Origin: an uncultured delta proteobacterium
Lineage (GTDB): Bacteria > Desulfobacterota > Binatia > UBA9968
Assembly: GCA_963760795.1 (NCBI GenBank)
Contig: CAVXEP010000010.1
Coordinates: 32,001 to 96,000 of the forward strand
DNA length: 64,000 bases
Direction of reading: 5' to 3'
This document shows positions 1-64,000 of the stretch, piece by piece; the first letter of the stretch is position 1; every line of letters starts with the position of its first letter. The notes beneath the pieces are model-generated. The model did no database searches. It was not told the DNA's origin and saw nothing but the letters and a program-made list of their open reading frames with translations. The translations under genes were made by a program, and so were the position numbers.

Positions 1-56
1 CCGTCTTGTTGGACCGGAAATGCCTCGATGGCACGAACTCTCGGTTTGTCGTCCAT
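1..56 (-). CDS. N-terminus of a gene running off the window edge; possibly AmmeMemoRadiSAM protein B (MEMO1 family)
   Basis: ATG at 56 reads MDDKPRVRAIEAFPVQQD, co-oriented downstream of the DUF59 gene; only 18 codons are visible. Confidence 0.35.
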   Translation of the reverse strand, partial: MDDKPRVRAIEAFPVQQD

Positions 57-96
57 AAACGAGTCAGCTGCTAACGCGAGTCGCCCCACCGCCGCT

Positions 97-396
97 TCAG
101 ACGATGCCAAGTCGCTCCTTGGCTTCCTCGGCGATCATGCTCGGATTCCACGCCGGTTCCCAAACCAGATCGACGGTGGCATCGCTGACCCCTTCGATGG
201 CCATGATTTTCTCTTTGGCGTCCGCCGCGATCATGCCGCCCATGCCGCAACCCGGCGCGGTCAGCGTCATCTTCACCGCCACTTTGTCGTCGGTTACCTC
301 GACATCGTAGACCAAACCAAGGTCGACAATGTTGACCGGAATCTCCGGGTCGAAACATTCATGCAAGGCTTCGTAAACCTGTTCTTTGGTAATCAT
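97..396 (-). CDS. DUF59/MIP18 (SufT-like) Fe-S cluster assembly protein
   Basis: DPEIPVNIVDLGLVY, MTLTAPGC and LVWEPAW motifs. Confidence 0.92.
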   Translation of the reverse strand: MITKEQVYEALHECFDPEIPVNIVDLGLVYDVEVTDDKVAVKMTLTAPGCGMGGMIAADAKEKIMAIEGVSDATVDLVWEPAWNPSMIAEEAKERLGIV

Positions 397-436
397 CCTA
401 GTTCTCCTCTTGGCGCCCGGCTGCCAATAACCCGCT

Positions 437-1540
437 TCAATGGGTGGTAATGATCGTCGGTCCCTGACCTTTATTGCCGCGTTCGGCGGCGATCGACAGT
501 TGCCCGGCCAATTTGCCGGCGATATCGAGAAAACTCTTGCTCACCGGCGAGTTTGGATCCTGAATCAAGATCGGCACCCCTTCATCGCCGCCCTGGCGCA
601 GCGCCGGCGTGATCGGAATCTCGCCGAGGAAGGGAATTTGAAAGCGTTCGGCCGCCTGTTTGGCGCCGCCGCGGGAAAAAATATCATGTTCCTTGTTACA
701 ACCGTCGCAGATGAAATAACTCATATTCTCGATCAGGCCGACGATCGGGATCATCACCTTGTCGAACATCGATTTCGCCCGCACGACATCGGCCAGGGCG
801 ACATGTTGCGGCGTCGCCACCAACAGGGCGCCGCTGACCTTGAGCTGTTGCGAGAAAGTAATTTGCACATCGCCGGTGCCTGGAGGCATATCGACGACCA
901 GATAATCCAACTCGCCCCAATGCACGTCGCCCATCAGTTGATGCAATGCCTTGCCGAGCATCGGTCCGCGCCAAATCACCGCCTGATCGGCATCGAGAAA
1001 AAAACCGATGGACATCACCGGCACGCCATGGGCCATGGTCGGTTCGATTTTCTGGACGCCGCCAACTTCGATTTTTTTCGGCTCGCCTTTGACGCCCATG
1101 ATGATCGGCACCGATGGCCCGTAAATGTCGGCGTCGAGCAGCCCGGTCTTAGCACCGAGCATATGCAGCGCCACGGCCAAGTTAGCTGCCACCGTCGATT
1201 TTCCGACTCCGCCCTTTCCCGCCGCCACCAGGACGACATTCTTAACCGTCGGCAATAAATCGGTTTGCCCGGCGCCGGATTTGCTGCCACGCACTTGGGC
1301 ACCGAAGTTTATTTCCAGGCCGGTGATGCCGGGGACCGCGCCCAAAGCTTTTTTACAATCGGTCTCAATGGTTTCACGCAGCGGACAGGCCGGCGTGGTC
1401 AATTCCACGGTAAAGCGCACTCTGCCGTTGTCGATGCTGAGTTCTTTGACCATCCCCAGGCTGACGATATCGCGGTGCAGTTCGGGGTCTTGGACGTTGC
1501 GCAACGCTGCGATGATTTGTTCTTGCGAAATATTTTCCAC
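437..1540 (-). CDS. mrp: Mrp/NBP35 (ApbC) Fe-S cluster carrier ATPase with an N-terminal DUF59 domain
   Basis: DPELHRDIV, TTPACP, GKGGVGKST, DADIYGPS, WRGPM, DMPPGTGD and ENMSYFICDGC motifs. Confidence 0.95.
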   Translation of the reverse strand: MENISQEQIIAALRNVQDPELHRDIVSLGMVKELSIDNGRVRFTVELTTPACPLRETIETDCKKALGAVPGITGLEINFGAQVRGSKSGAGQTDLLPTVKNVVLVAAGKGGVGKSTVAANLAVALHMLGAKTGLLDADIYGPSVPIIMGVKGEPKKIEVGGVQKIEPTMAHGVPVMSIGFFLDADQAVIWRGPMLGKALHQLMGDVHWGELDYLVVDMPPGTGDVQITFSQQLKVSGALLVATPQHVALADVVRAKSMFDKVMIPIVGLIENMSYFICDGCNKEHDIFSRGGAKQAAERFQIPFLGEIPITPALRQGGDEGVPILIQDPNSPVSKSFLDIAGKLAGQLSIAAERGNKGQGPTIITTH

Positions 1541-1985
1541 GAATTTCCTCTCGACGCGAAGGAACTATAGGCTTATAAAGTCTATGAGGTCAATGACGCG
1601 ACGTCATATCCAGCAAAACTCGCCGTTGGCTTCGGAGAATCATTCAACAAGCCTCATAAATCGCTCACTGTTCCTTGCGCATTCGCGGCTCTTTGTTAGT
1701 ATTTACCTATAGTTGCCGTCCGATCACCGTCCTCTCGCTAGCATGTCAACGAACAAACCGGGAAATGGCTCATTGCGGCTGCGCCAAATCGACACCAACA
1801 AATGGAAATCGAGCGGCAAAGACGCGAAATCGACAAGTATAGCCGCCAATTCGAATACTGAGCGGCGCTAATCGGTAAACTGCCGACCGCAGTAGGGTTT
1901 TCCTATAACCGTTATCTATTTATTGTTTCACTACGTCTAACCAGAGACAGCCCAAGGCTTACATAGCGAAGGCCGAGGAGGAACT

Positions 1986-2693
1986 ATGAGAAATACCAAT
2001 CGATTATCCACGACCGCACTGTTGGTCGCCGCAGTCCTGGCGGGCTGTGCCGGCGGTGAAATCACCACCCGTGAAAAAGGCGCCGGCATCGGCGCCCTGG
2101 GCGGCGCCGCCGCGGGCGGCTTGATTGGCGCTGCAACCGGCCGTCCAGGAGTGGGCGCCGCGGTCGGCGGCGCGTTAGGCTTGGGCGCCGGCGCCCTCAT
2201 CGGCGACCAGCTGCAGGGGCAAGAAAACCGCCAAAAAGACCAACAGAAGGCGATCGACCAGCAAAGAGTCGAACTCGAGAAGAATCGCGCTCTGATCGAA
2301 GAACTGAAAAAACGCAACATTGAAGCTAAGGAAACCAGCCGCGGCGTCATGGTCAATTTGCCGAGCGTCAATTTTGAATTTGACAGCGCCGATCTTTCGC
2401 GCGATGGCCGCGAACGGGTCAACCAGATCGCCGATATTATTCGCCGCGATGCGCCCAATCGCCGCATCACCGTCGAAGGCCACGCCAGTCGGGAGAGCGC
2501 CGCCGCCGAAGCTTATAATCAGCGATTGTCGGAACGGCGCGCCTCTACCGTAGCCGATAGCTTGGAGCGAAGCGGTGTGAACGGCAGGAACATTTCCTCC
2601 CAGGGTGTCGGCACCCGCGCGCCGGTGGCGAGCAACGACAGCGAAAGCGGACGGCAGCAGAATCGCCGCGTCGAAGTGATTATCGAAAATTAA
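1986..2693 (+). CDS. OmpA-family lipoprotein with glycine zipper
   Basis: SD GAGGAGG; lipobox LAGC; Gly-zipper; OmpA C-domain motifs (FEFDSA, VEGHAS, YNQRLSERRA, NRRVEV). Confidence 0.92.
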   Translation: MRNTNRLSTTALLVAAVLAGCAGGEITTREKGAGIGALGGAAAGGLIGAATGRPGVGAAVGGALGLGAGALIGDQLQGQENRQKDQQKAIDQQRVELEKNRALIEELKKRNIEAKETSRGVMVNLPSVNFEFDSADLSRDGRERVNQIADIIRRDAPNRRITVEGHASRESAAAEAYNQRLSERRASTVADSLERSGVNGRNISSQGVGTRAPVASNDSESGRQQNRRVEVIIEN

Positions 2694-3287
2694 TCAGAAC
2701 TTGAATGCGCGTCAAACCGCAGCTCGGTTCCGGCGCGTAACCGCTGAATATTGCCGCGATGACGCCAGACGATCATGGCGGCAAAAAAGGCGCCCAGCAA
2801 GACGATCGCTCGGGGCTGCAAAAACAGCCAGAGCGCGAACGGGGCCGAGGCCGCTGCGACGATCGAGCTCAACGACACCAGGCGGGTAGGAAAAACCACC
2901 ACAGCGAAAATTGCCACCAACAGTAAACCGGCTAGCGGCGCAATGACTAGGAGCGAGCCTAGTGCCGTCGCCACTCCTTTGCCACCGCGAAATTTCAAAA
3001 ATACCGGATAGAGATGACCGAGAAAAGCCGCGGCGGAGAGCGCCGCGATCGCCGCCGGTGGTAGCGTCATCGCAAGACCGATCGCTGCCGGCAGCATACC
3101 TTTCACCGCATCCGCCAGCAAAGTTAAAACCCCCTGCCATTTGCCAACCGCCCGCGCGACATTGGTCGCGCCGACGTTACCGCTGCCCACCTGGCGCACG
3201 TCAACCCCGGCAAACTTTGCCCAGTATATAGCCTGTCGGGATCGAGCCGAGGAGGTAGGCCAAACCAATGAGCGCGATGATTTCCAT
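2690..3287 (-). CDS. plsY: Glycerol-3-phosphate acyltransferase PlsY (apparent +1 frameshift near 3215)
   Basis: MEIIALIGLAYLLGSIPTG in one frame, then GSGNVGATN, GHLYPVFLKFRGGKGVATALG and RHRGNIQRL in another; the shift lies in a homopolymer. Confidence 0.9.
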
Positions 3288-3311
3288 GCGTCAGGGCGAC
3301 CGTGCGCCAGC

Positions 3312-3719
3312 CTAGAGACGCAGGCGCCTCCGGTATTTGCGCTCGCGCCGGACGGAGTAGAGACCGCCACAAACCCAGCCCAAGACAAAGGCAACGCCGC
3401 CAACCACCAAGGCGATCTTCACTTCCGCTTCATGGGCTTCAAGCAATTGTAATAAGGAAGGCGATTTCCCATCCGTCGGCTTGGCTCGGGCCACTTCCAC
3501 CGGCGCGGCGGTTGCCGCAACCGGCGGTGACTTTTCGGTTTTGGCGACGGTTGATGCAGTGGTTTGGGCGGCGCCGCTTCCCTGGGCCGCCGGCGTTCCG
3601 GGTCCCCGTGGCTTTTTGTCCAACCGCTTCAGCCGCATGGGCGCTATTGGCGCGCACCAAGAATCCAATGACAACCAAGCATGGGAAAAAGTTACGACAG
3701 CGACCAAACATGGGCTCAA
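3312..3719 (-). CDS. Hypothetical membrane protein with an Ala/Pro/Thr-rich linker, C-terminal TM helix and basic tail
   Basis: ORF co-oriented with plsY; hydrophobic IALVVGGVAFVLGWVCGG followed by RRERKYRRRLRL. Confidence 0.5.
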   Translation of the reverse strand: MSPCLVAVVTFSHAWLSLDSWCAPIAPMRLKRLDKKPRGPGTPAAQGSGAAQTTASTVAKTEKSPPVAATAAPVEVARAKPTDGKSPSLLQLLEAHEAEVKIALVVGGVAFVLGWVCGGLYSVRRERKYRRRLRL

Positions 3720-3777
3720 TCTAACACAACCGTCGAATGCGGCTCAACGAATTTTCTTGAATTGCAGCGGCGAATGC

Positions 3778-3810
3778 AAAAAGCCCCGCAGAGTACTACC
3801 CTGCGGGGCT
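3778..3810 (-). terminator. Intrinsic terminator after the bicupin gene
   Basis: AGCCCCGCAG...CTGCGGGGCT stem with an A-run on the left (U-tract on the minus strand). Confidence 0.8.
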
Positions 3811-3835
3811 AATAAACCAAAAAATCGATGACCGC

Positions 3836-4927
3836 TTAAGGTCTCTTGTAAAAATTCGGATCCATCTTGGTCGTCGTGCCGGACTTGCCGAGTTCTTCCT
3901 CGAACATCTTGCGAATGTTGGGGTCCTCGTCGAAGTACTCGATTTGATTGCCGCCAGCCTTCACGTCCTTGTCGACTTTAGTGATATCGCCGAACCCCTC
4001 ACCCAGACTGTACTTGATCCCGCCCAAACGCGGCGGCAAGTAACGCGCCCCGGTGGCGCCGGTGTTGAAGTGCTGGTGCCACATCATCGCCGGCGGTGTA
4101 AAGACACTGCCATCCTGCCAATCGTAACGTTTCGGCTCCTCGCCCTGGCGCCAAAACATCGAGAAACCTTTACCCTTGATGATGATGACGTTAAAGCCGG
4201 GTCCGTGGCGATGGGCTTTCTTGTAGGTGCCAACGGGAAATTCCGAGATATGCGCGGCCATGGAGCCATTGGCCATTTCTAACATGACGTTTTTGCCACC
4301 GCCGCCGCGCTCGACCCAATCTTCCAGCGCAAAGCTGCGCGCGTCGGCGATAAAATTAGTATCCCAGACCCGGCCCGGATAGGCTTTACCCTTGCCGCTA
4401 AAATATTCCGGATCGCCATCGAAACGGTCGGTGAAATCCCGCGGCGTGTTGAAGACAAAGTCCTCATGATGAAACAGGTTGAAGACAATCGGCGCGCTGT
4501 TGACCGAGAAAAACCGCGCCGGCTCGTCGCCGGAACCGTTGAAGTGCTGATAAGTGCAATTGAGCGGCAACGCGAACAGGCTGCCGTCGTGCCATTCGAA
4601 CTGCGTCTTGACGCCCTTGTCGTTCCAAATCGTCGTCGCGCCACGTCCCTTGAGGACGAAATGCAAATCTTCGTAGAGGTGGCGCATCGGGTTCAATTTT
4701 TTGCCAGCGGGAATCTCGCTGACGTAGGCACCGGTCGCGCCTTCCGCGCCTTCCATGTTGATAAACGCGCCGCTGCCGCCGATCCGGGCCCAGGGTTTGA
4801 GGTCGACTTTCTTTAGATCCTGGACGAAAAAGGTTTTCATGATGGGAATCCCCTCGCCCAACTGCCACTTATCGTAAAAGGGGATATTATCCATCACGTT
4901 GTCGGACTGCTCTGCTGGTTTCGACAT
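3836..4927 (-). CDS. Bicupin protein (gentisate 1,2-dioxygenase-like fold)
   Basis: Two cupin motif sets (RHLYE...QHFN and KAHRHGP...WHQHFN); SD GGAGG before the ATG at 4927. Confidence 0.8.
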   Translation of the reverse strand: MSKPAEQSDNVMDNIPFYDKWQLGEGIPIMKTFFVQDLKKVDLKPWARIGGSGAFINMEGAEGATGAYVSEIPAGKKLNPMRHLYEDLHFVLKGRGATTIWNDKGVKTQFEWHDGSLFALPLNCTYQHFNGSGDEPARFFSVNSAPIVFNLFHHEDFVFNTPRDFTDRFDGDPEYFSGKGKAYPGRVWDTNFIADARSFALEDWVERGGGGKNVMLEMANGSMAAHISEFPVGTYKKAHRHGPGFNVIIIKGKGFSMFWRQGEEPKRYDWQDGSVFTPPAMMWHQHFNTGATGARYLPPRLGGIKYSLGEGFGDITKVDKDVKAGGNQIEYFDEDPNIRKMFEEELGKSGTTTKMDPNFYKRP

Positions 4928-5160
4928 AAATTTCCTCCGAAAAAACTTGCCCGAGTTAATATCGTATCGATCGCGCGAAAGCAAGGTGACATCCGGCGCG
5001 TTGCGCCGATGGCGTGCCACCCAGAGCGCGTCGCAAGACGCTGCGGCGAATCTGTTTATAGCATTGACTTTGAAGGTGAAACTCTACTAAATGGCGGCTA
5101 CGGTCGGGGCTCTTTTACACCGACTAGAGACCGCGTGCGATTTAATAAAGGAGATCTCGC

Positions 5161-5376
5161 TTGGCAACAACGATTGAAGCCCCAATGGTAGGCAAGGTGC
5201 TTAAAATAGAAAAACAAGTTGGCGAACGGGTCGAAGAAGACGATGTCGTCATCGTCATGGAAGCGATGAAGATGGAGATTCCGGTCGTCGCTCCCGCTGG
5301 TGGCGTAGTCAAAGAAATCAAAGTTTCTCCCGGCCAAGCCGTCGAAGCCGAGCAAGTTCTCGCAGTCATCGAATAA
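5161..5376 (+). CDS. Biotin carboxyl carrier subunit
   Basis: EAMKME biotinylation motif; TTG start with SD AAGGAG. Confidence 0.93.
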   Translation: MATTIEAPMVGKVLKIEKQVGERVEEDDVVIVMEAMKMEIPVVAPAGGVVKEIKVSPGQAVEAEQVLAVIE

Positions 5377-5427
5377 TCGCGGATTGCATCCCGTTAGCTC
5401 AGCGATCTAATCCCACAAGGAGATTTC

Positions 5428-5574
5428 ATGGATACCTGGACGTTCGGCTGGACGCTGGCGTTGATCGGTATGGGCGGGACCATGTTGGTCCTCTGGCTTA
5501 TTAGCATCATGATCCTGCTCATTAGAAAAATCTTCCCGTATCAAGCCGAGCCATCGGCAGTAAAGAAAGGTTAA
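5428..5574 (+). CDS. OadG/MmdD/GcdD-type small membrane subunit of a Na+-transporting decarboxylase (48 aa, absent from the ORF track)
   Basis: SD AAGGAG; MDTWTFGWTLALIGMGGTMLVLWLISIMILLIRKIFP; lies between the biotin carrier and the beta subunit. Confidence 0.8.
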   Translation: MDTWTFGWTLALIGMGGTMLVLWLISIMILLIRKIFPYQAEPSAVKKG

Positions 5575-5582
5575 TACAGTCA

Positions 5583-6731
5583 ATGGAATCCGCGCTGGTT
5601 TCCGGCGTCCAGGGTCTATTTGCCGGTGTCGTGAGCATCACGATTTGGCAAATCATCATGCTCGTCATAGCTTCGGTGCTGCTCTACCTCGGCATTAAAA
5701 AAGGCTATGAACCGCTTTTACTCGTACCCATAGGCTTCGGCGCTATCCTAGTCAATATCCCGCTCGCCGACATGATGGGCAAAGATGGTTTTCTCCGCTT
5801 CTTCTACGATGCGGGCGTGCTCACAGAAGTATTTCCGTTGCTGATTTTTATCGGCATCGGCGCCATGACCGATTTTCAGCCTTTGTTGCAGAATCCCAAA
5901 ATTATTCTGCTCGGTGCCGCCGGCCAGTTCGGCATATTTTTAACCCTGCTGCTCGCTCTGGCTCTGGGGTTCGACAAACTCGATGCCGTCGCCGTTGCCG
6001 TCATCGGCGCATGCGACGGACCGACAGCGATTTACGTTAGCTCAAAGTTCGCCCCGCACATGCTCGGCGCAGTATCGGTCGCCGCATATTCGTACATGTC
6101 TTTGGTGCCTTTGATCCAGCCGCCGATCATGCGCGCCCTCACCACTGAGAAGGAACGGCAGATCGTCATGGGCACGGCCAAGTTGGAACCGATCTCAAAG
6201 ACCACCAAAATCGTCTTTCCCATCGCCGTAACCATTTTCGCTTCGATCTTGGCGCCCAAAGGCGCGCCACTCATCGGTACGGTCATGCTCGGCAACCTGT
6301 TGCGCGAAAGCGGCGTGGTTGAGCGGCTCAAGAGCGCCTCGGAGAACGAGATCGCCAATATCGTTACCTTGCTCCTCGGGCTGTGCATCGGCGCCACCAT
6401 GGAAGCGGACAAATTTTTGAAAGCACAAACGCTGTTGATCTTGGGTCTCGGGTTTATCGCCATCAGCTTGGACACCGTTGTCGGACTCCTCTTCGGCAAG
6501 TTGATGTGCGCGATGACCGGCGGCAAAGTCAATCCGCTGATCGGCGCCGCGGGCATTTCAGCATTTCCGATGGCGGCCCGCGTCGTCCAAGCCGAAGGTC
6601 AGAAATATAATAAGAAAAGTTATCTGTTGATGCATGCCATGAGCGCCAACGCCGGCGGCCAGATCGGCTCGGTGATCGCCGCGGCGGTCATGCTCTCGGT
6701 ACTGCAAGGAATGGGAATTGTCGGTGGATGA
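5583..6731 (+). CDS. Na+-transporting decarboxylase beta subunit (OadB/MmdB/GcdB family)
   Basis: EPLLLVPIGFG, GIGAMTDF, LLGAAGQFGIF, DGPTAIY, AAYSYMSLVP and GAAGISAFPMAARV motifs. Confidence 0.95.
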   Translation: MESALVSGVQGLFAGVVSITIWQIIMLVIASVLLYLGIKKGYEPLLLVPIGFGAILVNIPLADMMGKDGFLRFFYDAGVLTEVFPLLIFIGIGAMTDFQPLLQNPKIILLGAAGQFGIFLTLLLALALGFDKLDAVAVAVIGACDGPTAIYVSSKFAPHMLGAVSVAAYSYMSLVPLIQPPIMRALTTEKERQIVMGTAKLEPISKTTKIVFPIAVTIFASILAPKGAPLIGTVMLGNLLRESGVVERLKSASENEIANIVTLLLGLCIGATMEADKFLKAQTLLILGLGFIAISLDTVVGLLFGKLMCAMTGGKVNPLIGAAGISAFPMAARVVQAEGQKYNKKSYLLMHAMSANAGGQIGSVIAAAVMLSVLQGMGIVGG

Positions 6732-6744
6732 TTAGGCGGCGCCC

Positions 6745-8298
6745 ATGGCAAAATCACGAGAAGAGCTAGAAAAAAAACTCGCCGGTATGGAACAAAAGGT
6801 CGCCGCCGGCGATCCCAAGACCACGGCAAAGTTACACGAGCAAGGCAATCTCACCGCCCGTGAGCGCATCGATAAACTGTTGGACCCCGGCACCTTCGTC
6901 GAAGAATTCATGCTCGCGGAAACTCCCTGCATGGACTTCGGCATGGCCGAACGCAAGCAACCCTCCGACGGAGTCGTCACCGGTTTCGGCAAAATCGATG
7001 GCCGGCCGGTTTATGTCTATTCCCAGGACCGCGCGATACTGGCGGGCAGCGTCGGCGCGGCCCACGCGGAGAAGATCGCCTACGTGATTCAAACCGCGCG
7101 CAAAGTCGGCGTGCCGGTGATCGGCCTCAACGACTCCGCCGGCGCGCGCATCCAGGAAGGGCTCAGCGTCACCTCCGCCATCGGCAAAATATTTTTTGAG
7201 AACAGCATCGCCTCCGGCTGCATTCCGCAGATCTCGGCGATCATGGGTCCCTGCATCGGTGTCGGCTCCTATTCGCCGGCGCTCACCGATGTGATTTTGC
7301 AAGTGCAAAATTCCGGTCAAATGTTCATCACCGGACCGGCGGTAATCAAAGAAGTCTTGGGCGAAACCGTCACCATGGAAGAGTTGGGCGGCGCCAAAAT
7401 TCACTCTGAGATATCCGGCGTCACCGACTTGGTGGCGAAAAACGATGAAGAATGTCTGGCGATGATTCGCCGGCTGGTCAGTTTCCTACCGGCTAATTTC
7501 GAGGAAAAACCGCCGCGCAAACCAACCACCGACGATCCCGGCCGCATGCTCGATAATTTGGCAAAGCTCGTGCCCGAAGACATGAAGCGCGCCTATAATA
7601 TCGTCCAGGTAATCAAAGCCATCGTCGACGACGGCGATTTTTTCGAATTGAAAGCCAAGTTCGCGCGCAATCTCGTCATCGGCTTCGGCCGGCTGAATGG
7701 CGATCCGGTGGGCTTCGTCGCCAATCAGCCGATGTTTCTTGCCGGCAGCCTGGATGTCGACGCCTCGGACAAAGCGGCGCGCTTCATCCGCTTCTGCGAT
7801 GCCTTCAATGTCCCGGTGATTACCTTGATGGACGTGCCGGGTTTCTTTCCCGGCAAACAGCAGGAAGAAAAGGGCATTATTCGCCACGGCGCCAAGATGC
7901 TCTACGCCTACGCCGAAGCCACCGTGCCGAAAATCACCATCGTGCTGCGCAAAGGCTATGGCGGCGCCAAACAGGCGCTGTGCACTCGTGAGATGGGCGC
8001 CGATCAGTTATTCGTTTGGCCGGGAGTCGAACTCGCGGTGATGGGCGGCGGCGGTGCGGTGAACGTGCTCTACAAGAAAGAGATCGACCAGTCGGCCGAT
8101 CCGGCAAAAACCCGCGCGGAAAAACTCGCGGAATATCTGGAGCGCTTCAGCGGCCCCTTCGAAGCGCTGTCCAAGCAGTTCGCCCAAGCGGCCATTCGGC
8201 CTGCCGAGACCCGCAAGCGGCTGATTCAATCGCTGGAAGTTTTACGTAATAAAAAAGAAGACCGGCCGCGCAAGAAGCATGGCCTCATGCCGGTATAA
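6745..8298 (+). CDS. Acyl-CoA carboxyltransferase (methylmalonyl-CoA decarboxylase alpha / PccB family)
   Basis: [46 protein letters not shown] and C-terminal KKHGLMP motifs. Confidence 0.92.
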
Positions 8299-10912
8299 GC
8301 CGCTCACCTTTTTCGACCCGGGCCGGCAAGGAAAAATAAAAGCTGCTGCCCTTGCCGAGTTCGCTTTCGACCCAGATGCGCCCGCCATGGGCTTCAACAA
8401 TCTTTTTGCAAATCACCAGCCCGATGCCGGTGCTGCGGCGCTGGCTCTTGTCACTGCTCGCCCCCTGGCCATACATTTGAAACATACGGCCGAGCTCATC
8501 GGCGGCCATGCCGAAGCCGGAGTCGCGCACGGAAACCACGATATCGCCTTCGCTCTGCCATGCCGACACCTCGATGACACCGCCGGAGCTGGTAAACTTG
8601 AGGGCGTTGCTCATTAAATTTGTCAGCACCTGTCCGACACGGCGGGAGTCCGCCCAGAGCACCGGCAGGCGCGCGTCAACCCGTGCGATTAGTTTAATTT
8701 CACGCTTCTCGGCTTCGATGGAGTATTCCGCCAAGTTTTCGTGAATTTGCGAACCGATACTCAACCGTTCGCGTTTGAGCTCCAGCTTGCCGGCATCGAT
8801 GCGCGAAAAATCCAGAAAATCACTCACCTGATCGATCAGGCCACGGCAGTTGTTTTCGATCTTACCCAGCCAGTTCCGTTGTAAATTGTTGACCTCTCCG
8901 AACAACCCTTCCTTCACCGACTCCGCCATCGAGACGATGTTGGCCAGCGGCGAACGAAGATCGTGAACCACCATTGCATTGAAATCGGCCAACTGCTTTT
9001 CGGCCTTTTTGCGCTCTTCGATTTCCCCCGCCAAGTTGTCAATCAGGGTGAGTGAAGACTTGTAGAGCTGGCCATTCTCGACGCCGAGGGCGATCTGTCG
9101 GGCCAGCGCCTTGAGAAATTGGCTATCGTCGACACCGAACGAGCGTGGAGCATTGTCGAGCAGAACCAAGGTGGTCCGGCCCCGGTCCTTGTGCATCATC
9201 GGTAAGATCGCCGTCGCTCCAATTCCATATTGCGGCCACAAGGCCGCGAGTTCCGGCACAGTAGTCACATCTTCGACGAACCACTCGCCGGTGCATTGGG
9301 TTGCCGCCGCTGCCAAATCATCGACCCATGGCCCGTGCAGCGCTTGAGCATCAGCCTGGCGGCTCGCCGAGACGGAATTGACCGCGCCATCGGCGCCGAT
9401 GCAATAAACAACCGCATGATCGCAGGGCACCAGCGCGACTAGCGTCGCAAGCGTCTGCGGCATGGTTTCCGCTAAGGACAGGCTTTCGGCGATTTCTTGA
9501 CTCACCGTCTGAAGAGTTTCCAGCTGGCGGGTGTGTATCACCATCTGTTCTTCACCTTTGCGCAACAGCGTAATGTCGCGGGTGATCGTCGCGGCACCGC
9601 GAACACTTCCCTGCGAATCGCGTATCGGTGACAGCGAAGCGGACACGGCAATGCGCCGGCCATCCCTACAGATGCGTTCGCTTTCGTAACGATTGATGCC
9701 CTTACCCAAGCTCACGATCTGCATCAGTTCAGAAATCTCGTCACGGTGTTCCGGCGGTGTCAGCACCGCGACATTCTGGCCGATGATGGTCGCGGCATCG
9801 TAGCCATACATCTGTTCGGCGCCGCCGTTCCAACTGGTGATCGCCCCATCGAGGGTCATGCCGACGATGCCGTCTTCAGAAGATTCGACGATGGCGCCCA
9901 ACCTGGCTCGGGTTTCTTGGACATCGCCGCGGTTTTTCAGGTATTCGACAACCGATTTACTACCGATGAACCAGGCCGCCCCGCTGGCCATCCCGGTGAG
10001 CATCGCGATCCAAAACAAGCTCCACAGCAACGTCTGATCGGCTTCCCGGTAGGCGATCGCCTTCGGCACGCCGACGATGACATGGAGCTGGCCGCGTGCG
10101 CGGCTGTCACCGACGGTTTTGAACGCATAGAGCCGCGTGATCCCGTCCAGACCGGCGATCTCTTTGGTGGTTTGATGGCGCAGCTGCATCAGTTCCAAGA
10201 GCGGCGCATCGGGCAGTTGCCTGCCGACCCATTCTTCATGATCGGGAACCCTGGTCAGGATCGTCCCGTTACTGTCGAGAATCGTCAGCGCCATGCCCGC
10301 TGACAGGTTACTCTCCGCGGTTAACTGGTCGATCTGTTTCATGTCTAGTGCCGAGTATAGGACCTCCCGGACGGCGCCGTTTTCATCCAGAATCGGATAT
10401 CCGAACGTGAGCGTCCGGCGCCGCCAGTTGCCGAGCACGTGGTGATCACCGATGACAAAGTCTTTAGTTGCAATGACTCGCCGCAGCAGCGTACTGCGTG
10501 CCAAGGCAACCGAGGAACCGAGGTCGCGGGCGCGACAGCGTGTCGCTCCCGTTGCGTCCAACACGCCAATATCCGAATAAGCCTGGTTCTTGTCTAACAG
10601 TCGGCGCACAACCTCGCCGCAGGCAACTCTATCGCCTCTGCCCATCTCCGGCGTCTGGGCCAGCAGAGTCAATAACTGCTTGGCCGCATCGACCACTTGC
10701 GACTGACGCAGCGCAATGACATTGGTAAGCCGCCAGGCCGCCTCATGCACCTCGAGAATTTGCACATCGCGGAGAACTTTCGCCTGGTACAAGATAACCG
10801 CAAGAATCGGCACCACGGCGACGGCAATCATCAGCAACAAACGCCGGCGCAACCGGCGCAAATACGGCCCTGTTGCTAACTCTGCGAATTTTTCAATCTG
10901 TAGCTTCGCCAA
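8285..10912 (-). CDS. Membrane sensor histidine kinase (Cache-like, PAS, GAF, HisKA, HATPase)
   Basis: Two TM segments; PAS motif IVESSEDGI...WNGGAE; HDLRSPL; NLMSNALKF; DSGFG; [16 protein letters not shown]. Confidence 0.92.
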
Positions 10913-10997
10913 CTTTAGTCCCGCAGTCCGAGGGGTTCGCTAGTGGTCTATGTTGGTGGCACCCATGGCGATCTAACAGCTCGACAGGGTCGCAGGG

Positions 10998-11195
10998 TTA
11001 AGAGTGTGACTTACCTTCGCGGCTTTGGATCCAACTGATGAGCTGGCTTTCACGCAGGCGCCATTGGCCGCCGACTTTCAGTGCCGGCAGTTCGCCGCTG
11101 CGAATCATGCGTTGCAAAGTCTTGGTTGAGACATGGAGTAACTGAGCCGCTTCGGTGAGGGTCAGTAGCTGCAGGGATTCGTTAGGTCTTTCCAT
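10998..11195 (-). CDS. Excisionase-type helix-turn-helix (HTH_17) DNA-binding protein
   Basis: LLTLTEAAQLLHVSTKTLQRMIRSGELPALKVGGQWR. Confidence 0.88.
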   Translation of the reverse strand: MERPNESLQLLTLTEAAQLLHVSTKTLQRMIRSGELPALKVGGQWRLRESQLISWIQSREGKSHS

Positions 11196-11218
11196 AGGTT
11201 TAGCGTTTGTCTATCAAC

Positions 11219-11233
11219 GCAATGGCAATGCCA
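11219..11233 (-). promoter_or_regulatory. Sigma54 (-24/-12) promoter for the HTH_17 and kinase genes
   Basis: Minus strand reads TGGCAT-TGCCA-TTGC (GG-N10-GC), ending about 24 nt upstream of the ATG. Confidence 0.65.
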
Positions 11234-11514
11234 GGTGACAAAAACCTAAGCTCTTGTATTTTAAGCTTTTTATCAGGGAGCGATGGTGCGATTTAGCACC
11301 CTTGGCAACAAATTTGAACAAGTCGATACTGCGGGGGCCAATAGCGGGCGGCGCGGTCAAATCTGCGCCGCAGCGCAGCACATTGCCGGCCAAAACTAGC
11401 TCAATGTGACCCCATCCACAGAGTACGCCGGATGGAATCGGGCTAAGCGGAAAACCCAGGTAACGATGATTACCGCGATGTCCTGGAAAGCGGTTTAGAT
11501 CGATGCAGGAAGCA

Positions 11515-13446
11515 TCACTGGCGGTAGAGTAGCGCCCCAGCGTTGGTGGTGTCGTAGCCGCCCAAAGCGCTGACCGCGCCCTTGAAGCCGCCAGAACAGA
11601 TCGTCGCCAGCAGCAACTCGCCGCGCGGAGATTCGAAAAATCGCCGCGCGATGAGCAAGTCATATTGCTCGTTGGCGACGGGAATGAAGTCCAATGCCAA
11701 CGCCTGCGCCGCGGCGCGCACACCTAAACCGGCATCGGCCAAGCCGCTCGCCACCGCAACGCCAACCGCCATGTGAGTAAACTCTTCGCGCTCGTACCCG
11801 GCGATCGCTGCGCCCTCGATGTTTAGCTTCTTGAGTTCGAAATCCAATAATACCCGCGTGCCCGAGCCCGGCTGGCGATTGACGAAGCGAATATCGTGAC
11901 GCGCAAGGTCCTGCAAGCCGCGCAGCGCTTTCGGATTGCCGCGGCTGACGATGATGCCCTGCTCGCGCTGCGCCAGATGAACCAGGACGACCGGAACATT
12001 GGGAATCGCCCGCTGAATATCTGGAATGTTGTAGACGCCGCTGGCGGGATCGAGCAGATGAGTGCCGGCGATGTGAGTCTCGCCCCGCTGCATGGCGAGC
12101 AAGCCGCCCAAGCTGCCAACGTTAGCGGCGGCAATTTTCAATTCCGCATGGCGCAGTTTAAGTTGGTCTTCGAGCACGCCAATCGCCAGATCATGGCTGC
12201 CGGTGCAGAGAATCGTGTTCTCGACATCGACCATCGGCCGCAATAGTTCAACTTCGGCGGTTTCGCCGGCGTTGAGCCCTTCGACCAAACTGGCGATGCG
12301 CATCAAGCCGTCGGCATGCACCATCGTGGTGATCACGCCGGCGCCGCGCGCCAAAGGCACGGCGACCAATTTCTCGCCGACCCGACCCAAGGTCACGCGA
12401 ATGAACTCTTCCAAACCCAAATGAGAGGCGATTTTTTTCGGCACGATGGCGCGCACCGCCGGCAACATCGGCGCGGTATTGCCGAGAAACTTTTCCAAGG
12501 CCGGACGGAGAATTTCGCGGGCAATGACGATCGCCGACACCGGGTAACCCGGCACGCCGAGCACCGGCTTGCCATTGAGAGAACCGAGCACAGCGGGCTT
12601 GCCCGGCATCACGTCGATGCCATGGGCGAGCAATTCGCCGGCGGCGGCCACCACATCGGCGGTGAGATCATGCTCCCCCGCGGAAGAGCCGGCGATAATC
12701 GTCACCAGATCGCACTCGGCACCGGCGCGCTCGAGCGCCGCCCGCAGCAACTGCTCATCGTCGCGGGCGCGCGAATACCTGACCGGCATACCGCCCCATT
12801 CGCGGACGAAAGCCGCCAGCACCGTCGAATTGAAATCGATCACCGCGCCGGGCGTGGCTTCCTCGCCAGGTTGAATCAGCTCATCACCGGTGGGAATGAT
12901 GCCGACCCGAGGCCGCGCCTTGACCCGCACCGTCGTATGACCGGCCGCCAACAACGCGCCCAAATCGTAGGGGCGCAGCCGATGGGAACGGGGCAACAGC
13001 AGCTCGGTGGCGACGACATCTTCACCGACCAAGCGCACATGATTCCACGGCGCCACCGATTCGAAAATCTCGATGGTGGTCGCATCGACCTGGTGCACTT
13101 TCTCGATCATGATGACGGCGTTGGCCCAGGCCGGCAGCGCGTTGCCGGTATCGACATAACGAAAAGCATCGGCACGAGGAGAATCGGAATCGATCAGTGT
13201 GAGTTTCTTGGCGACGAACTCTGTCGCACCGAAGGTCTCTTCCGCGCGCACGCAGATCCCATCCATCGCCGAGGCATGATAATGCGGCGAGGAGATCTTG
13301 GCGAACACTGGCTCGGCGGTAATCCGGTCGAGGGCGTCGTCGATGGCAATCTCTTCGATCGCTAACGCCGCCGGGTTGACCGTCGACAAAAATAGCTCGC
13401 GCGCTTCGCTGAGCGGCGTTTTCTTTAAATATCTCTTACGCGCCAT
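11515..13446 (-). CDS. moeA: MoeA fused to a C-terminal periplasmic-binding-protein-like domain (MoeA-PBP)
   Basis: SAMDG, PTGDEL, GSSAG, MPGKP and PGYPVS motifs; PBP domain GSHD, AGTHL, NRQPGSGTR, THMAVG. Confidence 0.93.
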   Translation of the reverse strand: MARKRYLKKTPLSEARELFLSTVNPAALAIEEIAIDDALDRITAEPVFAKISSPHYHASAMDGICVRAEETFGATEFVAKKLTLIDSDSPRADAFRYVDTGNALPAWANAVIMIEKVHQVDATTIEIFESVAPWNHVRLVGEDVVATELLLPRSHRLRPYDLGALLAAGHTTVRVKARPRVGIIPTGDELIQPGEEATPGAVIDFNSTVLAAFVREWGGMPVRYSRARDDEQLLRAALERAGAECDLVTIIAGSSAGEHDLTADVVAAAGELLAHGIDVMPGKPAVLGSLNGKPVLGVPGYPVSAIVIAREILRPALEKFLGNTAPMLPAVRAIVPKKIASHLGLEEFIRVTLGRVGEKLVAVPLARGAGVITTMVHADGLMRIASLVEGLNAGETAEVELLRPMVDVENTILCTGSHDLAIGVLEDQLKLRHAELKIAAANVGSLGGLLAMQRGETHIAGTHLLDPASGVYNIPDIQRAIPNVPVVLVHLAQREQGIIVSRGNPKALRGLQDLARHDIRFVNRQPGSGTRVLLDFELKKLNIEGAAIAGYEREEFTHMAVGVAVASGLADAGLGVRAAAQALALDFIPVANEQYDLLIARRFFESPRGELLLATICSGGFKGAVSALGGYDTTNAGALLYRQ

Positions 13447-13495
13447 AAGCCCATTTGTTGGTTCGCAGCTCTATTCTCTGCGCTGACGCTGATCG

Positions 13496-14731
13496 TTAGA
13501 ACAGGATCACATCCACTTCCTCGCCCTGTTCGAGGCCATCTTGATTCATGCCGATGCGCACCATGCCGTCGGCCTTGACCAGAGTGAAAATCGCTCCCGA
13601 CTTACTCGGTAACGGCGTCGCGACAAAGCTCGCACCCTCACCTTCCATGACGACGCGGACGTAGTCCTCTCGGCCGATCTGCGAAGCGATGTTGGTCTTT
13701 AACTTCGCGCGCACGGTGTGACTGAAACGCTGCAAAGCGTCACGGCTCTCGCCGCCCAAGCGGCGCAGCATCGGTGCGCCGAACAAATCGAAGATCACCA
13801 GAGCGGAAACCGGATAGCCCGGCAATCCGAGGATCGGCTTGCCGCATGCTTTGGCGAAGATCGTCGGCTTGCCTGGCGCGATGGAGATGCCATGGAAAAT
13901 AAATTGCGAATCGGGAAACGACAGGATCGTTTCCAAGGCGATATCCTTGGCGCCCATGGAGCTACCGCCCGAAAGCAGCACGGCGTCCGCCCAATCGAGT
14001 GCTGCACCGATCGCCGCGGTCAACTGCGCGCGATCGTCGCGGATCACGCCCCAATCTTTGAGTTCGCTGCCAGCTTCTTCAATCAAGCCCGCCAGCGAGT
14101 GCTGGTTGATGTTACGCACCTGCCCGGGCAGCGGGTCAATTTCTGCATCGACAATCTCGTCGCCGGTGGAGATCAGCGCGACACGCGGCCGCCGATAAAC
14201 TGCAATCGATGCAATGCCGACGCCGGTAAGCGCGCCCAAATCATGGCCGCGCAGCCGCCGTCCTTGAGAAAAAACCGGCTCGCCTTTTTTGATATCGTCG
14301 CCGATTTGAATGACATTTTGCCCGGGTGACACGGCGCGATGGATTTCCACCAAGCCGCCGTCGGTTTCATCGGTGTACTCAACCATCACCACGGCGTCGC
14401 CATCAGGCGGCATCATGCCGCCAGTGGAAATGCGAATCGCTTCGCCTTTGTTGAGCGGCTGAGTCGCCTCTTTGCCCATCTCGACGACGCCGGCCAATTT
14501 TAAATAAGCCGGCAAGCTTTGACTCGCGCCAAAAGTATCTTTCGCTTTAACCGCGTAGCCGTCCATCGCCGCGCGGTGAAAATGCGGCAGATCCACCTGC
14601 GAGAAGAGATCTTCGGCCAGAACTCGACTTCTGGCGCGAACGGTCGCCACTCTTTCCGTCCCCACCGGAAGCACCTCGAGAAGAATGCGTCTGGCCTCCT
14701 GCGGCGGCTCAACTTTAAAAAAATCTTTCAG
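13496..14731 (-). CDS. moeA: Molybdopterin/tungstopterin metal insertase MoeA (gephyrin E-like), probable CTG start
   Basis: AAMDGYAV, ISTGGMMP, STGDEI, SGGSSMG, APGKP and LPGYP motifs; the frame extends upstream to (L)KDFFKV after SD GAGGGGG. Confidence 0.92.
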   Translation of the reverse strand: MKDFFKVEPPQEARRILLEVLPVGTERVATVRARSRVLAEDLFSQVDLPHFHRAAMDGYAVKAKDTFGASQSLPAYLKLAGVVEMGKEATQPLNKGEAIRISTGGMMPPDGDAVVMVEYTDETDGGLVEIHRAVSPGQNVIQIGDDIKKGEPVFSQGRRLRGHDLGALTGVGIASIAVYRRPRVALISTGDEIVDAEIDPLPGQVRNINQHSLAGLIEEAGSELKDWGVIRDDRAQLTAAIGAALDWADAVLLSGGSSMGAKDIALETILSFPDSQFIFHGISIAPGKPTIFAKACGKPILGLPGYPVSALVIFDLFGAPMLRRLGGESRDALQRFSHTVRAKLKTNIASQIGREDYVRVVMEGEGASFVATPLPSKSGAIFTLVKADGMVRIGMNQDGLEQGEEVDVILF

Positions 14732-14852
14732 ATAGCCCCCTCATGGCGGCTTATATAGAAACACTTTTGTGAACGCAAGGTAAAGCGCTGCGTGGGTTGC
14801 ATGGAACCTTTATGTCTTTCAATAATTCCATGCCTAGGATAGATGTGGCGCA

Positions 14853-15836
14853 GTGAACCAGACACGGGGAGAAGAAGCGACAGCGGTCATCCTGGCCGGC
14901 GGCAAAAGCTCGCGCATGGGTCAACCGAAAGCGCTTTTGCTCTTTGCCGGCGAGCCGTTGATCGTTCACATGGTTCGTCGACTTGGCCAATTGTTTAGCG
15001 ACACCGTTGTGGTCGCCGCTCCCGAACAGGAGCTGCCGGCGCTGCCATCGACGATCGTGCGCGACGATGTCGCGTATCAGGGCCCCGTCGGCGGCATCTA
15101 TTATGGGCTTAAAGCCGCGCGCCGAGAAATTTGTTTTGTCACTTCCTGCGACGCCCCGTTTCTGAATCTGCGCTTGATCGCTTATCTCATGGCGCAGATC
15201 TCAGACTACGATGTGGTGGTTCCCTTCACCCAGGACCGCTTTCAGCCGCTGCACGCGGTCTATCGCAAACAGGTGGCGCCACTTTTAAAAGAACAACTAG
15301 AGCGCGGTGAGCTGCGGCCGATTTTTCTCTACGACAAAGTCCGTACCCGCAAGATCACCGAAGCTGAAATGCACCCCCATGATCCGGAGGGGTTGAGCTT
15401 TCTCAACATGAATACGCCGGAAGACTATCAAGCCGCCTTGGCAAGCTGGAACGAGAGACAGAGATTCGAGATGGAGACCGGTCAAGACAGACAGAGAATT
15501 GAGATAGAGACCGCCACCGCCCCTTCTGTCTCCGACTCTCTCTCTGTCTCTAACTCTATCGCCGTCACCGTGGAACTTTTTGGCGTGGCCCAGCTACTCG
15601 CGAAGACCAAGGATGTTCCATTGTCGTTACCGCCACAGGCCACGCTGTCCGATGTTTGTCAGGCGCTTGCGGCCGAGCACCCAGTCTTGCTCGGCCGGGT
15701 CATCAATCCGAACCGGTGTAGCCTCTCGAGCGGCTATGCTTGCAACATTAACGGGCTTGAGTTTGTCAAAAATTCCAACACCAAGGTCAATCCAGGAGAT
15801 AAGATATTTATTCTTTCGGCGGATGCCGGAGGCTGA
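14853..15836 (+). CDS. mobA: MobA (Mo/W cofactor guanylyltransferase) fused to a C-terminal MoaD/ThiS sulfur carrier
   Basis: LAGGKSSRMG, GPVGGI, CDAPF, QPLHAVY and NMNTPEDY motifs; C-terminal ubiquitin-like domain (VELFG...SADAGG). Confidence 0.88.
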   Translation: MNQTRGEEATAVILAGGKSSRMGQPKALLLFAGEPLIVHMVRRLGQLFSDTVVVAAPEQELPALPSTIVRDDVAYQGPVGGIYYGLKAARREICFVTSCDAPFLNLRLIAYLMAQISDYDVVVPFTQDRFQPLHAVYRKQVAPLLKEQLERGELRPIFLYDKVRTRKITEAEMHPHDPEGLSFLNMNTPEDYQAALASWNERQRFEMETGQDRQRIEIETATAPSVSDSLSVSNSIAVTVELFGVAQLLAKTKDVPLSLPPQATLSDVCQALAAEHPVLLGRVINPNRCSLSSGYACNINGLEFVKNSNTKVNPGDKIFILSADAGG

Positions 15837-15839
15837 GCC

Positions 15840-17697
15840 ATGTATGGCTTTCACGGACGACTGCTCCATATCGATCTGAATTGCGGCACGAGTTCGTGGC
15901 GCGAGCTTGAGGAGTCGCGCCTGCGCGCATTCCTTGGCGGCATCGGACTAGGCACGAGCCTGCTCTACGAATTCGCGCCTGCAGGAGTCGATCCCTTTGC
16001 GCCCGCCAACCCGCTGATTTTCACCAGCGCGCCATTGGTCGGCACCGGTCTGACGACCACGGCGAAATTCGCCGTAGTGACGAAATCCCCGCTCACCGGC
16101 TTTATCGCCGACTCGCTGTCGTCGAGCCACTTCGCCCTCGAGCTCAAGCGCGTCGGTCTCGACGCTCTGGTGATCACCGGCCAGGCATCGTCGATGGTGT
16201 ACATCTTGATCCAAAATGACAGAGTCGAGATTAGACAAGCTGAAAACCTGAGAGGACACAGCCCGAGCGAAACCGAAACCATGATTCGCTCGGAGCTGAG
16301 CTCTCAGTCAATGCGCGTGGCGGCCATCGGTAAAGCCGGCGAGAACCTCGTGCGCTTCGCCACCATCAGCAACGAAGGGCGTCACGCCGGGCGCGGCGGG
16401 GTCGGCGCGGTGATGGGGTCGAAGAATCTCAAAGCCATCGCTCTGTGCGGCGACCGCGAGATTTCGGTGGCCGATCCAAGCGGCGTTGAGGCAATCGCCG
16501 GCTCCCTGCGCCGCCAGAGTCTTGGCTCGCTCACCGACAAGTACCGAAATATCGGCACCGTGGCCAACCTGGCGGTATTCAACCGGCTGGGAACTTTGCC
16601 GACGCGCAATTTCCAGCAGTCGACCTTTGACCACGCTGAGGCGTTGAGCGGGGAAACTCTCACCGTCAACAACTTCAGCCGCCGGCATGGCTGCGCATCC
16701 TGCACGATCCAATGTGAGCGGCTGTTCAAAGCTCTCAACGGCGAGGAGCAGCGGCTCGAATACGAAACTTTATTCGCGCTCGGGCCGCTCTGTGGCATCA
16801 AAGATCCGCAGGCGGTGCTCCACGCCGCGCAGCTCTGCGACCAATATGGCATGGACACCATCAGCACCGGCGGCACCCTCGCCTGGGCGATGGAGTGCAG
16901 CGAGAGAGGATTGTTGCCCGAAGCGGCAGAGCTCGACCTGCGCTTCGGTCAATGCGACGCTCTTTTCGCCGCCATCGGTGCTATCGCTGAGCGCCAAGGC
17001 ATCGGTGCTTTACTCGCCGAAGGCTCGCGCCGCGCCGCCATCGAAACCGGTCCAGATACTCAGTGTTGGGCGATGCATGTCAAAGGCTTGGAGCTTCCGG
17101 GCTATGAACCGCGCAGCTTGAAAACCATGGCTCTGGGTCTCGCGGTTAGCCCGCGCGGCGCCTGCCACAATCGCTCCGGCGCCTACGAGGCCGACTTTTC
17201 CGGCGATGTCGATCGTCTGCGATCCGACCCCGGCAGAGGCTCCCTTGTCGCCGCCTCCGAGGATTTCGCCGCCGTGCTCGATTCGCTGATCGTCTGTAAA
17301 TTCCTGCGCAAGTGCTTCAGCGACTTTTACCGCGAAGGCGCCGAACTGCTCAGCAAAGTCACCGGCTGGGATTGTTCCAGCGACGAGCTCAAACGCATCG
17401 GCGAACGCATTCATAACTTGAAAAAACTCTTCAATCAGCGCGAGGGCTGGCGCGCCGAAGACGACTGGCTGCCGGAGCGGCTGCTGCAGCGAAACCCTTC
17501 CCACCGGCGTCGCCCAGGGCGTGGGCCTAAGCGCCAACGATCTCCGCGAGATGATTGGCGGCTATTACCAAGCAAGGGGCTGGGATGAGAATGGGTTTAT
17601 TCCTCAGAGCAAGCTAAGGGAGCTAGGAATTGAAGCTCCGGATTCGAGTCTCGGGTTTCGGGTTGTCAACCCGAAACTCCGGAACTCGAATCTCTAA
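15840..17697 (+). CDS. aor: Canonical tungsten aldehyde:ferredoxin oxidoreductase (AOR); frameshift near 17487
   Basis: KSPLTG, AGRGGVGAVMGSKNLKAI, CASCTIQC, LEYET, CDQYGMDTIS, GACH and DSLIVC motifs; C-terminus YYQARGWDENGFIP in the shifted frame ends at TAA 17697. Confidence 0.92.
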
Positions 17698-17722
17698 ACC
17701 GCGACCATGAAAGGGGGAAACC

Positions 17723-17902
17723 ATGCCCACCGATGAAACGCGACGCGTCCTGAAAGTGTTCGGCGTTGCCGTGACTGCATTCGAGGATGCGGTCGATAAA
17801 GGTGCAGCGCCCGAGGAGCTAAAAAAGGCTGACGCCGAGCTCAAGCTACGGCTCGAAGAAGCTACCGCCCTCATTGAGCGCCTGCGCGCGCGGTTGAAGT
17901 AA
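17723..17902 (+). CDS. Small helical hypothetical protein (59 aa) ending the mobA-aor unit
   Basis: SD AAGGGGG; MPTDETRRVLKVFGVAVTAFEDAV...LIERLRARLK; absent from the ORF track. Confidence 0.7.
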   Translation: MPTDETRRVLKVFGVAVTAFEDAVDKGAAPEELKKADAELKLRLEEATALIERLRARLK

Positions 17903-18091
17903 TCCAGGATCTCCAACTGTAACCCTGCCACAGTGTGCCCCCGTCTTGCGGTCTCGTAGCGCGGACTGAAGCCGCAATTTCAACTCATATTCTGGGTTAG
18001 TTATTGTCAGTAAAAGTTATTTTTTGTAATTCTTGTTGCATTTTCTCCCAAATCGGCAATAAAGAAGAGCCGCAATCTCTCGGCGGTCGCA

Positions 18092-18991
18092 ATGAACGAA
18101 TTCTTAAATACGAAGGAAGTGGCGAAGTACATCGGGATCAATGAGAAGAAGGTCTATTTCATGGCCAAGGCCGGCAAGCTCCCATGTACGCGGGTCACCG
18201 GAAAGTGGGTTTTCCCTAAGCGGCTGATCGATGAATGGATCGAGGAAAATAGCCGGGGTATCACCAGCAGCAAAAAAACGGAGCAAAGAGAATTTCTTCT
18301 CGCGGCGGGCAGCGATGACCCGAGCCTCGGGATTCTGCGCGAACTCTACGCGGCTCGCAAGACATCTGCATCGATCTTTTTCGCGACTTCCGGAAGCAGC
18401 GGCGGATTGGCCGCGCTCCGAGACGGCGTCGCGGACTTCGCCCTATCTCATCTGCTCGATCCTGAAACCGGCGAGTACAATCTCCCCTTCGTCCGCACAA
18501 CGATTTCCTCAGGTGTCGCGCTCGTCCCGTTATTCCACCGTGAACTCGGCCTATTGCTCGGAGCGGGAAATCCTCTCGGTCTGCGAACGCTTGCCGACCT
18601 TGGACGGACCGGCGTCCGGATGATCAACCGGCAAGCAGGCTCTGGAACGCGCCACTACACGGACCAACAATTTTCCAAACTCGGCATCGACACGAAAAGC
18701 ATCAAGGGATACGACATGGCCGTCGCCACCCACCTCGAAGTCGGGTTGAAAATTCTCCGCGCAGAGGCCGACGTCGGAATCGCCTCGGGTACGGCCGCTC
18801 AGCTGCTCGGCCTCGACTTCATTCCTCTCACCCGGGAGCGATTCGATATCGTGATCCCCAAAGCGCGCTTCTTCTCTCCGGGCATTCAGGTCTTGCTCGA
18901 GATCGTCGGATCGCGCGATTTCCGCAGCCGCGTGGAAGCGTTGGGCGGCTATGACACCTCTGACTCCGGCCGGATGATCGCGTCAAGTTAA
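18092..18991 (+). CDS. TunR/TaoR-type tungstate/molybdate-responsive regulator (HTH_17 plus PBP-like domain)
   Basis: N-terminal FLNTKEVAKY...LPCTRVTGKW; PBP motifs GSDDP, NRQAGSGTR, THLEVG; directly upstream of tupABC. Confidence 0.88.
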   Translation: MNEFLNTKEVAKYIGINEKKVYFMAKAGKLPCTRVTGKWVFPKRLIDEWIEENSRGITSSKKTEQREFLLAAGSDDPSLGILRELYAARKTSASIFFATSGSSGGLAALRDGVADFALSHLLDPETGEYNLPFVRTTISSGVALVPLFHRELGLLLGAGNPLGLRTLADLGRTGVRMINRQAGSGTRHYTDQQFSKLGIDTKSIKGYDMAVATHLEVGLKILRAEADVGIASGTAAQLLGLDFIPLTRERFDIVIPKARFFSPGIQVLLEIVGSRDFRSRVEALGGYDTSDSGRMIASS

Positions 18992-19006
18992 ATCGAGGAA
19001 GTGGTT

Positions 19007-19864
19007 ATGCAAAATAAATCTTATTTCCCGACCTTGCTCGCTGTCCTGGCTTTGGTTCTGGCGGTCCCATCGCATCTTCCCGCCGGAGAAGCGGCCAGCA
19101 AAAACCTCATCCTGTCGACCACCACCAGCACCCAGGACTCGGGGCTGCTGGATGTTCTGGTGCCGCTGTTCGAGAAAAAGAGCGGCTACAGCGTAAAGAC
19201 CGTCTCGGTCGGCACCGGCCAAGCCCTCGAGTTGGCGGCCAAGGGAGAGGCAGATGTGGCGCTGGTCCATGCGCCGAGCCTGGAGAAAAAATACGTTGCC
19301 GACGGCAAGCTGCTCAATCGCCGCCTCGTCATGTACAACGACTTTATCTTGCTCGGTCCGGCGAACGATCCCGCCCAGATCAAATCGACCAAAAGCAGCG
19401 CCGAGGCGATGAAGCGGATCGCGGCGAGCGCGAACAGATTCGTCTCTCGTGGCGACAACTCCGGCACCCACAACCTTGAAAAGTCGCTTTGGAAACAGGC
19501 GGGAATTGACCCCAAGGGCGCTTGGTACATCGAGTCAGGCCAAGGAATGGGGGCGACCCTAGGCATCGCTAATGACCGGAACAGCTACACGATCACCGAC
19601 CGCGCGACCTATCTGGCCTTTCGTAAACGGGTAACTCTCGCGATCCTACTGGAAGGCGACAGGCCGCTCTTGAACATCTATTCGGTGATGGAAGTGAATC
19701 CCGCCAACGGCCCGCGAATCAACACCGCCGGGGGAAAAAACTTCGCCGATTTCATGGTCGCGCCGGAGACCCAGGCCGTGATCAAGAGCTTCGGCGTGGA
19801 AAAGTTCGGCCAGCCGCTGTTCATTCCGGTCGCGGGAATGCGCGAAGAACAGGTGGGAGAATAG
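19007..19864 (+). CDS. tupA: Tungstate ABC transporter substrate-binding protein
   Basis: Signal peptide; TTTSTQDSGL tungstate signature; GTGQAL; SRGDNSGTH. Confidence 0.95.
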   Translation: MQNKSYFPTLLAVLALVLAVPSHLPAGEAASKNLILSTTTSTQDSGLLDVLVPLFEKKSGYSVKTVSVGTGQALELAAKGEADVALVHAPSLEKKYVADGKLLNRRLVMYNDFILLGPANDPAQIKSTKSSAEAMKRIAASANRFVSRGDNSGTHNLEKSLWKQAGIDPKGAWYIESGQGMGATLGIANDRNSYTITDRATYLAFRKRVTLAILLEGDRPLLNIYSVMEVNPANGPRINTAGGKNFADFMVAPETQAVIKSFGVEKFGQPLFIPVAGMREEQVGE

Positions 19865-19865
19865 C

Positions 19866-20579
19866 GTGGAACTCGTCTGGGAAGGGATCAAGCATGCCTG
19901 CTGGCTCTTGCTCAGCCGCGATGCCGAGGTGCTCGGGATTACCCTTTTCTCGTTGCAGGTTTCCGGCGCCGCCACCGGACTATCCCTCGTCGTCGGAATT
20001 CCCCTGGGAATTTTACTCGCCATGAAGCGCTTCCCAGGCCACAGCCTCGCCGTCAGCCTGATTAATACCGGCATGGGACTCCCGCCCGTGGTCGTCGGTT
20101 TGTTCGTCACGATCTTTCTCTGGCGCAGCGGCCCGCTCGGTTATATGGAATTGCTCTACACGCCGACGGCGATGATCATCGCTCAGGTGGTGATCGCATT
20201 TCCCATCGTCGCCGGCCTGACCATGGCTGCATTCCAGAGCCTCAATCCCAATTTGCCGCTTCAGCTACTGGGAATCGGCGCATCGACCCCGCAACTCCTC
20301 TGGTTGCTCTGCAAGGAAGCCCGGCTGCCTTTGCTCGCGGCGATCATGGCCGGGTTCGGCGGAGTCATCTCCGAAGTCGGCGCATCGATGATGGTCGGCG
20401 GCAATATCCGCGGCCAGACCCGCGTACTGACGACCGCGACGGTTTTGGAAACCGGCAAAGGCAACTTTGAAATCGCCATCGCCCTCGGTTTAATTCTCCT
20501 GGTTCTCACCTTTGCGGTGAATCTTCTCCTCACCCACATTCAGCAGCGCGAGCAGATCCGATGGCCGAAGCCCTCCTAA
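19866..20579 (+). CDS. tupB: Tungstate ABC transporter permease
   Basis: MGLPPVVVGL, SEVGASMMVGGNI and TRVLTTA motifs. Confidence 0.93.
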   Translation: MELVWEGIKHACWLLLSRDAEVLGITLFSLQVSGAATGLSLVVGIPLGILLAMKRFPGHSLAVSLINTGMGLPPVVVGLFVTIFLWRSGPLGYMELLYTPTAMIIAQVVIAFPIVAGLTMAAFQSLNPNLPLQLLGIGASTPQLLWLLCKEARLPLLAAIMAGFGGVISEVGASMMVGGNIRGQTRVLTTATVLETGKGNFEIAIALGLILLVLTFAVNLLLTHIQQREQIRWPKPS

Positions 20580-21652
20580 CTCTTCGCGACATCCTGGTCC
20601 GCTACGGCCCGTCCACCATCCTTGAATTTTCTTCGCTGGCCATTCACGCCGGTGAAAATCTCGCCGTCATCGGACCCAATGGCGCGGGAAAATCGACGCT
20701 GCTCCGCCTGATGGGACAACTGCAGCAGCCGACCCAGGGCAAGATCTACTTTCATGACCGCGAAGTAATCCCATCCGATGGCCTCGCGATCCGGCGCCGC
20801 ATGGCGAGCGTATTTCAGGAGCCGCTGCTGTTAAATGCCTCGGTCTATGACAACGCGGCGTTGGGCCTAAGACTGCGCGGTTTGGACCGCCGCTCCATCG
20901 AACGGCGGGTTCAACCCTGGCTCGAGCGGCTTGGCATCGGCCATCTTATGCGCCGCCGGGCTCGAAGCCTTTCCGGCGGCGAGGCCCAGCGCACCAGCTT
21001 GGCTCGCGCCCTGGCGCTCGACCCCGAGATCCTCTTTTTAGACGAACCCTTTTCTCCCCTCGACCCGCCCACGCACGAGGGCCTGCTGCTTGATCTGGAG
21101 CGCATACTGCGCGAAACGGGTATCACCACCGTGTTCGTCACCCACGATCGTGATGAGGCTTTCATGTTCGGCGACCGAATTGCGGTGCTCATAGGCGGCA
21201 AGCTGCTCCAGACCGGGCCGACGACGGAAGTCTTTGCTCATCCGGAAAACCTGGAGGTCGCTCACTTCGTCGGGTTCGACACCAAAATCCCTGGAGTCGT
21301 GGAGAGCGCGAGCGAACATTCGGCCCAAGTCCGCTTTAACGGCGGCTATGCGCAGGTGGTCGGTAATTTTCAAGCCGGCGAGCAGCTGTTTCTTTGCCTT
21401 CGACCGGAGGATATCACTGTGAGTCTGCCGGGAGTGGAGGGCGCCAAATCGAGCGCGTGTAACCAGCTTCAGGGCAAGGCGCTGAAAGTCACTCCCTGGG
21501 GCGCTCACTACCGGATGGTGGCCGCATGCGGGGAAAACCGTCTCGTCGCCTTTATCACCAGACCGTCATTCCTCGGACTTAAGATCGCAGAGGGAGACGA
21601 GATCGTTGCGTCGTTCAAAGCATCAGCGGTTCACGTGATTAAACGAAAATGA
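20561..21652 (+). CDS. tupC: Tungstate ABC transporter ATPase with TOBE domain
   Basis: GPNGAGKST, LSGGE, LDEPF and VTHD motifs; C-terminal FKASAVH. Confidence 0.92.
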   Translation: MAEALLTLRDILVRYGPSTILEFSSLAIHAGENLAVIGPNGAGKSTLLRLMGQLQQPTQGKIYFHDREVIPSDGLAIRRRMASVFQEPLLLNASVYDNAALGLRLRGLDRRSIERRVQPWLERLGIGHLMRRRARSLSGGEAQRTSLARALALDPEILFLDEPFSPLDPPTHEGLLLDLERILRETGITTVFVTHDRDEAFMFGDRIAVLIGGKLLQTGPTTEVFAHPENLEVAHFVGFDTKIPGVVESASEHSAQVRFNGGYAQVVGNFQAGEQLFLCLRPEDITVSLPGVEGAKSSACNQLQGKALKVTPWGAHYRMVAACGENRLVAFITRPSFLGLKIAEGDEIVASFKASAVHVIKRK

Positions 21653-21692
21653 AGTGTTGAAGTATAGCCTCAACACCGACTCCATTTTTCCC

Positions 21693-21720
21693 TTGACATT
21701 GATTCTCCCAGCGATAGGAT
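21693..21720 (+). promoter_or_regulatory. Possible sigma70 promoter of the fdh operon
   Basis: TTGACA-N16-TAGGAT. Confidence 0.45.
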
Positions 21721-21859
21721 GCCAGCCGTTTTAGCGTTGTTGCGCATTGAGCTTCGTGCAGCAATAAATTTATCGGCTCGCCGATTGTGAAATCATGTCG
21801 CTTACCAGTGTCCTCTCTTTTTCACTCCATCCTTTCGCTGCAGAAAAAGGAGTCAAAAC

Positions 21860-24800
21860 ATGGAAGTTTCACGACGAGATTTTCTCCGGCTTTCAGTCGC
21901 CGCGGGCACCGGCACAGCGCTCAGCGGCCTGATCGGTTCAGGCGTTAACCTAGGGCCGGCGGTGGCGCGGGCGCAGGAACTCAGGATCAAGGACGCCAAG
22001 GTCACTCCCAGCGTCTGCCCCTATTGCTCGGTGGGCTGCGGCACCCTGGTTCATACGGTCAAGGGGCAGATCGTCAACATCGAGGGCGATCCGCGCAGTC
22101 CGCACAACGAGGGCACCCTCTGCCCCAAGGGCGCGGCGATCTTCCAGCTCCACGTCAATCCCAATCGTCCGACGCAGGTTCTCCATCGTAATCCCGGCGC
22201 CACGCGACTGGGAAGTATGGGACCTCGAGCGCGCCATGAACCGCATCGCCGAGCTGGTGAAGAAGACGCGCGACGAGACCTTTATCGAGAAACTGCCCAA
22301 CGACAAGGTCGTCAATATGACACCGGCCATTTTTTCCCTCGGTGGCGCCACCCTCGAGGTCGAGTTCAATCATGTGCACCAAAAGCTCATGCGCGGCCTG
22401 GGCATAGTCGCCATCGAGAATCAGGCGCGCATATGACACAGCTCTAGCGTCCCCGGTCTGGGGACCCGATTCGGCCGCGGCGCGGCCACCCTCTACCCGC
22501 GCAGCATGTACGATTCCGACTGCATCATCGTCATGGGCTCCAACATGGCGGAGAACCATCCCGTCGCCTTCCGCTGGCCGATGAAGGCCAAGGTCGAGCA
22601 TGGCGCCAAGATCATCCACGTCGATCCGCGCTTCACCCGCACCAGCGCCGTCGCCGATATTTACGCGCCGGTGCGCGCCGGCTCGGACATCGCCTTTCTC
22701 GGCGGAATCATCAAATATGTTCTCGACAGCGAGAAGTGGAACACCGACCCATTCTTCAAAAAATTCGTCGTGAACTACACGAATGCTCCGACCATCATCC
22801 ACGAGGACTTCAAGGACACCGAAGATTTAGACGGAGTGTTCTCCGGCCTTATGCAATCCAAAGGCGGGGTCGCCGAATGGCCGTTCAACGGTTTTACCAA
22901 TCAATACGACGGCGCGACCTGGCAATATGCTCGCACCAAGGTCGGAGCTCAGGGCGAAGGGGCGGCGCCGACCGCGCGTTCCGGTGAGACGCCGACATCC
23001 TCTGGACCGACCGGAGAAAAAAAAGCGGCGACGCCCGCAGCCACGCCCGCGCCGGCAGCCGCCAAAGCCCCGCAGGGCCCGCCATTCGAGCCGCTTGTCG
23101 CGTCGTTGGTGCGGCCTGCGGCGATAAAAGACGAGACGCTGCAGAACCCGCGCTGCGTTTTCCAAATCGTTAAACGGCATTTCGCCCGCTACACGCCGGA
23201 GATGGTCGAAAAAGCCACCGGCTGCCCGAAAGAAATTTTTCTTCAGGTCGCCGAGACCATTCTGGCTAATTCGGGCGCGGACCGGACGACCTCATTCGCC
23301 TATGCGGTCGCCTGGACGCAACATACCTACGGCGTCCAGATCATCGGCGCCTGCGCGCTGCTACAACTTTTGCTCGGCAACATCGGCCGTCCGGGCGCGG
23401 GCGTAATGGCGCTGCGCGGCCACGCCTCGATCCAGGGCTCTACGGACATCCCCACGCTTTATCACTCGATTCAGGGTTATCTGGCGGCGCCGACGGCGCT
23501 GAAGAAACACGACACCCTGCAAGATTACATCGCCGGCGAGACGGTACCGACGGGGTATTGGGCGAACATGCCGAAATTCATGGTGTCATACCTGAAGTCC
23601 GTTTACGGTGACGCGGCGACCAAGGAGAACCAGTTCGGCTACGACTGGCACCCGAAAATTCTCGGCGACCACTCACACATGGCCATGTTCGCGGCGATGA
23701 ACGCCGGCAAGGTGAAGGGAATGATCTGCATCGGCCAGAACCCGGCCACCTCGATCAACGCCAAACTGGAGCGGACCGGACTGAGAAAGCTCGAATGGCT
23801 GGTCATCAAGGACAATTGGCTCACGGAGACGGCGACATACTGGAGGAACGCGCCGGAAGTCAAGAACGGCGAGGTCAAGACGGCGGACATCAAAACCGAA
23901 GTTTTCTTCTTGCCCGCCACCCAGGTCGCCGAGCTCGAAGGCACCTTCACCAACACCCAGCGGCTATTACAATTCCATCATAAAGCGGCCGAGGCGCCCG
24001 GGGATTGCCGATCGGACACGCTGTTCAGTTACGATCTCGGCAAGCGGCTGAAGAAACTTTACGCCAACTCGACCGCGCCGCGCGACGAGGGCTTCAAAAA
24101 TCTCGTCTGGGACTACGAGCATGAGAACGAAGCCGAGCGCAAGAAGGGCGAGCCTTCGGCGCTGAAGATTCTCAAAGAGATCAACGGCTTTTTCACCGAA
24201 GACCCCGCGCGCCACTGCGTCGGTTTCGGCGAGCTCAAGGACGATGGCTCGACGACCTGCGCCTCGTGGATCTATTCGGGCGTCTATCCGGCAGTGGGTA
24301 AGCTCCTCGCCGACCGGCGCACTCCCGACCCGCCCGGCAAACCCGGCGCGCAACTCAATTGGGGATGGGCATGGCCGGCGAACCGGCGGGTGATGTACAA
24401 CCGCGCTTCCGCCGACCCCGACGGCAAGCCGTGGAGCGAAAAAAAGAAATGGGTCTGGTGGGATGCGGAGGCAAAGAAATGGGTCGGCTATGACGTGCCG
24501 GACTATATCGCGGCGAAGCCGCCTACCGATAAAGCGAAACCCGGCGCTGCCGGCATGGATGCGCTTCCCGGAACTGCGCCGTTTATCATGCGGCCGGACG
24601 GATTGGGGTGGCTCTTCGTACCCGCGGGCCTCGTCGACGGGCCGCTGCCGACGCACTACGAGCCGGTGGAATCGCCAGTCGCCAATTTGCTCTATAAGCA
24701 GCAGACGAGCTCCGGTCTACAAACATTGGCAAGGTGAACCGGCAACGACCTGGCGAAGATGGGCGATCCCAAGTTCCCCTATGTTCTGACAACCTATCGC

Positions 24801-25163
24801 TTGACCGAGCACTACCTCGCCGGCGCCATGAGCCGCTGGCTGCCCTGGCTCGCCGAGCTGCAACCCGAGCTTTTCGTCGAGATCAGTCCCGAGCTGGCCA
24901 AGGAGAAAGGCATCAAGAACCTCGACTGGTGCAAGATCACCAGCCCGCGGACGCAGATCCGCGCCAAGGCTCTGGTTACGCGCCGCATGCGCCCCTTCAA
25001 GATCGACGGCAAAATCATCCATCAGGTGGGTATGCCCTGGCACTGGGGCTATGAAGGTCTTTCCACCGGAGATATCGTCAACGAGCTGACGTCGCTGATA
25101 GCCGATCCGAACGTTTCGATGCACGAGGGCAAGGCTTTTGTGTGTAATGTCGAGAAGGCGTGA
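21860..25163 (+). CDS. fdnG: Selenocysteine formate dehydrogenase alpha subunit (FdnG/FdhA type, Tat signal); indels near 22204 and 24711-24740
   Basis: SRRDFL Tat motif; CPYCSVGC...LCPKG; ENQARI-UGA-HSSSVPGL; GSNMAENHP; ALRGH; GPLPTHYEP; TTYRLTEH. Confidence 0.93.
22434..22465 (+). promoter_or_regulatory. Sec UGA codon with bacterial SECIS hairpin
   Basis: In-frame TGA at 22434-22436, then stem-loop GTCCCC-GGTCT-GGGGAC at 22449-22465, matching fdhF/fdnG SECIS geometry. Confidence 0.92.
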
Positions 25164-25217
25164 GACGCGAGTAAGAACCAACGGCGCGCGATAGCATTCT
25201 TCATAGGAGGGTGGGAA

Positions 25218-26028
25218 ATGGCTGCTCCAGTCGAACCCATGGGTTTCTACACCGACACGACCGTGTGCATCGGCTGCAAGGCGTGCGAAGTCGCTTGCAA
25301 GGAATGGAATCAGCTCCCCAGCACCAACGGCGGCGTCAACACGTTGAGCGGCGATAGTTACGACAACACCCGCGCGCTAGACGGCATCCACTGGCGTCAT
25401 GTGAAATTCATCGAGCAGTTCACCGAGGACCGCAAGGACGGCCGCTGGCTGCTGATGAGCGACGTGTGCAAGCACTGCGTCAACGCGCCATGTTTGGAGG
25501 TCTGCCCCACCGGCGCCATCGTGCGCACCGAGTTCGATTCGGTGGTCATCCAGTCGGACGCCTGCAACGGCTGCCGCGACTGCATCTCGGCCTGTCCTTT
25601 CGGCGTCATCGAAGTCAATCCAGCCTCGGGCACCGCGCAGAAGTGCACGCTTTGCTATGACCGGCTGCAGGGCGGTTTGGAGCCGGCCTGCTCGAAGGCT
25701 TGTCCGACACAATCGATCCAGTTTGGCACCATCAACGATTTGAAAGGCCGGGCGCAGAAACGCGTGGACCAGCTTCAACAGATGGGCGAGAAGAGAGCCT
25801 ATCTTTACGGCGCGGATGAAAAAATGCTCGGCGGGCTCAATTCGTTTTACCTGCTGGTCGACAAACCGGAAGTCTACGGCTTGCCCCCTGATCCGAAAAT
25901 GCCCACGCGCAATCTCAAATCCGGCACTTGGTTCTCCGCCTTGGGCGCCATTCTGGTCGGTCTGATGGGTATCATCAATTTCCGCAACCGCGGCGCCGCG
26001 CGCGAACGCTCGGGAGGATCGGCCATGA
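25218..26028 (+). CDS. fdnH: Formate dehydrogenase Fe-S beta subunit (FdnH-like) with C-terminal TM helix
   Basis: CIGCKACEVAC, CKHC...CLEVCP, CNGCRDCISACP, CTLC...CSKACP; end inferred from the ATGA overlap. Confidence 0.88.
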
Positions 26029-26931
26029 ACCAGTTTCCCTCGAGCACTTTTTTCAGCGCGCCGCCGGACTGGGGTTGGTACATTGTTTTTTACTTTTTTT
26101 TCGGCGGCCTCGCCGGCGGAAGCTATTTTCTCGCCGTACTGATCGATTTGTTCAGCAGACCGGAAGACCGTCCGCTCGCACGCCTGGGGTACTACATCTC
26201 GTTCCCTTGCATCGTTATCAGCGGGCTGCTGCTGACTCTTGATCTCGGCAGGCCCGAGCGGTTTTGGCATATGCTGATCCAGTCGAATACCTTTCAGCCG
26301 ATCTTCAAGCCCTGGTCACCGATGTCGGTCGGATCTTGGGCGCTGATGATCTTCGGGATTTTTTCGCTCCTCGCTTTCTTGAGCGCGCTTGCAGAAGATG
26401 GTCGTTGGCAACGGCCGGCGGCCCGCGCGCCTGCGGCCTCCCGGCATGCTCGGATCGATCATCGCCGTGATCGGCGGGCTCTTCGGTTTCTACGTCGCGG
26501 GTTATACGGGAGTTCTTCTCGCCGTCACCAATCGTCCGATTTGGTCCGACACGCCGCTGCTCGGCATGCTGTTCGTGGTTTCGGCGGCGTCGATATCGGC
26601 GGCTTTGATGATTCTGCTGGCGCACAAGTCCGGCCGCACCATGCCGGGCGTTAATGCGCTGCACCGCTTGGACAGCTGGGTGGTCGCGTTGGAATTTGTC
26701 GTTCTCATCGCCGTCATGATTTCCCTGGGGCCGGTATTTCGCGCCTGGCTGAACGCCTGGGGTCTTCTGCTCTTTTTTGGCGTCATCGTTCTTGGCATGC
26801 TGCTACCCTTGGCTCTCTACTGGCGCAGACAATGGTTCGGCGATTTGAACGTCACCGCGGCCGCCGCAGCGGTCCTGGCCGGCGGTTTCATTCTGCGCCT
26901 GGTGATCGTTTTTTCGGCTCAAGGAGTTTGA
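26025..26931 (+). CDS. NrfD/PsrC-family membrane anchor (frameshift near 26425)
   Basis: Own SD GGAGG; PDWGWYIVFYFFFGGLAGGS, DLGRPERFWHML, SPMSVGSW and YTGVLLAVTNRPIW motifs. Confidence 0.88.
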
Positions 26932-26932
26932 C

Positions 26933-27163
26933 GTGGCGCACACTACGATTTTCTTTTTAGTCGTTCTCTGCGCTCTTGCCGCCTGCGCGAGTCCGGAAAC
27001 CGGCCGATCGCGCGGCGGCGGTCCGGGCGCCGACGTCGGCAATCGGACCAAGTTCGTGCGCATGCATGAAGGCGCGGACCCTTTCTACAAGACCCCAAAA
27101 CTTATTCGCAGCCAACCGCCGCCGTTGGCGCCGGCGCGCCAGGCCGACACGCTTAGCCGCTGA
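26933..27163 (+). CDS. Small lipoprotein in the fdh operon
   Basis: Hydrophobic leader with lipobox LAAC; tightly packed between nrfD and fdhE. Confidence 0.65.
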   Translation: MAHTTIFFLVVLCALAACASPETGRSRGGGPGADVGNRTKFVRMHEGADPFYKTPKLIRSQPPPLAPARQADTLSR

Positions 27164-28045
27164 TGACGGCTTCCATCGATACGGATATCCAGGATCTCGG
27201 CCGCCAACGGCCCGAGTGGCAGCCCTGGCTCTCTGTGGTTCAGCAGGTCCTCAGAGAAACCGCCGACGCTAAATGGGACGCAGTTATCCCGGATCGCGCC
27301 GAGCCGCGAGAAAACAAGGCGCCGCTTCTGGCGGGCGCTTTGATCGCGCTAGAAACGAGGTGGCTGCGTCGTTGGACCCAGCAGCTGATCGGCACCGCCA
27401 GCCGTAGTGGCACAGAAAAAATGGCGACACTCAAGGGCGCGCTGCAAGAGACGACCGATACTCTTTCCCTGTTCAAAGCTGCCCTCCGCCTGGATGAAAG
27501 CGCGCTAAAACAGATCGCAGTGAACTGTGATGCCGACCCGGACAGCATTCCAGGCGGTTACAGCGCTGCTACCTGTGCCTTTCCTCCACGCCTGCAATCG
27601 CCGCTGGGCGCATTCGCTGCCTCAAGGCTGGGTTGAAGGGTATTGCCCCGTATGCGGTGCCTGGCCTGCCGTCGCCGAAGTGCGCGGCATCGAGCGCAGC
27701 CGTTACTTCCGCTGCGGCCGCTGCGCCGGCGAGTGGCAAGTCAACTGTTTGGTTTGCGCGTACTGCGGCATGACCGACCATGAACAGCTGGTCTCGCTGG
27801 TGCCGGAGCAAGTCGGCAATACGCGCGTGATTGAAGCCTGCAAGCGCTGTCTCGGCTATGTCAAAACTTTCACCACCCTCCAGGCCACTCCGGCCGCCAG
27901 GGTGATACTCGACGATCTCGCCAGCGTGGATCTCGATATCGCGGCGGTGGAGCATGGTTACAAACGTCCCCAAGGACCCGGTTACCGCTTCGACGTCACG
28001 GTCGTCGATAAAATCACTGACAAATTTTCTTTTTGGAGAGCATGA
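27163..28045 (+). CDS. fdhE: Formate dehydrogenase maturation protein FdhE (frameshift near 27545)
   Basis: CPVCG, CGRC...W, CAYCG, CKRC.GYVK and DDLASVDLD motifs. Confidence 0.88.
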
Positions 28046-28432
28046 GTGGCACCGGCAATTCGCCCAGCCCAGGTTTGCCAGGCATTGCTCGCGGCGCTCG
28101 AAGCGTCCGAGGGGCAACGAAAGAGACGCAAGCGCGACCAAACACCCGACGCCATCGGACTGGCGGTGAAACGGGAACTGCTGGAGCGCGCCGTCGAAGC
28201 CGACCCCGAGCCGGAAGCCTTCGAAGCATGGCTGCTCAATTATTCTCAGACCTGCGTCGCTGCTGAATTAGCTGGCCCGGCCTCCGCTATGGCTAGGTCC
28301 GTGTTCGACGAATGGCGGTTGGCTCATTCGTTGAAAGAATTTAATGTTTGGTTGAATCAGGGAGCGCCGTCGGCGGATGTTGCCGATGGGAACCAAGAAA
28401 GCTCGCACACGAACGTTAGAGAGACTCGGTAA
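28046..28432 (+). CDS. Hypothetical protein, last gene of the fdh operon
   Basis: Abuts fdhE; ASEGQRKRRKRDQTPDAIGL...DPEPEAFEAWL. Confidence 0.7.
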   Translation: MAPAIRPAQVCQALLAALEASEGQRKRRKRDQTPDAIGLAVKRELLERAVEADPEPEAFEAWLLNYSQTCVAAELAGPASAMARSVFDEWRLAHSLKEFNVWLNQGAPSADVADGNQESSHTNVRETR

Positions 28433-28535
28433 ATCGCCGAGCGACTCGTCCCGCAGGGTTGTGGGATGCGGACCACCAGTCAAGATTCGTAACTACGTCC
28501 AACCTGCCGTTTCTTAACACTCCACAATTAGTCCA

Positions 28536-28562
28536 CACTCGAATCTGCGACAGATTCGAGTG
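28536..28562 (+). terminator. Perfect 12-bp hairpin after the fdh operon
   Basis: CACTCGAATCTG-CGA-CAGATTCGAGTG followed by AATTTTCT. Confidence 0.65.
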
Positions 28563-28682
28563 AATTTTCTATCTGCACCGAGCCGGTCTGAGGGGATGAA
28601 GTTTGCAGATCACTCGGTTTGTTATATAAACCCAAGATTGGCTTGACAGATCTCGTCCAGCACAGGGGAAAGGATTACCACG

Positions 28683-29123
28683 ATGAAACTAACCAAGGTT
28701 TACCACATGGGCATCCCGGTCGATGATTTGGACCGCGCTAGAGAGTTTTACACCAACGTATTGGGCATGGACTATCTCGGCCGGGTCGGCGGCAATCCGA
28801 GCAACCCGGATTCATTTCCCGTGCATGGCGTGGCGCAAAAACTCGACCGGCTGCGCTGCGGCGATTATGACGTCGTGCTGTTTGCCCGTCCGCGACCGCT
28901 CAACCGCGACGCCGTCGACCAAGACGGCATTACCCACCAAGCTTTCAGTTTGGCCTGGGAAGATTATGACGCAGCGATGAAACAAGCCAAGGAACTCGGC
29001 AAATTCCACCGCAGCGTCGAACGCGACAGCGGCAATACGATTTACATGTTCGACTCGGAAGGCAACTATCTCGAGCTCCACTTCGCCCGCCCCGGCGGTC
29101 GAAGCGCACGGCAGGCGGTTTAA
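28683..29123 (+). CDS. VOC/glyoxalase-family protein
   Basis: HMGIPVDDLDRAREFYTNVLG, HQAF and YMFDSEGNYLEL motifs. Confidence 0.88.
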   Translation: MKLTKVYHMGIPVDDLDRAREFYTNVLGMDYLGRVGGNPSNPDSFPVHGVAQKLDRLRCGDYDVVLFARPRPLNRDAVDQDGITHQAFSLAWEDYDAAMKQAKELGKFHRSVERDSGNTIYMFDSEGNYLELHFARPGGRSARQAV

Positions 29124-29229
29124 ATCGCGGATCGATGATGGAGGATAGAGCATCGAGTACTGGATCATCCATCCTCGATCGTCAATCCTCGACCCGTTCA
29201 AGCAACAACGCTAAAGCGAACAAAAAACA

Positions 29230-30181
29230 ATGGACAAACCCATAAAACTCTCCATCGCCGCAACCTCCAAGCGCGTCGATATCGCCAACGTCGTCGGCTA
29301 TACATTTTTCAATAGCATCGAGCTGCCGCGCCAATCGCAACTCGACATCGCCATGGGCTGGCGCGACTCCGAGCTGGGCGGCACCGGCCCGGCGATCCTT
29401 GGTCGGCAACAAGAAATATACTTTCGGCTTCGGCAATCCGGTGGGCCTGTCGGCGATGGCCTATCTCGGCTGCGGTTTTTACAAAAAGAAAATCCCCCTG
29501 CGCGCCATCGGCGTCTTTCCGACCTGGGACCGCTTGATCTTCGCCGTGCGCCCAGACATCGGCATCCAGTCGCTGGAAGACATAAAGAAGCAGAAATATC
29601 CGCTGCGCATCTCGACGCGCCGGCGCGGCAAGCTGGCCACGACGATCTACGCCATCGAAGAGGTGCTCAAAGCCTACGGCATGAGCTACAAAGACATCGA
29701 GAAGTGGGGCGGCAAGATCATGGAAGCGCCCAACCCGAGCGGCCCGGAGCGGCGCGACGCGATTTTATCCGGCGCTGCTGATGCGGTCTTCGACGAGGGC
29801 GTGAAGAGCTGGGGGCCAACGGCATTGAAAGCCGGCATGCGCTTTTTGCCGATCGACGACAACGCGGCAAAGCATATGGCCAAGCTCGGCTTTCCCAGCG
29901 CCATGCTGACACGCAAGCATTATCCCAAGTTGGCTCAAGCGATTCGCTGCGTCGATTTCAGCGGCTGGACGTTTTTTTGCCACGCCGATTTATCGGACAA
30001 GGTCGCCTACCACATGGCCAGAGCCGTCGACCTGTGCCACAAACACATCCCCGTCGATCATTTCGACAAACGGCCCATGACCATTCGCGAGTTCTGCCGC
30101 GGCGGCGAAGCTGGACAACTGAACATCCCGCTCCATCCGGGCGCAAAGAAATATTTTCGCGAGAAGGGCTATATCGACTAA
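29230..30181 (+). CDS. TAXI-like binding-protein-fold protein with no signal peptide (frameshift near 29400)
   Basis: LRAIGVFP, GIQSLEDI, GMRFLPI and PLHPGAKKYFREKG motifs. Confidence 0.75.
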
Positions 30182-30182
30182 A

Positions 30183-31170
30183 ATGTTTGGCTTCATTCAA
30201 CGCGTCGCGCTGGCAACGCTTCTGGCGATTGCATCGATTGGCCAACCAATCGCGGCCCATGGCGAGCAGTTTCGCGTCGCGCTGTCGACCAAAGACTTCG
30301 GCTACCTGCCGCTGTTCGTCGGCATGCGCGCCGGTCTATTCGCCCAGGAGAATTTGGAAATCCAGTGGATCGTGGTGAATAGCAACGTCGTCGTCACCGC
30401 GCTGTTGGCCGGCGAGATCGATGTCGCCGGCATCGCCGGTTCGTCCATGCGCGCGGCGGCACGCGGCGCGCCGTTGAAGGCGAACTTTTTCCCCTACGAC
30501 AAATCGCTGTTTGTCTTGATGGGCGCGCCCAATATCAAGCGCGTGCAAGATTTAAAAGGCAAAGTCATCGGCACCACCGGCCCCGGCGCCACCACCGAAG
30601 TCGCCGCGTCGATGGTCTTGCAGCATCACGGCATGGATCCGAAAAAAGATGTGACGTTCATGACCATCGGCGGCGCCGAGACATCCATCGTCGCCATGCG
30701 CAACGGCATCATCCAGGCGCGCGCCTTCAATCCCGACGCGGCGTACATCATGAAGAAACAAGGCTTCACCGAACTCGGCGTGCTGGCCGACATGGGGCCC
30801 TGGCCTTGGGCGGGTTACTCGACCTCTGACGCGCTTCTGGCGAATCGGCGCGACAAGCTCAAACGCTGGACCCGCGCCATGGTCAAGAGCCTGCAATTGA
30901 TGCTCACGCGCAAAGAAGAAACCTATAAGTTTGCCCAGGCCGATTTCGCCCATGCGCGCGACGTCATCGAGGGCGCGGCGAATGTTTGCATCAAAGCCAT
31001 CGATCGCACAGAATCCCGGCGGCGCCACCGACGACGCCATGCGCAAGAATATCGATTTAACCATCACCCAGCCGTTAAAGCTTCCGGCTAGCCCGCCACT
31101 GGCGCAGCTGGTCGACTTTTCCTTGCTGCGGGAAGTTCACAAAGAACTCGGCATAGCGGGGCGAAAATGA
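30183..31170 (+). CDS. NMT1/SsuA-like substrate-binding protein (frameshift near 31005)
   Basis: Signal peptide; YLPLFVG...GLF, ALLAGEID, DLKGKVIG and VDFSLL motifs. Confidence 0.82.
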
Positions 31171-32234
31171 ACTTGCGAATTTTTCCGGCGATACCGCTGG
31201 TTGCAGCACTTTTACTGACACCGCTGGAATCACACGCGCAGAGCGTCGATGCCAAGCTCGCCGTGTTGGAGAAACTACCGGCCGCGGAACGCCAGCAGAA
31301 ATTACTGGAGGGCGCCAAGGCCGAAGGTGAAGCGGTCATTTACGCCAACATGGATGTCAGCGCCATGAAGCCGCTCACCGACGGCTTCATGAAACGCCAC
31401 CCTGGGGTTAAAGCCACCAGCGTGCATATTTCCGGCGCGGGGATCATCACCCGGGTCGAAGCGGAGGCCCGCGCGGGACGCTCGCTCTCCGATGTCGTCC
31501 TCAGCGGCCAACTCGGCGTGCTCGCCTTACTCGAAAGAAAAATCTTCGGCCGCTACCGCTCGCCGGAGCGCGAACATTACCGCGATGGCTACAAGGACAA
31601 GGACGGCCTGTGGACGGCTTACATGAACAACGTCATGGTCAGCGTCTACAACACCCGTCAGGTAAAAAAGGACGAAGCGCCGCGCGGCCTCGAAGATCTT
31701 CTGAAACCCCGTTGGAAGAACAAGCTCGCGATGGACAGCCAGTCCTACGTCTGGTTCGGCACAATCCTGCAGTACCTGGGTGAAGAAGCCGGCTTGCGTT
31801 TCATGAAGCGGTTAAACGAGCAAAACCTGTCGCACCAGCGCGGCCGCCGGCTGATGAGCCAACTGGTCGCCGCCGGCGAATTCGACATGGCCGTCGAAAC
31901 CAATTTGAACTCGGTTCTGAGCCTGAGCCGTCAAGGCGCGCCGCTCTGGTTCGCCCCGGCACCGCCCTTTTTCCTGACGCCGAGCTTGGTGTTCGTCAAC
32001 GCCAACGCGCCCCACCCCTTCGCCGGCGCTTTGTTCACCGACTATTTGCTCTCGGAAGAAGGCCAAAAAATTATCGTCAGCACCAATCGCATGCCGGCGC
32101 ACACCAAAGTTAAATCTCCCGAGAGCCAGCTGATCGAAGGCCAGGACGTGCGCATGCCGGATATTTTCGATATAGGAAGACGCTATCAAGCGATCGGCAA
32201 CCGGTATAGAGAGACGTTCCCCGGCGCTCGTTAG
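31167..32234 (+). CDS. Fe3+/thiamine-type extracellular solute-binding protein
   Basis: AKAEGEAVIY, YNTRQVK, DLLKPRWK, LVAAGEF and NAPHP motifs. Confidence 0.85.
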   Translation: MNLRIFPAIPLVAALLLTPLESHAQSVDAKLAVLEKLPAAERQQKLLEGAKAEGEAVIYANMDVSAMKPLTDGFMKRHPGVKATSVHISGAGIITRVEAEARAGRSLSDVVLSGQLGVLALLERKIFGRYRSPEREHYRDGYKDKDGLWTAYMNNVMVSVYNTRQVKKDEAPRGLEDLLKPRWKNKLAMDSQSYVWFGTILQYLGEEAGLRFMKRLNEQNLSHQRGRRLMSQLVAAGEFDMAVETNLNSVLSLSRQGAPLWFAPAPPFFLTPSLVFVNANAPHPFAGALFTDYLLSEEGQKIIVSTNRMPAHTKVKSPESQLIEGQDVRMPDIFDIGRRYQAIGNRYRETFPGAR

Positions 32235-32353
32235 CGCGAAGCGCGCGATTACAAATTCCAGATTACAAATTCCAGATACCGGAGTTCGCATTCAATCTGT
32301 AATTTGGAATCTGTAATCTGGAATTTTCAACCTAAAACTGTGAAAGGACATTT

Positions 32354-33333
32354 ATGGCTAAAACCAAAATCACCCTCGGCCTCCCCGACCACCCGCGCTG
32401 TCAGGCGATCATCGACGGCAAAGTCGGCATCGAAGGCTACGAGCTCGACGTCGATCCCAACTTCGTCTCGTCCGGCGAGCGCCATTACAAGTATCTCCAC
32501 GACCAATGGGATGTCGGCGAAGTCTCGGCGGCGAGCTTGCTGCGCGCCATCGAGAAGGGGCAAGAGCTGCTGGCGATACCGGTGTTCTTCGAGCGCGGCC
32601 CGCGCCAGCGCAATATTTATCACTGCGAGCAACACCTAAAGCACCCGTCCGAGCTCAAAGGCAAAAAGTTCGGCTGCTTTCGCTACGGCGCCACCGCGGT
32701 GGTCTGGGCGCGCGGTTATTTGCTCGACGCCCATGGCATCAAGACCACCGACATGCAGTGGTTCGTCTCCGGCCGCGAAGTGTTCATCGGCCATGAGCTG
32801 CCGGTCAAAGTCCAGCGCATCGATCCGCCGCCGCCCTTCGGCGGCGAGAAGCTGGTGCTGTCGAAAATGTTAAATGAAGGCGAACTGCACGGCGCAGTTG
32901 TGCCGGGCGACAATGGTTATACCGGCTTCTTCGGCGGCGGCGAAACCCCGCCGATGATGGCCGCCTATGCTGGCGTCAAGCCGCTATTCGATAACAACCA
33001 AGAGATTCTCGATTACGTGAAGAAAACCGGCATCAACCCGATCATGCATGTGTTGTCGATCCGTAAAGAAGTCGTCGCGCGCCATCCCGATTTTCCGGCG
33101 AAACTGACCCGCGCCTTCATGGAAGCCCGCGATGTCGTCGACGCAAGTACATGCCGGCGGAAGAAATCGCCGGCTACCAAAGAGAGCGCGACGTGCTCGG
33201 CGAAGATCCCTACGACTACGTCATGGGCGAGAACGAAAAGCGCACGCTGGCTGCCATGAACCGCTACCAGATCGAGCAGGGCTTGATGAAAACCATGCTG
33301 CCGATGGACGATCTGTTCGTCGGCCATGTCTAA
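32354..33333 (+). CDS. 4,5-dihydroxyphthalate decarboxylase-like PBP-fold protein (frameshift near 33140)
   Basis: IIDGKVGIEG, WDVGEVS, AIPVF, TAVVWARGYL, TGINPIMH and DPYDY...EQGL...DDLF motifs; no signal peptide. Confidence 0.78.
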
Positions 33334-34340
33334 ATCACCAAGCATCATGATGCTGCAAGCGCTATTTGTCTTATTCGTCATATCGGTCCTAACTTCCTCC
33401 GGCAGGCGCCGCCACGCTAGATGAAGCCGCGCGCGCCGAAGGCGAGGTCGTACTCTACAGCTCGCTCAACAACGAGCAGATCGTCACCCTGGTCGACGCT
33501 TTCAAGAAAAAATATCCGGCGATCAAGCCGTCCTTCTACCGCGGCACCAGCGAGCGCGTCCTGCAACGGGCCAACACCGAAGCGAAAGCCGGCCGCTTCG
33601 CCGTCGACGTCATAACTTCCGCGGGGTTTCAGGTGCAGCTCATGAAAGAGTCGGGGTTAACCCAGCGCTTCGTGCCGCCGGAAGCCGCGGCCTATGACGA
33701 CGGGTTCAAAGATCCCGACGGCCATTGGGTCAACGTCCACTCGCTGCTCAACTCCATGGCCTACAACACCCAGCTGGTGAAACCCAATGAAGCGCCAAAG
33801 AAATATGAAGACCTGTTGGCGCCCCGTTGGAAGGGACGCATCGGCGTCAATCTCCAGGACCCGGAGTGGTACGTCAGCCTGCAACGGCGCTGGGGCAAGG
33901 ACAAGGCGCGCAATTTTTTGAAGGCGCTCGCCGCCCAACAACCGGCAGTGCGCGACGGTCACAACATCACAGCGCAACTTCTGGCTGCCGGAGAATATCA
34001 CGTCGTCACCAACACCTACGCCCACATCGCCGCGCGCATCAAAGGCCAAGGCGGCCCGGTGCAATATGTTTTCGACGAGCCGGTAATTACCTATGTCCAT
34101 CCGATGGTCTTGGCCAAGGGCGCGCCCCACCCCAATGCCGGCAAACTGCTGATCGGTTTTATTCTTTCCATCGAAGGCCAACGCATGTTGCGCGATCAGG
34201 GACGAATTCCCGCCCATCGCGACATCGATCCGCAAGTGTTTTCCCTGCGCAACGTGAAACTCCAAGCCAGCGATCCGCGCCAGGCCAAGGAATATGGTCC
34301 AGCCGGCGAAGAGATGCGTGGGATCTTCGGCGCGCGATAG
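33326..34340 (+). CDS. Fe3+/thiamine-type extracellular solute-binding protein (frameshift near 33405)
   Basis: Signal-like leader, then ARAEGEVVLYSS, YNTQLVK, DLLAPRWKG and APHPNAGKL motifs. Confidence 0.82.
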
Positions 34341-34363
34341 AGTCCAACGAATCGAACGATTCG

Positions 34364-34394
34364 AAAATCCCCCCTTTGAAAAAGGGCGGATTTT
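34364..34394. repeat. CCCTTT...AAAGGG palindromic element or terminator-like hairpin
   Basis: AAAATCCCCCCTTT-GAA-AAAGGGCGGATTTT, with a related half-copy near 34425-34440. Confidence 0.5.
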
Positions 34395-34469
34395 TCAATC
34401 GTCTAAGAAGTAAATCCACTCGGTCCTTTTTCAAAGCGGGAAGTGATAATCGCAGGAGGCAATACGAAG

Positions 34470-36356
34470 ATGAGTCTATTTCCAACCCAGCGCACCACTC
34501 CCCTCCCCGGCGGCTATATGGGCAAGATTCTCCGCGTCGATCTGACCACCGGCAAACTAACGGACGAGAATTTGCCCGAAGAGCCGATCTTGAAAAAATT
34601 CATCGGCGGCCAGGCGCTGGCGCTGTATATTTTGATGAACGAATTGCCGCTCGACGCCACGCCCTTCGGCCCGGAAAGCAAAGTGGTCATGATGACCGGC
34701 CCGCTCACCGGCAACGGCTTCACGCCGGGCGGCACGAAGATGACCGCGGTCTATCTGAGTCCGCTCACCAACACGACCCTCGGCCGCGGCGCCACCAGCG
34801 GCTATTGGGCGACCTATCTCAAAGCCGCCGGCTACGATGGCGTGATCGTCGAAGGCGTGTCAGCGAAACCGGTCTATCTCTACGTCAAAGACGGCAAGGC
34901 GGAATTGCGCGACGCGGCGAAAGTCTGGGGTCTCGGCACCCGCGACACCGAAGACCGCCTGCGCGAGATCGTCGGCAACCGCGACGCCAGAGTGCTGTGC
35001 ATCGGCCCCGCCGGAGAAAACCTGAACCGCGGCGCCATGCTCGCCAACGATTACAATCATTTCGCCGCCCATAGCGGCGGCGCCGTGCTCGGCTCGAAAA
35101 AACTCAAAGCGATCGTCGTCAGCGGCACCGTGCGGCCAAGCCATCGCGACAAGGCCAAACTCGCCGACGCCGGCTTGCGCTGGCGCAATGTCCTGCAACA
35201 ACACGACGTCAAGAAGAAGAAAACCAAGTACGGCCACGGCGACGCCTGGGGCGCGCTGAATAATTTGAACTGGCGCAGCACCGACATTCAACCGGCGCAT
35301 ATCGCCGGCTTCGCCGACAATGACGTCGTCCTCCGTCCCTGCTTTCAGTGCGCCCGCATGTGTCCCTGGGACGCCAAGTTGGGCGAGGGCGAATTCAAAG
35401 GCACGGTGGTTCACTTCAACGCCGGCGGCGAGTGGCTCGATACTTTTTTCAATCTCGGCATCAAAGGCAACGCCGTGCTCTATCTCGCCGAGAAGATCAA
35501 CAATCTCGGCATCGAGTGCAGCCACTTTTCCTGCGGCGCCGGAGTAGCGTTCGAAGCGTGGGAGAAAGGCCTGCTCGGTCCGGAGCGCACCAATGGCGTA
35601 AAACTCGAATGGGGCAACGTCGAGGCAGTTAGTAAATTGCTCGACATGGCGGCCCACCGCGAAGGCTGGCTCGGCAACTTGCTCGCCGAAGGGCCGAAGC
35701 AATTGGCCGAAGCGCTCGGCGGCGACGCGCCCAACTGGGCGGTCCACACCAAAGGCGGCACGCCGGCCATGCACGAGTGGCGCCCGCTGCTCGGTCAAAT
35801 GTTGCGCGAACTGGTCGCCAGCGGCGGCATGAAGCCGCAAGGCGGCGGTTCGAAGAATCCGCCGCCGGATCTGCGCGACAATGAACATTGGGGTCCGCTG
35901 GAAATGGATAGCCCGGAAGGCTGGGTCTGGTCCCATGTTCTTTCCGAACAGTACCGGCAATTCACCGGCATCTTCGGCGGCTGTTGGTTCGCCCAGGAGA
36001 GCCACAAAAAAGACGGCTTGAATTCCATCGTCGACGCCTTCAACGCCATCACCGGCTGGAATTTTTCCATGGACGAAGCGTTACAAGCCGGCCACCGCAG
36101 CATGATCCTGCAAAGCCTGTTCGGCACCCAGCGCGGCTGGATCGCCGACTTCGACTGGCAAGACGTCGGCCCGAGATTTTTAGAACCGATCCCCGACGGC
36201 AAATACAAAGGCTTCACCATCGCCAAATGGCTGCCGGAAATGATCTGGGACTACTACAAACAATCCGGCCGGCACGAGCGCACCGGCAGGCCGTTCAAGG
36301 ACACGCTGGAGAAACTGGGATTGGAAGAATTCGCCGAGTGGAGCCAGCTTGATTAA
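34470..36356 (+). CDS. Divergent AOR/WOR-family oxidoreductase, paralog A
   Basis: GYMGKILRVDL, SPLT, LKAAGYDG, IGPAGENL, GAVLGSKKLKAI, CFQCARMC, LLAEG and HTKG motifs. Confidence 0.88.
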   Translation: MSLFPTQRTTPLPGGYMGKILRVDLTTGKLTDENLPEEPILKKFIGGQALALYILMNELPLDATPFGPESKVVMMTGPLTGNGFTPGGTKMTAVYLSPLTNTTLGRGATSGYWATYLKAAGYDGVIVEGVSAKPVYLYVKDGKAELRDAAKVWGLGTRDTEDRLREIVGNRDARVLCIGPAGENLNRGAMLANDYNHFAAHSGGAVLGSKKLKAIVVSGTVRPSHRDKAKLADAGLRWRNVLQQHDVKKKKTKYGHGDAWGALNNLNWRSTDIQPAHIAGFADNDVVLRPCFQCARMCPWDAKLGEGEFKGTVVHFNAGGEWLDTFFNLGIKGNAVLYLAEKINNLGIECSHFSCGAGVAFEAWEKGLLGPERTNGVKLEWGNVEAVSKLLDMAAHREGWLGNLLAEGPKQLAEALGGDAPNWAVHTKGGTPAMHEWRPLLGQMLRELVASGGMKPQGGGSKNPPPDLRDNEHWGPLEMDSPEGWVWSHVLSEQYRQFTGIFGGCWFAQESHKKDGLNSIVDAFNAITGWNFSMDEALQAGHRSMILQSLFGTQRGWIADFDWQDVGPRFLEPIPDGKYKGFTIAKWLPEMIWDYYKQSGRHERTGRPFKDTLEKLGLEEFAEWSQLD

Positions 36357-36430
36357 TGTCTCGCTCGGGGATGATTGAAATCCTCCGCTCCTTCGATGTA
36401 GCTCCGGCCATGCTTCCGGCGAAGCAACCA

Positions 36431-36516
36431 TCCGTCATACCGGCGAAAGCCGGTATCCATCTTCCTTTGGTTTGGCGCCAAAAAACCTGCATTCCGGCAT
36501 CCGCCGGAATGACGGA
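36431..36516. repeat. RPE-like palindromic element (GTCATNCCGGCG...CGCCGGAATGAC)
   Basis: Long inverted repeat with internal hairpins; translates as VIPAKAGI / WIPAFAGMT; lies between convergent genes. Confidence 0.75.
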
Positions 36517-36590
36517 AGGGAAGTTGACTCCCAGTCGACAAATTCACAACCTCTCGGATTAAAGCCGAGGGTCGTTCAGTTATGTGTAAC

Positions 36591-37331
36591 CTAAAATGCC
36601 CTTACGGCAACTCCTCCAACAAGCCGGCTCGCCCCCTTCAATGGGTTCTTGATCTTCAACAGTTTCTGCACATACCAAACCCGCGCGGCGACCGGATGAA
36701 CTACCGGCACGCCAATGTCGTTTTCCGCTGCGACGATGTCTTTCACGCCCCAAGCCCCGGAGCCGAGCAGGTAAATTCCCTGCGCCGTCGGATGTTTGTT
36801 GAATGACGCTTTGAGATGCTGGTAAATCGTCTCGTTAGAAATTCCATCCGCTTCGCTGGGCGAGGTGTCCATGCCTTCCATGCCTAACACTTCGAATCCG
36901 GCGTCGGTGAAGTACCGTGTGAAGACATCGTTCATCTTCTGATCGCGGAAATAAGTGCAGCCGACAAACTTCTTGATCCCTAAAGCGCGCAGCGCTTGGG
37001 CCTGCGACATGCCTGACGTGAAGATCGGCACTTTATATTTGGCCTCCCAAGCACTGACGATCTCCTGCTCCGCCTGATGGCCGCGCACCATGAACGGCGG
37101 CCCGCCCTCGGGATGCATGAGATCGACGCCGATTTCCGCCAACTCCGCTACCTTGGCGTGATAATTTTCCATGGCGCCGAGATAGCCGCGTTCCGAATGT
37201 TCCTTGATGCCGGCGTACATTGGAATGCAGCCGACCCCTTCCGGCAGGAGTCGAATAAATTCCACCAACGATCCCGAGCCATAGGTCGGTTTCACCACAC
37301 CGACAATTCCTCGCCATGTTCCAGAAGCCAT
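36591..37331 (-). CDS. Asp/Glu racemase-fold protein (maleate isomerase/arylmalonate decarboxylase-like)
   Basis: GIVGVVKP, LLPEGV, ALRALGIKK, YFTDAGFEV and DIGVPVVH motifs; probable indel in the last codons. Confidence 0.8.
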   Translation of the reverse strand: MASGTWRGIVGVVKPTYGSGSLVEFIRLLPEGVGCIPMYAGIKEHSERGYLGAMENYHAKVAELAEIGVDLMHPEGGPPFMVRGHQAEQEIVSAWEAKYKVPIFTSGMSQAQALRALGIKKFVGCTYFRDQKMNDVFTRYFTDAGFEVLGMEGMDTSPSEADGISNETIYQHLKASFNKHPTAQGIYLLGSGAWGVKDIVAAENDIGVPVVHPVAARVWYVQKLLKIKNPLKGASRLVGGVAVRAF

Positions 37332-37536
37332 GTGTTATCTCCCTTCTCATTAAAATCGAAGATGAACGGCATGCTAGTCGGGACACACAACAAAAAACAA
37401 GAGCCATCTGCGCACGAGCATCATCCATTCTCCATTCTCGACCATCGATCCTCGACTCCAATGCATAGCCATTCAGTTGACGGCGCCAAAAGGTAAGTGA
37501 TACACACACGCTGAAAGTAAGCGCGAAAGGATCAGC

Positions 37537-38343
37537 ATGGCGAACCAACCGACGGACACTCTCACTCAAGAATACGGCAATCTCGTGCCCACAGGCCGGC
37601 TGCTCGATGGCAAGCCGCGCAGTATCTTATTCGACGCCACCAAATGCATCGGCTGCCGCCACTGCGTGCAAGCGTGCAAAGATTGGAACGACCACGACCG
37701 CACCAGTGCCTACGAACTCTCCAGCACCAACTGGATTACCATGGAACCGCCGGTGCTCGAGGGGTTGTCGCCGATCTGGGCGCGAAATAGCTGCATGCAC
37801 TGCGATTTCGCCGCCTGCGCCGCCGTGTGCCCGGTCGAGGCGATTACCAAATACGAAGAAGGGCCGGTGGTCATCAACAAAGATGTCTGCATCGGCTGTG
37901 AATACTGCATCCACGCCTGTCCCTGGGAAGTGATTACCAAGAACGAGATCACCGGCAAGGCCAGCAAGTGCACCATGTGCAGCGACCGCATCAGCGAGGA
38001 CAAGCAACCTTTCTGCGTCCAGGCCTGCCCAGTGAACGCTCTAGATTTCGGCTTCACCGAGGAGATTGCCGACAAAGCCAAGAAGCAGGCCGAAGCGGTC
38101 GGCGGTTACACCTACGGCGACAAAGAAGCCGGCGGCGGCAGCGTCGTCTATGTCTTGAAGGAAAGTAAAGACAAATACGGCGTGCGCGATATCGCCGCCG
38201 GCAGATTTCCCAAGCATAAGATCCCACTCGGTTTGATGTTAAAGGACCTGTTCACGCCGCGCTGCGGCATCGCCGGCAAAATGCGCGCTCTCTGGCTCGC
38301 GATTATTCACCCGAAGCGGCTGCTCTATCGGTATTTCTCTTAA
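37537..38343 (+). CDS. 4x[4Fe-4S] electron-transfer subunit (FdnH/DmsB-like)
   Basis: CIGCRHCVQAC, CMHC...CAAVCP, CIGCEYCIHACP, CTMC...CVQACP. Confidence 0.9.
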   Translation: MANQPTDTLTQEYGNLVPTGRLLDGKPRSILFDATKCIGCRHCVQACKDWNDHDRTSAYELSSTNWITMEPPVLEGLSPIWARNSCMHCDFAACAAVCPVEAITKYEEGPVVINKDVCIGCEYCIHACPWEVITKNEITGKASKCTMCSDRISEDKQPFCVQACPVNALDFGFTEEIADKAKKQAEAVGGYTYGDKEAGGGSVVYVLKESKDKYGVRDIAAGRFPKHKIPLGLMLKDLFTPRCGIAGKMRALWLAIIHPKRLLYRYFS

Positions 38344-38362
38344 CGTCGATTTCAGCTGCGCA

Positions 38363-39430
38363 ATGACACCTCAAAGCGACCGACTCCTTGGTTCGTCAAT
38401 CCCGCGTAGACGGGAATCAAGACCTAGCTCCGAGGGAATCTTAGGTTGTTCCGTCTCGGCAATTTTCGTCGCGGCAATCACGCTCTCGCCGCCCACCATC
38501 GCCCACGCCGAAAAAATTCGCACCGCAATTCCTCAGGCGAATCTAAACTATCTATCCATTCACGTCGCCGACGCCCGCGGCTTTTTCAAAGACGAAGGCT
38601 TGGAGAACGAAACCGTGGTCATCTCCGGTCCCCTCGCCACCGCCGCATTGCTTAGCGGCGACGTCGATTTTAGCGGCGGTGGCGGCAGCGGCATGCGCGC
38701 CGCACTCAAGGGCGCGCCGGTGAAGGGCATCTATTTTCAGACCGAGAAGGTCACCTTCTACCTGGTCGCGGACCCGAGCATCAGAACCGCTGCCGATTTG
38801 AAGGGCAAAAGAATCGCCGTCGGCAGCCCCGGCGACACCCAGGATCGCATGATGACCATGTTCGCCGAGCGCGGCGGCGTGGCGTCGCGCGAGATGATTC
38901 GCATCTCCATGGGCTCGGATACCAATACTCGGATCACCGCGATCAAAACCGGCGCGGCGCACGCCGCCATCGTCGATCCCGGCGGCCTGGTCTTCGCGCA
39001 AAAAGAAGGCCTCGTGTCGTTGGGTTTCCTCGGCGACTTGTTTCCCATGCCCTTCCAGGGCTTCGTCACCACTGATCGCAAGTTGCGCGACAATCCAGCG
39101 CAAGTGAAACGCTGGCTGCGCGCCGCCATACGGGCCTTGATGTTCGTGCGCGACCGGCCTGAAGAGGCCGTCGATTTGGGCATGAAGAAGCTGCAACTGG
39201 GCCGAGCCTCGAAAGCGATGATCGTCGAAGGCACGAAGAACTACGTGCGCGCCCTGCCGCAAGGCGTGCCAGGTATGCCATCGGCCGAAGGGATCAAAAA
39301 CTTTCTCGAATACGATATTAAGATCCCCCTCGGCTTCAAAGAAGATATTGCGCCGGAACGGCTGCTGCACTTACAGCTGGTCAACGAAGTCAAAGAGGAT
39401 CTGGAAACGGCACAAAGGAGAAACAAGTAG
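38363..39430 (+). CDS. NMT1/SsuA-like substrate-binding protein
   Basis: GFFKDEGLE, ALLSGDVDF and DLKGKRIAV motifs; start uncertain. Confidence 0.85.
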   Translation: MTPQSDRLLGSSIPRRRESRPSSEGILGCSVSAIFVAAITLSPPTIAHAEKIRTAIPQANLNYLSIHVADARGFFKDEGLENETVVISGPLATAALLSGDVDFSGGGGSGMRAALKGAPVKGIYFQTEKVTFYLVADPSIRTAADLKGKRIAVGSPGDTQDRMMTMFAERGGVASREMIRISMGSDTNTRITAIKTGAAHAAIVDPGGLVFAQKEGLVSLGFLGDLFPMPFQGFVTTDRKLRDNPAQVKRWLRAAIRALMFVRDRPEEAVDLGMKKLQLGRASKAMIVEGTKNYVRALPQGVPGMPSAEGIKNFLEYDIKIPLGFKEDIAPERLLHLQLVNEVKEDLETAQRRNK

Positions 39431-40159
39431 ATGGCATCGGAACAGCAACTACGCGAGCAGCTCGCGACTTGTACGAGAATATTCGCCATGCAGGGGCTCA
39501 TCGGCCTGTTCGGCCATGTTAGCGTGTTTCAGCCGGAGACTAAGACTATCTTCGTCACTCCCGGTTCGGGCTCGGACAAGGCGAACTTCACGGCATCGGA
39601 CATGATCCCCATCGATCTGAGCGGCAAGCCGACTACCGGGACGATTCCGCCGCCAGTGGAGTGGCCGATTCACACGGCACTCCATGGGGCGCGCGCGGAT
39701 GCGCTCGCCGTCGCTCATCTGCACACGCCCTACGCGACACTGTTCGCCATCGCCAAGCGCGAGTTTCACCCGGTGACGCTGCAAGGCACGGTCTTCGGCG
39801 AAGGCGTGCCGCTCTACAAGGAAGCCCATCTGGTCACCACGCCGCAGCGCGGCGACGCCATGCTGAAAACCATCGGTAACCACCGCGCCCTGCTCATGCG
39901 CGGCCACGGCATCGTCGTCGCCGGCAAGAGTTTGGCGGAAGTCATGTTTGCGTCGTTGATCCTGGAAGACGACGCCAAGAAAACCATGCAAGCCGCAGCG
40001 CTCGGTTCGGTGCAACATTTCACTGCCGATGAGTGCAAAACTTTCAACGCCGAGATCGACTTCGAGCGCCGCGCCAACCGGGCTTGGGAATTCTTTTCGC
40101 GCATCGAATCGCAGTGGGATCATCAAGGCGGCACCGGGAAAATTGAATTGTTCCCGTGA
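39431..40159 (+). CDS. Class II aldolase/adducin-family protein
   Basis: FGHVS, VEWPIH, HLH and MRGHG motifs. Confidence 0.9.
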   Translation: MASEQQLREQLATCTRIFAMQGLIGLFGHVSVFQPETKTIFVTPGSGSDKANFTASDMIPIDLSGKPTTGTIPPPVEWPIHTALHGARADALAVAHLHTPYATLFAIAKREFHPVTLQGTVFGEGVPLYKEAHLVTTPQRGDAMLKTIGNHRALLMRGHGIVVAGKSLAEVMFASLILEDDAKKTMQAAALGSVQHFTADECKTFNAEIDFERRANRAWEFFSRIESQWDHQGGTGKIELFP

Positions 40160-40169
40160 GAATGGCAAC

Positions 40170-40259
40170 GTTCCAATTGGTTCCACGTGTTCCAGTCGTT
40201 CCAATCGTAATCGGATTCCGAACCCTTGGAACTATTGGAACGGTTGGAACCACTGGAAC
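40170..40259. repeat. Inverted array of 9-mer repeats, (GTTCCANNN)x4...(NNYTGGAAC)x4
   Basis: Read directly; forms a long imperfect hairpin. Confidence 0.85.
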
Positions 40260-40272
40260 CTAGGAGGAAGAT

Positions 40273-41329
40273 ATGAGCGAAGGCGTACGACTATACGCAG
40301 GCACCCAACATGGCTTAATCACCTGGAAGTCGACCAATTCAGGCTGGCAGGAAGTGGCGCGTCATTTCGAAGATGGCATCATCGACTCGATCCACGGCTG
40401 CAAGCAGTCGCCGGAGACCGTCTTCGTCGGGGTCACTCATGACGGGCTCTATCGCACGACCAATGGCGGCAAGAGCTGGGTGAAAGTATTCGAAGGCGAT
40501 ATCCGCTCGGTCACCGTCGATGCCAGCGACGACAAAGTCGTCTACACCGGCATCGAGCCGGTGGGGCTGTTTCGCAGCGAAGACGGCGGCGATAGTTGGC
40601 AAGAAATCACCGCGTTGAAAAAGCTGCCGCAGTCGGTGCGCAAGAACTGGTGGTATCCGCAAGCGCCGCACCATGGCCATGTGCGCAACATTCATATTCA
40701 CCCCGACGATCCGCAAACGATTTATTTATGCCTCGAACATGGCGGCATCGTCCGCAGCTTCGATCGCGGCGCCACCTGGGAAGATGTCAGCAAAGGCATC
40801 GACTATCTCGACATTCATGTGATCGCCAACTTTCCCAAACGTAACGACCGCTACTACGTCGCCAGCGCGCGGGGGTTCTTCACCAGCGAAAAGCCGGAAG
40901 CCGGTTGGACTCGCGCTGAAAACGGCATGACCCGCGACTATTTCCACGACTTTCTATTTCTTAATCCGCAGGGCAACGATGAGCCAGCGACCATGCTCAT
41001 CGGCGCCGCCGACGCCTCACCGGGCTTCTGGCGCCGAGAAAATCGCGGTGCAAGAGCGGCGATCTTCAAAAGCACCGATGGCGCGGAATCTTGGACCCGC
41101 GTTACCAACGGCCTCGCCGAAGAACTCGACTCCATGGTCTGGGCATTGGTGCATCACCCGACCGATCATAAGTCGGTTTTCGCCGGTTTCGGCAATGTCG
41201 CCCGCGGCCACGCGTCAGGTGCCGGGCGGCGCCGGCGATCTGATGATCAGCCGCGACCAGGGCGACAGCTGGGAGCGATTGGATATCGAACTGCCGGCGG
41301 ATCGAGTACTGTGGGCGGCGGCGGAATAG
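40273..41329 (+). CDS. BNR/Asp-box beta-propeller protein (YCF48/sialidase-like; frameshift near 41225)
   Basis: Asp boxes TTNGGKSW, SEDGGDSW, SFDRGATW, STDGAESW and SRDQGDSW; no signal peptide. Confidence 0.85.
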
Positions 41330-41347
41330 CGAACGCTGCGCGTTCGC

Positions 41348-41461
41348 GTTCCATGCGTTCCAGGGTTCCAAAAGTTCCAGTCGTTTCAGGGATTGGGAAC
41401 AACGAAACGTCAATGAATCCTGACCAATTGGAACATCTGGAACCGCTGGAACTACTGGAAC
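41348..41461. repeat. Second inverted 9-mer GTTCCA/TGGAAC array
   Basis: GTTCCA x4 plus GTTTCA on the left arm and TGGAAC x4 on the right arm. Confidence 0.85.
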
Positions 41462-41486
41462 AGATCTAACGTATCGAGGCACAAGG

Positions 41487-43394
41487 ATGGCGAATTCCGA
41501 ATACTCAAACTTTTTCCCGGCGAAACGCAAAACCCGTTTGCCCGGCGGCTACATGGGGAAACTGCTGCGCGTCGATATGACGACGGGGAAACTCACCGAC
41601 ATCAATCTTCCCGAAGAACCGCTGTTAAGAAAATATTGGGGCGGCCAACTCTTCGCCGAATATGTCCTGCTCAACGAACTGCCCCTCGGCATCGATCCCT
41701 ACGATGCCCGCAACGTCATCGTCGGCATGACTGGTCCAATCACCGGCACTGGGTTCACTCCCGGCGGCACCAAGATGTGTTTCGTCTATTTGAGCCCGGC
41801 GACCAAGTACACCCTCGGCCGCGGCGCCACCAGCGGCTATTTTGGCACGTCGTTAAAATGCGCCGGCTATGACGGCATCATCGTCACCGGCGCGGCGCAG
41901 ACGCCCAAGTATCTTTACATCGGCGAAGACAAAGTCGAGTTGCGCGATGCGAGCAAGGTCTGGGGCAAGGGCATCCGCGAGACAGAAGACACCCTGCGCA
42001 AAGAATCCGGCCATCAGGATGCGCGCGTCGGCGCCATTGGTCCCGCCGGTGAAAACCTGGTGCGCGCGGCGATGCTGGTCAACGACTACAATCACACCGC
42101 GGCGCACGGGTTGGGCGCGGTGATGGGCTCGAAGAAACTGAAAGCCTTGGTCGCCTGGGGCACCAAGCGGCCGCGCTTGCATGACAAAAACAGATTGATC
42201 GACGCCGGCGTGCGCTGGTCCAAAACGATCGCGTCGCGCAAGACCACCGTGAAGAAGCGGCTCACCAGCGTCGGCCATGGCGAGGACTGGGGCGCGATTA
42301 CCAAGTTGAACTGGCGCAGCACGATCATCACCGACGAAGCCAAAGGCCTCGATCAGAATCGCGTCACGCTCCGTCCCTGCTTTCAATGCCCGCGCATGTG
42401 CCCGTGGGATGTCGAGATCGGCGAAGGCCGCTTCAAAGGCAAGATCGGCCACTTCAACGCCGGCAGCGAGTGGATGGACACGTTTTACAACTTGGGTTTC
42501 AAGGGCAACGACGTGCTTTATCTCTCCGAGCGCATCAACGACCTTGGCATCGAGTGCAGCCACTTCGCCTGCGGCGCGGGGCTCGCTTTCGAAGCCTGGG
42601 AGAAAGGCGTGCTCGGCGCCGACAAGACCGACGGTTTGAAGTTGGAATGGGGCAACATGGAAGCGGTCGAGACCTTGCTCGAGCGCTGCGCCCGGCGCGA
42701 GACCTGGCTCGGCAATATTCTCGCCGACGGCCCCAAAGAGCTGGCCGAAGAGCTAGGCGGCGAAGCGAAGAACTGGGTGGTGCACACCAAAGGCGGCACT
42801 CCGGCGCAGCATGAGTGGCGCCCGATGCTGAGCCAAATGCTGCGCGAACTGGTCGCCAGCGGCGGCATGAAACCTCAAGGCGCCGGTGGCACCGAACCGC
42901 CCGCCGATCTCAAGTATCGCGAAAAATGGGGTCCACTCGATCCCAATCAACCGGACGGTTGGACCAGCTCGCATTTAATTACCGAGCAGGTTCGCCAAGC
43001 TTGCGGCATCATGGGCGCTTGCTGGTTTGCATTAAACGACAAGCCGCGCGACGGGGTGCAAAGCATGCTCGACGCGCTCAACGCGACCACCGGTTGGAAC
43101 GTCAGTTTGGACGAACTCGTCGATGCCGGCCACCGCGCGATTATTTTACAGAGCGTCTTCGGCACCCAGCGCGGCTGGATCGCCGAGCATGACTGGCAAG
43201 ATGTCGGCCCGCGATTTTTGGAACCGATCCCCGACGGCAAGTACAAAGGCTTCACCATCGCCAAGTGGCTGCCGGAGTTAGTTTACGAATATTACAAAAT
43301 CTCCGGCCGCCACGAACACACCGGCCGGCCGTTCGTGGACACGCTGCAAAAGTTGGGGCTCGAAGAGTTTAAAGAGTGGAGCCAACTCGATTAA
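41487..43394 (+). CDS. Divergent AOR/WOR-family oxidoreductase, paralog B
   Basis: Colinear with paralog A; GAVMGSKKLKA, CFQCPRMC and GACWF motifs; identical C-terminus EWSQLD. Confidence 0.88.
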   Translation: MANSEYSNFFPAKRKTRLPGGYMGKLLRVDMTTGKLTDINLPEEPLLRKYWGGQLFAEYVLLNELPLGIDPYDARNVIVGMTGPITGTGFTPGGTKMCFVYLSPATKYTLGRGATSGYFGTSLKCAGYDGIIVTGAAQTPKYLYIGEDKVELRDASKVWGKGIRETEDTLRKESGHQDARVGAIGPAGENLVRAAMLVNDYNHTAAHGLGAVMGSKKLKALVAWGTKRPRLHDKNRLIDAGVRWSKTIASRKTTVKKRLTSVGHGEDWGAITKLNWRSTIITDEAKGLDQNRVTLRPCFQCPRMCPWDVEIGEGRFKGKIGHFNAGSEWMDTFYNLGFKGNDVLYLSERINDLGIECSHFACGAGLAFEAWEKGVLGADKTDGLKLEWGNMEAVETLLERCARRETWLGNILADGPKELAEELGGEAKNWVVHTKGGTPAQHEWRPMLSQMLRELVASGGMKPQGAGGTEPPADLKYREKWGPLDPNQPDGWTSSHLITEQVRQACGIMGACWFALNDKPRDGVQSMLDALNATTGWNVSLDELVDAGHRAIILQSVFGTQRGWIAEHDWQDVGPRFLEPIPDGKYKGFTIAKWLPELVYEYYKISGRHEHTGRPFVDTLQKLGLEEFKEWSQLD

Positions 43395-43415
43395 GCCGAT
43401 CCACGAGGAGACAAA

Positions 43416-44405
43416 ATGCGAGCGGTTAAATTTTCAACTCTAATGTTGCTCTTATTATTTTTTGCCGCAGCCCTGGAGCCGTACGCGCATGCGCAGACAT
43501 TGAAAAAAGTCCGCATGGCGAGCTCGTCGACCAACGTCTCGTTCCTCGCTCTCTACACCGCGCTCCATCGCGGCTTTTTCAAGGACGAAGGCATCGACCT
43601 GGAAATCATTTTTATGCCGGCCAACCTAGCCAGCACGGCGGTTTTGAACGGCGACGTCGACTTCAACGGCGCCGTCACTGGCACCATCGGCGCCGCAGTC
43701 CAAGGCCGGCCGATGAAAGTCTTGCTCTTCACCGTATCGAAACCATTGCTGTTCTTGATGGGCCAGAAAAACATTAAGGACTTGAAGCAGCTCAAAGGCA
43801 AGAAAATCGCCGGCAGTTCGCCCGGCGGCTCGGCGACGCTACTCGCCAATCAGGCGCTCAAACAAATCGGACTGGAGCCCGGCAAGGACGTTTCGGTCCT
43901 GCAAATGTCCGGCAACGCCGCGAGCCGACTCGCCGTATTGGAATCCGGGGTCGTCGAGGCATCGCTGATATCCGTGCCGGAAAACATCATCGCCCAAGAA
44001 AAGGGTTATAACGAATTACTTTTTCTCGGCGACGTCATCGAATTTCCCCAGAACGGCTTCGGAACTTCGGACAAACGCATCCGCGAAAACCCTGACGAAG
44101 TTTACCGCATGGTACGCGCCACGTTGCGCGGCCTGCAATTCGTCTGGGATAAAAACAACCAGGAAGCGGTCACCAACATTCTGATGAAACAATGGAAAGT
44201 AAACGACCGCAAGATGGCCGCGGAAATGTCGCGCCAAGTCGGACGCGTGCTAACCAAAGACGCCTACGTCAAACCCGAGTCGGTGCAAGTGCTCATCGAC
44301 CTCGCCCGCGACAGCGCGAAGGTCACCAAGCCGGTTACCGTCGCTGAAGTCGTCGACTACAGTTTCTTGGACAAGGCGAGAAAAGAATTGGGAATCGGGA
44401 AATAA
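43416..44405 (+). CDS. NMT1/SsuA-like substrate-binding protein
   Basis: Signal peptide AHA; GFFKDEGIDLE, LKGKKIAGSS and VDYSFL motifs. Confidence 0.87.
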   Translation: MRAVKFSTLMLLLLFFAAALEPYAHAQTLKKVRMASSSTNVSFLALYTALHRGFFKDEGIDLEIIFMPANLASTAVLNGDVDFNGAVTGTIGAAVQGRPMKVLLFTVSKPLLFLMGQKNIKDLKQLKGKKIAGSSPGGSATLLANQALKQIGLEPGKDVSVLQMSGNAASRLAVLESGVVEASLISVPENIIAQEKGYNELLFLGDVIEFPQNGFGTSDKRIRENPDEVYRMVRATLRGLQFVWDKNNQEAVTNILMKQWKVNDRKMAAEMSRQVGRVLTKDAYVKPESVQVLIDLARDSAKVTKPVTVAEVVDYSFLDKARKELGIGK

Positions 44406-44408
44406 CCG

Positions 44409-44432
44409 GTAGGGGCGCAGCATGCTGCGCCC
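44409..44432. repeat. GTAG-type REP palindrome
   Basis: GTAG followed by the perfect palindrome GGGCGCAGCATGCTGCGCCC, between convergent genes. Confidence 0.7.
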
Positions 44433-44434
44433 GG

Positions 44435-45460
44435 TCAAAGCAGCGGATCGATAATCACCTTGATCGAATCCTGCCCGCTCGCCGTCAGTTGAAAACCCAC
44501 ACCCGTCTCCGCCAGCGGCAATCGGTGCGTCACCATGTCGGCAACCCGCACTTTGCGATCACTGATCAGTTCCAACGATTCTTTCAAATCGTCGCCGCTG
44601 CCGGCGTAAGAGGTAACCACGGTGATTTCATCGCGCCAGAAATCGAACAGCGGAATTGGCGCATCGACGCCCGCCGCGGTGGGCGCAAAGAAAAGCAACG
44701 TGCCGCCGCGATCGATCGATTTCGTCGCCTGCTGAATCGCCGGCATGGCGCCCGTGCAAACGATCACCAGGTCGGCCAGGCGGCCGTCGTTGAATTCTTT
44801 TAGCCGCGCCGGCACGTCTTCCGCGCCGTGAATCGTCGCATCGGCGCCGAACTGTTTGGCCGCATTCAATCGATAGTCGCTGATATCGGTGGCGACAACG
44901 CGAGCCGCACCGCACGCCTTGGCGAGCTGAACGTGCAGCAAGCCTGAAATGCCGCTGCCGATCACCAAAACCGTCTGCCCAGCTCGGAGCTTGGCGAACC
45001 GCTGCGCCCGCACGACGCACGCCAACGGCTCAATAAACGAGCCCTCATCGAAGGTCATCGAATCGGGGATGCGCAACGTCCCCAACTCGACGTTAATCTT
45101 CGGTACACGAATGTACTCGGCAAAGCCGCCAGGCTCAAAGTGTGTCGTGCGCAACAGGTCGCAAACCGATTGATGCCCGGCCAAACAATAGCGGCACTTG
45201 CCGCACGGCACATGGTGAGTGGCGAAAACCCTATCGCCGACCTTAAACGTATCGACGCCCGCGCCCAGTTTTACGACTTCGGCGGTAATCTCATGGCCCA
45301 GAACCAGCGGTGCCTTCTTGACGCGATACCACTCCATCAAGTCGCTACCGCAAACCCCGCTCGCCCGCGTACGCAAGAGCAATTCGCCGGGACCGATCTT
45401 CGGAACCGGTAGTTCTTCGAGACGAACATCCCGATTGTTGTAGTACATCGCGACCCGCAT
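44435..45460 (-). CDS. Zn-dependent MDR dehydrogenase (sorbitol/L-iditol dehydrogenase-like)
   Basis: GVCGSD, GHE, CGKCRYC...C, IEPLAC and GSGISG motifs. Confidence 0.9.
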   Translation of the reverse strand: MRVAMYYNNRDVRLEELPVPKIGPGELLLRTRASGVCGSDLMEWYRVKKAPLVLGHEITAEVVKLGAGVDTFKVGDRVFATHHVPCGKCRYCLAGHQSVCDLLRTTHFEPGGFAEYIRVPKINVELGTLRIPDSMTFDEGSFIEPLACVVRAQRFAKLRAGQTVLVIGSGISGLLHVQLAKACGAARVVATDISDYRLNAAKQFGADATIHGAEDVPARLKEFNDGRLADLVIVCTGAMPAIQQATKSIDRGGTLLFFAPTAAGVDAPIPLFDFWRDEITVVTSYAGSGDDLKESLELISDRKVRVADMVTHRLPLAETGVGFQLTASGQDSIKVIIDPLL

Positions 45461-45499
45461 GTTCATTGTCTGTGGTATAAGTTGCAACGGCGCTTCTTG

Positions 45500-46303
45500 T
45501 CAGCTCGCCTTCCTCGTCTTGCCACTCTTCTCACTCTCATAAATCTTGAAAGCCTCCTTGACGGAAACATTCTCATGCACGATCGCGCGCACGGCTTTGA
45601 TCATTCCAACCGGTGAATCGGACTGGAAGATATTGCGACCCATGTCGACGCCTACCGCGCCACCTTTGACGGCGTTGTAAGTTAGCTCTAAGGCTTCCAC
45701 CTCCGGCGTCTTCTTGCCGCCGGCGACGATGACCGGGATCGGGCAGCTGCCGATCAGCTCTTCGAAATTATCGCAATGGTAGGTCTTGACGATGTGCGCA
45801 CCCATCTCGGCGGCGATGCGGCAGGACAGGCCGAGATAGCGCACGTCCCGCGCCATGTCCTTGCCTACTGCGGTAACCGCGAGCACGGGGATGCCGTACT
45901 TCTCGCCTTCGTCGACCAACTTAGCCAAGCTGACTAAAGTCTCTTTCTCGAACTCCGAGCCGACGAAAATCGACAACGCGATCGCCGAGACATTGAGCCG
46001 AATGCACTCTTCGATCGACACGGTAATATCTTCGTTGGATAATTCTTTCAAAATGCTCGTACCACCCGAGACGCGTAGCACGATCGGCTTGTCCGCTTTG
46101 GTGTCCACCGAGGTACGCAACACACCGCGCGTCAGCATGATCGAGTCGGCGTGCGGCATCAACGGTTCGATGGTTTTGCGCGGCTCTTCCAAACCGCTGG
46201 TCGGTCCAAGAAAGTAGCCGTGGTCGACGGCGAGCATCACCGCCCGTCCATCCGGCTTGATAATGCGCGCCAAACGATTTGCCATTCCCCAGTTCATCGA
46301 CAT
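45500..46303 (-). CDS. lsrF: LsrF-family thiolase / class I aldolase
   Basis: MNWGMANRL, DHGYFLGPTSGLE, IVKTY, VAGGKK and GVDMGRNIFQ motifs. Confidence 0.88.
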   Translation of the reverse strand: MSMNWGMANRLARIIKPDGRAVMLAVDHGYFLGPTSGLEEPRKTIEPLMPHADSIMLTRGVLRTSVDTKADKPIVLRVSGGTSILKELSNEDITVSIEECIRLNVSAIALSIFVGSEFEKETLVSLAKLVDEGEKYGIPVLAVTAVGKDMARDVRYLGLSCRIAAEMGAHIVKTYHCDNFEELIGSCPIPVIVAGGKKTPEVEALELTYNAVKGGAVGVDMGRNIFQSDSPVGMIKAVRAIVHENVSVKEAFKIYESEKSGKTRKAS

Positions 46304-46441
46304 ACTTGCCTCCTAAGCTCAGAAATTGAATGGCCAAAAGCTATCACAAATCGATTTTGAATGTGAATCCTCGCCACGGTGGAATTTGACACTGCAGCCG
46401 GAGAGATATAATTTGACGCGAACAGAGCCCGAGGAGGAATT

Positions 46442-46861
46442 ATGCCGATTGAAATCGTCGATATGGTCAAGAAGGCCGGCGAAGGCAAACGCCAAGTCAT
46501 CTTCAACACCAACAAGTTACACGCCTGGGTGCATGTTTACCCCAAGCCCGGGGACGCCGACGACATGCACTGCCACAACGCCGACCAAACATTCTATGTA
46601 ATCGATGGCGAATGCACCATGCATTTTCCCGACGGCGGCAAGGCGGTCATGACACCGGGCAAGGTGGCAACCATCACCGGCGGCTCGTTCTATCAGTTAG
46701 AGAATACCGGCTCCGGTCCGATGGTGCTCATGGGCAACCGCTCCGGACCTTCGGGAGCGATCCAACATATCAATTACGAGTTGCGCAAGGACATCAAGAC
46801 TCTACCCAAAGAGGAAATGGACAAGATTCGCCATCCCGGCAACGTGCGCATCGCCGGATAG
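46442..46861 (+). CDS. Cupin-domain protein
   Basis: MHCHNADQTFYVIDGE...LENTG; SD GAGGAGG. Confidence 0.85.
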   Translation: MPIEIVDMVKKAGEGKRQVIFNTNKLHAWVHVYPKPGDADDMHCHNADQTFYVIDGECTMHFPDGGKAVMTPGKVATITGGSFYQLENTGSGPMVLMGNRSGPSGAIQHINYELRKDIKTLPKEEMDKIRHPGNVRIAG

Positions 46862-46884
46862 ATAATCGAACTCAATTCGCTAAA

Positions 46885-47763
46885 TTAGTCTTCGACTTCG
46901 GTGTGCAAACGGCCCAACGGCCAAACATAGCGCACACCGAGGCCGAACAAGATCAACCCGCCGCCCCAAACCGTCGCCGTCGACGGCAACTCGCCAACGA
47001 TTAGGGCAACCCACAGCGGATTGAGCACCGGCTCGATCAATGCGATCAGCGATGCCTCCGGCAACGACACCGTCTGCAGCCCCTTCGAAAAGAGATAATA
47101 AGGCGCACCGAGCTGCACCGCCCCCATGACGGCGAGAATCATCGCCTGATTCATCGTCAACGCCAGCTGGGCTTGAACAAACCAGAAGAGCAACAACGCG
47201 CAGACGAGATTGTTGACCCAAGTCAAATACACCGGATCGATACCTTTCGTGCGTTGCAGGTTGATCATGTAACCGGCGAACAGCAGGCCGCTAACCAATG
47301 CAAGCACGACACCCACCATCTCTGGCTCGCCGGCGCTATCGAGTGAAATGATGCCAATGCCGATCATCGCCACCGCCAGGGCGAATAGATTGGCTTTGGC
47401 GATTTTTTCCCGCATAACCAGCCACGAAAACAAAAACACGAAGATAGGGGCCGTATACTGGAGCACGATGGCATTAGCAGCACTGGTCAGTTTATTGGCC
47501 GAGACAAACGCGCTGATCGCCGCGGTGTAAGTCAGCACCGACACGAGAACCGTGCCGTTGCAGCGAAAATCACGCCGCTTCAGAAACGGCATGAATACCA
47601 GGGCGGCGAACAGACTGCGGTAGAAAACGATCACCAGTGGGTGGAGGTCCAGGAACTTAATGAAAACCCCAGCCAGACTCCAGAGGATCGCGGCGGCGAG
47701 GATAACCAGCCGGCCGGGCTCGATGCCAAATGGCGCAGGCGGGTTGGCTGCTGTGGATCCCAT
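46885..47763 (-). CDS. EamA/DMT-family transporter
   Basis: About 10 TM segments; ANAIVLQYTAP and LIEPVLNPLW motifs. Confidence 0.88.
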   Translation of the reverse strand: MGSTAANPPAPFGIEPGRLVILAAAILWSLAGVFIKFLDLHPLVIVFYRSLFAALVFMPFLKRRDFRCNGTVLVSVLTYTAAISAFVSANKLTSAANAIVLQYTAPIFVFLFSWLVMREKIAKANLFALAVAMIGIGIISLDSAGEPEMVGVVLALVSGLLFAGYMINLQRTKGIDPVYLTWVNNLVCALLLFWFVQAQLALTMNQAMILAVMGAVQLGAPYYLFSKGLQTVSLPEASLIALIEPVLNPLWVALIVGELPSTATVWGGGLILFGLGVRYVWPLGRLHTEVED

Positions 47764-47920
47764 TGGCAAATACTTCGTATCCTCAGGCTACAGCCTGGTG
47801 TGGTTGGCGCAACTCGATAACACGCCTGCACATCTGCGAGCCAGCACAAACAAAAATGGGATGGGACGCAGATGCGCCCACCCCATGGTGATCGAACAGA
47901 TGATTGGATTATGAATACGC

Positions 47921-48367
47921 CTAGCTGTCGGCCACCACCGACACTTTGAGCGTTACCGTGAGATCCGCCGATAACCTGACCGGCACGTCGTAGTCGCCGG
48001 CGACCTTGATCGATTCGTTCAAATGAATCTTGCGCCGGTCGACGACCAGACCTTTGGCCTTCAGCGCCTTTTCGATCTGCATGTTGGTCACCGAACCGAA
48101 GAGCTTGCCTTCTTCGCCGACCTTCATCGGAATGACCAGCGACACGCCGGCCAATTGATCGCCCACCGCTTGAGCTTGGCGCAGCACCTTGGTTTTCTGA
48201 TCGGTGATGATTTTTTTTGCATGCTCGAAGGTCTTCAAATTTTTCTTGTTGGCCTCCAGCACCAGACCGCGCGGCAGTAAGAAATTCCGCGCGTAACCGT
48301 CGCGCACGCGCACGACTTCGCCGATCTTGCCGACGTTGGCGATATCTTCTTTGAGAATAACTTCCAT
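47921..48367 (-). CDS. rplI: 50S ribosomal protein L9
   Basis: MEVILKEDI, GYARNFLLP and GKLFGSVT motifs. Confidence 0.97.
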   Translation of the reverse strand: MEVILKEDIANVGKIGEVVRVRDGYARNFLLPRGLVLEANKKNLKTFEHAKKIITDQKTKVLRQAQAVGDQLAGVSLVIPMKVGEEGKLFGSVTNMQIEKALKAKGLVVDRRKIHLNESIKVAGDYDVPVRLSADLTVTLKVSVVADS

Positions 48368-48377
48368 GGTTCCTCCG

Positions 48378-49331
48378 CTAGGACGCTTGGCTCGGAGTGA
48401 GGTTGTCTTTACCCAAGCGGCGAAAATCGCCCCATAGGTCGAACAGCCCCAGCCCAATAACCATCAGCGTAAAGATTTGTTGAAATACGATCAAGATATA
48501 GGTAATGCCGCGCAGAAACCGCGGCACGTTGTTTTTGTGAAAAAAAAACGCGATCACCGCCAACCCCTGGACGAAGTAAAAAGCGCCAACGATCAACAAC
48601 AGATTCATGGCGATCAGACGCGCGAGATCGGCAACCGGAAAAAACAGGCTAAAGCCGCTTGCGATCAACCCCCAGACCAGCGGTTCCGGCGCTTTCCAAT
48701 CGCGGAAATTTTCGATCGCGAACCATGCGCTCCGGCGCTCGGGAAAACGGCGCCGCAGCGAAAGCAGATTGATCAAGGCGATAATCGCAAAGGTCAAAAA
48801 CAGCAACCCCGGGAGGAGCTGTAAAGTCATCTCGATCAACTGTGGCATTCTTTCTTTTACCAGTTCCAAGCTTTCCTTGGAGAAACCTAGCTGTTCCTGC
48901 ATGCGCGTCGCTGCCGCGAACTGTTGGGTCAATCCAGCGCGGAAATCTCCCGCCAGCGCCGCCCAAGAGCCGAAAAAGTAGCGGGCCGCGCCGAGCGCCC
49001 AAATAAACATCGCCGTGGCCGCGCCGACGACAAGATACTCAACCCTACGCAGCCGCCCGACCAGCGACAACAGCACTCCCGCCAGGACGGCGAATACGCC
49101 GTACAGCAAGCTCAGCTCGACGCCACCAAAGATCGCCAACAGCAAGAGCGCGACGAGTACCACGCCGAGGCCATAGCCAATGCCGTATTTAACGCCAAAC
49201 AACAGCACCGGTTGGACGACAAACGGCAACAGTAGCGCGCCGATGGGCGGCAGACTGATGCCGCTCATGAACAAAAACACGCTCAGGGCTAGCGCCAATA
49301 GAAACCGGGTAATGACTTCTAGCCGCTGCAT
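48378..49331 (-). CDS. YybS/DUF2232 membrane protein
   Basis: Multiple TM segments; QGLAV and GLFDLWGDFRR motifs; typical position between rpsR and rplI. Confidence 0.85.
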   Translation of the reverse strand: MQRLEVITRFLLALALSVFLFMSGISLPPIGALLLPFVVQPVLLFGVKYGIGYGLGVVLVALLLLAIFGGVELSLLYGVFAVLAGVLLSLVGRLRRVEYLVVGAATAMFIWALGAARYFFGSWAALAGDFRAGLTQQFAAATRMQEQLGFSKESLELVKERMPQLIEMTLQLLPGLLFLTFAIIALINLLSLRRRFPERRSAWFAIENFRDWKAPEPLVWGLIASGFSLFFPVADLARLIAMNLLLIVGAFYFVQGLAVIAFFFHKNNVPRFLRGITYILIVFQQIFTLMVIGLGLFDLWGDFRRLGKDNLTPSQAS

Positions 49332-49354
49332 GGGTGTTGGGCAGAGAAACGAAT

Positions 49355-49648
49355 TTAGTTGTTGGCGGTAGTAAACGGCAGCAAGGCAATGCTGCGCGCG
49401 CGCTTGACCGCGGTCGTCAGCAGCCGCTGATGGCGCGCGCAATTGCCGGTGATCCGGCTCGGCGTCATCTTGCCGCGTTCGCTGACGAAGGAAGAAATCG
49501 TCCGCAGATCCTTATAATCGATCCGCAGACTTTTGTCGGCGCAAAAACGACAAACCTTGCGCCGGAACATCGGCCGGCGACGCTGGCCGCCCTTGTCTTC
49601 ATCGGACCGCTCGCGGCTAGGTCTCGGGCTCCGTTCGTACTGTGCCAT
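49355..49648 (-). CDS. rpsR: 30S ribosomal protein S18 (Cys-containing form)
   Basis: [24 protein letters not shown] and ARSIALLP motifs. Confidence 0.97.
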
Positions 49649-49807
49649 AAATTACGCTACCTCTTATTTCGTCTTGCTCTTCCTAGCCGTGGATCTATTC
49701 ATGCGACTGGAAGTCCAACCATTTGGCGAAAGCGGGCGACTATCCTGAATTCGAGTGATTGGCAAATCAAAGCCAACCTCACGCAACCCGCGGGATGCCA
49801 CGCCGAT

Positions 49808-50254
49808 CTAGGCTGAGGGTTCGCGGTCGCCCCCACGCGACCTATTATCGTCGTAGTTCCGTCTGTCGTCGTAGTTTCTTCTGTCGTCGTAGTTTCGCCG
49901 CGGCGGTTCATCGCTATACACCCGTGGCGCCGACGGACTGGTCATCGGGCTATCCTCTACCGCTCGCGTCGTCAGGTAGCGCAGTATGCCGTCGGTGAGC
50001 TTGAGATTACGCTCGAGCTCGGCAACCGCCTTGCCGGTGGCCTTGTAACGCATCAAGGTATAGAAACCCTTGCCTTGTTTTTCGATGCGATAGGCGAGAT
50101 CGCGCAGTCCCCATTCTTCGACCTGCACGATGGTACCCTCTTGACCTTCGACAACCTTGTTGAATCGTTCGATAAATTCTTTATTTCTCGGACCTTTTTC
50201 CGGATGCACGACAAAAAGAGTTTCGTATAATGTTACCGTATTACTACCCTCCAC
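49808..50254 (-). CDS. rpsF: 30S ribosomal protein S6 with a repetitive C-terminal tail
   Basis: YETLFV, WGLRDLAYRI and ILRYL motifs; tail (RRNYDD)x3. Confidence 0.95.
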   Translation of the reverse strand: MEGSNTVTLYETLFVVHPEKGPRNKEFIERFNKVVEGQEGTIVQVEEWGLRDLAYRIEKQGKGFYTLMRYKATGKAVAELERNLKLTDGILRYLTTRAVEDSPMTSPSAPRVYSDEPPRRNYDDRRNYDDRRNYDDNRSRGGDREPSA

Positions 50255-50289
50255 AGGAAAATTGTCTATTTAACATACGCACTTGGCGT

Positions 50290-50874
50290 TTACAATGTGC
50301 CGTTTTCGTCAACCGCTCGATTATAAACACCCATGGCCGCCGCCGCGCCCTCATGAATCAGACAGCCAAGCGCAGCCGCGGAGCGTTCGATGGCCGTGGA
50401 CAGATCGGCCATTTCAGCTGCACCGAAGGGCGCGAGCACATGGTCGATCGCAACCGTCCCTTCGGGCGGACGGCCAATACCGATGCGGATACGGTTAAAC
50501 GGCACACCGCCTAAATGCTCGATGATCGAACTGACACCGCGATGGCCGCCGGCGCTACCCTTGGTGCGAATCCTGATCCGGCCCAGCGGCAAATCCAGGT
50601 CATCGTAGATGACCACTAAATCCGCCGCCGTTACTCCATACTGTTGGAGCAGCGCGGCCACCGCCACGCCGCTGCGGTTCATGAAAGTCTCCGGCTTGGC
50701 CAATAGCAACGACTCTTCGTGGCTTTTCCCCAGTCCAAGCAGGGCATCGCATCGATGCTGATCCAGAATGATGTGGTGCTGCTGCGCCAAGCTGTCGATA
50801 ACTAGGAAACCGATATTATGCCGCGTGCCGTCGTACTTGCTTCCTGGATTCCCTAGGCCAACGACGATTTTCAC
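50290..50874 (-). CDS. pth: Peptidyl-tRNA hydrolase
   Basis: GLGNPG, TRHNIG, FMNRSG, DDLDLP, GGHRG and RIGIGRP motifs. Confidence 0.97.
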   Translation of the reverse strand: MKIVVGLGNPGSKYDGTRHNIGFLVIDSLAQQHHIILDQHRCDALLGLGKSHEESLLLAKPETFMNRSGVAVAALLQQYGVTAADLVVIYDDLDLPLGRIRIRTKGSAGGHRGVSSIIEHLGGVPFNRIRIGIGRPPEGTVAIDHVLAPFGAAEMADLSTAIERSAAALGCLIHEGAAAAMGVYNRAVDENGTL

Positions 50875-50909
50875 ACAGCCAATCTCGAAGAAAGCGCAAG
50901 ACCAGCCGC

Positions 50910-51563
50910 CTAGGGGTTATCCTTTTTGGCGTCCGCTTTAGCGTCCACCGGCGCAATGGCGGCGCCTTCCACGGGTGCAACGGTCGGCGTTTCAACGGCT
51001 TCAACAGTGGGCGGCACGACTGCGACCAGCGCCAGGTTGTCTTCGGCAACCGACACGACCCCGTCAGGCATCTGCAAATCTTCAATATGAACCGAATCGC
51101 CGATGTCCAGAGCGGTTACGTCAACGTCGAAAAATTCCGGAATATCGAGCGGCAAACACTCGACCTCGATCTCGCGCAAGATCGGCTGAAGAACACCGCC
51201 GTTTACGATACCAATTGCCTTGCCGACAAAGTGGAGCGGCACATGCACCTGAATCTTCGCGGAAAGATCGACTTCGTAGAAATCGGCATGGATCACCTCG
51301 CCGCTGATCGGATGAAATTGCATGTCCTTCACCAGGGCAACCTTTTCGGCGAGCGTCGCCGACGCCGATTTCAACCGCACCAGGTGGGAACCTTGCAGGC
51401 CAGCAACGCGCCGAGAGAATTCTTTCTTGTCGAGCGCCAAGGTGACCGTCGTCATCTTCGGACCGTATAGAATCGCCGGAATCTTACCGTCGCGAAGCAA
51501 CCGTCTGGCGTCACGTTTACGCTGCTTATCGCGTGCTTCAACCTGTATTTCCAGAGTATCCAA
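50910..51563 (-). CDS. rplY: 50S ribosomal protein L25 / Ctc
   Basis: IPAILYG, QFHP, HADF and LDIGDSVH motifs. Confidence 0.95.
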   Translation of the reverse strand: MDTLEIQVEARDKQRKRDARRLLRDGKIPAILYGPKMTTVTLALDKKEFSRRVAGLQGSHLVRLKSASATLAEKVALVKDMQFHPISGEVIHADFYEVDLSAKIQVHVPLHFVGKAIGIVNGGVLQPILREIEVECLPLDIPEFFDVDVTALDIGDSVHIEDLQMPDGVVSVAEDNLALVAVVPPTVEAVETPTVAPVEGAAIAPVDAKADAKKDNP

Positions 51564-51581
51564 GGAAACTACCTCCTCTGA

Positions 51582-52532
51582 TTAAACGAATAGAGAGCTG
51601 ATCGATTCTTCTTCATGGGTGCGGCGAATCGCCTCACCGATCAAGTGGGCAACCGACAATGTTTTAATCTTGCCGCATCCCTGGGCTTGCGGCCCGAGGG
51701 GAATCGTGTTGGTGACAATCAGTTGTTCGAGCGGGCATTCTTCGATGCGCTTGATCGCCGGTCCGGACAATATCGCGTGCGAGCAGCAACCGATGATTTT
51801 TCGCGCGCCTGCTTCTTTAAGCGCTTCGGCAGCCATGGTCAATGTCCCGGCGGTATCGACCATATCGTCGATTAATATCGCAATCCGATCCTTGACCTCA
51901 CCGATAATATTCATCTCGGCAACGACATTGGGACCGATCCGACGTTTATCGATAATCGCCAACGATGCATCCAAGCGCGTGGCGATGGCCCGCGCCCGTT
52001 CCACGCCGCCGGCGTCCGGCGAGACGATAGTAACCTCGGTATGATCGACTTGCTTGCGCAGATAATCCAACAGCACCGGCGTGGCGTAAACGTTATCCAC
52101 GGGAATGTCGAAAAAGCCTTGAATCTGCCCCGAGTGAAGGTCAACGGTCAACATGCGCGACGCGCCGGCTCGGGTTATCAGATCGGCGACTAACTTAGCG
52201 CTGATCGGCACCCGCGGGATGACTTTACGGTCCTGGCGCGCATAGCCGTAGTAGGGCATGACGGCAGTGATGCGTTGAGCTGAAGCGCGCTTGAAGGCGT
52301 CGAGCATCAGCAAAAGCTCCATCAAGTTGTCATTGCCGGGCGTCGAGGTAGATTGCAAAACAAACACATCCGCGCCGCGGACGTTCTCCTTGATTTCGAC
52401 CTTGCTCTCGCCGTCGCTAAATTTGTCCACCATCGCCTTGCCCAACGGCACTTTGAGATACTGGCTGATCTCTGCGGCGAGCGGCGGATTGGAGTTTCCC
52501 GCGAATATTTTCAATTCGGCTGTGCGACCCAT
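51582..52532 (-). CDS. prs: Ribose-phosphate pyrophosphokinase
   Basis: FSDGE, YGYARQDRK, DLHSGQIQGFF, SPDAGG and DDMVDTAGT motifs. Confidence 0.97.
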   Translation of the reverse strand: MGRTAELKIFAGNSNPPLAAEISQYLKVPLGKAMVDKFSDGESKVEIKENVRGADVFVLQSTSTPGNDNLMELLLMLDAFKRASAQRITAVMPYYGYARQDRKVIPRVPISAKLVADLITRAGASRMLTVDLHSGQIQGFFDIPVDNVYATPVLLDYLRKQVDHTEVTIVSPDAGGVERARAIATRLDASLAIIDKRRIGPNVVAEMNIIGEVKDRIAILIDDMVDTAGTLTMAAEALKEAGARKIIGCCSHAILSGPAIKRIEECPLEQLIVTNTIPLGPQAQGCGKIKTLSVAHLIGEAIRRTHEEESISSLFV

Positions 52533-52690
52533 CCTTTTCTCACTACCCCTGCCATGCAAATCCGTCAATTCGTAGTCCAATCACCTCTGCCACTAAAAAA
52601 CAGCAGCGCCGTCCCTCTGTGAACGGCGCTACTCAAGTTCTACTAAATCCATGTCGCAAAGGCCAGCCGGGCAATAATAACAGGAGAAAC

Positions 52691-52765
52691 TGGCTGGGCG
52701 GGAAGGATTCGAACCTTCGAATACCGGCTCCAAAGGCCGGGGCCTTACCACTTGGCGACCGCCCA
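52691..52765 (-). tRNA. tRNA-Gln(TTG)
   Basis: TGGGCGG acceptor stem; anticodon arm CCGGC-CTTTGGA-GCCGG; GTTCGAATC T-loop; encoded CCA. Confidence 0.96.
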
Positions 52766-52813
52766 TCCGTGAACTCCCGCTGGGAAGCTCATCCGGTCGC
52801 GCAGAACACCCGA

Positions 52814-53101
52814 TCACTCGTCATGGACCGGTGTCGGCGCCCCGCCGTCGGCGAGCACTTTTTGATACTCCGCGATTATCTTTTCCTCGATCATCCGGCG
52901 CGTCTCATTGTTGATCGGATGCGCGATATCTTTATAGGTTCCATCCTTGCGCTTCTTGCTGGGCATCGAGACAAACAGCCCAGTGGCGCCATGTATGATT
53001 TTTAAGTCCCGAATCACAAAGCAGTGATCGAGTGTGATAGTGACATAAGCCCTGAGCTTATCTTCCTCGACAGGAAAGACCCTAACCTCGGTAACTTGCA
53101 T
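52814..53101 (-). CDS. spoVG: SpoVG-family nucleic-acid-binding protein
   Basis: MQVTEVRV, GLFVSMPS and YKDIAHPIN motifs. Confidence 0.95.
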   Translation of the reverse strand: MQVTEVRVFPVEEDKLRAYVTITLDHCFVIRDLKIIHGATGLFVSMPSKKRKDGTYKDIAHPINNETRRMIEEKIIAEYQKVLADGGAPTPVHDE

Positions 53102-53169
53102 AGGGACCCCCTTCTGGACGAGCCAGATGTTGCGCCGGTAGAGTTCTTTTTATGGGCTTTTGACTAATC

Positions 53170-54033
53170 TTAATTCAAAACATGCACCAGGAACGCTTGG
53201 ATCCCCTCCTCATGCCGCATCCGACGATAGGCTCGCTCAGCCAATCGTTTCGACCTGAAAACGCCAAATACCGAGGAGCCGCTTCCCGACATCAGAACCG
53301 CCACGGCACCTGCCAGAGACAGTTTCGTTTTCACTCGACCGATTTCAGGATATCTCCTTATGGCAACCTGCTCGAGATCATTGACGAGCAGTTTTTCGAG
53401 CGTATCCAGGCTCTCCAGCGGCGTCGCAATGCTAGTATTTACGCTAACTTTTGTCAACTTTAGAGAGAGGTTTCCGTACACCCACGCAGTCGCTACCGGG
53501 AATCCTGGGTAGGCCAGTACCAGCCAGCGGCGCCGCAGCTTCGGCAGCAAACGGAGTTTTTCGCCGATCCCACGCGCCCGCGCCGGCTTGGCGCGAATAA
53601 AGAACGGCACGTCAGCGCCAAGTTGCAGCGCCAGCCGCTCCAATTGGCGCACCGACAAGCGCAATTTCCACATGCGGTTAAGGCCGACCAACACCGCGGC
53701 GGCGTCGGTACTACCGCCGCCCAGCCCTGCACCGATGGGAATATTTTTTCGAATGCGAATGCAAACAGGTCGATTAATCTTGGTTTTTTGCATCAACAAT
53801 TCTGCGGCGCGGTAGGCGATATTGTCCCGACCCAACGGTACTTGCGAATGGTTGCAGCGAATTTCTACCGGCGCAAGCGGCGCGGCGCGGCGCGCGGTTG
53901 TGCGCTGCTGAATGTCGATCTCATCATAGAGCGACACCGGCACCATGACAGTATCGAGCAGGTGATAGCCATCGGCGCGTTTGCCGACCACCCGCAAGCT
54001 CAAATTGATTTTTGCCGGCGCGCGAATCTTCAC
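53170..54033 (-). CDS. ispE: 4-diphosphocytidyl-2-C-methyl-D-erythritol kinase
   Basis: APAKINL, DGYH, GAGLGGGSTDAAA, LGADVPFF and MSGSGS motifs. Confidence 0.96.
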   Translation of the reverse strand: MKIRAPAKINLSLRVVGKRADGYHLLDTVMVPVSLYDEIDIQQRTTARRAAPLAPVEIRCNHSQVPLGRDNIAYRAAELLMQKTKINRPVCIRIRKNIPIGAGLGGGSTDAAAVLVGLNRMWKLRLSVRQLERLALQLGADVPFFIRAKPARARGIGEKLRLLPKLRRRWLVLAYPGFPVATAWVYGNLSLKLTKVSVNTSIATPLESLDTLEKLLVNDLEQVAIRRYPEIGRVKTKLSLAGAVAVLMSGSGSSVFGVFRSKRLAERAYRRMRHEEGIQAFLVHVLN

Positions 54034-54150
54034 GCGTCACTAGCTAACATAGCCGCTAGATAATTGCGAAAGTTCGGCAAGCCATGACACAAGACTCAAG
54101 CGCATTTCTCCTGCGGAATATTATCCAAGCTTCTTAAGAGTCTTTTTGAC

Positions 54151-54397
54151 CCGCAGCCGGCCCTGGACGTGTGCTACGGCGCGTGTGGGCCGCGTCGACG
54201 GATATTGGGAGTTGAAACTGAAACCTTGGGATGTTGCGGCGAGAAGTTTGATCGTCGCCGAGGCGGGCGGCAAACTCAGCGACTTTCGCGGCGAGCCATT
54301 TGACATCAGAGGCCGAGGAACTTTAGCGGCCAATCCGCTGATTCATGAGCAAATGTATCGCATCACCGCGGCCATAGAGACCAAGCACGTTGACTGA
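54151..54397 (+). pseudogene. suhB: 3' remnant of an inositol monophosphatase (SuhB)
   Basis: ALDVCYGACG / RVDGYWELKLKPWDVAA..LIVAEAGG; the N-terminal two thirds are absent. Confidence 0.75.
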
Positions 54398-54427
54398 TCG
54401 CCAACCCGGTGATAGAAAATTTGCCAC

Positions 54428-54502
54428 GCGCCCGTAGTGAAATGGATATCACGAGGGTCTCCGAAACCCTAAGTACAGGTTCAATTCCTGTCGGGCGCAC
54501 CA
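54428..54502 (+). tRNA. tRNA-Arg(CCG)
   Basis: GCGCCCG/CGGGCGC acceptor stem; AGGGT-CTCCGAA-ACCCT anticodon arm; GGTTCAATTCC; ACCA end; upstream TTGACT-N17-TAGAAA. Confidence 0.95.
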
Positions 54503-54681
54503 CGCTGATTTATAAAGACAAACTCTTAAAACTCCCGGCCGGCTAAAATGACGAGGCTGCCCATAAGGTTGGCCAAAGCCGTTTGCTCGCCGCTACGCAT
54601 GGTAGATCTCGTCATCATCGACCTCTCTATTTGACTGCATGTTCCTTGGCGGTTTTGGCCCTGGCTAGGTGTCCCTCGCGT

Positions 54682-55161
54682 GCCATGAATCTCCGCGTCT
54701 GCGGTTGCCTGTCCGACGCGCAGATAGAATGCGCGGGCAGCGTGGCAAATTCAACGCTATCGTTCGCGAGTTTCCGGTCCTCTGCTCGACCGCCTCGACC
54801 TTCAGATCACAGTGCCCGGCTTGCGTTATTTAGCGTTGGCAAGCAAAGACGCTGGTGAAATCTCGACGGATTCGTGAAGGCGTGAACACTGCACGCAAGA
54901 TTCAACTGCCGCGATTCGAGAATTCAAAGCTTCACGCCAACACTTAAATGGGCGCGAAAGAGATTCGCGCGGTCGTGCCATGAAAAATGATGCAGAGAAA
55001 TTATTGGAAACCGCGATTAGCAAGCTCGCCCTGAGCGCGCGAACCTGCAGCCGAGTGCTGAAAGTTGGCCGCACGATCGCCGACCTCGCCGGCGCAAAAA
55101 CATCGAGGCCGCTCGTATCGCCGAAGCAATTCTCTATTAGAGTTTGGATCGGAGAATGTAG
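54682..55161 (+). pseudogene. comM: Decayed 3' remnant of the ComM/YifB Mg-chelatase-like ATPase
   Basis: Across several frames: [76 protein letters not shown]; in-frame stops present. Confidence 0.82.
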
Positions 55162-55449
55162 TCTGTCGCTCGGACGTTTTTTTACTCATGAGGCGGGAAA
55201 GGGGTAAAGAATTGGGTCGTTCGAACGGATGCGAACGATATGGAAGAGACGCGGGAGGCGAGGAAAGTGCGGTGAATCTTTCACCCGGGAGCAAAAGTTT
55301 GAGAATCCAAAAGATATCGAGTGTGAAAAGCGGTCAAGGAAGATTTGGCGGGGTATCTGCTGGCCCAATCGCTGTATCACAAGTGAACCCGACGGTCACC
55401 GGTGGGAGTGCCGGTATCGTTGAGAACTAGCCGGCCAATAAATCGTGAG

Positions 55450-56959
55450 TTAGTGGCGGAAACGGGGGTTTGTTGCGCTAACCTTGTTTTCAATTACATA
55501 ACTCGCTTCCGGCGGGAAGGGAATTTCAGGCGCCTGGGGTCGGAACTGTTTTTTATCAAGACCATAAAGTCGCATTTTGCGAAAAAGCGTTCTCACACAA
55601 ATGCCGGAGTTAGCCGCTGCCCGATCAATGCTGCCGTGAAAAGCCTCGAGTTGTTTGACTAAGTAGGCCTTTTCCTGTTCTCTGATCCACTGCGCGAAGG
55701 TTACGCCGGTTGCTTTGTTTGCTCGATCTTTCTCAGGCGGTGGAGGCTCATCCAAAAGATCCACCTTCTCAATTACCGGTAAAACAGCCATGACCACGGC
55801 TTTCTCGAGCACGTTCTGCAGTTCGCGAACATTGCCAGGCCAGGAATGATGCATAAGCTGGCTCATTGCTTGCCGAGAGATTTCCGTAATCCCCTTTTGC
55901 GCCGCAAAGGGGTGCGTTCGTAGGAAATTCTCCACCAGCAACGGGATGTCGGCTCGCCGCTGTCGCAGCGGCATGAGCTGAATCGAAACCACATTGATGC
56001 GATAATAAAAATCGTTCCGCATCTTTCGATCGGCAACAAGCTGCTTGGCAGGGACTTTGGTTGCGGCAATGACTCGGATATCGATATCATACTTCCGATT
56101 CCCACCCAGCCGTTGGACCTTGCGATCCTCGAGGACACGCAGAAGTTTTGCTTGCATCGATAGCGACATGCTTTCTATTTCATCCAGGAAAAGGGTGCCC
56201 CCATGGGCTAACTCGATCATTCCCTCCCTTGCGTGGTCTGCACCAGTGAAGGCTCCGCTCTCGAACCCGAAAAGCTCGCTCTCGAGAAGCGAGTCGGGCA
56301 CACCCGCACAATTAATCGTCACGAGTTTTCCCTCGCGCCGCGCGCTTCGATCATGAATCGCCTTTGCGACGAGCTCCTTTCCGGTTCCAGTTTCACCCTC
56401 CACGAGTACCGTCACATCCATGTTTGAAACCATCCGGATGGTTTCAAAGACACGGTACATTTCAGGAGTTTTGCTGAGCATACCGACGAATTCGAAACTC
56501 TCTGCGAAACTGTCGTCGCATATGTCTGAGTTCCGTAAAAATTTGCCCTTTCTCCAATGCCGACTGTGTGGACGTTTGGACGGCCACAGCACTAATGGGT
56601 GTGCTAATAAAGTCACTGACACCCGCCTTGAGGACTTTAACCGCAACTTCAACGTCTCTTTCCCCGGTAATAACAATGACTGGAACATCAGAATGCAACT
56701 TGCGTATCCGCTCAATGAATTTGATCCCATCGAGGTCTGGCAAGTGAACGTCAGTCACCACCAGATCCGTTGAGCCATCAGCTATTTTCACGAGCGCGTC
56801 TTGACCGGACTGCATCACAGACACCGAATACGCGCATTGAGAATAAAGGCGCTGTAGTTGCTCACAAACCATTGCGTCAGAATTGATGAGCAGAATTCGT
56901 GGCGAGCGCTGCTCATCGAGGGGGATTTGCGTGGTGTTTCGTTGAGTCAATTTAGTCAC
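55450..56959 (-). CDS. Sigma54-dependent response regulator (NtrC/AtoC family; frameshift near 56510)
   Basis: Receiver VVTDVHLPDLDG; GETGTGKE, ESELFG, GAFTGA, LFLDEI and WPGNVREL motifs; C-terminal HTH. Confidence 0.88.
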
Positions 56960-57652
56960 TGATGAGTCAAATCACGACGACAACGTATCGTCATTTAGCC
57001 GAAACTTTTGACGCGGCTGTTACCAGTCCAGAGAGCTAGAGAATTGTCAGGCGGATAACGAAGCACCAAAGTCGCGTATTCCATTTTTTAGTATCAGCAC
57101 TGCAACCGTTGCACAGATTGAGTCAAAATGAGTCGAAATTTTCAAAGTGGCCCCAATTCGCACAATGATGACGTGTAGATTCGAGAGGTTAGCGGGTCGA
57201 ACCATTTCAAAATGTCCTCATTGAATAACGTCTTCCGCAGTCCCCCCCCTCACGTCTGCAAGGCAACGAACGCCATTGCATTTTAGATCTTCGTGCACGA
57301 TCTCAAACCATTCGCCTAGCTCGATCAAATCGGGTCTCAAGATGTCGATGAAATCACCGCCACGTTCGCCGGACGCACAGCTTAAAAAAAATTACTAGCC
57401 CGGCTGCCCTCGTCGGCTTAGCACATGCCAACAATTGCATGCCCAAGACGTCAAGCAAGTCGTTTATTTTGACAGAAACAAGTGTCACCGCACTCTCTAC
57501 GAATGCAGTATCTCTATTTTCCGTCCCACAGTTCGCCCTTAAGACTCGATTAAGAATTATGCAGCATCTCAATTACCAGCCGTCTCTGAACCAAACTCAA
57601 ACAGAGAGTACAGCTGTTAAGAACCGATCGTACCCTCTGGTGTGCAGCGGCT

Positions 57653-59011
57653 TCAGAGCGGAATGATATTAGGTCTTGGAAAACTCTTGAAGCCGTTCCG
57701 ACTGTCTACTACCAGGGCGTTTTGCGCCGCGATCATTGCGTAGTCGAAGGTTTCATGGTCATTCAATAACACGATACAATCCATCGAATCGACAATTTTC
57801 GATGAAAGCTGGATCGATTTCATCGCTGCACCCTCGATCTCGATGGACTTCTGATATGGATCAGCGAACGATATAGAAACGCCTTTCTGTCGTAACCCCC
57901 GCAGGACTTCTATCGCGGCAGCCTCACAGAGGCCGCTGGAGTCACGTTTATGACTGACACCCAAAGCAAGAATTCTTGAATGTTTGAGGCTCTTTCCTGC
58001 TTCATTTAACGCGTCGGCAATTCGTTCGATTATGAAGGATGACATTTGGCTGTTAATGTCTGTCGCCAATTCAATCATGCGAAGATGAAATCCACCTACT
58101 CCGGTCTTAGACGTAATGTAACGTGCGTCTACTGGAGCCACATCGCTACCCATGCCAGGCCCAGGATGAAAGGGCATGAACCCAAACGGCTTACTCTGCG
58201 CCGCATCAATCACCTCCCAGACATTAATGCCAAGCTTGCGCGAAAGCAGTGCCATTTCATTGACGACAGCAGTATTTACACTACTAAACGTATTTTCCAA
58301 AAGTTTTACCATCTCAGCCGTCTCTGGTGATGAAACCGGAATAATGGTTTCAATAAATTGCCGGTAAAACAACACCGCCATTTCAGTGCAGTACGTCGTT
58401 ATACCGCCAACAACTCTTGGGATGATGTGGTTTTTGTAACTTGGGTCACCAGGATTGAGTCTTTGCGGCGTATAGGCAAGAAAGAAGTCTTCGCCAACTT
58501 GCAGACCGGTCTCTTCTAAAATTGGTAATATCAACTGTCTCATCGCACCTGGGTAGGCCGTGCTTTCCAAGACGATTAATTGCCCCGGACGCAAATGATT
58601 GCGCAACGTCTCAATTGCAGCAACAACGTAGGATAGAGATGGTTCGTTTGTCTTTTGCAATGGCGTCGGAACGCAAATACTGATCGCGTCAAGCTCTTCA
58701 ACAGTTGCTAGAGATTGGGTAGCCTTGATCTGATTCTTCACAACGAACTGAAAAAGCGTTTCGCTTGGCACATCGACGTGATCCGATATCCCGGCGTTAA
58801 CAGCGTTGACTCGCGCCCCATCAAAATCGACTCCGGTGACGCCAAACCCCGCTTTTGCCATCTCCACGGCTGCAGAAAGCCCAGCGTATCCCAACCCGAC
58901 TACACCAACTGCGGCGCTGCGATTACGGATCTTCTTTTCCAGGTTTACCCGTGGGATGTTGGTTTGCTTGGGCGGCGGTTTCCCGTTGCTCTGTCTCGCT
59001 CCAGTTCTCAT
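57653..59011 (-). CDS. Nucleotide-sugar dehydrogenase homolog (UDP-GlcNAc/ManNAc dehydrogenase family) lacking the catalytic Cys
   Basis: GLGYAG, ICVPTP, EST.YPG, VKLLEN and KPFGFMPF motifs; GSDVAP in place of GGHCIP. Confidence 0.82.
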   Translation of the reverse strand: MRTGARQSNGKPPPKQTNIPRVNLEKKIRNRSAAVGVVGLGYAGLSAAVEMAKAGFGVTGVDFDGARVNAVNAGISDHVDVPSETLFQFVVKNQIKATQSLATVEELDAISICVPTPLQKTNEPSLSYVVAAIETLRNHLRPGQLIVLESTAYPGAMRQLILPILEETGLQVGEDFFLAYTPQRLNPGDPSYKNHIIPRVVGGITTYCTEMAVLFYRQFIETIIPVSSPETAEMVKLLENTFSSVNTAVVNEMALLSRKLGINVWEVIDAAQSKPFGFMPFHPGPGMGSDVAPVDARYITSKTGVGGFHLRMIELATDINSQMSSFIIERIADALNEAGKSLKHSRILALGVSHKRDSSGLCEAAAIEVLRGLRQKGVSISFADPYQKSIEIEGAAMKSIQLSSKIVDSMDCIVLLNDHETFDYAMIAAQNALVVDSRNGFKSFPRPNIIPL

Positions 59012-60322
59012 GCGATACCTCTCATTATTTTTCGCTTAGCGCTTTCCATCGACGATTAAGCGCCACGATGATTATGTTTCTGCCCAAATCATTTCAGGTT
59101 TGCCGGTCGCGAAAACACGACTCGATTCTGACCCGGACTGTCTTTCCAAGGCTAGCCCGGATTTTTCACGACGTGATCACAGTGCAGGGCAGCAAGCGCA
59201 GTACGGTGGGCATTGTGAACCGATCGGCCACGGCGATGCTTGGCGCAACAAAAGTCGAAGGAAATTGACGGCTGATTACGGCGAGATGGATCTTGAATTC
59301 AGCGAGCTTTGGCTCGCCGGAGATTCAAGAAATGAGCTAACAGACTTGCAACTTTATGAAGGCTTAGGCCATGAAAAAAACTCCAGCGTCGGTTCGCTCC
59401 GACTCCGGCCGCAATCAACGAAACTGACAGCCGCAATGGAACGAAATCACTGGCGAGTTGTGCGAAATACATAATGAATTGAAACTGACAGTGGAGGTTG
59501 TGGTAAAATCAATGCACATTTTAGCCGCGAAGTAATACACCCCTTGTAAAGCGATACACGCCAATCGCTTTGCCAGATCAGAATTTTAGCCAAGAAAGAA
59601 ATAAAATTTTGTGCGATCTTGGAACAGGGCTGAATTGGCCGCAAGGAGAGATCCGATGACGACCATCACGCGGAACTTTCGATGTCCCAAAGTATACGGT
59701 TCCCGACCCTAAGTTCAAAGGCAACCTCGGGGGTAAAGAGATCTGGCCCAAAAATACCGATATCCAAGGCCTAGGCGCCGTTGGCCATCTCTGCATTATA
59801 GAACTCGCGGGCAATATGGTTTACCAGTGAATTCAAAGAAGTCGTGCTTCGCTGCCTCAGCGCCGCCACGGCCAGGCGCTCTGTCGCCGTGGCTGGCTGG
59901 CCTGGTGGGGGGTTGATGAGCCGGACGTTGGAGTCGTGAGGATTTGTCTTGTCGCATCCCAGCTCTCTCTGTTCTCTGTCCGGACGCTATGCGCCGGGTA
60001 AAACTAACCTGCAGGTATGATTTCTTGCGCCATGGCGATCTCCTTATTATCAATAAGGATTATCTATTGGGGGTCTACTGGCCGCGCTATTGCCGGCAAC
60101 CTACAATTGGGAAGGTTATAACGGTGCCAAGCTTGGCACAGGCCGTCAATAATCTTACGATGATTCCGGCGCGTATGGGAGATCGTAATTTCTCGGCCGA
60201 TGTAGATGTAATCTGCGTATCACTTATTCCTTCATAAATGTTTTCATCCACATCGGATGAGCATTCCGTAGTAACGAATTACGATGTGTGCAGAGTACCT
60301 CAGCTGATGCTCTGGCGTATAA

Positions 60323-61060
60323 TCAATTCTGGCCGAGACGTGCCATTGCCGCCTTGAGGCTCGCCCGCATACGCTCCAGAGAGTGGGTAAGCTCTCCGAA
60401 TTCGTCGCGCGACTCGGATTTTATGGGAACGTCGAGATCCCCCATGCTGATACGCTCGGCGACCTCGATCAAGCGCTTGAATGGACGTATTAACCGATTT
60501 GCCAGGAAAGCAGCGATGATGATCGCCATGACGAGCACAAAAGTTAGCGGAATCATAAGCAGCAAGAATCGATTGTGGATTTCGCGCTCAACGATATTTG
60601 ACCACACTCCCAAACGGACCGCTCCTAACCGCCCCTCGAGAATCGGCCGGCGTATTTCAGTTACAGGCTTCCCTTCTAAGCTTATCTCACGTCGGCTGGT
60701 TTGACTCTGCTCATCGTGACTAAGATTTTTTTGAATCTCCGGTGACAAAGAACGCAAACTGTTGGCGATAACATTCCCCTCACGGTTCTGAATAATAGCA
60801 TACGCCACGCCGTCTAACTCCCCATACCTGGTAACGAGAGAATGAGGACCTAATGCATCCTTGCTCAAGACATATCCGGCGGCCGTATCTGCCATGCTAG
60901 TCGCAATCAATGAGGCTTGTTGTGCGTAGCTTTCTCTCAGTGCACGACCGAGCCAATAGTAAACGATGCTCGCGATAGTCAACCCGACAACAACGATCAA
61001 GATGATGAAATTCCTTCTGATCGATAGGATCAAACTCTCTCCTTGCGGGCCGAAATCCAC
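60323..61060 (-). CDS. Two-TM sensor-domain protein ending in a HAMP domain, with no output domain
   Basis: Two TM segments; RPFKRL...AERISMGDLD...DEFGEL..SLERMRASLKAAM. Confidence 0.75.
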   Translation of the reverse strand: MDFGPQGESLILSIRRNFIILIVVVGLTIASIVYYWLGRALRESYAQQASLIATSMADTAAGYVLSKDALGPHSLVTRYGELDGVAYAIIQNREGNVIANSLRSLSPEIQKNLSHDEQSQTSRREISLEGKPVTEIRRPILEGRLGAVRLGVWSNIVEREIHNRFLLLMIPLTFVLVMAIIIAAFLANRLIRPFKRLIEVAERISMGDLDVPIKSESRDEFGELTHSLERMRASLKAAMARLGQN

Positions 61061-61075
61061 CGCGGGTCCTTACTC

Positions 61076-62198
61076 TTAGATTGCGTTTGCGGCTTGACCA
61101 TTCTTGTTAGCAAGACCGAAAACGGCGACCATTTTTTGCTGGAACTCTGCGCGTAGCACGTCGTCAAGTATTTCGGGGCTCACCAATTCAACGATCTTCG
61201 CAATGCGAGCCACCGGCGGCGTTTCCAACCGGTCGTCAAGTGCGGTCAGATGACTTCCAAGGACAATCGGGCGCCATGGGTCCAACAGCATTTGTAAGTG
61301 CTTTGGCGACAACATCCAATAATTGCGGCGTCGGGTCCTTTGCGGGCTTCGTTATCCCGGAGTCAATACTCGCAGTGGGGTTGATCTCCCCAGTGTTGGC
61401 TTCCTCCACAAGCCTTGCTGTTACAGCCGGGCTTGCCTTATCGGCGTGAGTTCGACGGCTGTCAATGTGATGCTCAAGTCCAGAGGGTCGTATGTGAGCG
61501 ACTGGAACGGGAACCTTGCGATCTCGACCGAGTAACCCTAAATGAATCTCCCTTGCGACTTCCTTTATGACATCGGCCGATACCCACTTCTCGGAATCCG
61601 CATAAGCAATCAGTAACGCATTGTCACAAATGATGTTGACCAACCGAGGAACTCCTTTGGAATAGAGCGCGATCTCTCGGATCGCATCTCGGGGAAAGAG
61701 ATCGTTGCGGCCGTAGTCAATGGCCTTCAGACGGCATTCGATAAACGCTCCTATCTCGTCTTCCCGAAGCCCCTCGAGCCGCCATTTGAGAGTGATGCGT
61801 TGCTTCACCTGGCGCAGCTCAGGTCTGTCAGGTTTGATCTCCAGTTCGGGTTGGCCGGACAAGACAATTTGCAGCAGCTTCTCTCGCGGAGTCTCGAGGT
61901 TCGAGAGTAACCGAATATTCTCGAAAACATCGTCTCGTAAGTTATGCGCTTCGTCAATTAAGAGCGCGACCGTCGATCCTTGTCTCAACTGCGCCAGCAG
62001 AAACTTGTTGTGTGCCTGGATTTTCCCAAGCTGCCCTTGACCTTTAACTTGCAAATCGAGCTCGTCGCAAACATAACATAGGAGATCTTCAAATGGTAAG
62101 GTGGTGTTGTAGAAGAATACAAAGGGTACGGTGCCGTCTAATTCTCCCATCAGTTTTTGAAGAATAGTCGTTTTCCCGGTGCCGACTTCCCCGGTCAA
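61076..62198 (-). pseudogene. ExeA/GspA-like AAA ATPase, 5'-truncated, frameshift near 61270
   Basis: Begins at Walker A TGEVGTGKTT; LLIDEAH, LSNLET, GQPEL and GVPRLVNIICDNAL motifs; the usual N-terminus is absent. Confidence 0.75.
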
Positions 62199-62235
62199 TA
62201 ACGTGCCGCTAGCAGACCGGGTGGTACAGCGGTGT

Positions 62236-63590
62236 TTAGAGCGGTATCACGTTTGCACCGGAGAAATTTTTGAACGCGTTTCAGCAATCTACCACAAGTG
62301 CGCTATGAGCTGCGACCATGGAATTATCAAAGGCGGGATGGTCGGTCAATATCACCACACAGTCCATCGATTGAAGTAGTGGTTGGGTTAACGGAACCGA
62401 CGCTAGAGTTTCCTCGCCTATGGCAACAATCGGCACGTAGGGGTCCGAATATGCGACCGTTGCACCTTTTTCTATCAAAGCTCTTGCGACCTCGAGCGCC
62501 GGCGATTCCCTCGTATCGCTAACATCCCGCTTGTAGGCAATACCGAGAGCAAGGAGCCGAGAGCCATTTATGCTCTTCTTTCTCTTGTTAGGCAAGCGAT
62601 TCGACTGACGGTAACTTTCGGCATCTGGCTGTTGACGACAGCGGCCATCTCGATCAGGCGCGGCTTAAAACCACGCATTCTAGCTTTCCATGTGAGATCG
62701 TCTGGATTAACCGGGAGGCAATGACCATCCAGACCAGGTCCGGGATAAAAAGGCATGAACCCAAACGGCTTGGTTTTGGCTGCGTCAATGACTTCCCAGA
62801 CATTGATGCCGAACTGGCGGCACATACGAGCCATTTCGTTGACTAAAGCAATATTGACACTCCGGAAAGTATTTTCTAAAAGCTTAACCATTTCCGCCGA
62901 CTCAGAAGAAGACACCGGAACAACGCTGTCAACAAACTGTTGGTAAAGAAACGTCGCCATGGCAGTGCAACGTGTAGTCAGGCCGCCGATGATTTTCGGA
63001 ATGTTCCGTGTCGTATAAGTTTGATTGCCGGGATCGACTCTCTCGGGGGAAAATGCCAGAAAAAAATCTTCACCGGCCTTGAGGCCTGATTTCTCCAAAA
63101 TAGGAAGCACGATCTCTCGAGTGGTTCCCGGATAAATCATGCTCTCGATAACGATCAACTTTCCGGGAGTAAGATGATTGTGAACGGCTTCCACGGCAGC
63201 CACGATGTATGAGAGATCCGGATCTTTAGATTTTCTCAAAGGCGTGGGAACACATATGCTGATAGTGTCAACCGATTCTAACGCGGCGAATGACTGCGTT
63301 GCTCTCAGGGTCCGGTTAGTACCGGCGGAACGGAGATCGTTGCTTGTTACGTTTAAGACGTACGAGACGCCCGCGTTGACGGATTCAGCCCTACTGCCAT
63401 CAATATCAATTCCGGTCACTCGAAACCCCTCGCGAGCCATTTCGATGGCCAGCGGCAATCCGACATACCCCAGGCCAATAACACCGAGCTTGGCGGAGCG
63501 ATTGCGGATCTTGTCTTCTAAAACTATCCGTGGATTAGTCATTTTTGGATATTGTGGGTTGAAGTCGATTTGACTTCCTTTCCTTCGCAT
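62236..63590 (-). pseudogene. Nucleotide-sugar dehydrogenase (second copy) with a frameshift near 62595 and a premature TGA at 62281-62283
   Basis: GLGYVGLP, SPERVDPG, ENTFRSVN, GHCLP and AYKRDVSDTRESP motifs; reads VDC*NAFKNF...VIPL*. Confidence 0.8.
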
Positions 63591-63658
63591 AGACCAACAC
63601 CTCCTACTTTCCTCCTGATGACTCTAACTATCTTCACTCCGATGAGCCCCCGGTCGGA

Positions 63659-63841
63659 TTATCGTCGCACATATCTTTTACCCCAAACGGCGAGTCCTAC
63701 GAGAACTGCCCCAAACATCACAACTTTGAGGGGCTCCGACTCTTTGAAAACGTAGAGAGTCATTGCCGCTCCTGCTATCAGCAGGACCAGAACCACAACG
63801 CTTGTAATGCTTTTTGATCGAGTACGCATGTTAGAATTCAT
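63659..63841 (-). CDS. 60-aa protein: signal-like helix joined directly to a PEP-CTERM-like sorting signal
   Basis: SD GAGG; ...FKESEPLKVVMFGAVLVGLAVWGKRYVRR*. Confidence 0.55.
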   Translation of the reverse strand: MNSNMRTRSKSITSVVVLVLLIAGAAMTLYVFKESEPLKVVMFGAVLVGLAVWGKRYVRR

Positions 63842-64000
63842 AGCTACCTCACTGGTCGGAGTTGATAACAAATTAAGTGCGTTCAGCGGCAGGCATTGAC
63901 AATTCAGGTGTTTTGTCGCGAACGGGTTCGGCCATGCAACGCGGCGCGATGAGCGATTTGGACAAAATCACGGGTAAGAATTGGCAGCAGGAAATGCTCC

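Follow-up and report, generated by a model that had tools for sequence, protein, structure and literature searches.

Gene content of the locus

The window analysed here is a 64,000-nucleotide stretch of a contig from an uncultured delta proteobacterium. It carries two paralogous genes for WorL-type proteins of the AOR/WOR family, separated by a polyferredoxin gene and several other neighbours, whose occurrence is given below for 73 related loci from metagenome-assembled genomes (MAGs):

34470-36356, + strand: AOR1, WorL-type catalytic subunit, paralog 1 (AFOR_N + AFOR_C)
36591-37331, - strand: Asp/Glu-racemase-superfamily protein, arylmalonate decarboxylase/maleate-isomerase-like (Pfam Amdase, E 2e-15), lying between AOR1 and worS; in 20/73 loci
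37537-38343, + strand: WorS-type polyferredoxin, 4x[4Fe-4S], FdnH-like (Fer4_11 and other Fer4 families)
38363-39430, + strand: NMT1/SsuA-like solute-binding protein with a hydrophobic N-terminal signal or anchor (NMT1, E 7e-19)
39431-40159, + strand: Class II aldolase/adducin-fold protein (Aldolase_II, E 5e-35); in 46/73 loci
40273-41469, + strand: BNR/Ycf48-like beta-propeller protein (Pfam Sortilin-Vps10, PSII_BNR); in 33/73 loci
41487-43394, + strand: AOR2, WorL-type catalytic subunit, paralog 2 (AFOR_N + AFOR_C)
43416-44405, + strand: NMT1/SsuA-like periplasmic solute-binding protein with a Sec-type signal peptide (NMT1, E 3e-25)

The last ~90 residues of the beta-propeller protein are of low complexity, a possible frame error. 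Pieces of the operon also occur in contigs of four RNA-library runs from three studies, a weak observation given that DNA can occur in such libraries.

AOR1 and AOR2 keep the AOR scaffold and its cluster ligands

The AOR1 reading frame extends from 34443 to 36356 (+ strand; 637 residues counted from a GTG at 34443); because the homologue P0115 (628 residues) opens with the same MSLFPTQR, the ATG at 34470, as initially annotated, is the likely start. AOR2 (41487-43394, + strand) comprises 635 residues and is 67% identical to AOR1 across 629 residues. Matches to the Pfam domains AFOR_N (E 4e-63 for AOR1 and 1e-59 for AOR2) and AFOR_C (E 2e-48 and 2e-50) cover both proteins over their full length. 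An AF2 model of AOR2 (pLDDT 93.2, pTM 0.93) superposes on Pyrococcus furiosus AOR (PfAOR; 1aor) with TM 0.84/0.88, and a Foldseek search with this model returned nine matches at E<=0.001, all of them AOR/WOR chains (TM 0.79-0.88).

Conservation was scored over 76 non-redundant homologues from the 73 MAG loci, hereafter the clade, with 129 other family representatives as the comparison set. Examination of the alignment revealed that the [4Fe-4S] ligands Cys298, 301, 305 and 512, which lie in the motifs CFQC(A/P)RMCPW and G(G/A)CWF of AOR1 and AOR2, are invariant (76/76), and that 105 of 135 columns conserved at >=70% in the 129 other members keep the family residue, among them Arg445 and the columns that make up GSKxLKA and IGPAGE. 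The two proteins thereby belong to the AOR/WOR family in fold and in cluster ligands, and the initial annotation was right to describe two intact frames with an AOR scaffold and four cluster cysteines. They have in common with PfAOR and with further AORs sensu stricto (9g7j, 9mqx and AorB, 8c0z) a three-domain fold, the motifs of the N-terminal domain, the four cysteines and a Glu located at Glu313 or close to it; overall identity is only 27-29%, and the clade has a conserved N-terminal extension of ~20 residues (FPxxRxTxLPGG).

Placement and distribution of the clade

Judged from sequence, the clade is separate from every characterised group with which we compared it. It includes AOR1 and is monophyletic with a support of 100, on a stem of 0.57 in a FastTree phylogeny (156 rows) and of 0.54 in a quick IQ-TREE phylogeny (51 rows), and in both trees this long stem precedes very short internal branches, a pattern that fits a functional change and subsequent constraint rather than drift. 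Clade members are at least 60% and up to 97% identical to AOR2 and come only from MAGs of soil and groundwater bacteria; the source genome itself holds a third copy. The nearest full-length relatives outside the clade are 43, 41, 39 and 37% identical (50% clustering), and the solved AOR, FOR, WOR5/ASOR, AorB, BamB and WOR83 enzymes and two bacterial AORs are each 23-29% identical. Models for GAPOR (23-26 bits, cut-off 1300) and YdhV (185-189 bits, cut-off 868) scored AOR1 and AOR2 far under their cut-offs.

The proposal of an undescribed clade thus stands as regards monophyly and distance from solved enzymes, but not as regards gene layout: a large subunit paired with a four-[4Fe-4S] polyferredoxin (WorL+WorS) is already published as the 'Class II WOR' arrangement (PMC13328260). 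The same paper is cited for a family of 92 clades, only five with a known role, so that an uncharacterised clade is unsurprising in itself.

Active-site and pterin motifs

The shared motif substitutions had been described relative to a canonical AOR of the same window:

15840-17631, + strand: canonical AOR; C-terminus out of frame from ~17488

Every motif quoted is present in both AOR1 and AOR2: AAHSG/AAHGL versus HAGRGG in the canonical protein, NAG(G/S)EW versus LEYET, N(N/D)LGIEC versus DQYGMD, PA(M/Q)HEWR versus PGYEPR, SGGMKPQ versus PRGACH, and G(I)(F/M)G(G/A)C versus DSLIVC. Comparison with the wider family, however, shows that "rewritten" applies to only part of these differences. Four of them are common variants among the 129 other members, namely Asn at Asp338 (68/129; replaced residues are numbered as in PfAOR), His at Arg182 (46/129), His at Tyr427 (73/129, and 76/76 in the clade) and Lys at Arg76 (16/129). 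Eight others are distinctive and near-invariant across the 76 homologues: Arg186 to His (76/76, versus Arg in 98/129 others), Thr243 to His (67/76), Glu311 to Gly (76/76), Tyr312 to Ser (Ser, Gly or Ala in 76/76), Asp343 to Glu, Thr344 to Cys, His448 to Pro (73/76, beside an invariant Lys) and Asp489 to Gly (75/76, versus D/N/E in 119/129 others). The first pterin motif has a new invariant Cys (Cys357) and Glu. The changed Arg186, Asp343 and Asp489 are reported to be pterin or phosphate contacts. The Glu311 and Tyr312 changes (the latter to Ser or Gly) and the loss of His448 and Thr243 also extend to a wider uncharacterised group and are not confined to the clade.

The catalytic-site motif has changed as claimed in that Glu311 and Tyr312 are lost, yet a Glu still stands at or beside the catalytic position: the invariant Glu328 aligns with Glu313 in MAFFT and lies one to two residues off in HMMER. 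That the shared substitutions reflect selection rather than chance or decay is supported by their conservation in all or nearly all of the 76 homologues and by the branch pattern described above.

One reading of these changes would make the proteins AOR bodies that keep the Fe-S cluster without a metal-pterin, acting in electron transfer or as scaffolds. The second pterin motif has indeed lost its Asp, two Arg have become His, and the AF2 model is weakest in the two rewritten loops (block pLDDT 74 at 201-210, and 78 and 75 at 451-470). We nevertheless regard this reading as very improbable, since the proteins are full length, the bulk of the family-conserved columns is retained and the changed positions are themselves invariant. 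Moreover, the solved WOR5, a W-bis-pterin enzyme beyond doubt, contains its cofactor alongside Asn/His variants at Asp338, Arg182 and Tyr427, with His at both of the latter two positions.

Linkage to tungsten and molybdenum cofactor genes

Genes for tungstate uptake and cofactor insertion were said to lie upstream of the paralogs, and are found 13-23 kb away:

11515-13446, - strand: MoeA-PBP fusion (NF011068, 751 bits, cut-off 534)
13496-14674, - strand: MoeA
14853-15836, + strand: MobA-like
18092-21652, + strand: HTH-PBP regulator-like gene; genes for a TupA/TupB/TupC-like tungstate ABC transporter (at 19001-21652; TupA is the only model hit, 222 bits, cut-off 400)

Since the tup and moeA genes of the window flank the canonical AOR and an FDH, they need not serve AOR1 and AOR2. 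Among other clade loci, a tupBC-worS-worL arrangement occurs in L042, tupABC is divergent from worS-worL in L050, and a moeA-PBP and moeA pair lies beside clade genes in L018, L062, L051 and L071; no canonical AOR was found in any of these six loci. This linkage argues that the clade binds a W/Mo-pterin cofactor, and speaks further against a cofactor-less protein.

The probable WorS partner

The 37537-38343 product is a 268-residue protein with 16 Cys in four ferredoxin-type groups, all invariant in 29 homologues, in keeping with the 4x[4Fe-4S] assignment made earlier; no signal peptide was found in it. The homologues span 261-278 residues and share a conserved C-terminal extension of ~75 residues whose tail ends in RLxYRY. 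Of 80 clade copies, 63 have a worS-like gene on the same strand no more than 6 kb away (45 of the 52 whose flanks each reach 1.5 kb or more), and the worS-worL gap is at most 150 bp in 19 copies. Seven copies with ample flanks (L028, L040, L044, L055, L058, L067, L069) have no worS nearby, nor does the third copy of the source genome, which holds a single worS (37537-38343). As the one conserved neighbour of clade copies, this gene fits the suggestion that its product is an electron-transfer subunit.

Proposed function and substrate

Taken together, we propose, with a probability of roughly 60%, that AOR1 and AOR2 are the WorL subunits of an uncharacterised, strongly constrained AOR/WOR clade that carries a W/Mo-pterin, couples to WorS and probably acts on something other than a generic aldehyde. 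Each WorL would bind a bis-pyranopterin cofactor with tungsten (or molybdenum) as well as a single [4Fe-4S] cluster and would dock in the cytoplasm to the 268-residue WorS, whose four clusters are predicted to connect the active site with a ferredoxin-like or other electron carrier; complex and direction of electron flow are likewise predictions for the clade. The pocket around the metal appears rebuilt by the Thr243-to-His, Glu311-to-Gly, Tyr312-to-Ser, Tyr427-to-His and His448-to-Pro changes together with the invariant Lys and the new Cys and Glu, suggesting that the substrate is probably not an ordinary aldehyde. A small anionic organic compound, imported via the neighbouring solute-binding proteins and handled together with the decarboxylase-type neighbours, would be a more likely candidate.

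A conventional role as broad-spectrum aldehyde:ferredoxin oxidoreductases, serving aldehyde detoxification or oxidation like other Class II WORs and with motif changes due to neutral drift, seems unlikely to us. In its favour, PfAOR is the nearest solved relative, Glu persists at Glu313 or close to it, four of the listed substitutions are frequent in the family, and His for Tyr427 is tolerated in Clostridium formicoaceticum AOR and WOR5 (PMC12096430). Of the four second-shell residues given in the review as conserved in aldehyde oxidisers, however, three (Thr243, His448 and Tyr427) are altered, Glu311 and Tyr312 are lost in 76/76, and the tree shape fits a functional change.

There is a slimmer chance that the enzymes resemble ASOR and oxidise aliphatic sulfonates or phosphonates that would be taken up via the SsuA/TauA-like and PhnS-like binding proteins encoded there. 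P. furiosus WOR5/ASOR has the same large-subunit and adjacent four-cluster polyferredoxin architecture and likewise lacks an export signal; it too replaces Tyr427 by His and has no Thr at the 243 position (PMC12096430; PMC13328260), it also carries His in place of Arg182, and the best NCBIfam matches of the flanking binding proteins are SsuA_fam and the 2-aminoethylphosphonate-binding PhnS. These matches fall far under their cut-offs, however (53-78 bits versus 163, with 66 for the 38363-39430 and 78 for the 43416-44405 protein; 52-66 versus 310), the solved relatives of the binding proteins are distant with mixed ligands, and distant clade loci have TctC or SBP_bac_5 proteins instead. WOR5, at 27% identity, is neither the closest solved relative of the clade nor its sister group, and the clade also differs from it in the RLxYRY-tailed WorS and at the His448 region, Asp489 and Asp343; no sulfite- or phosphate-handling genes were found in the operon.

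The neighbours similar to aromatic or heteroaromatic acid decarboxylases could instead point to chemistry of the BamB/YdhV type, in which a protein Cys ligates the metal for reductive (e.g. dearomatising) reactions. The 39431-40159 protein is closest to decarboxylases of the class II aldolase/adducin fold (best solved match 2z7b, Mlr6791, E 7e-23; 88 bits against the 3,4-dihydroxyphthalate decarboxylase model, cut-off 200), and the 36591-37331 protein scores 57 bits against the NCBIfam arylmalonate decarboxylase model (cut-off 225). BamB (class II benzoyl-CoA reductase) and Escherichia coli YdhV (Class V WOR, clade 41), which are not aldehyde oxidoreductases, have likewise given up most AOR second-shell residues and pair with a polyferredoxin, and the clade does have the new Cys357. 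We consider this the least probable of the readings, because an invariant Trp329 rather than a Cys aligns with YdhV Cys336, the BamB match covers only the N-terminal domain (phmmer) or extends to residue 433 (profile), and both trees place YdhV farthest from the clade of all rows. The clade is 23-24% identical to these enzymes and lacks their metal-ligand Cys, Tat signal and membrane subunits, and no BamC-I-like genes were found in the locus. Archaeal GAPOR similarly leaves the Tyr/His second-shell region unconserved (PMC12096430) but is monomeric, whereas the clade has a WorS partner gene.

Organization of the AOR1-AOR2 locus

The two paralogous WorL-type (large-subunit) proteins, AOR1 and AOR2, are 67% identical to one another, and the Pfam domains AFOR_N and AFOR_C cover both over their whole length (E values of 1e-48 to 1e-63). 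As the initial annotation had described, both are encoded by intact open reading frames (ORFs); every motif that it quoted could be read in the two paralogs, and the comparator motifs are present in the canonical AOR encoded at position 15840 of the window. The AOR1 ORF opens with a GTG, and the ATG at 34470 is its likely start because a homologue, P0115 (628 aa), begins with the same MSLFPTQR residues. Five genes separate AOR1 from AOR2.

Table. Genes of the locus and its upstream region (window coordinates).
11515-15836: MoeA-PBP, MoeA and MobA-like genes
18092-21652: HTH-PBP gene and TupA/B/C-like genes; the TupA model is the sole NCBIfam match, below its cut-off
25218-26654: FdnH-NrfD fusion, 3' of the formate dehydrogenase alpha gene
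27527-28045: FdhE-like gene, 3' of the formate dehydrogenase alpha gene
34443-36356 (+): AOR1, 637 aa from the GTG
36591-37331 (-): Asp/Glu-racemase-family gene
37537-38343 (+): WorS polyferredoxin, 268 aa
38363-39430 (+): NMT1/SsuA-like binding protein
39431-40159 (+): class II aldolase-fold protein
40273-41469 (+): BNR/Ycf48-like protein
41487-43394 (+): AOR2, 635 aa
43416-44405 (+): second NMT1-like binding protein, 3' of AOR2

From 37537 to 44405 the intergenic gaps measure 0-113 bp, and the six genes of this stretch therefore look like one operon. Contigs from RNA libraries (four runs, three studies) cover pieces of worS, both solute-binding protein (SBP) genes, the aldolase-fold gene, the BNR gene and AOR2, examples being 412 nt with two differences and 157 nt with none; these contigs are scattered, carry no information on strand, level or operon structure, and leave parts uncovered to which no meaning attaches. 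As DNA may be present in RNA libraries, they give only a hint that the operon is transcribed. Genes for tungsten uptake and insertion lie upstream, as had been claimed, with the MoeA-PBP, MoeA and MobA-like genes at 11515-15836 and the Tup-like genes within 18092-21652.

AOR1 and AOR2 belong to a conserved, uncharacterized branch of the AOR/WOR family

Of 8000 candidates scored in a word-indexed protein search with AOR2, at least 7238 reached E<=1e-30; the best 120 of the 7238 (90%-identity clusters) all share 67-95% identity with AOR2, and the only names they carry are 'aldehyde:ferredoxin oxidoreductase', 'AOR N-terminal domain-containing protein' and 'hypothetical'. Among one-genome-per-species contigs, 82 stretches in 73 loci encode AOR2 relatives of 60-97% identity. 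All record titles denote MAGs, and the taxa named in them comprise delta proteobacterium/Syntrophobacter(aceae), Candidatus Binatia, Chloroflexota, Rokubacteria, Udaeobacter, and alpha- and betaproteobacteria. Two full-length copies occur in at least 13 of the 73 loci, like the window, and a third clade copy on another contig of the window's genome brings the number to as many as three per genome; this third paralog, G000:C2, lies at 9257-11263 on the minus strand of locus L079. Near-identical DNA (25-55% of sampled words) was detected in 14 DNA runs from 8 studies with soil, bog and mine drainage labels, one of which may be the source sample. A search of the ESM Atlas returned generic AOR clusters only.

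From the 73 loci and the window's genome we extracted 81 copies, 76 of them non-redundant and full-length, across which 153 of 635 positions are invariant. Both histidines of the NDYNHxAAH motif are kept in 75-76 of the 76 sequences, the Glu of G(S/G/A)EW and the IEC of N(D/N)xGIEC in all of them, and the H(E/D)WR, SGGMK(P/G/S)Q and CWFA motifs hardly vary. The [4Fe-4S] ligands Cys298, Cys301, Cys305 and Cys512 are likewise invariant (76/76), the distal Cys being present in 128 of 129 other family members as well. This conservation of the shared changes across homologues speaks against chance and bears out the earlier view that they reflect selection rather than decay; judged from these sequences, the clade is real and under selection.

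When 50%-identity representatives were scanned exhaustively with HMMER, the clade yielded a single full-length representative (70% identical), further matches at 53-89% identity being fragments of 155-413 aa. Among full-length proteins, identity then falls to 43, 41, 39 and 37% for the next relatives and to 30-36% for ordinary AORs. In a FastTree phylogeny of 156 rows (22 from the clade, 132 full-length representatives, the canonical AOR of the window, and E. coli YdhV as outgroup), all clade rows group on a single branch (support 100) whose stem measures 0.57 changes per site, internal branches mostly measuring 0.03-0.3. This branch is nested in successive uncharacterized sisters (P0125; P0127 with P0129; P0133) and a 36-row group. 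A quick IQ-TREE analysis of 51 rows agreed with this (SH-aLRT 100, stem 0.54).

The best solved match of AOR2 by sequence is Pyrococcus furiosus AOR (PfAOR; E 6e-64 with the single sequence, 2e-105 with a profile), followed by two bacterial AORs, WOR5, FOR, AorB, WOR83 and BamB. An AF2 model of AOR2 (pLDDT 93.2) superposes on nine AOR/WOR chains with TM scores of 0.79-0.88 at identities of just 23-29%, and the sister proteins P0125, P0133 and P0142 are no nearer to any solved enzyme. The GAPOR equivalog NF040818 (cut-off 1300 bits) gives the two paralogs only 25.5 and 22.8 bits, and the YdhV equivalog NF007354 (cut-off 868 bits) gives them 185 and 189, for the N-terminal domain only. The clade belongs to the AOR/WOR family by its domains, fold and Fe-S cysteines; within it, these comparisons, which covered the solved AORs, FOR, WOR5, AorB, WOR83 and BamB and the GAPOR and YdhV models, mark the clade as uncharacterized and set apart from all of them. 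A literature search on AORs of Binatia, Rokubacteria and Syntrophobacter gave no paper on the clade among the matches listed, and the clade MAG names tried had no match in three supplements of PMC13328260.

Eight active-site and pterin changes distinguish the clade

The motifs of AOR1 and AOR2 had been called rewritten on comparison with the single canonical paralog; we compared the 76 clade members with 129 other family representatives. Of 135 columns at least 70% conserved in the latter, the clade keeps 105 and has another consensus in 30. On this wider scale the claim divides: the changes at Asp338, Arg182, Tyr427 and Arg76 are ordinary variants, and eight others are truly distinctive.

Table. 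Residues of the clade (76 members) and of 129 other family representatives at PfAOR positions.
Ordinary variants
Asp338: clade Asn; others Asn 68, Asp 47
Arg182: clade His; others His 46, Arg 53
Tyr427: clade His (His442, 76/76); others His 73 (commonest), Tyr 21
Arg76: clade Lys; others Lys 16, the window's canonical AOR among them
Distinctive changes
Arg186: clade His 76/76; others Arg 98
Thr243: clade His 67/76, Tyr 7, Phe 2; others Thr 98, Ser 12
Glu311: clade Gly 76/76; others Glu 104
Tyr312: clade Ser/Gly/Ala; others Tyr 92
Asp343: clade Glu 76/76; others Asp 117
Thr344: clade Cys 76/76
His448: clade Pro 73/76, with an invariant Lys before it; others His 97 (MAFFT and HMMER agree on the position)
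Asp489: clade Gly (Gly507) 75/76; others Asp/Asn/Glu 119

The four nearest sisters also carry the Glu311 and Tyr312 changes and have likewise lost the family residues at Thr243 and His448, and three of the four show Arg186 to His; because the sisters share them, these changes predate the clade. Two pterin-binding DxxGL(C/D)x motifs are said to have been defined in the AOR family by Chan et al. in 1995, and Arg76, Arg182, Asp338 and Asp489 reportedly have pterin and phosphate roles in the structure paper of that year; our literature search on the roles of Asp338, Asp489, Arg76 and Lys450 found nothing. The first motif reads N-(D/N)-x-G-I-E-C in the clade, and its Asn, shared with 68 of the 129 others, is compatible with the family. 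In the second, G-x-x-G-x-C, the Asp is gone from 75 of 76 members, as against a D, N or E in 119 of the 129.

In aldehyde-oxidizing AORs, the available text of PMC12096430 lists Thr243 (Ser tolerated), Glu313, Tyr427 and His448 as second-shell residues, and likewise describes roles for Glu311, Tyr312 and the Mg ligands. The clade differs from these AORs sensu stricto in lacking Thr243 and Tyr427 and, in at least 73 of 76 members, His448. The Glu appears to be kept: Glu328 is invariant (76/76), a MAFFT alignment that includes the sisters places it on Glu313, with the Glu of 'GGxE' at the canonical spacing to the following NLG, but HMMER puts it two residues off (1aor) or one residue off (WOR5). 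Glu328 is probably the retained catalytic Glu313. The position of Tyr427 is a His in AOR_Cf and ASOR, and ASOR combines this Tyr to His change with absence of the Thr (PMC12096430, available text); WOR5/ASOR, a solved W-bis-pterin enzyme, has its own His at the Arg182 and Tyr427 positions, as does the clade.

A second known arrangement binds the metal through a cysteine, Cys322 in BamB and Cys336 in YdhV (same source). In alignment, Cys336 of E. coli K-12 YdhV falls on the clade-invariant Trp329 of AOR2; together with the YdhV equivalog scores far below cut-off, this makes the cysteine-ligand type very unlikely.

A probable four-cluster ferredoxin partner in a Class II WOR layout

WorS matches the models of the four-cluster ferredoxin subunits HmcB, DmsB and FdnH, all below their cut-offs; its 16 cysteines, in four groups, are invariant across 29 homologues, and a conserved C-terminal tail of ~75 residues (194-268) ends in RLxYRY. 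On the WorL side, a clade-specific conserved N-terminal stretch, FPxxRxTxLPGG (AOR2 residues 8-22), lies ahead of the usual AOR start. The two elements may form contacts between the large and small subunits.

A WorS-like gene lies within 6 kb of 63 of the 80 clade copies in the 73 loci, always on the same strand, and of 45 of the 52 copies that have 1.5 kb or more of sequence on each side; near the remaining seven well-flanked copies none was found. The gap between worS and worL is at most 150 bp in 19 cases, worS standing upstream in some subgroups and downstream in others. WorS is the only neighbor shared even with the most distant clade members, whose other neighbors vary and include TctC or SBP_bac_5 binding proteins, a luciferase-like monooxygenase, TPP enzymes and an isochorismatase. 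Clustering of neighbors over the 73 loci added nothing to those already found except antisense ORFs. The window's genome has one worS for three WorL paralogs, none having been found near G000:C2. An apparent 921-aa WorL-WorS fusion in locus L054 was rejected as an ORF-picking artefact of GC-rich DNA, Pfam recognizing only Fer4 domains in that frame.

Of the published WOR classes, the periplasmic or membrane-linked Class V differs from the clade in its Tat or transmembrane features and membrane subunits: direct reading of WorS and both WorL N-termini revealed no twin-arginine or hydrophobic signal, and no membrane or cytochrome subunit was seen in the operon. Class II (WorL plus WorS; Putumbaka et al. 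2026, PMC13328260) comprises 16% of the family, is represented in 40 of 92 clades and has two characterized members, ASOR and GOR. Its layout, an adjacent small subunit with four [4Fe-4S] clusters, is also the gene layout of the clade, and WorL would form a complex with WorS as its dedicated four-cluster partner. Of the proposed candidate undescribed tungsten-enzyme clade, there stands a real, selected and uncharacterized branch with this dedicated partner; part of the rewriting is ordinary family variation, and the architecture is already published.

Linkage to tungsten and molybdenum cofactor genes

In 6 of the 73 loci, tup or moeA genes adjoin clade genes. Locus L042 (264-4846) carries tupB and tupC directly upstream of worS-worL on the same strand; in L050 (4335-9896), tupABC is divergent from worS-worL at a distance of 183 bp; a moeA-PBP and moeA pair lies just upstream of worS in L018 and L062, and within ~4 kb in L051 and L071. 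None of these six loci shows a canonical AOR, and the linkage is persuasive, though indirect, for use of a W/Mo-pterin cofactor. Against this stand the loss of Asp489 and the two Arg to His changes, and confidence in the AF2 model is lowest in the two rewritten loops. On the balance of gene context and sequence, we consider a W/Mo-pterin cofactor probable for the clade enzymes.

Substrate hints and significance

The operon SBPs are exported and weakly SsuA-like, with PhnS-like SBPs farther upstream. The aldolase-fold protein is nearest to decarboxylases: the model for 3,4-dihydroxyphthalate decarboxylase gives it 88 bits against a cut-off of 200, and among solved structures it matches best 2z7b, 'Mlr6791 protein', a hydroxymethylpyridine-dicarboxylate decarboxylase. 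Around the third paralog lie hydantoinase/oxoprolinase A and B subunits (one B split), an Amidohydro_2 protein, a dienelactone hydrolase and two TPP enzymes. These neighbors, with the solved relatives of the SBPs and the aldolase-fold protein, suggest a theme of aromatic or heteroaromatic acids that is not substrate-specific. More broadly, the neighbors would suit the breakdown of organic acids taken up by the cell, which may be aromatic or heteroaromatic, or of sulfonates or phosphonates as for ASOR; this fit, too, is not specific.

The most far-reaching interpretation, to which we give roughly one chance in four, is that the clade represents a third AOR/WOR active-site type, distinct from both the Thr/Glu/Tyr/His aldehyde type and the Cys-ligand BamB/YdhV type. 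It would be a putative W (or Mo) enzyme found across widespread soil lineages (Binatia, Methylomirabilota/Rokubacteria, Chloroflexota, Syntrophobacteraceae, alpha- and betaproteobacteria). Its redox chemistry would act not on aldehydes but on anionic compounds brought into the cell, for instance heteroaromatic or aromatic carboxylates, organosulfonates or organophosphonates, and the substrate or a second metal would be bound by the new invariant residues His264, His442, Lys462, Cys357 and Glu356.

Tungsten enzymology has so far come mostly from thermophiles, strict anaerobes and gut microbes, and a physiological role is known for only five of 92 WOR clades in the 2026 classification (PMC13328260, available text). 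The present clade stands out by its abundance in soil metagenomes, its very strong conservation, its copy number of up to three per genome and, in some genomes, its linkage to tungstate uptake. Should it prove to be a tungsten enzyme with a new substrate class, it would carry tungsten biology into common soil lineages and offer a well-delimited object for expression and assays. Should it be just another aldehyde oxidoreductase, the annotation fix would still be useful, because NCBI names the clade by its N-terminal domain only.

Neighboring genes and frame anomalies

A run of SBP genes at 29230-34340 (+), 5' of AOR1, encodes NMT1-like, NMT1_3/TAXI-like and two SBP_bac_6/PhnS-like proteins, one apparently truncated; no permease or ATPase gene was seen near the run. 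On the other side, a Zn-dependent alcohol dehydrogenase (threonine-dehydrogenase-like) and an LsrF-type thiolase are encoded at 44435-46303 (-), on the strand opposite the operon. The latter exceeds the NCBIfam cut-off for 3-hydroxy-5-phosphonooxypentane-2,4-dione thiolase (412 bits against 297), and the pair is kept beside the operon in 27-28 of the 73 loci, with an EamA transporter farther out.

Inspection of the window also revealed changes of reading frame. The C-terminus of the canonical AOR (15840-17631, +) is out of frame, AFOR_C positions 341-385 continuing in another frame from ~17488 that gives the usual ...YYxxRGWDxxGxP...LGI ending; either the gene is frameshifted or the assembly has an indel near 17485-17500. 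The formate dehydrogenase alpha gene (21860-24737, +) is split into two ORFs in different frames, the second with an in-frame stop within ...ENQARI*HSSSVPGLG..., presumably the selenocysteine position of FdnG-type enzymes; the gene therefore probably combines a Sec codon with a shift of reading frame near 22200. Finally, the last ~90 residues of the BNR/Ycf48-like protein (40273-41469, +) are Arg/Gly-rich and of low complexity, unlike the remainder, and may reflect a third frame error of the assembly.
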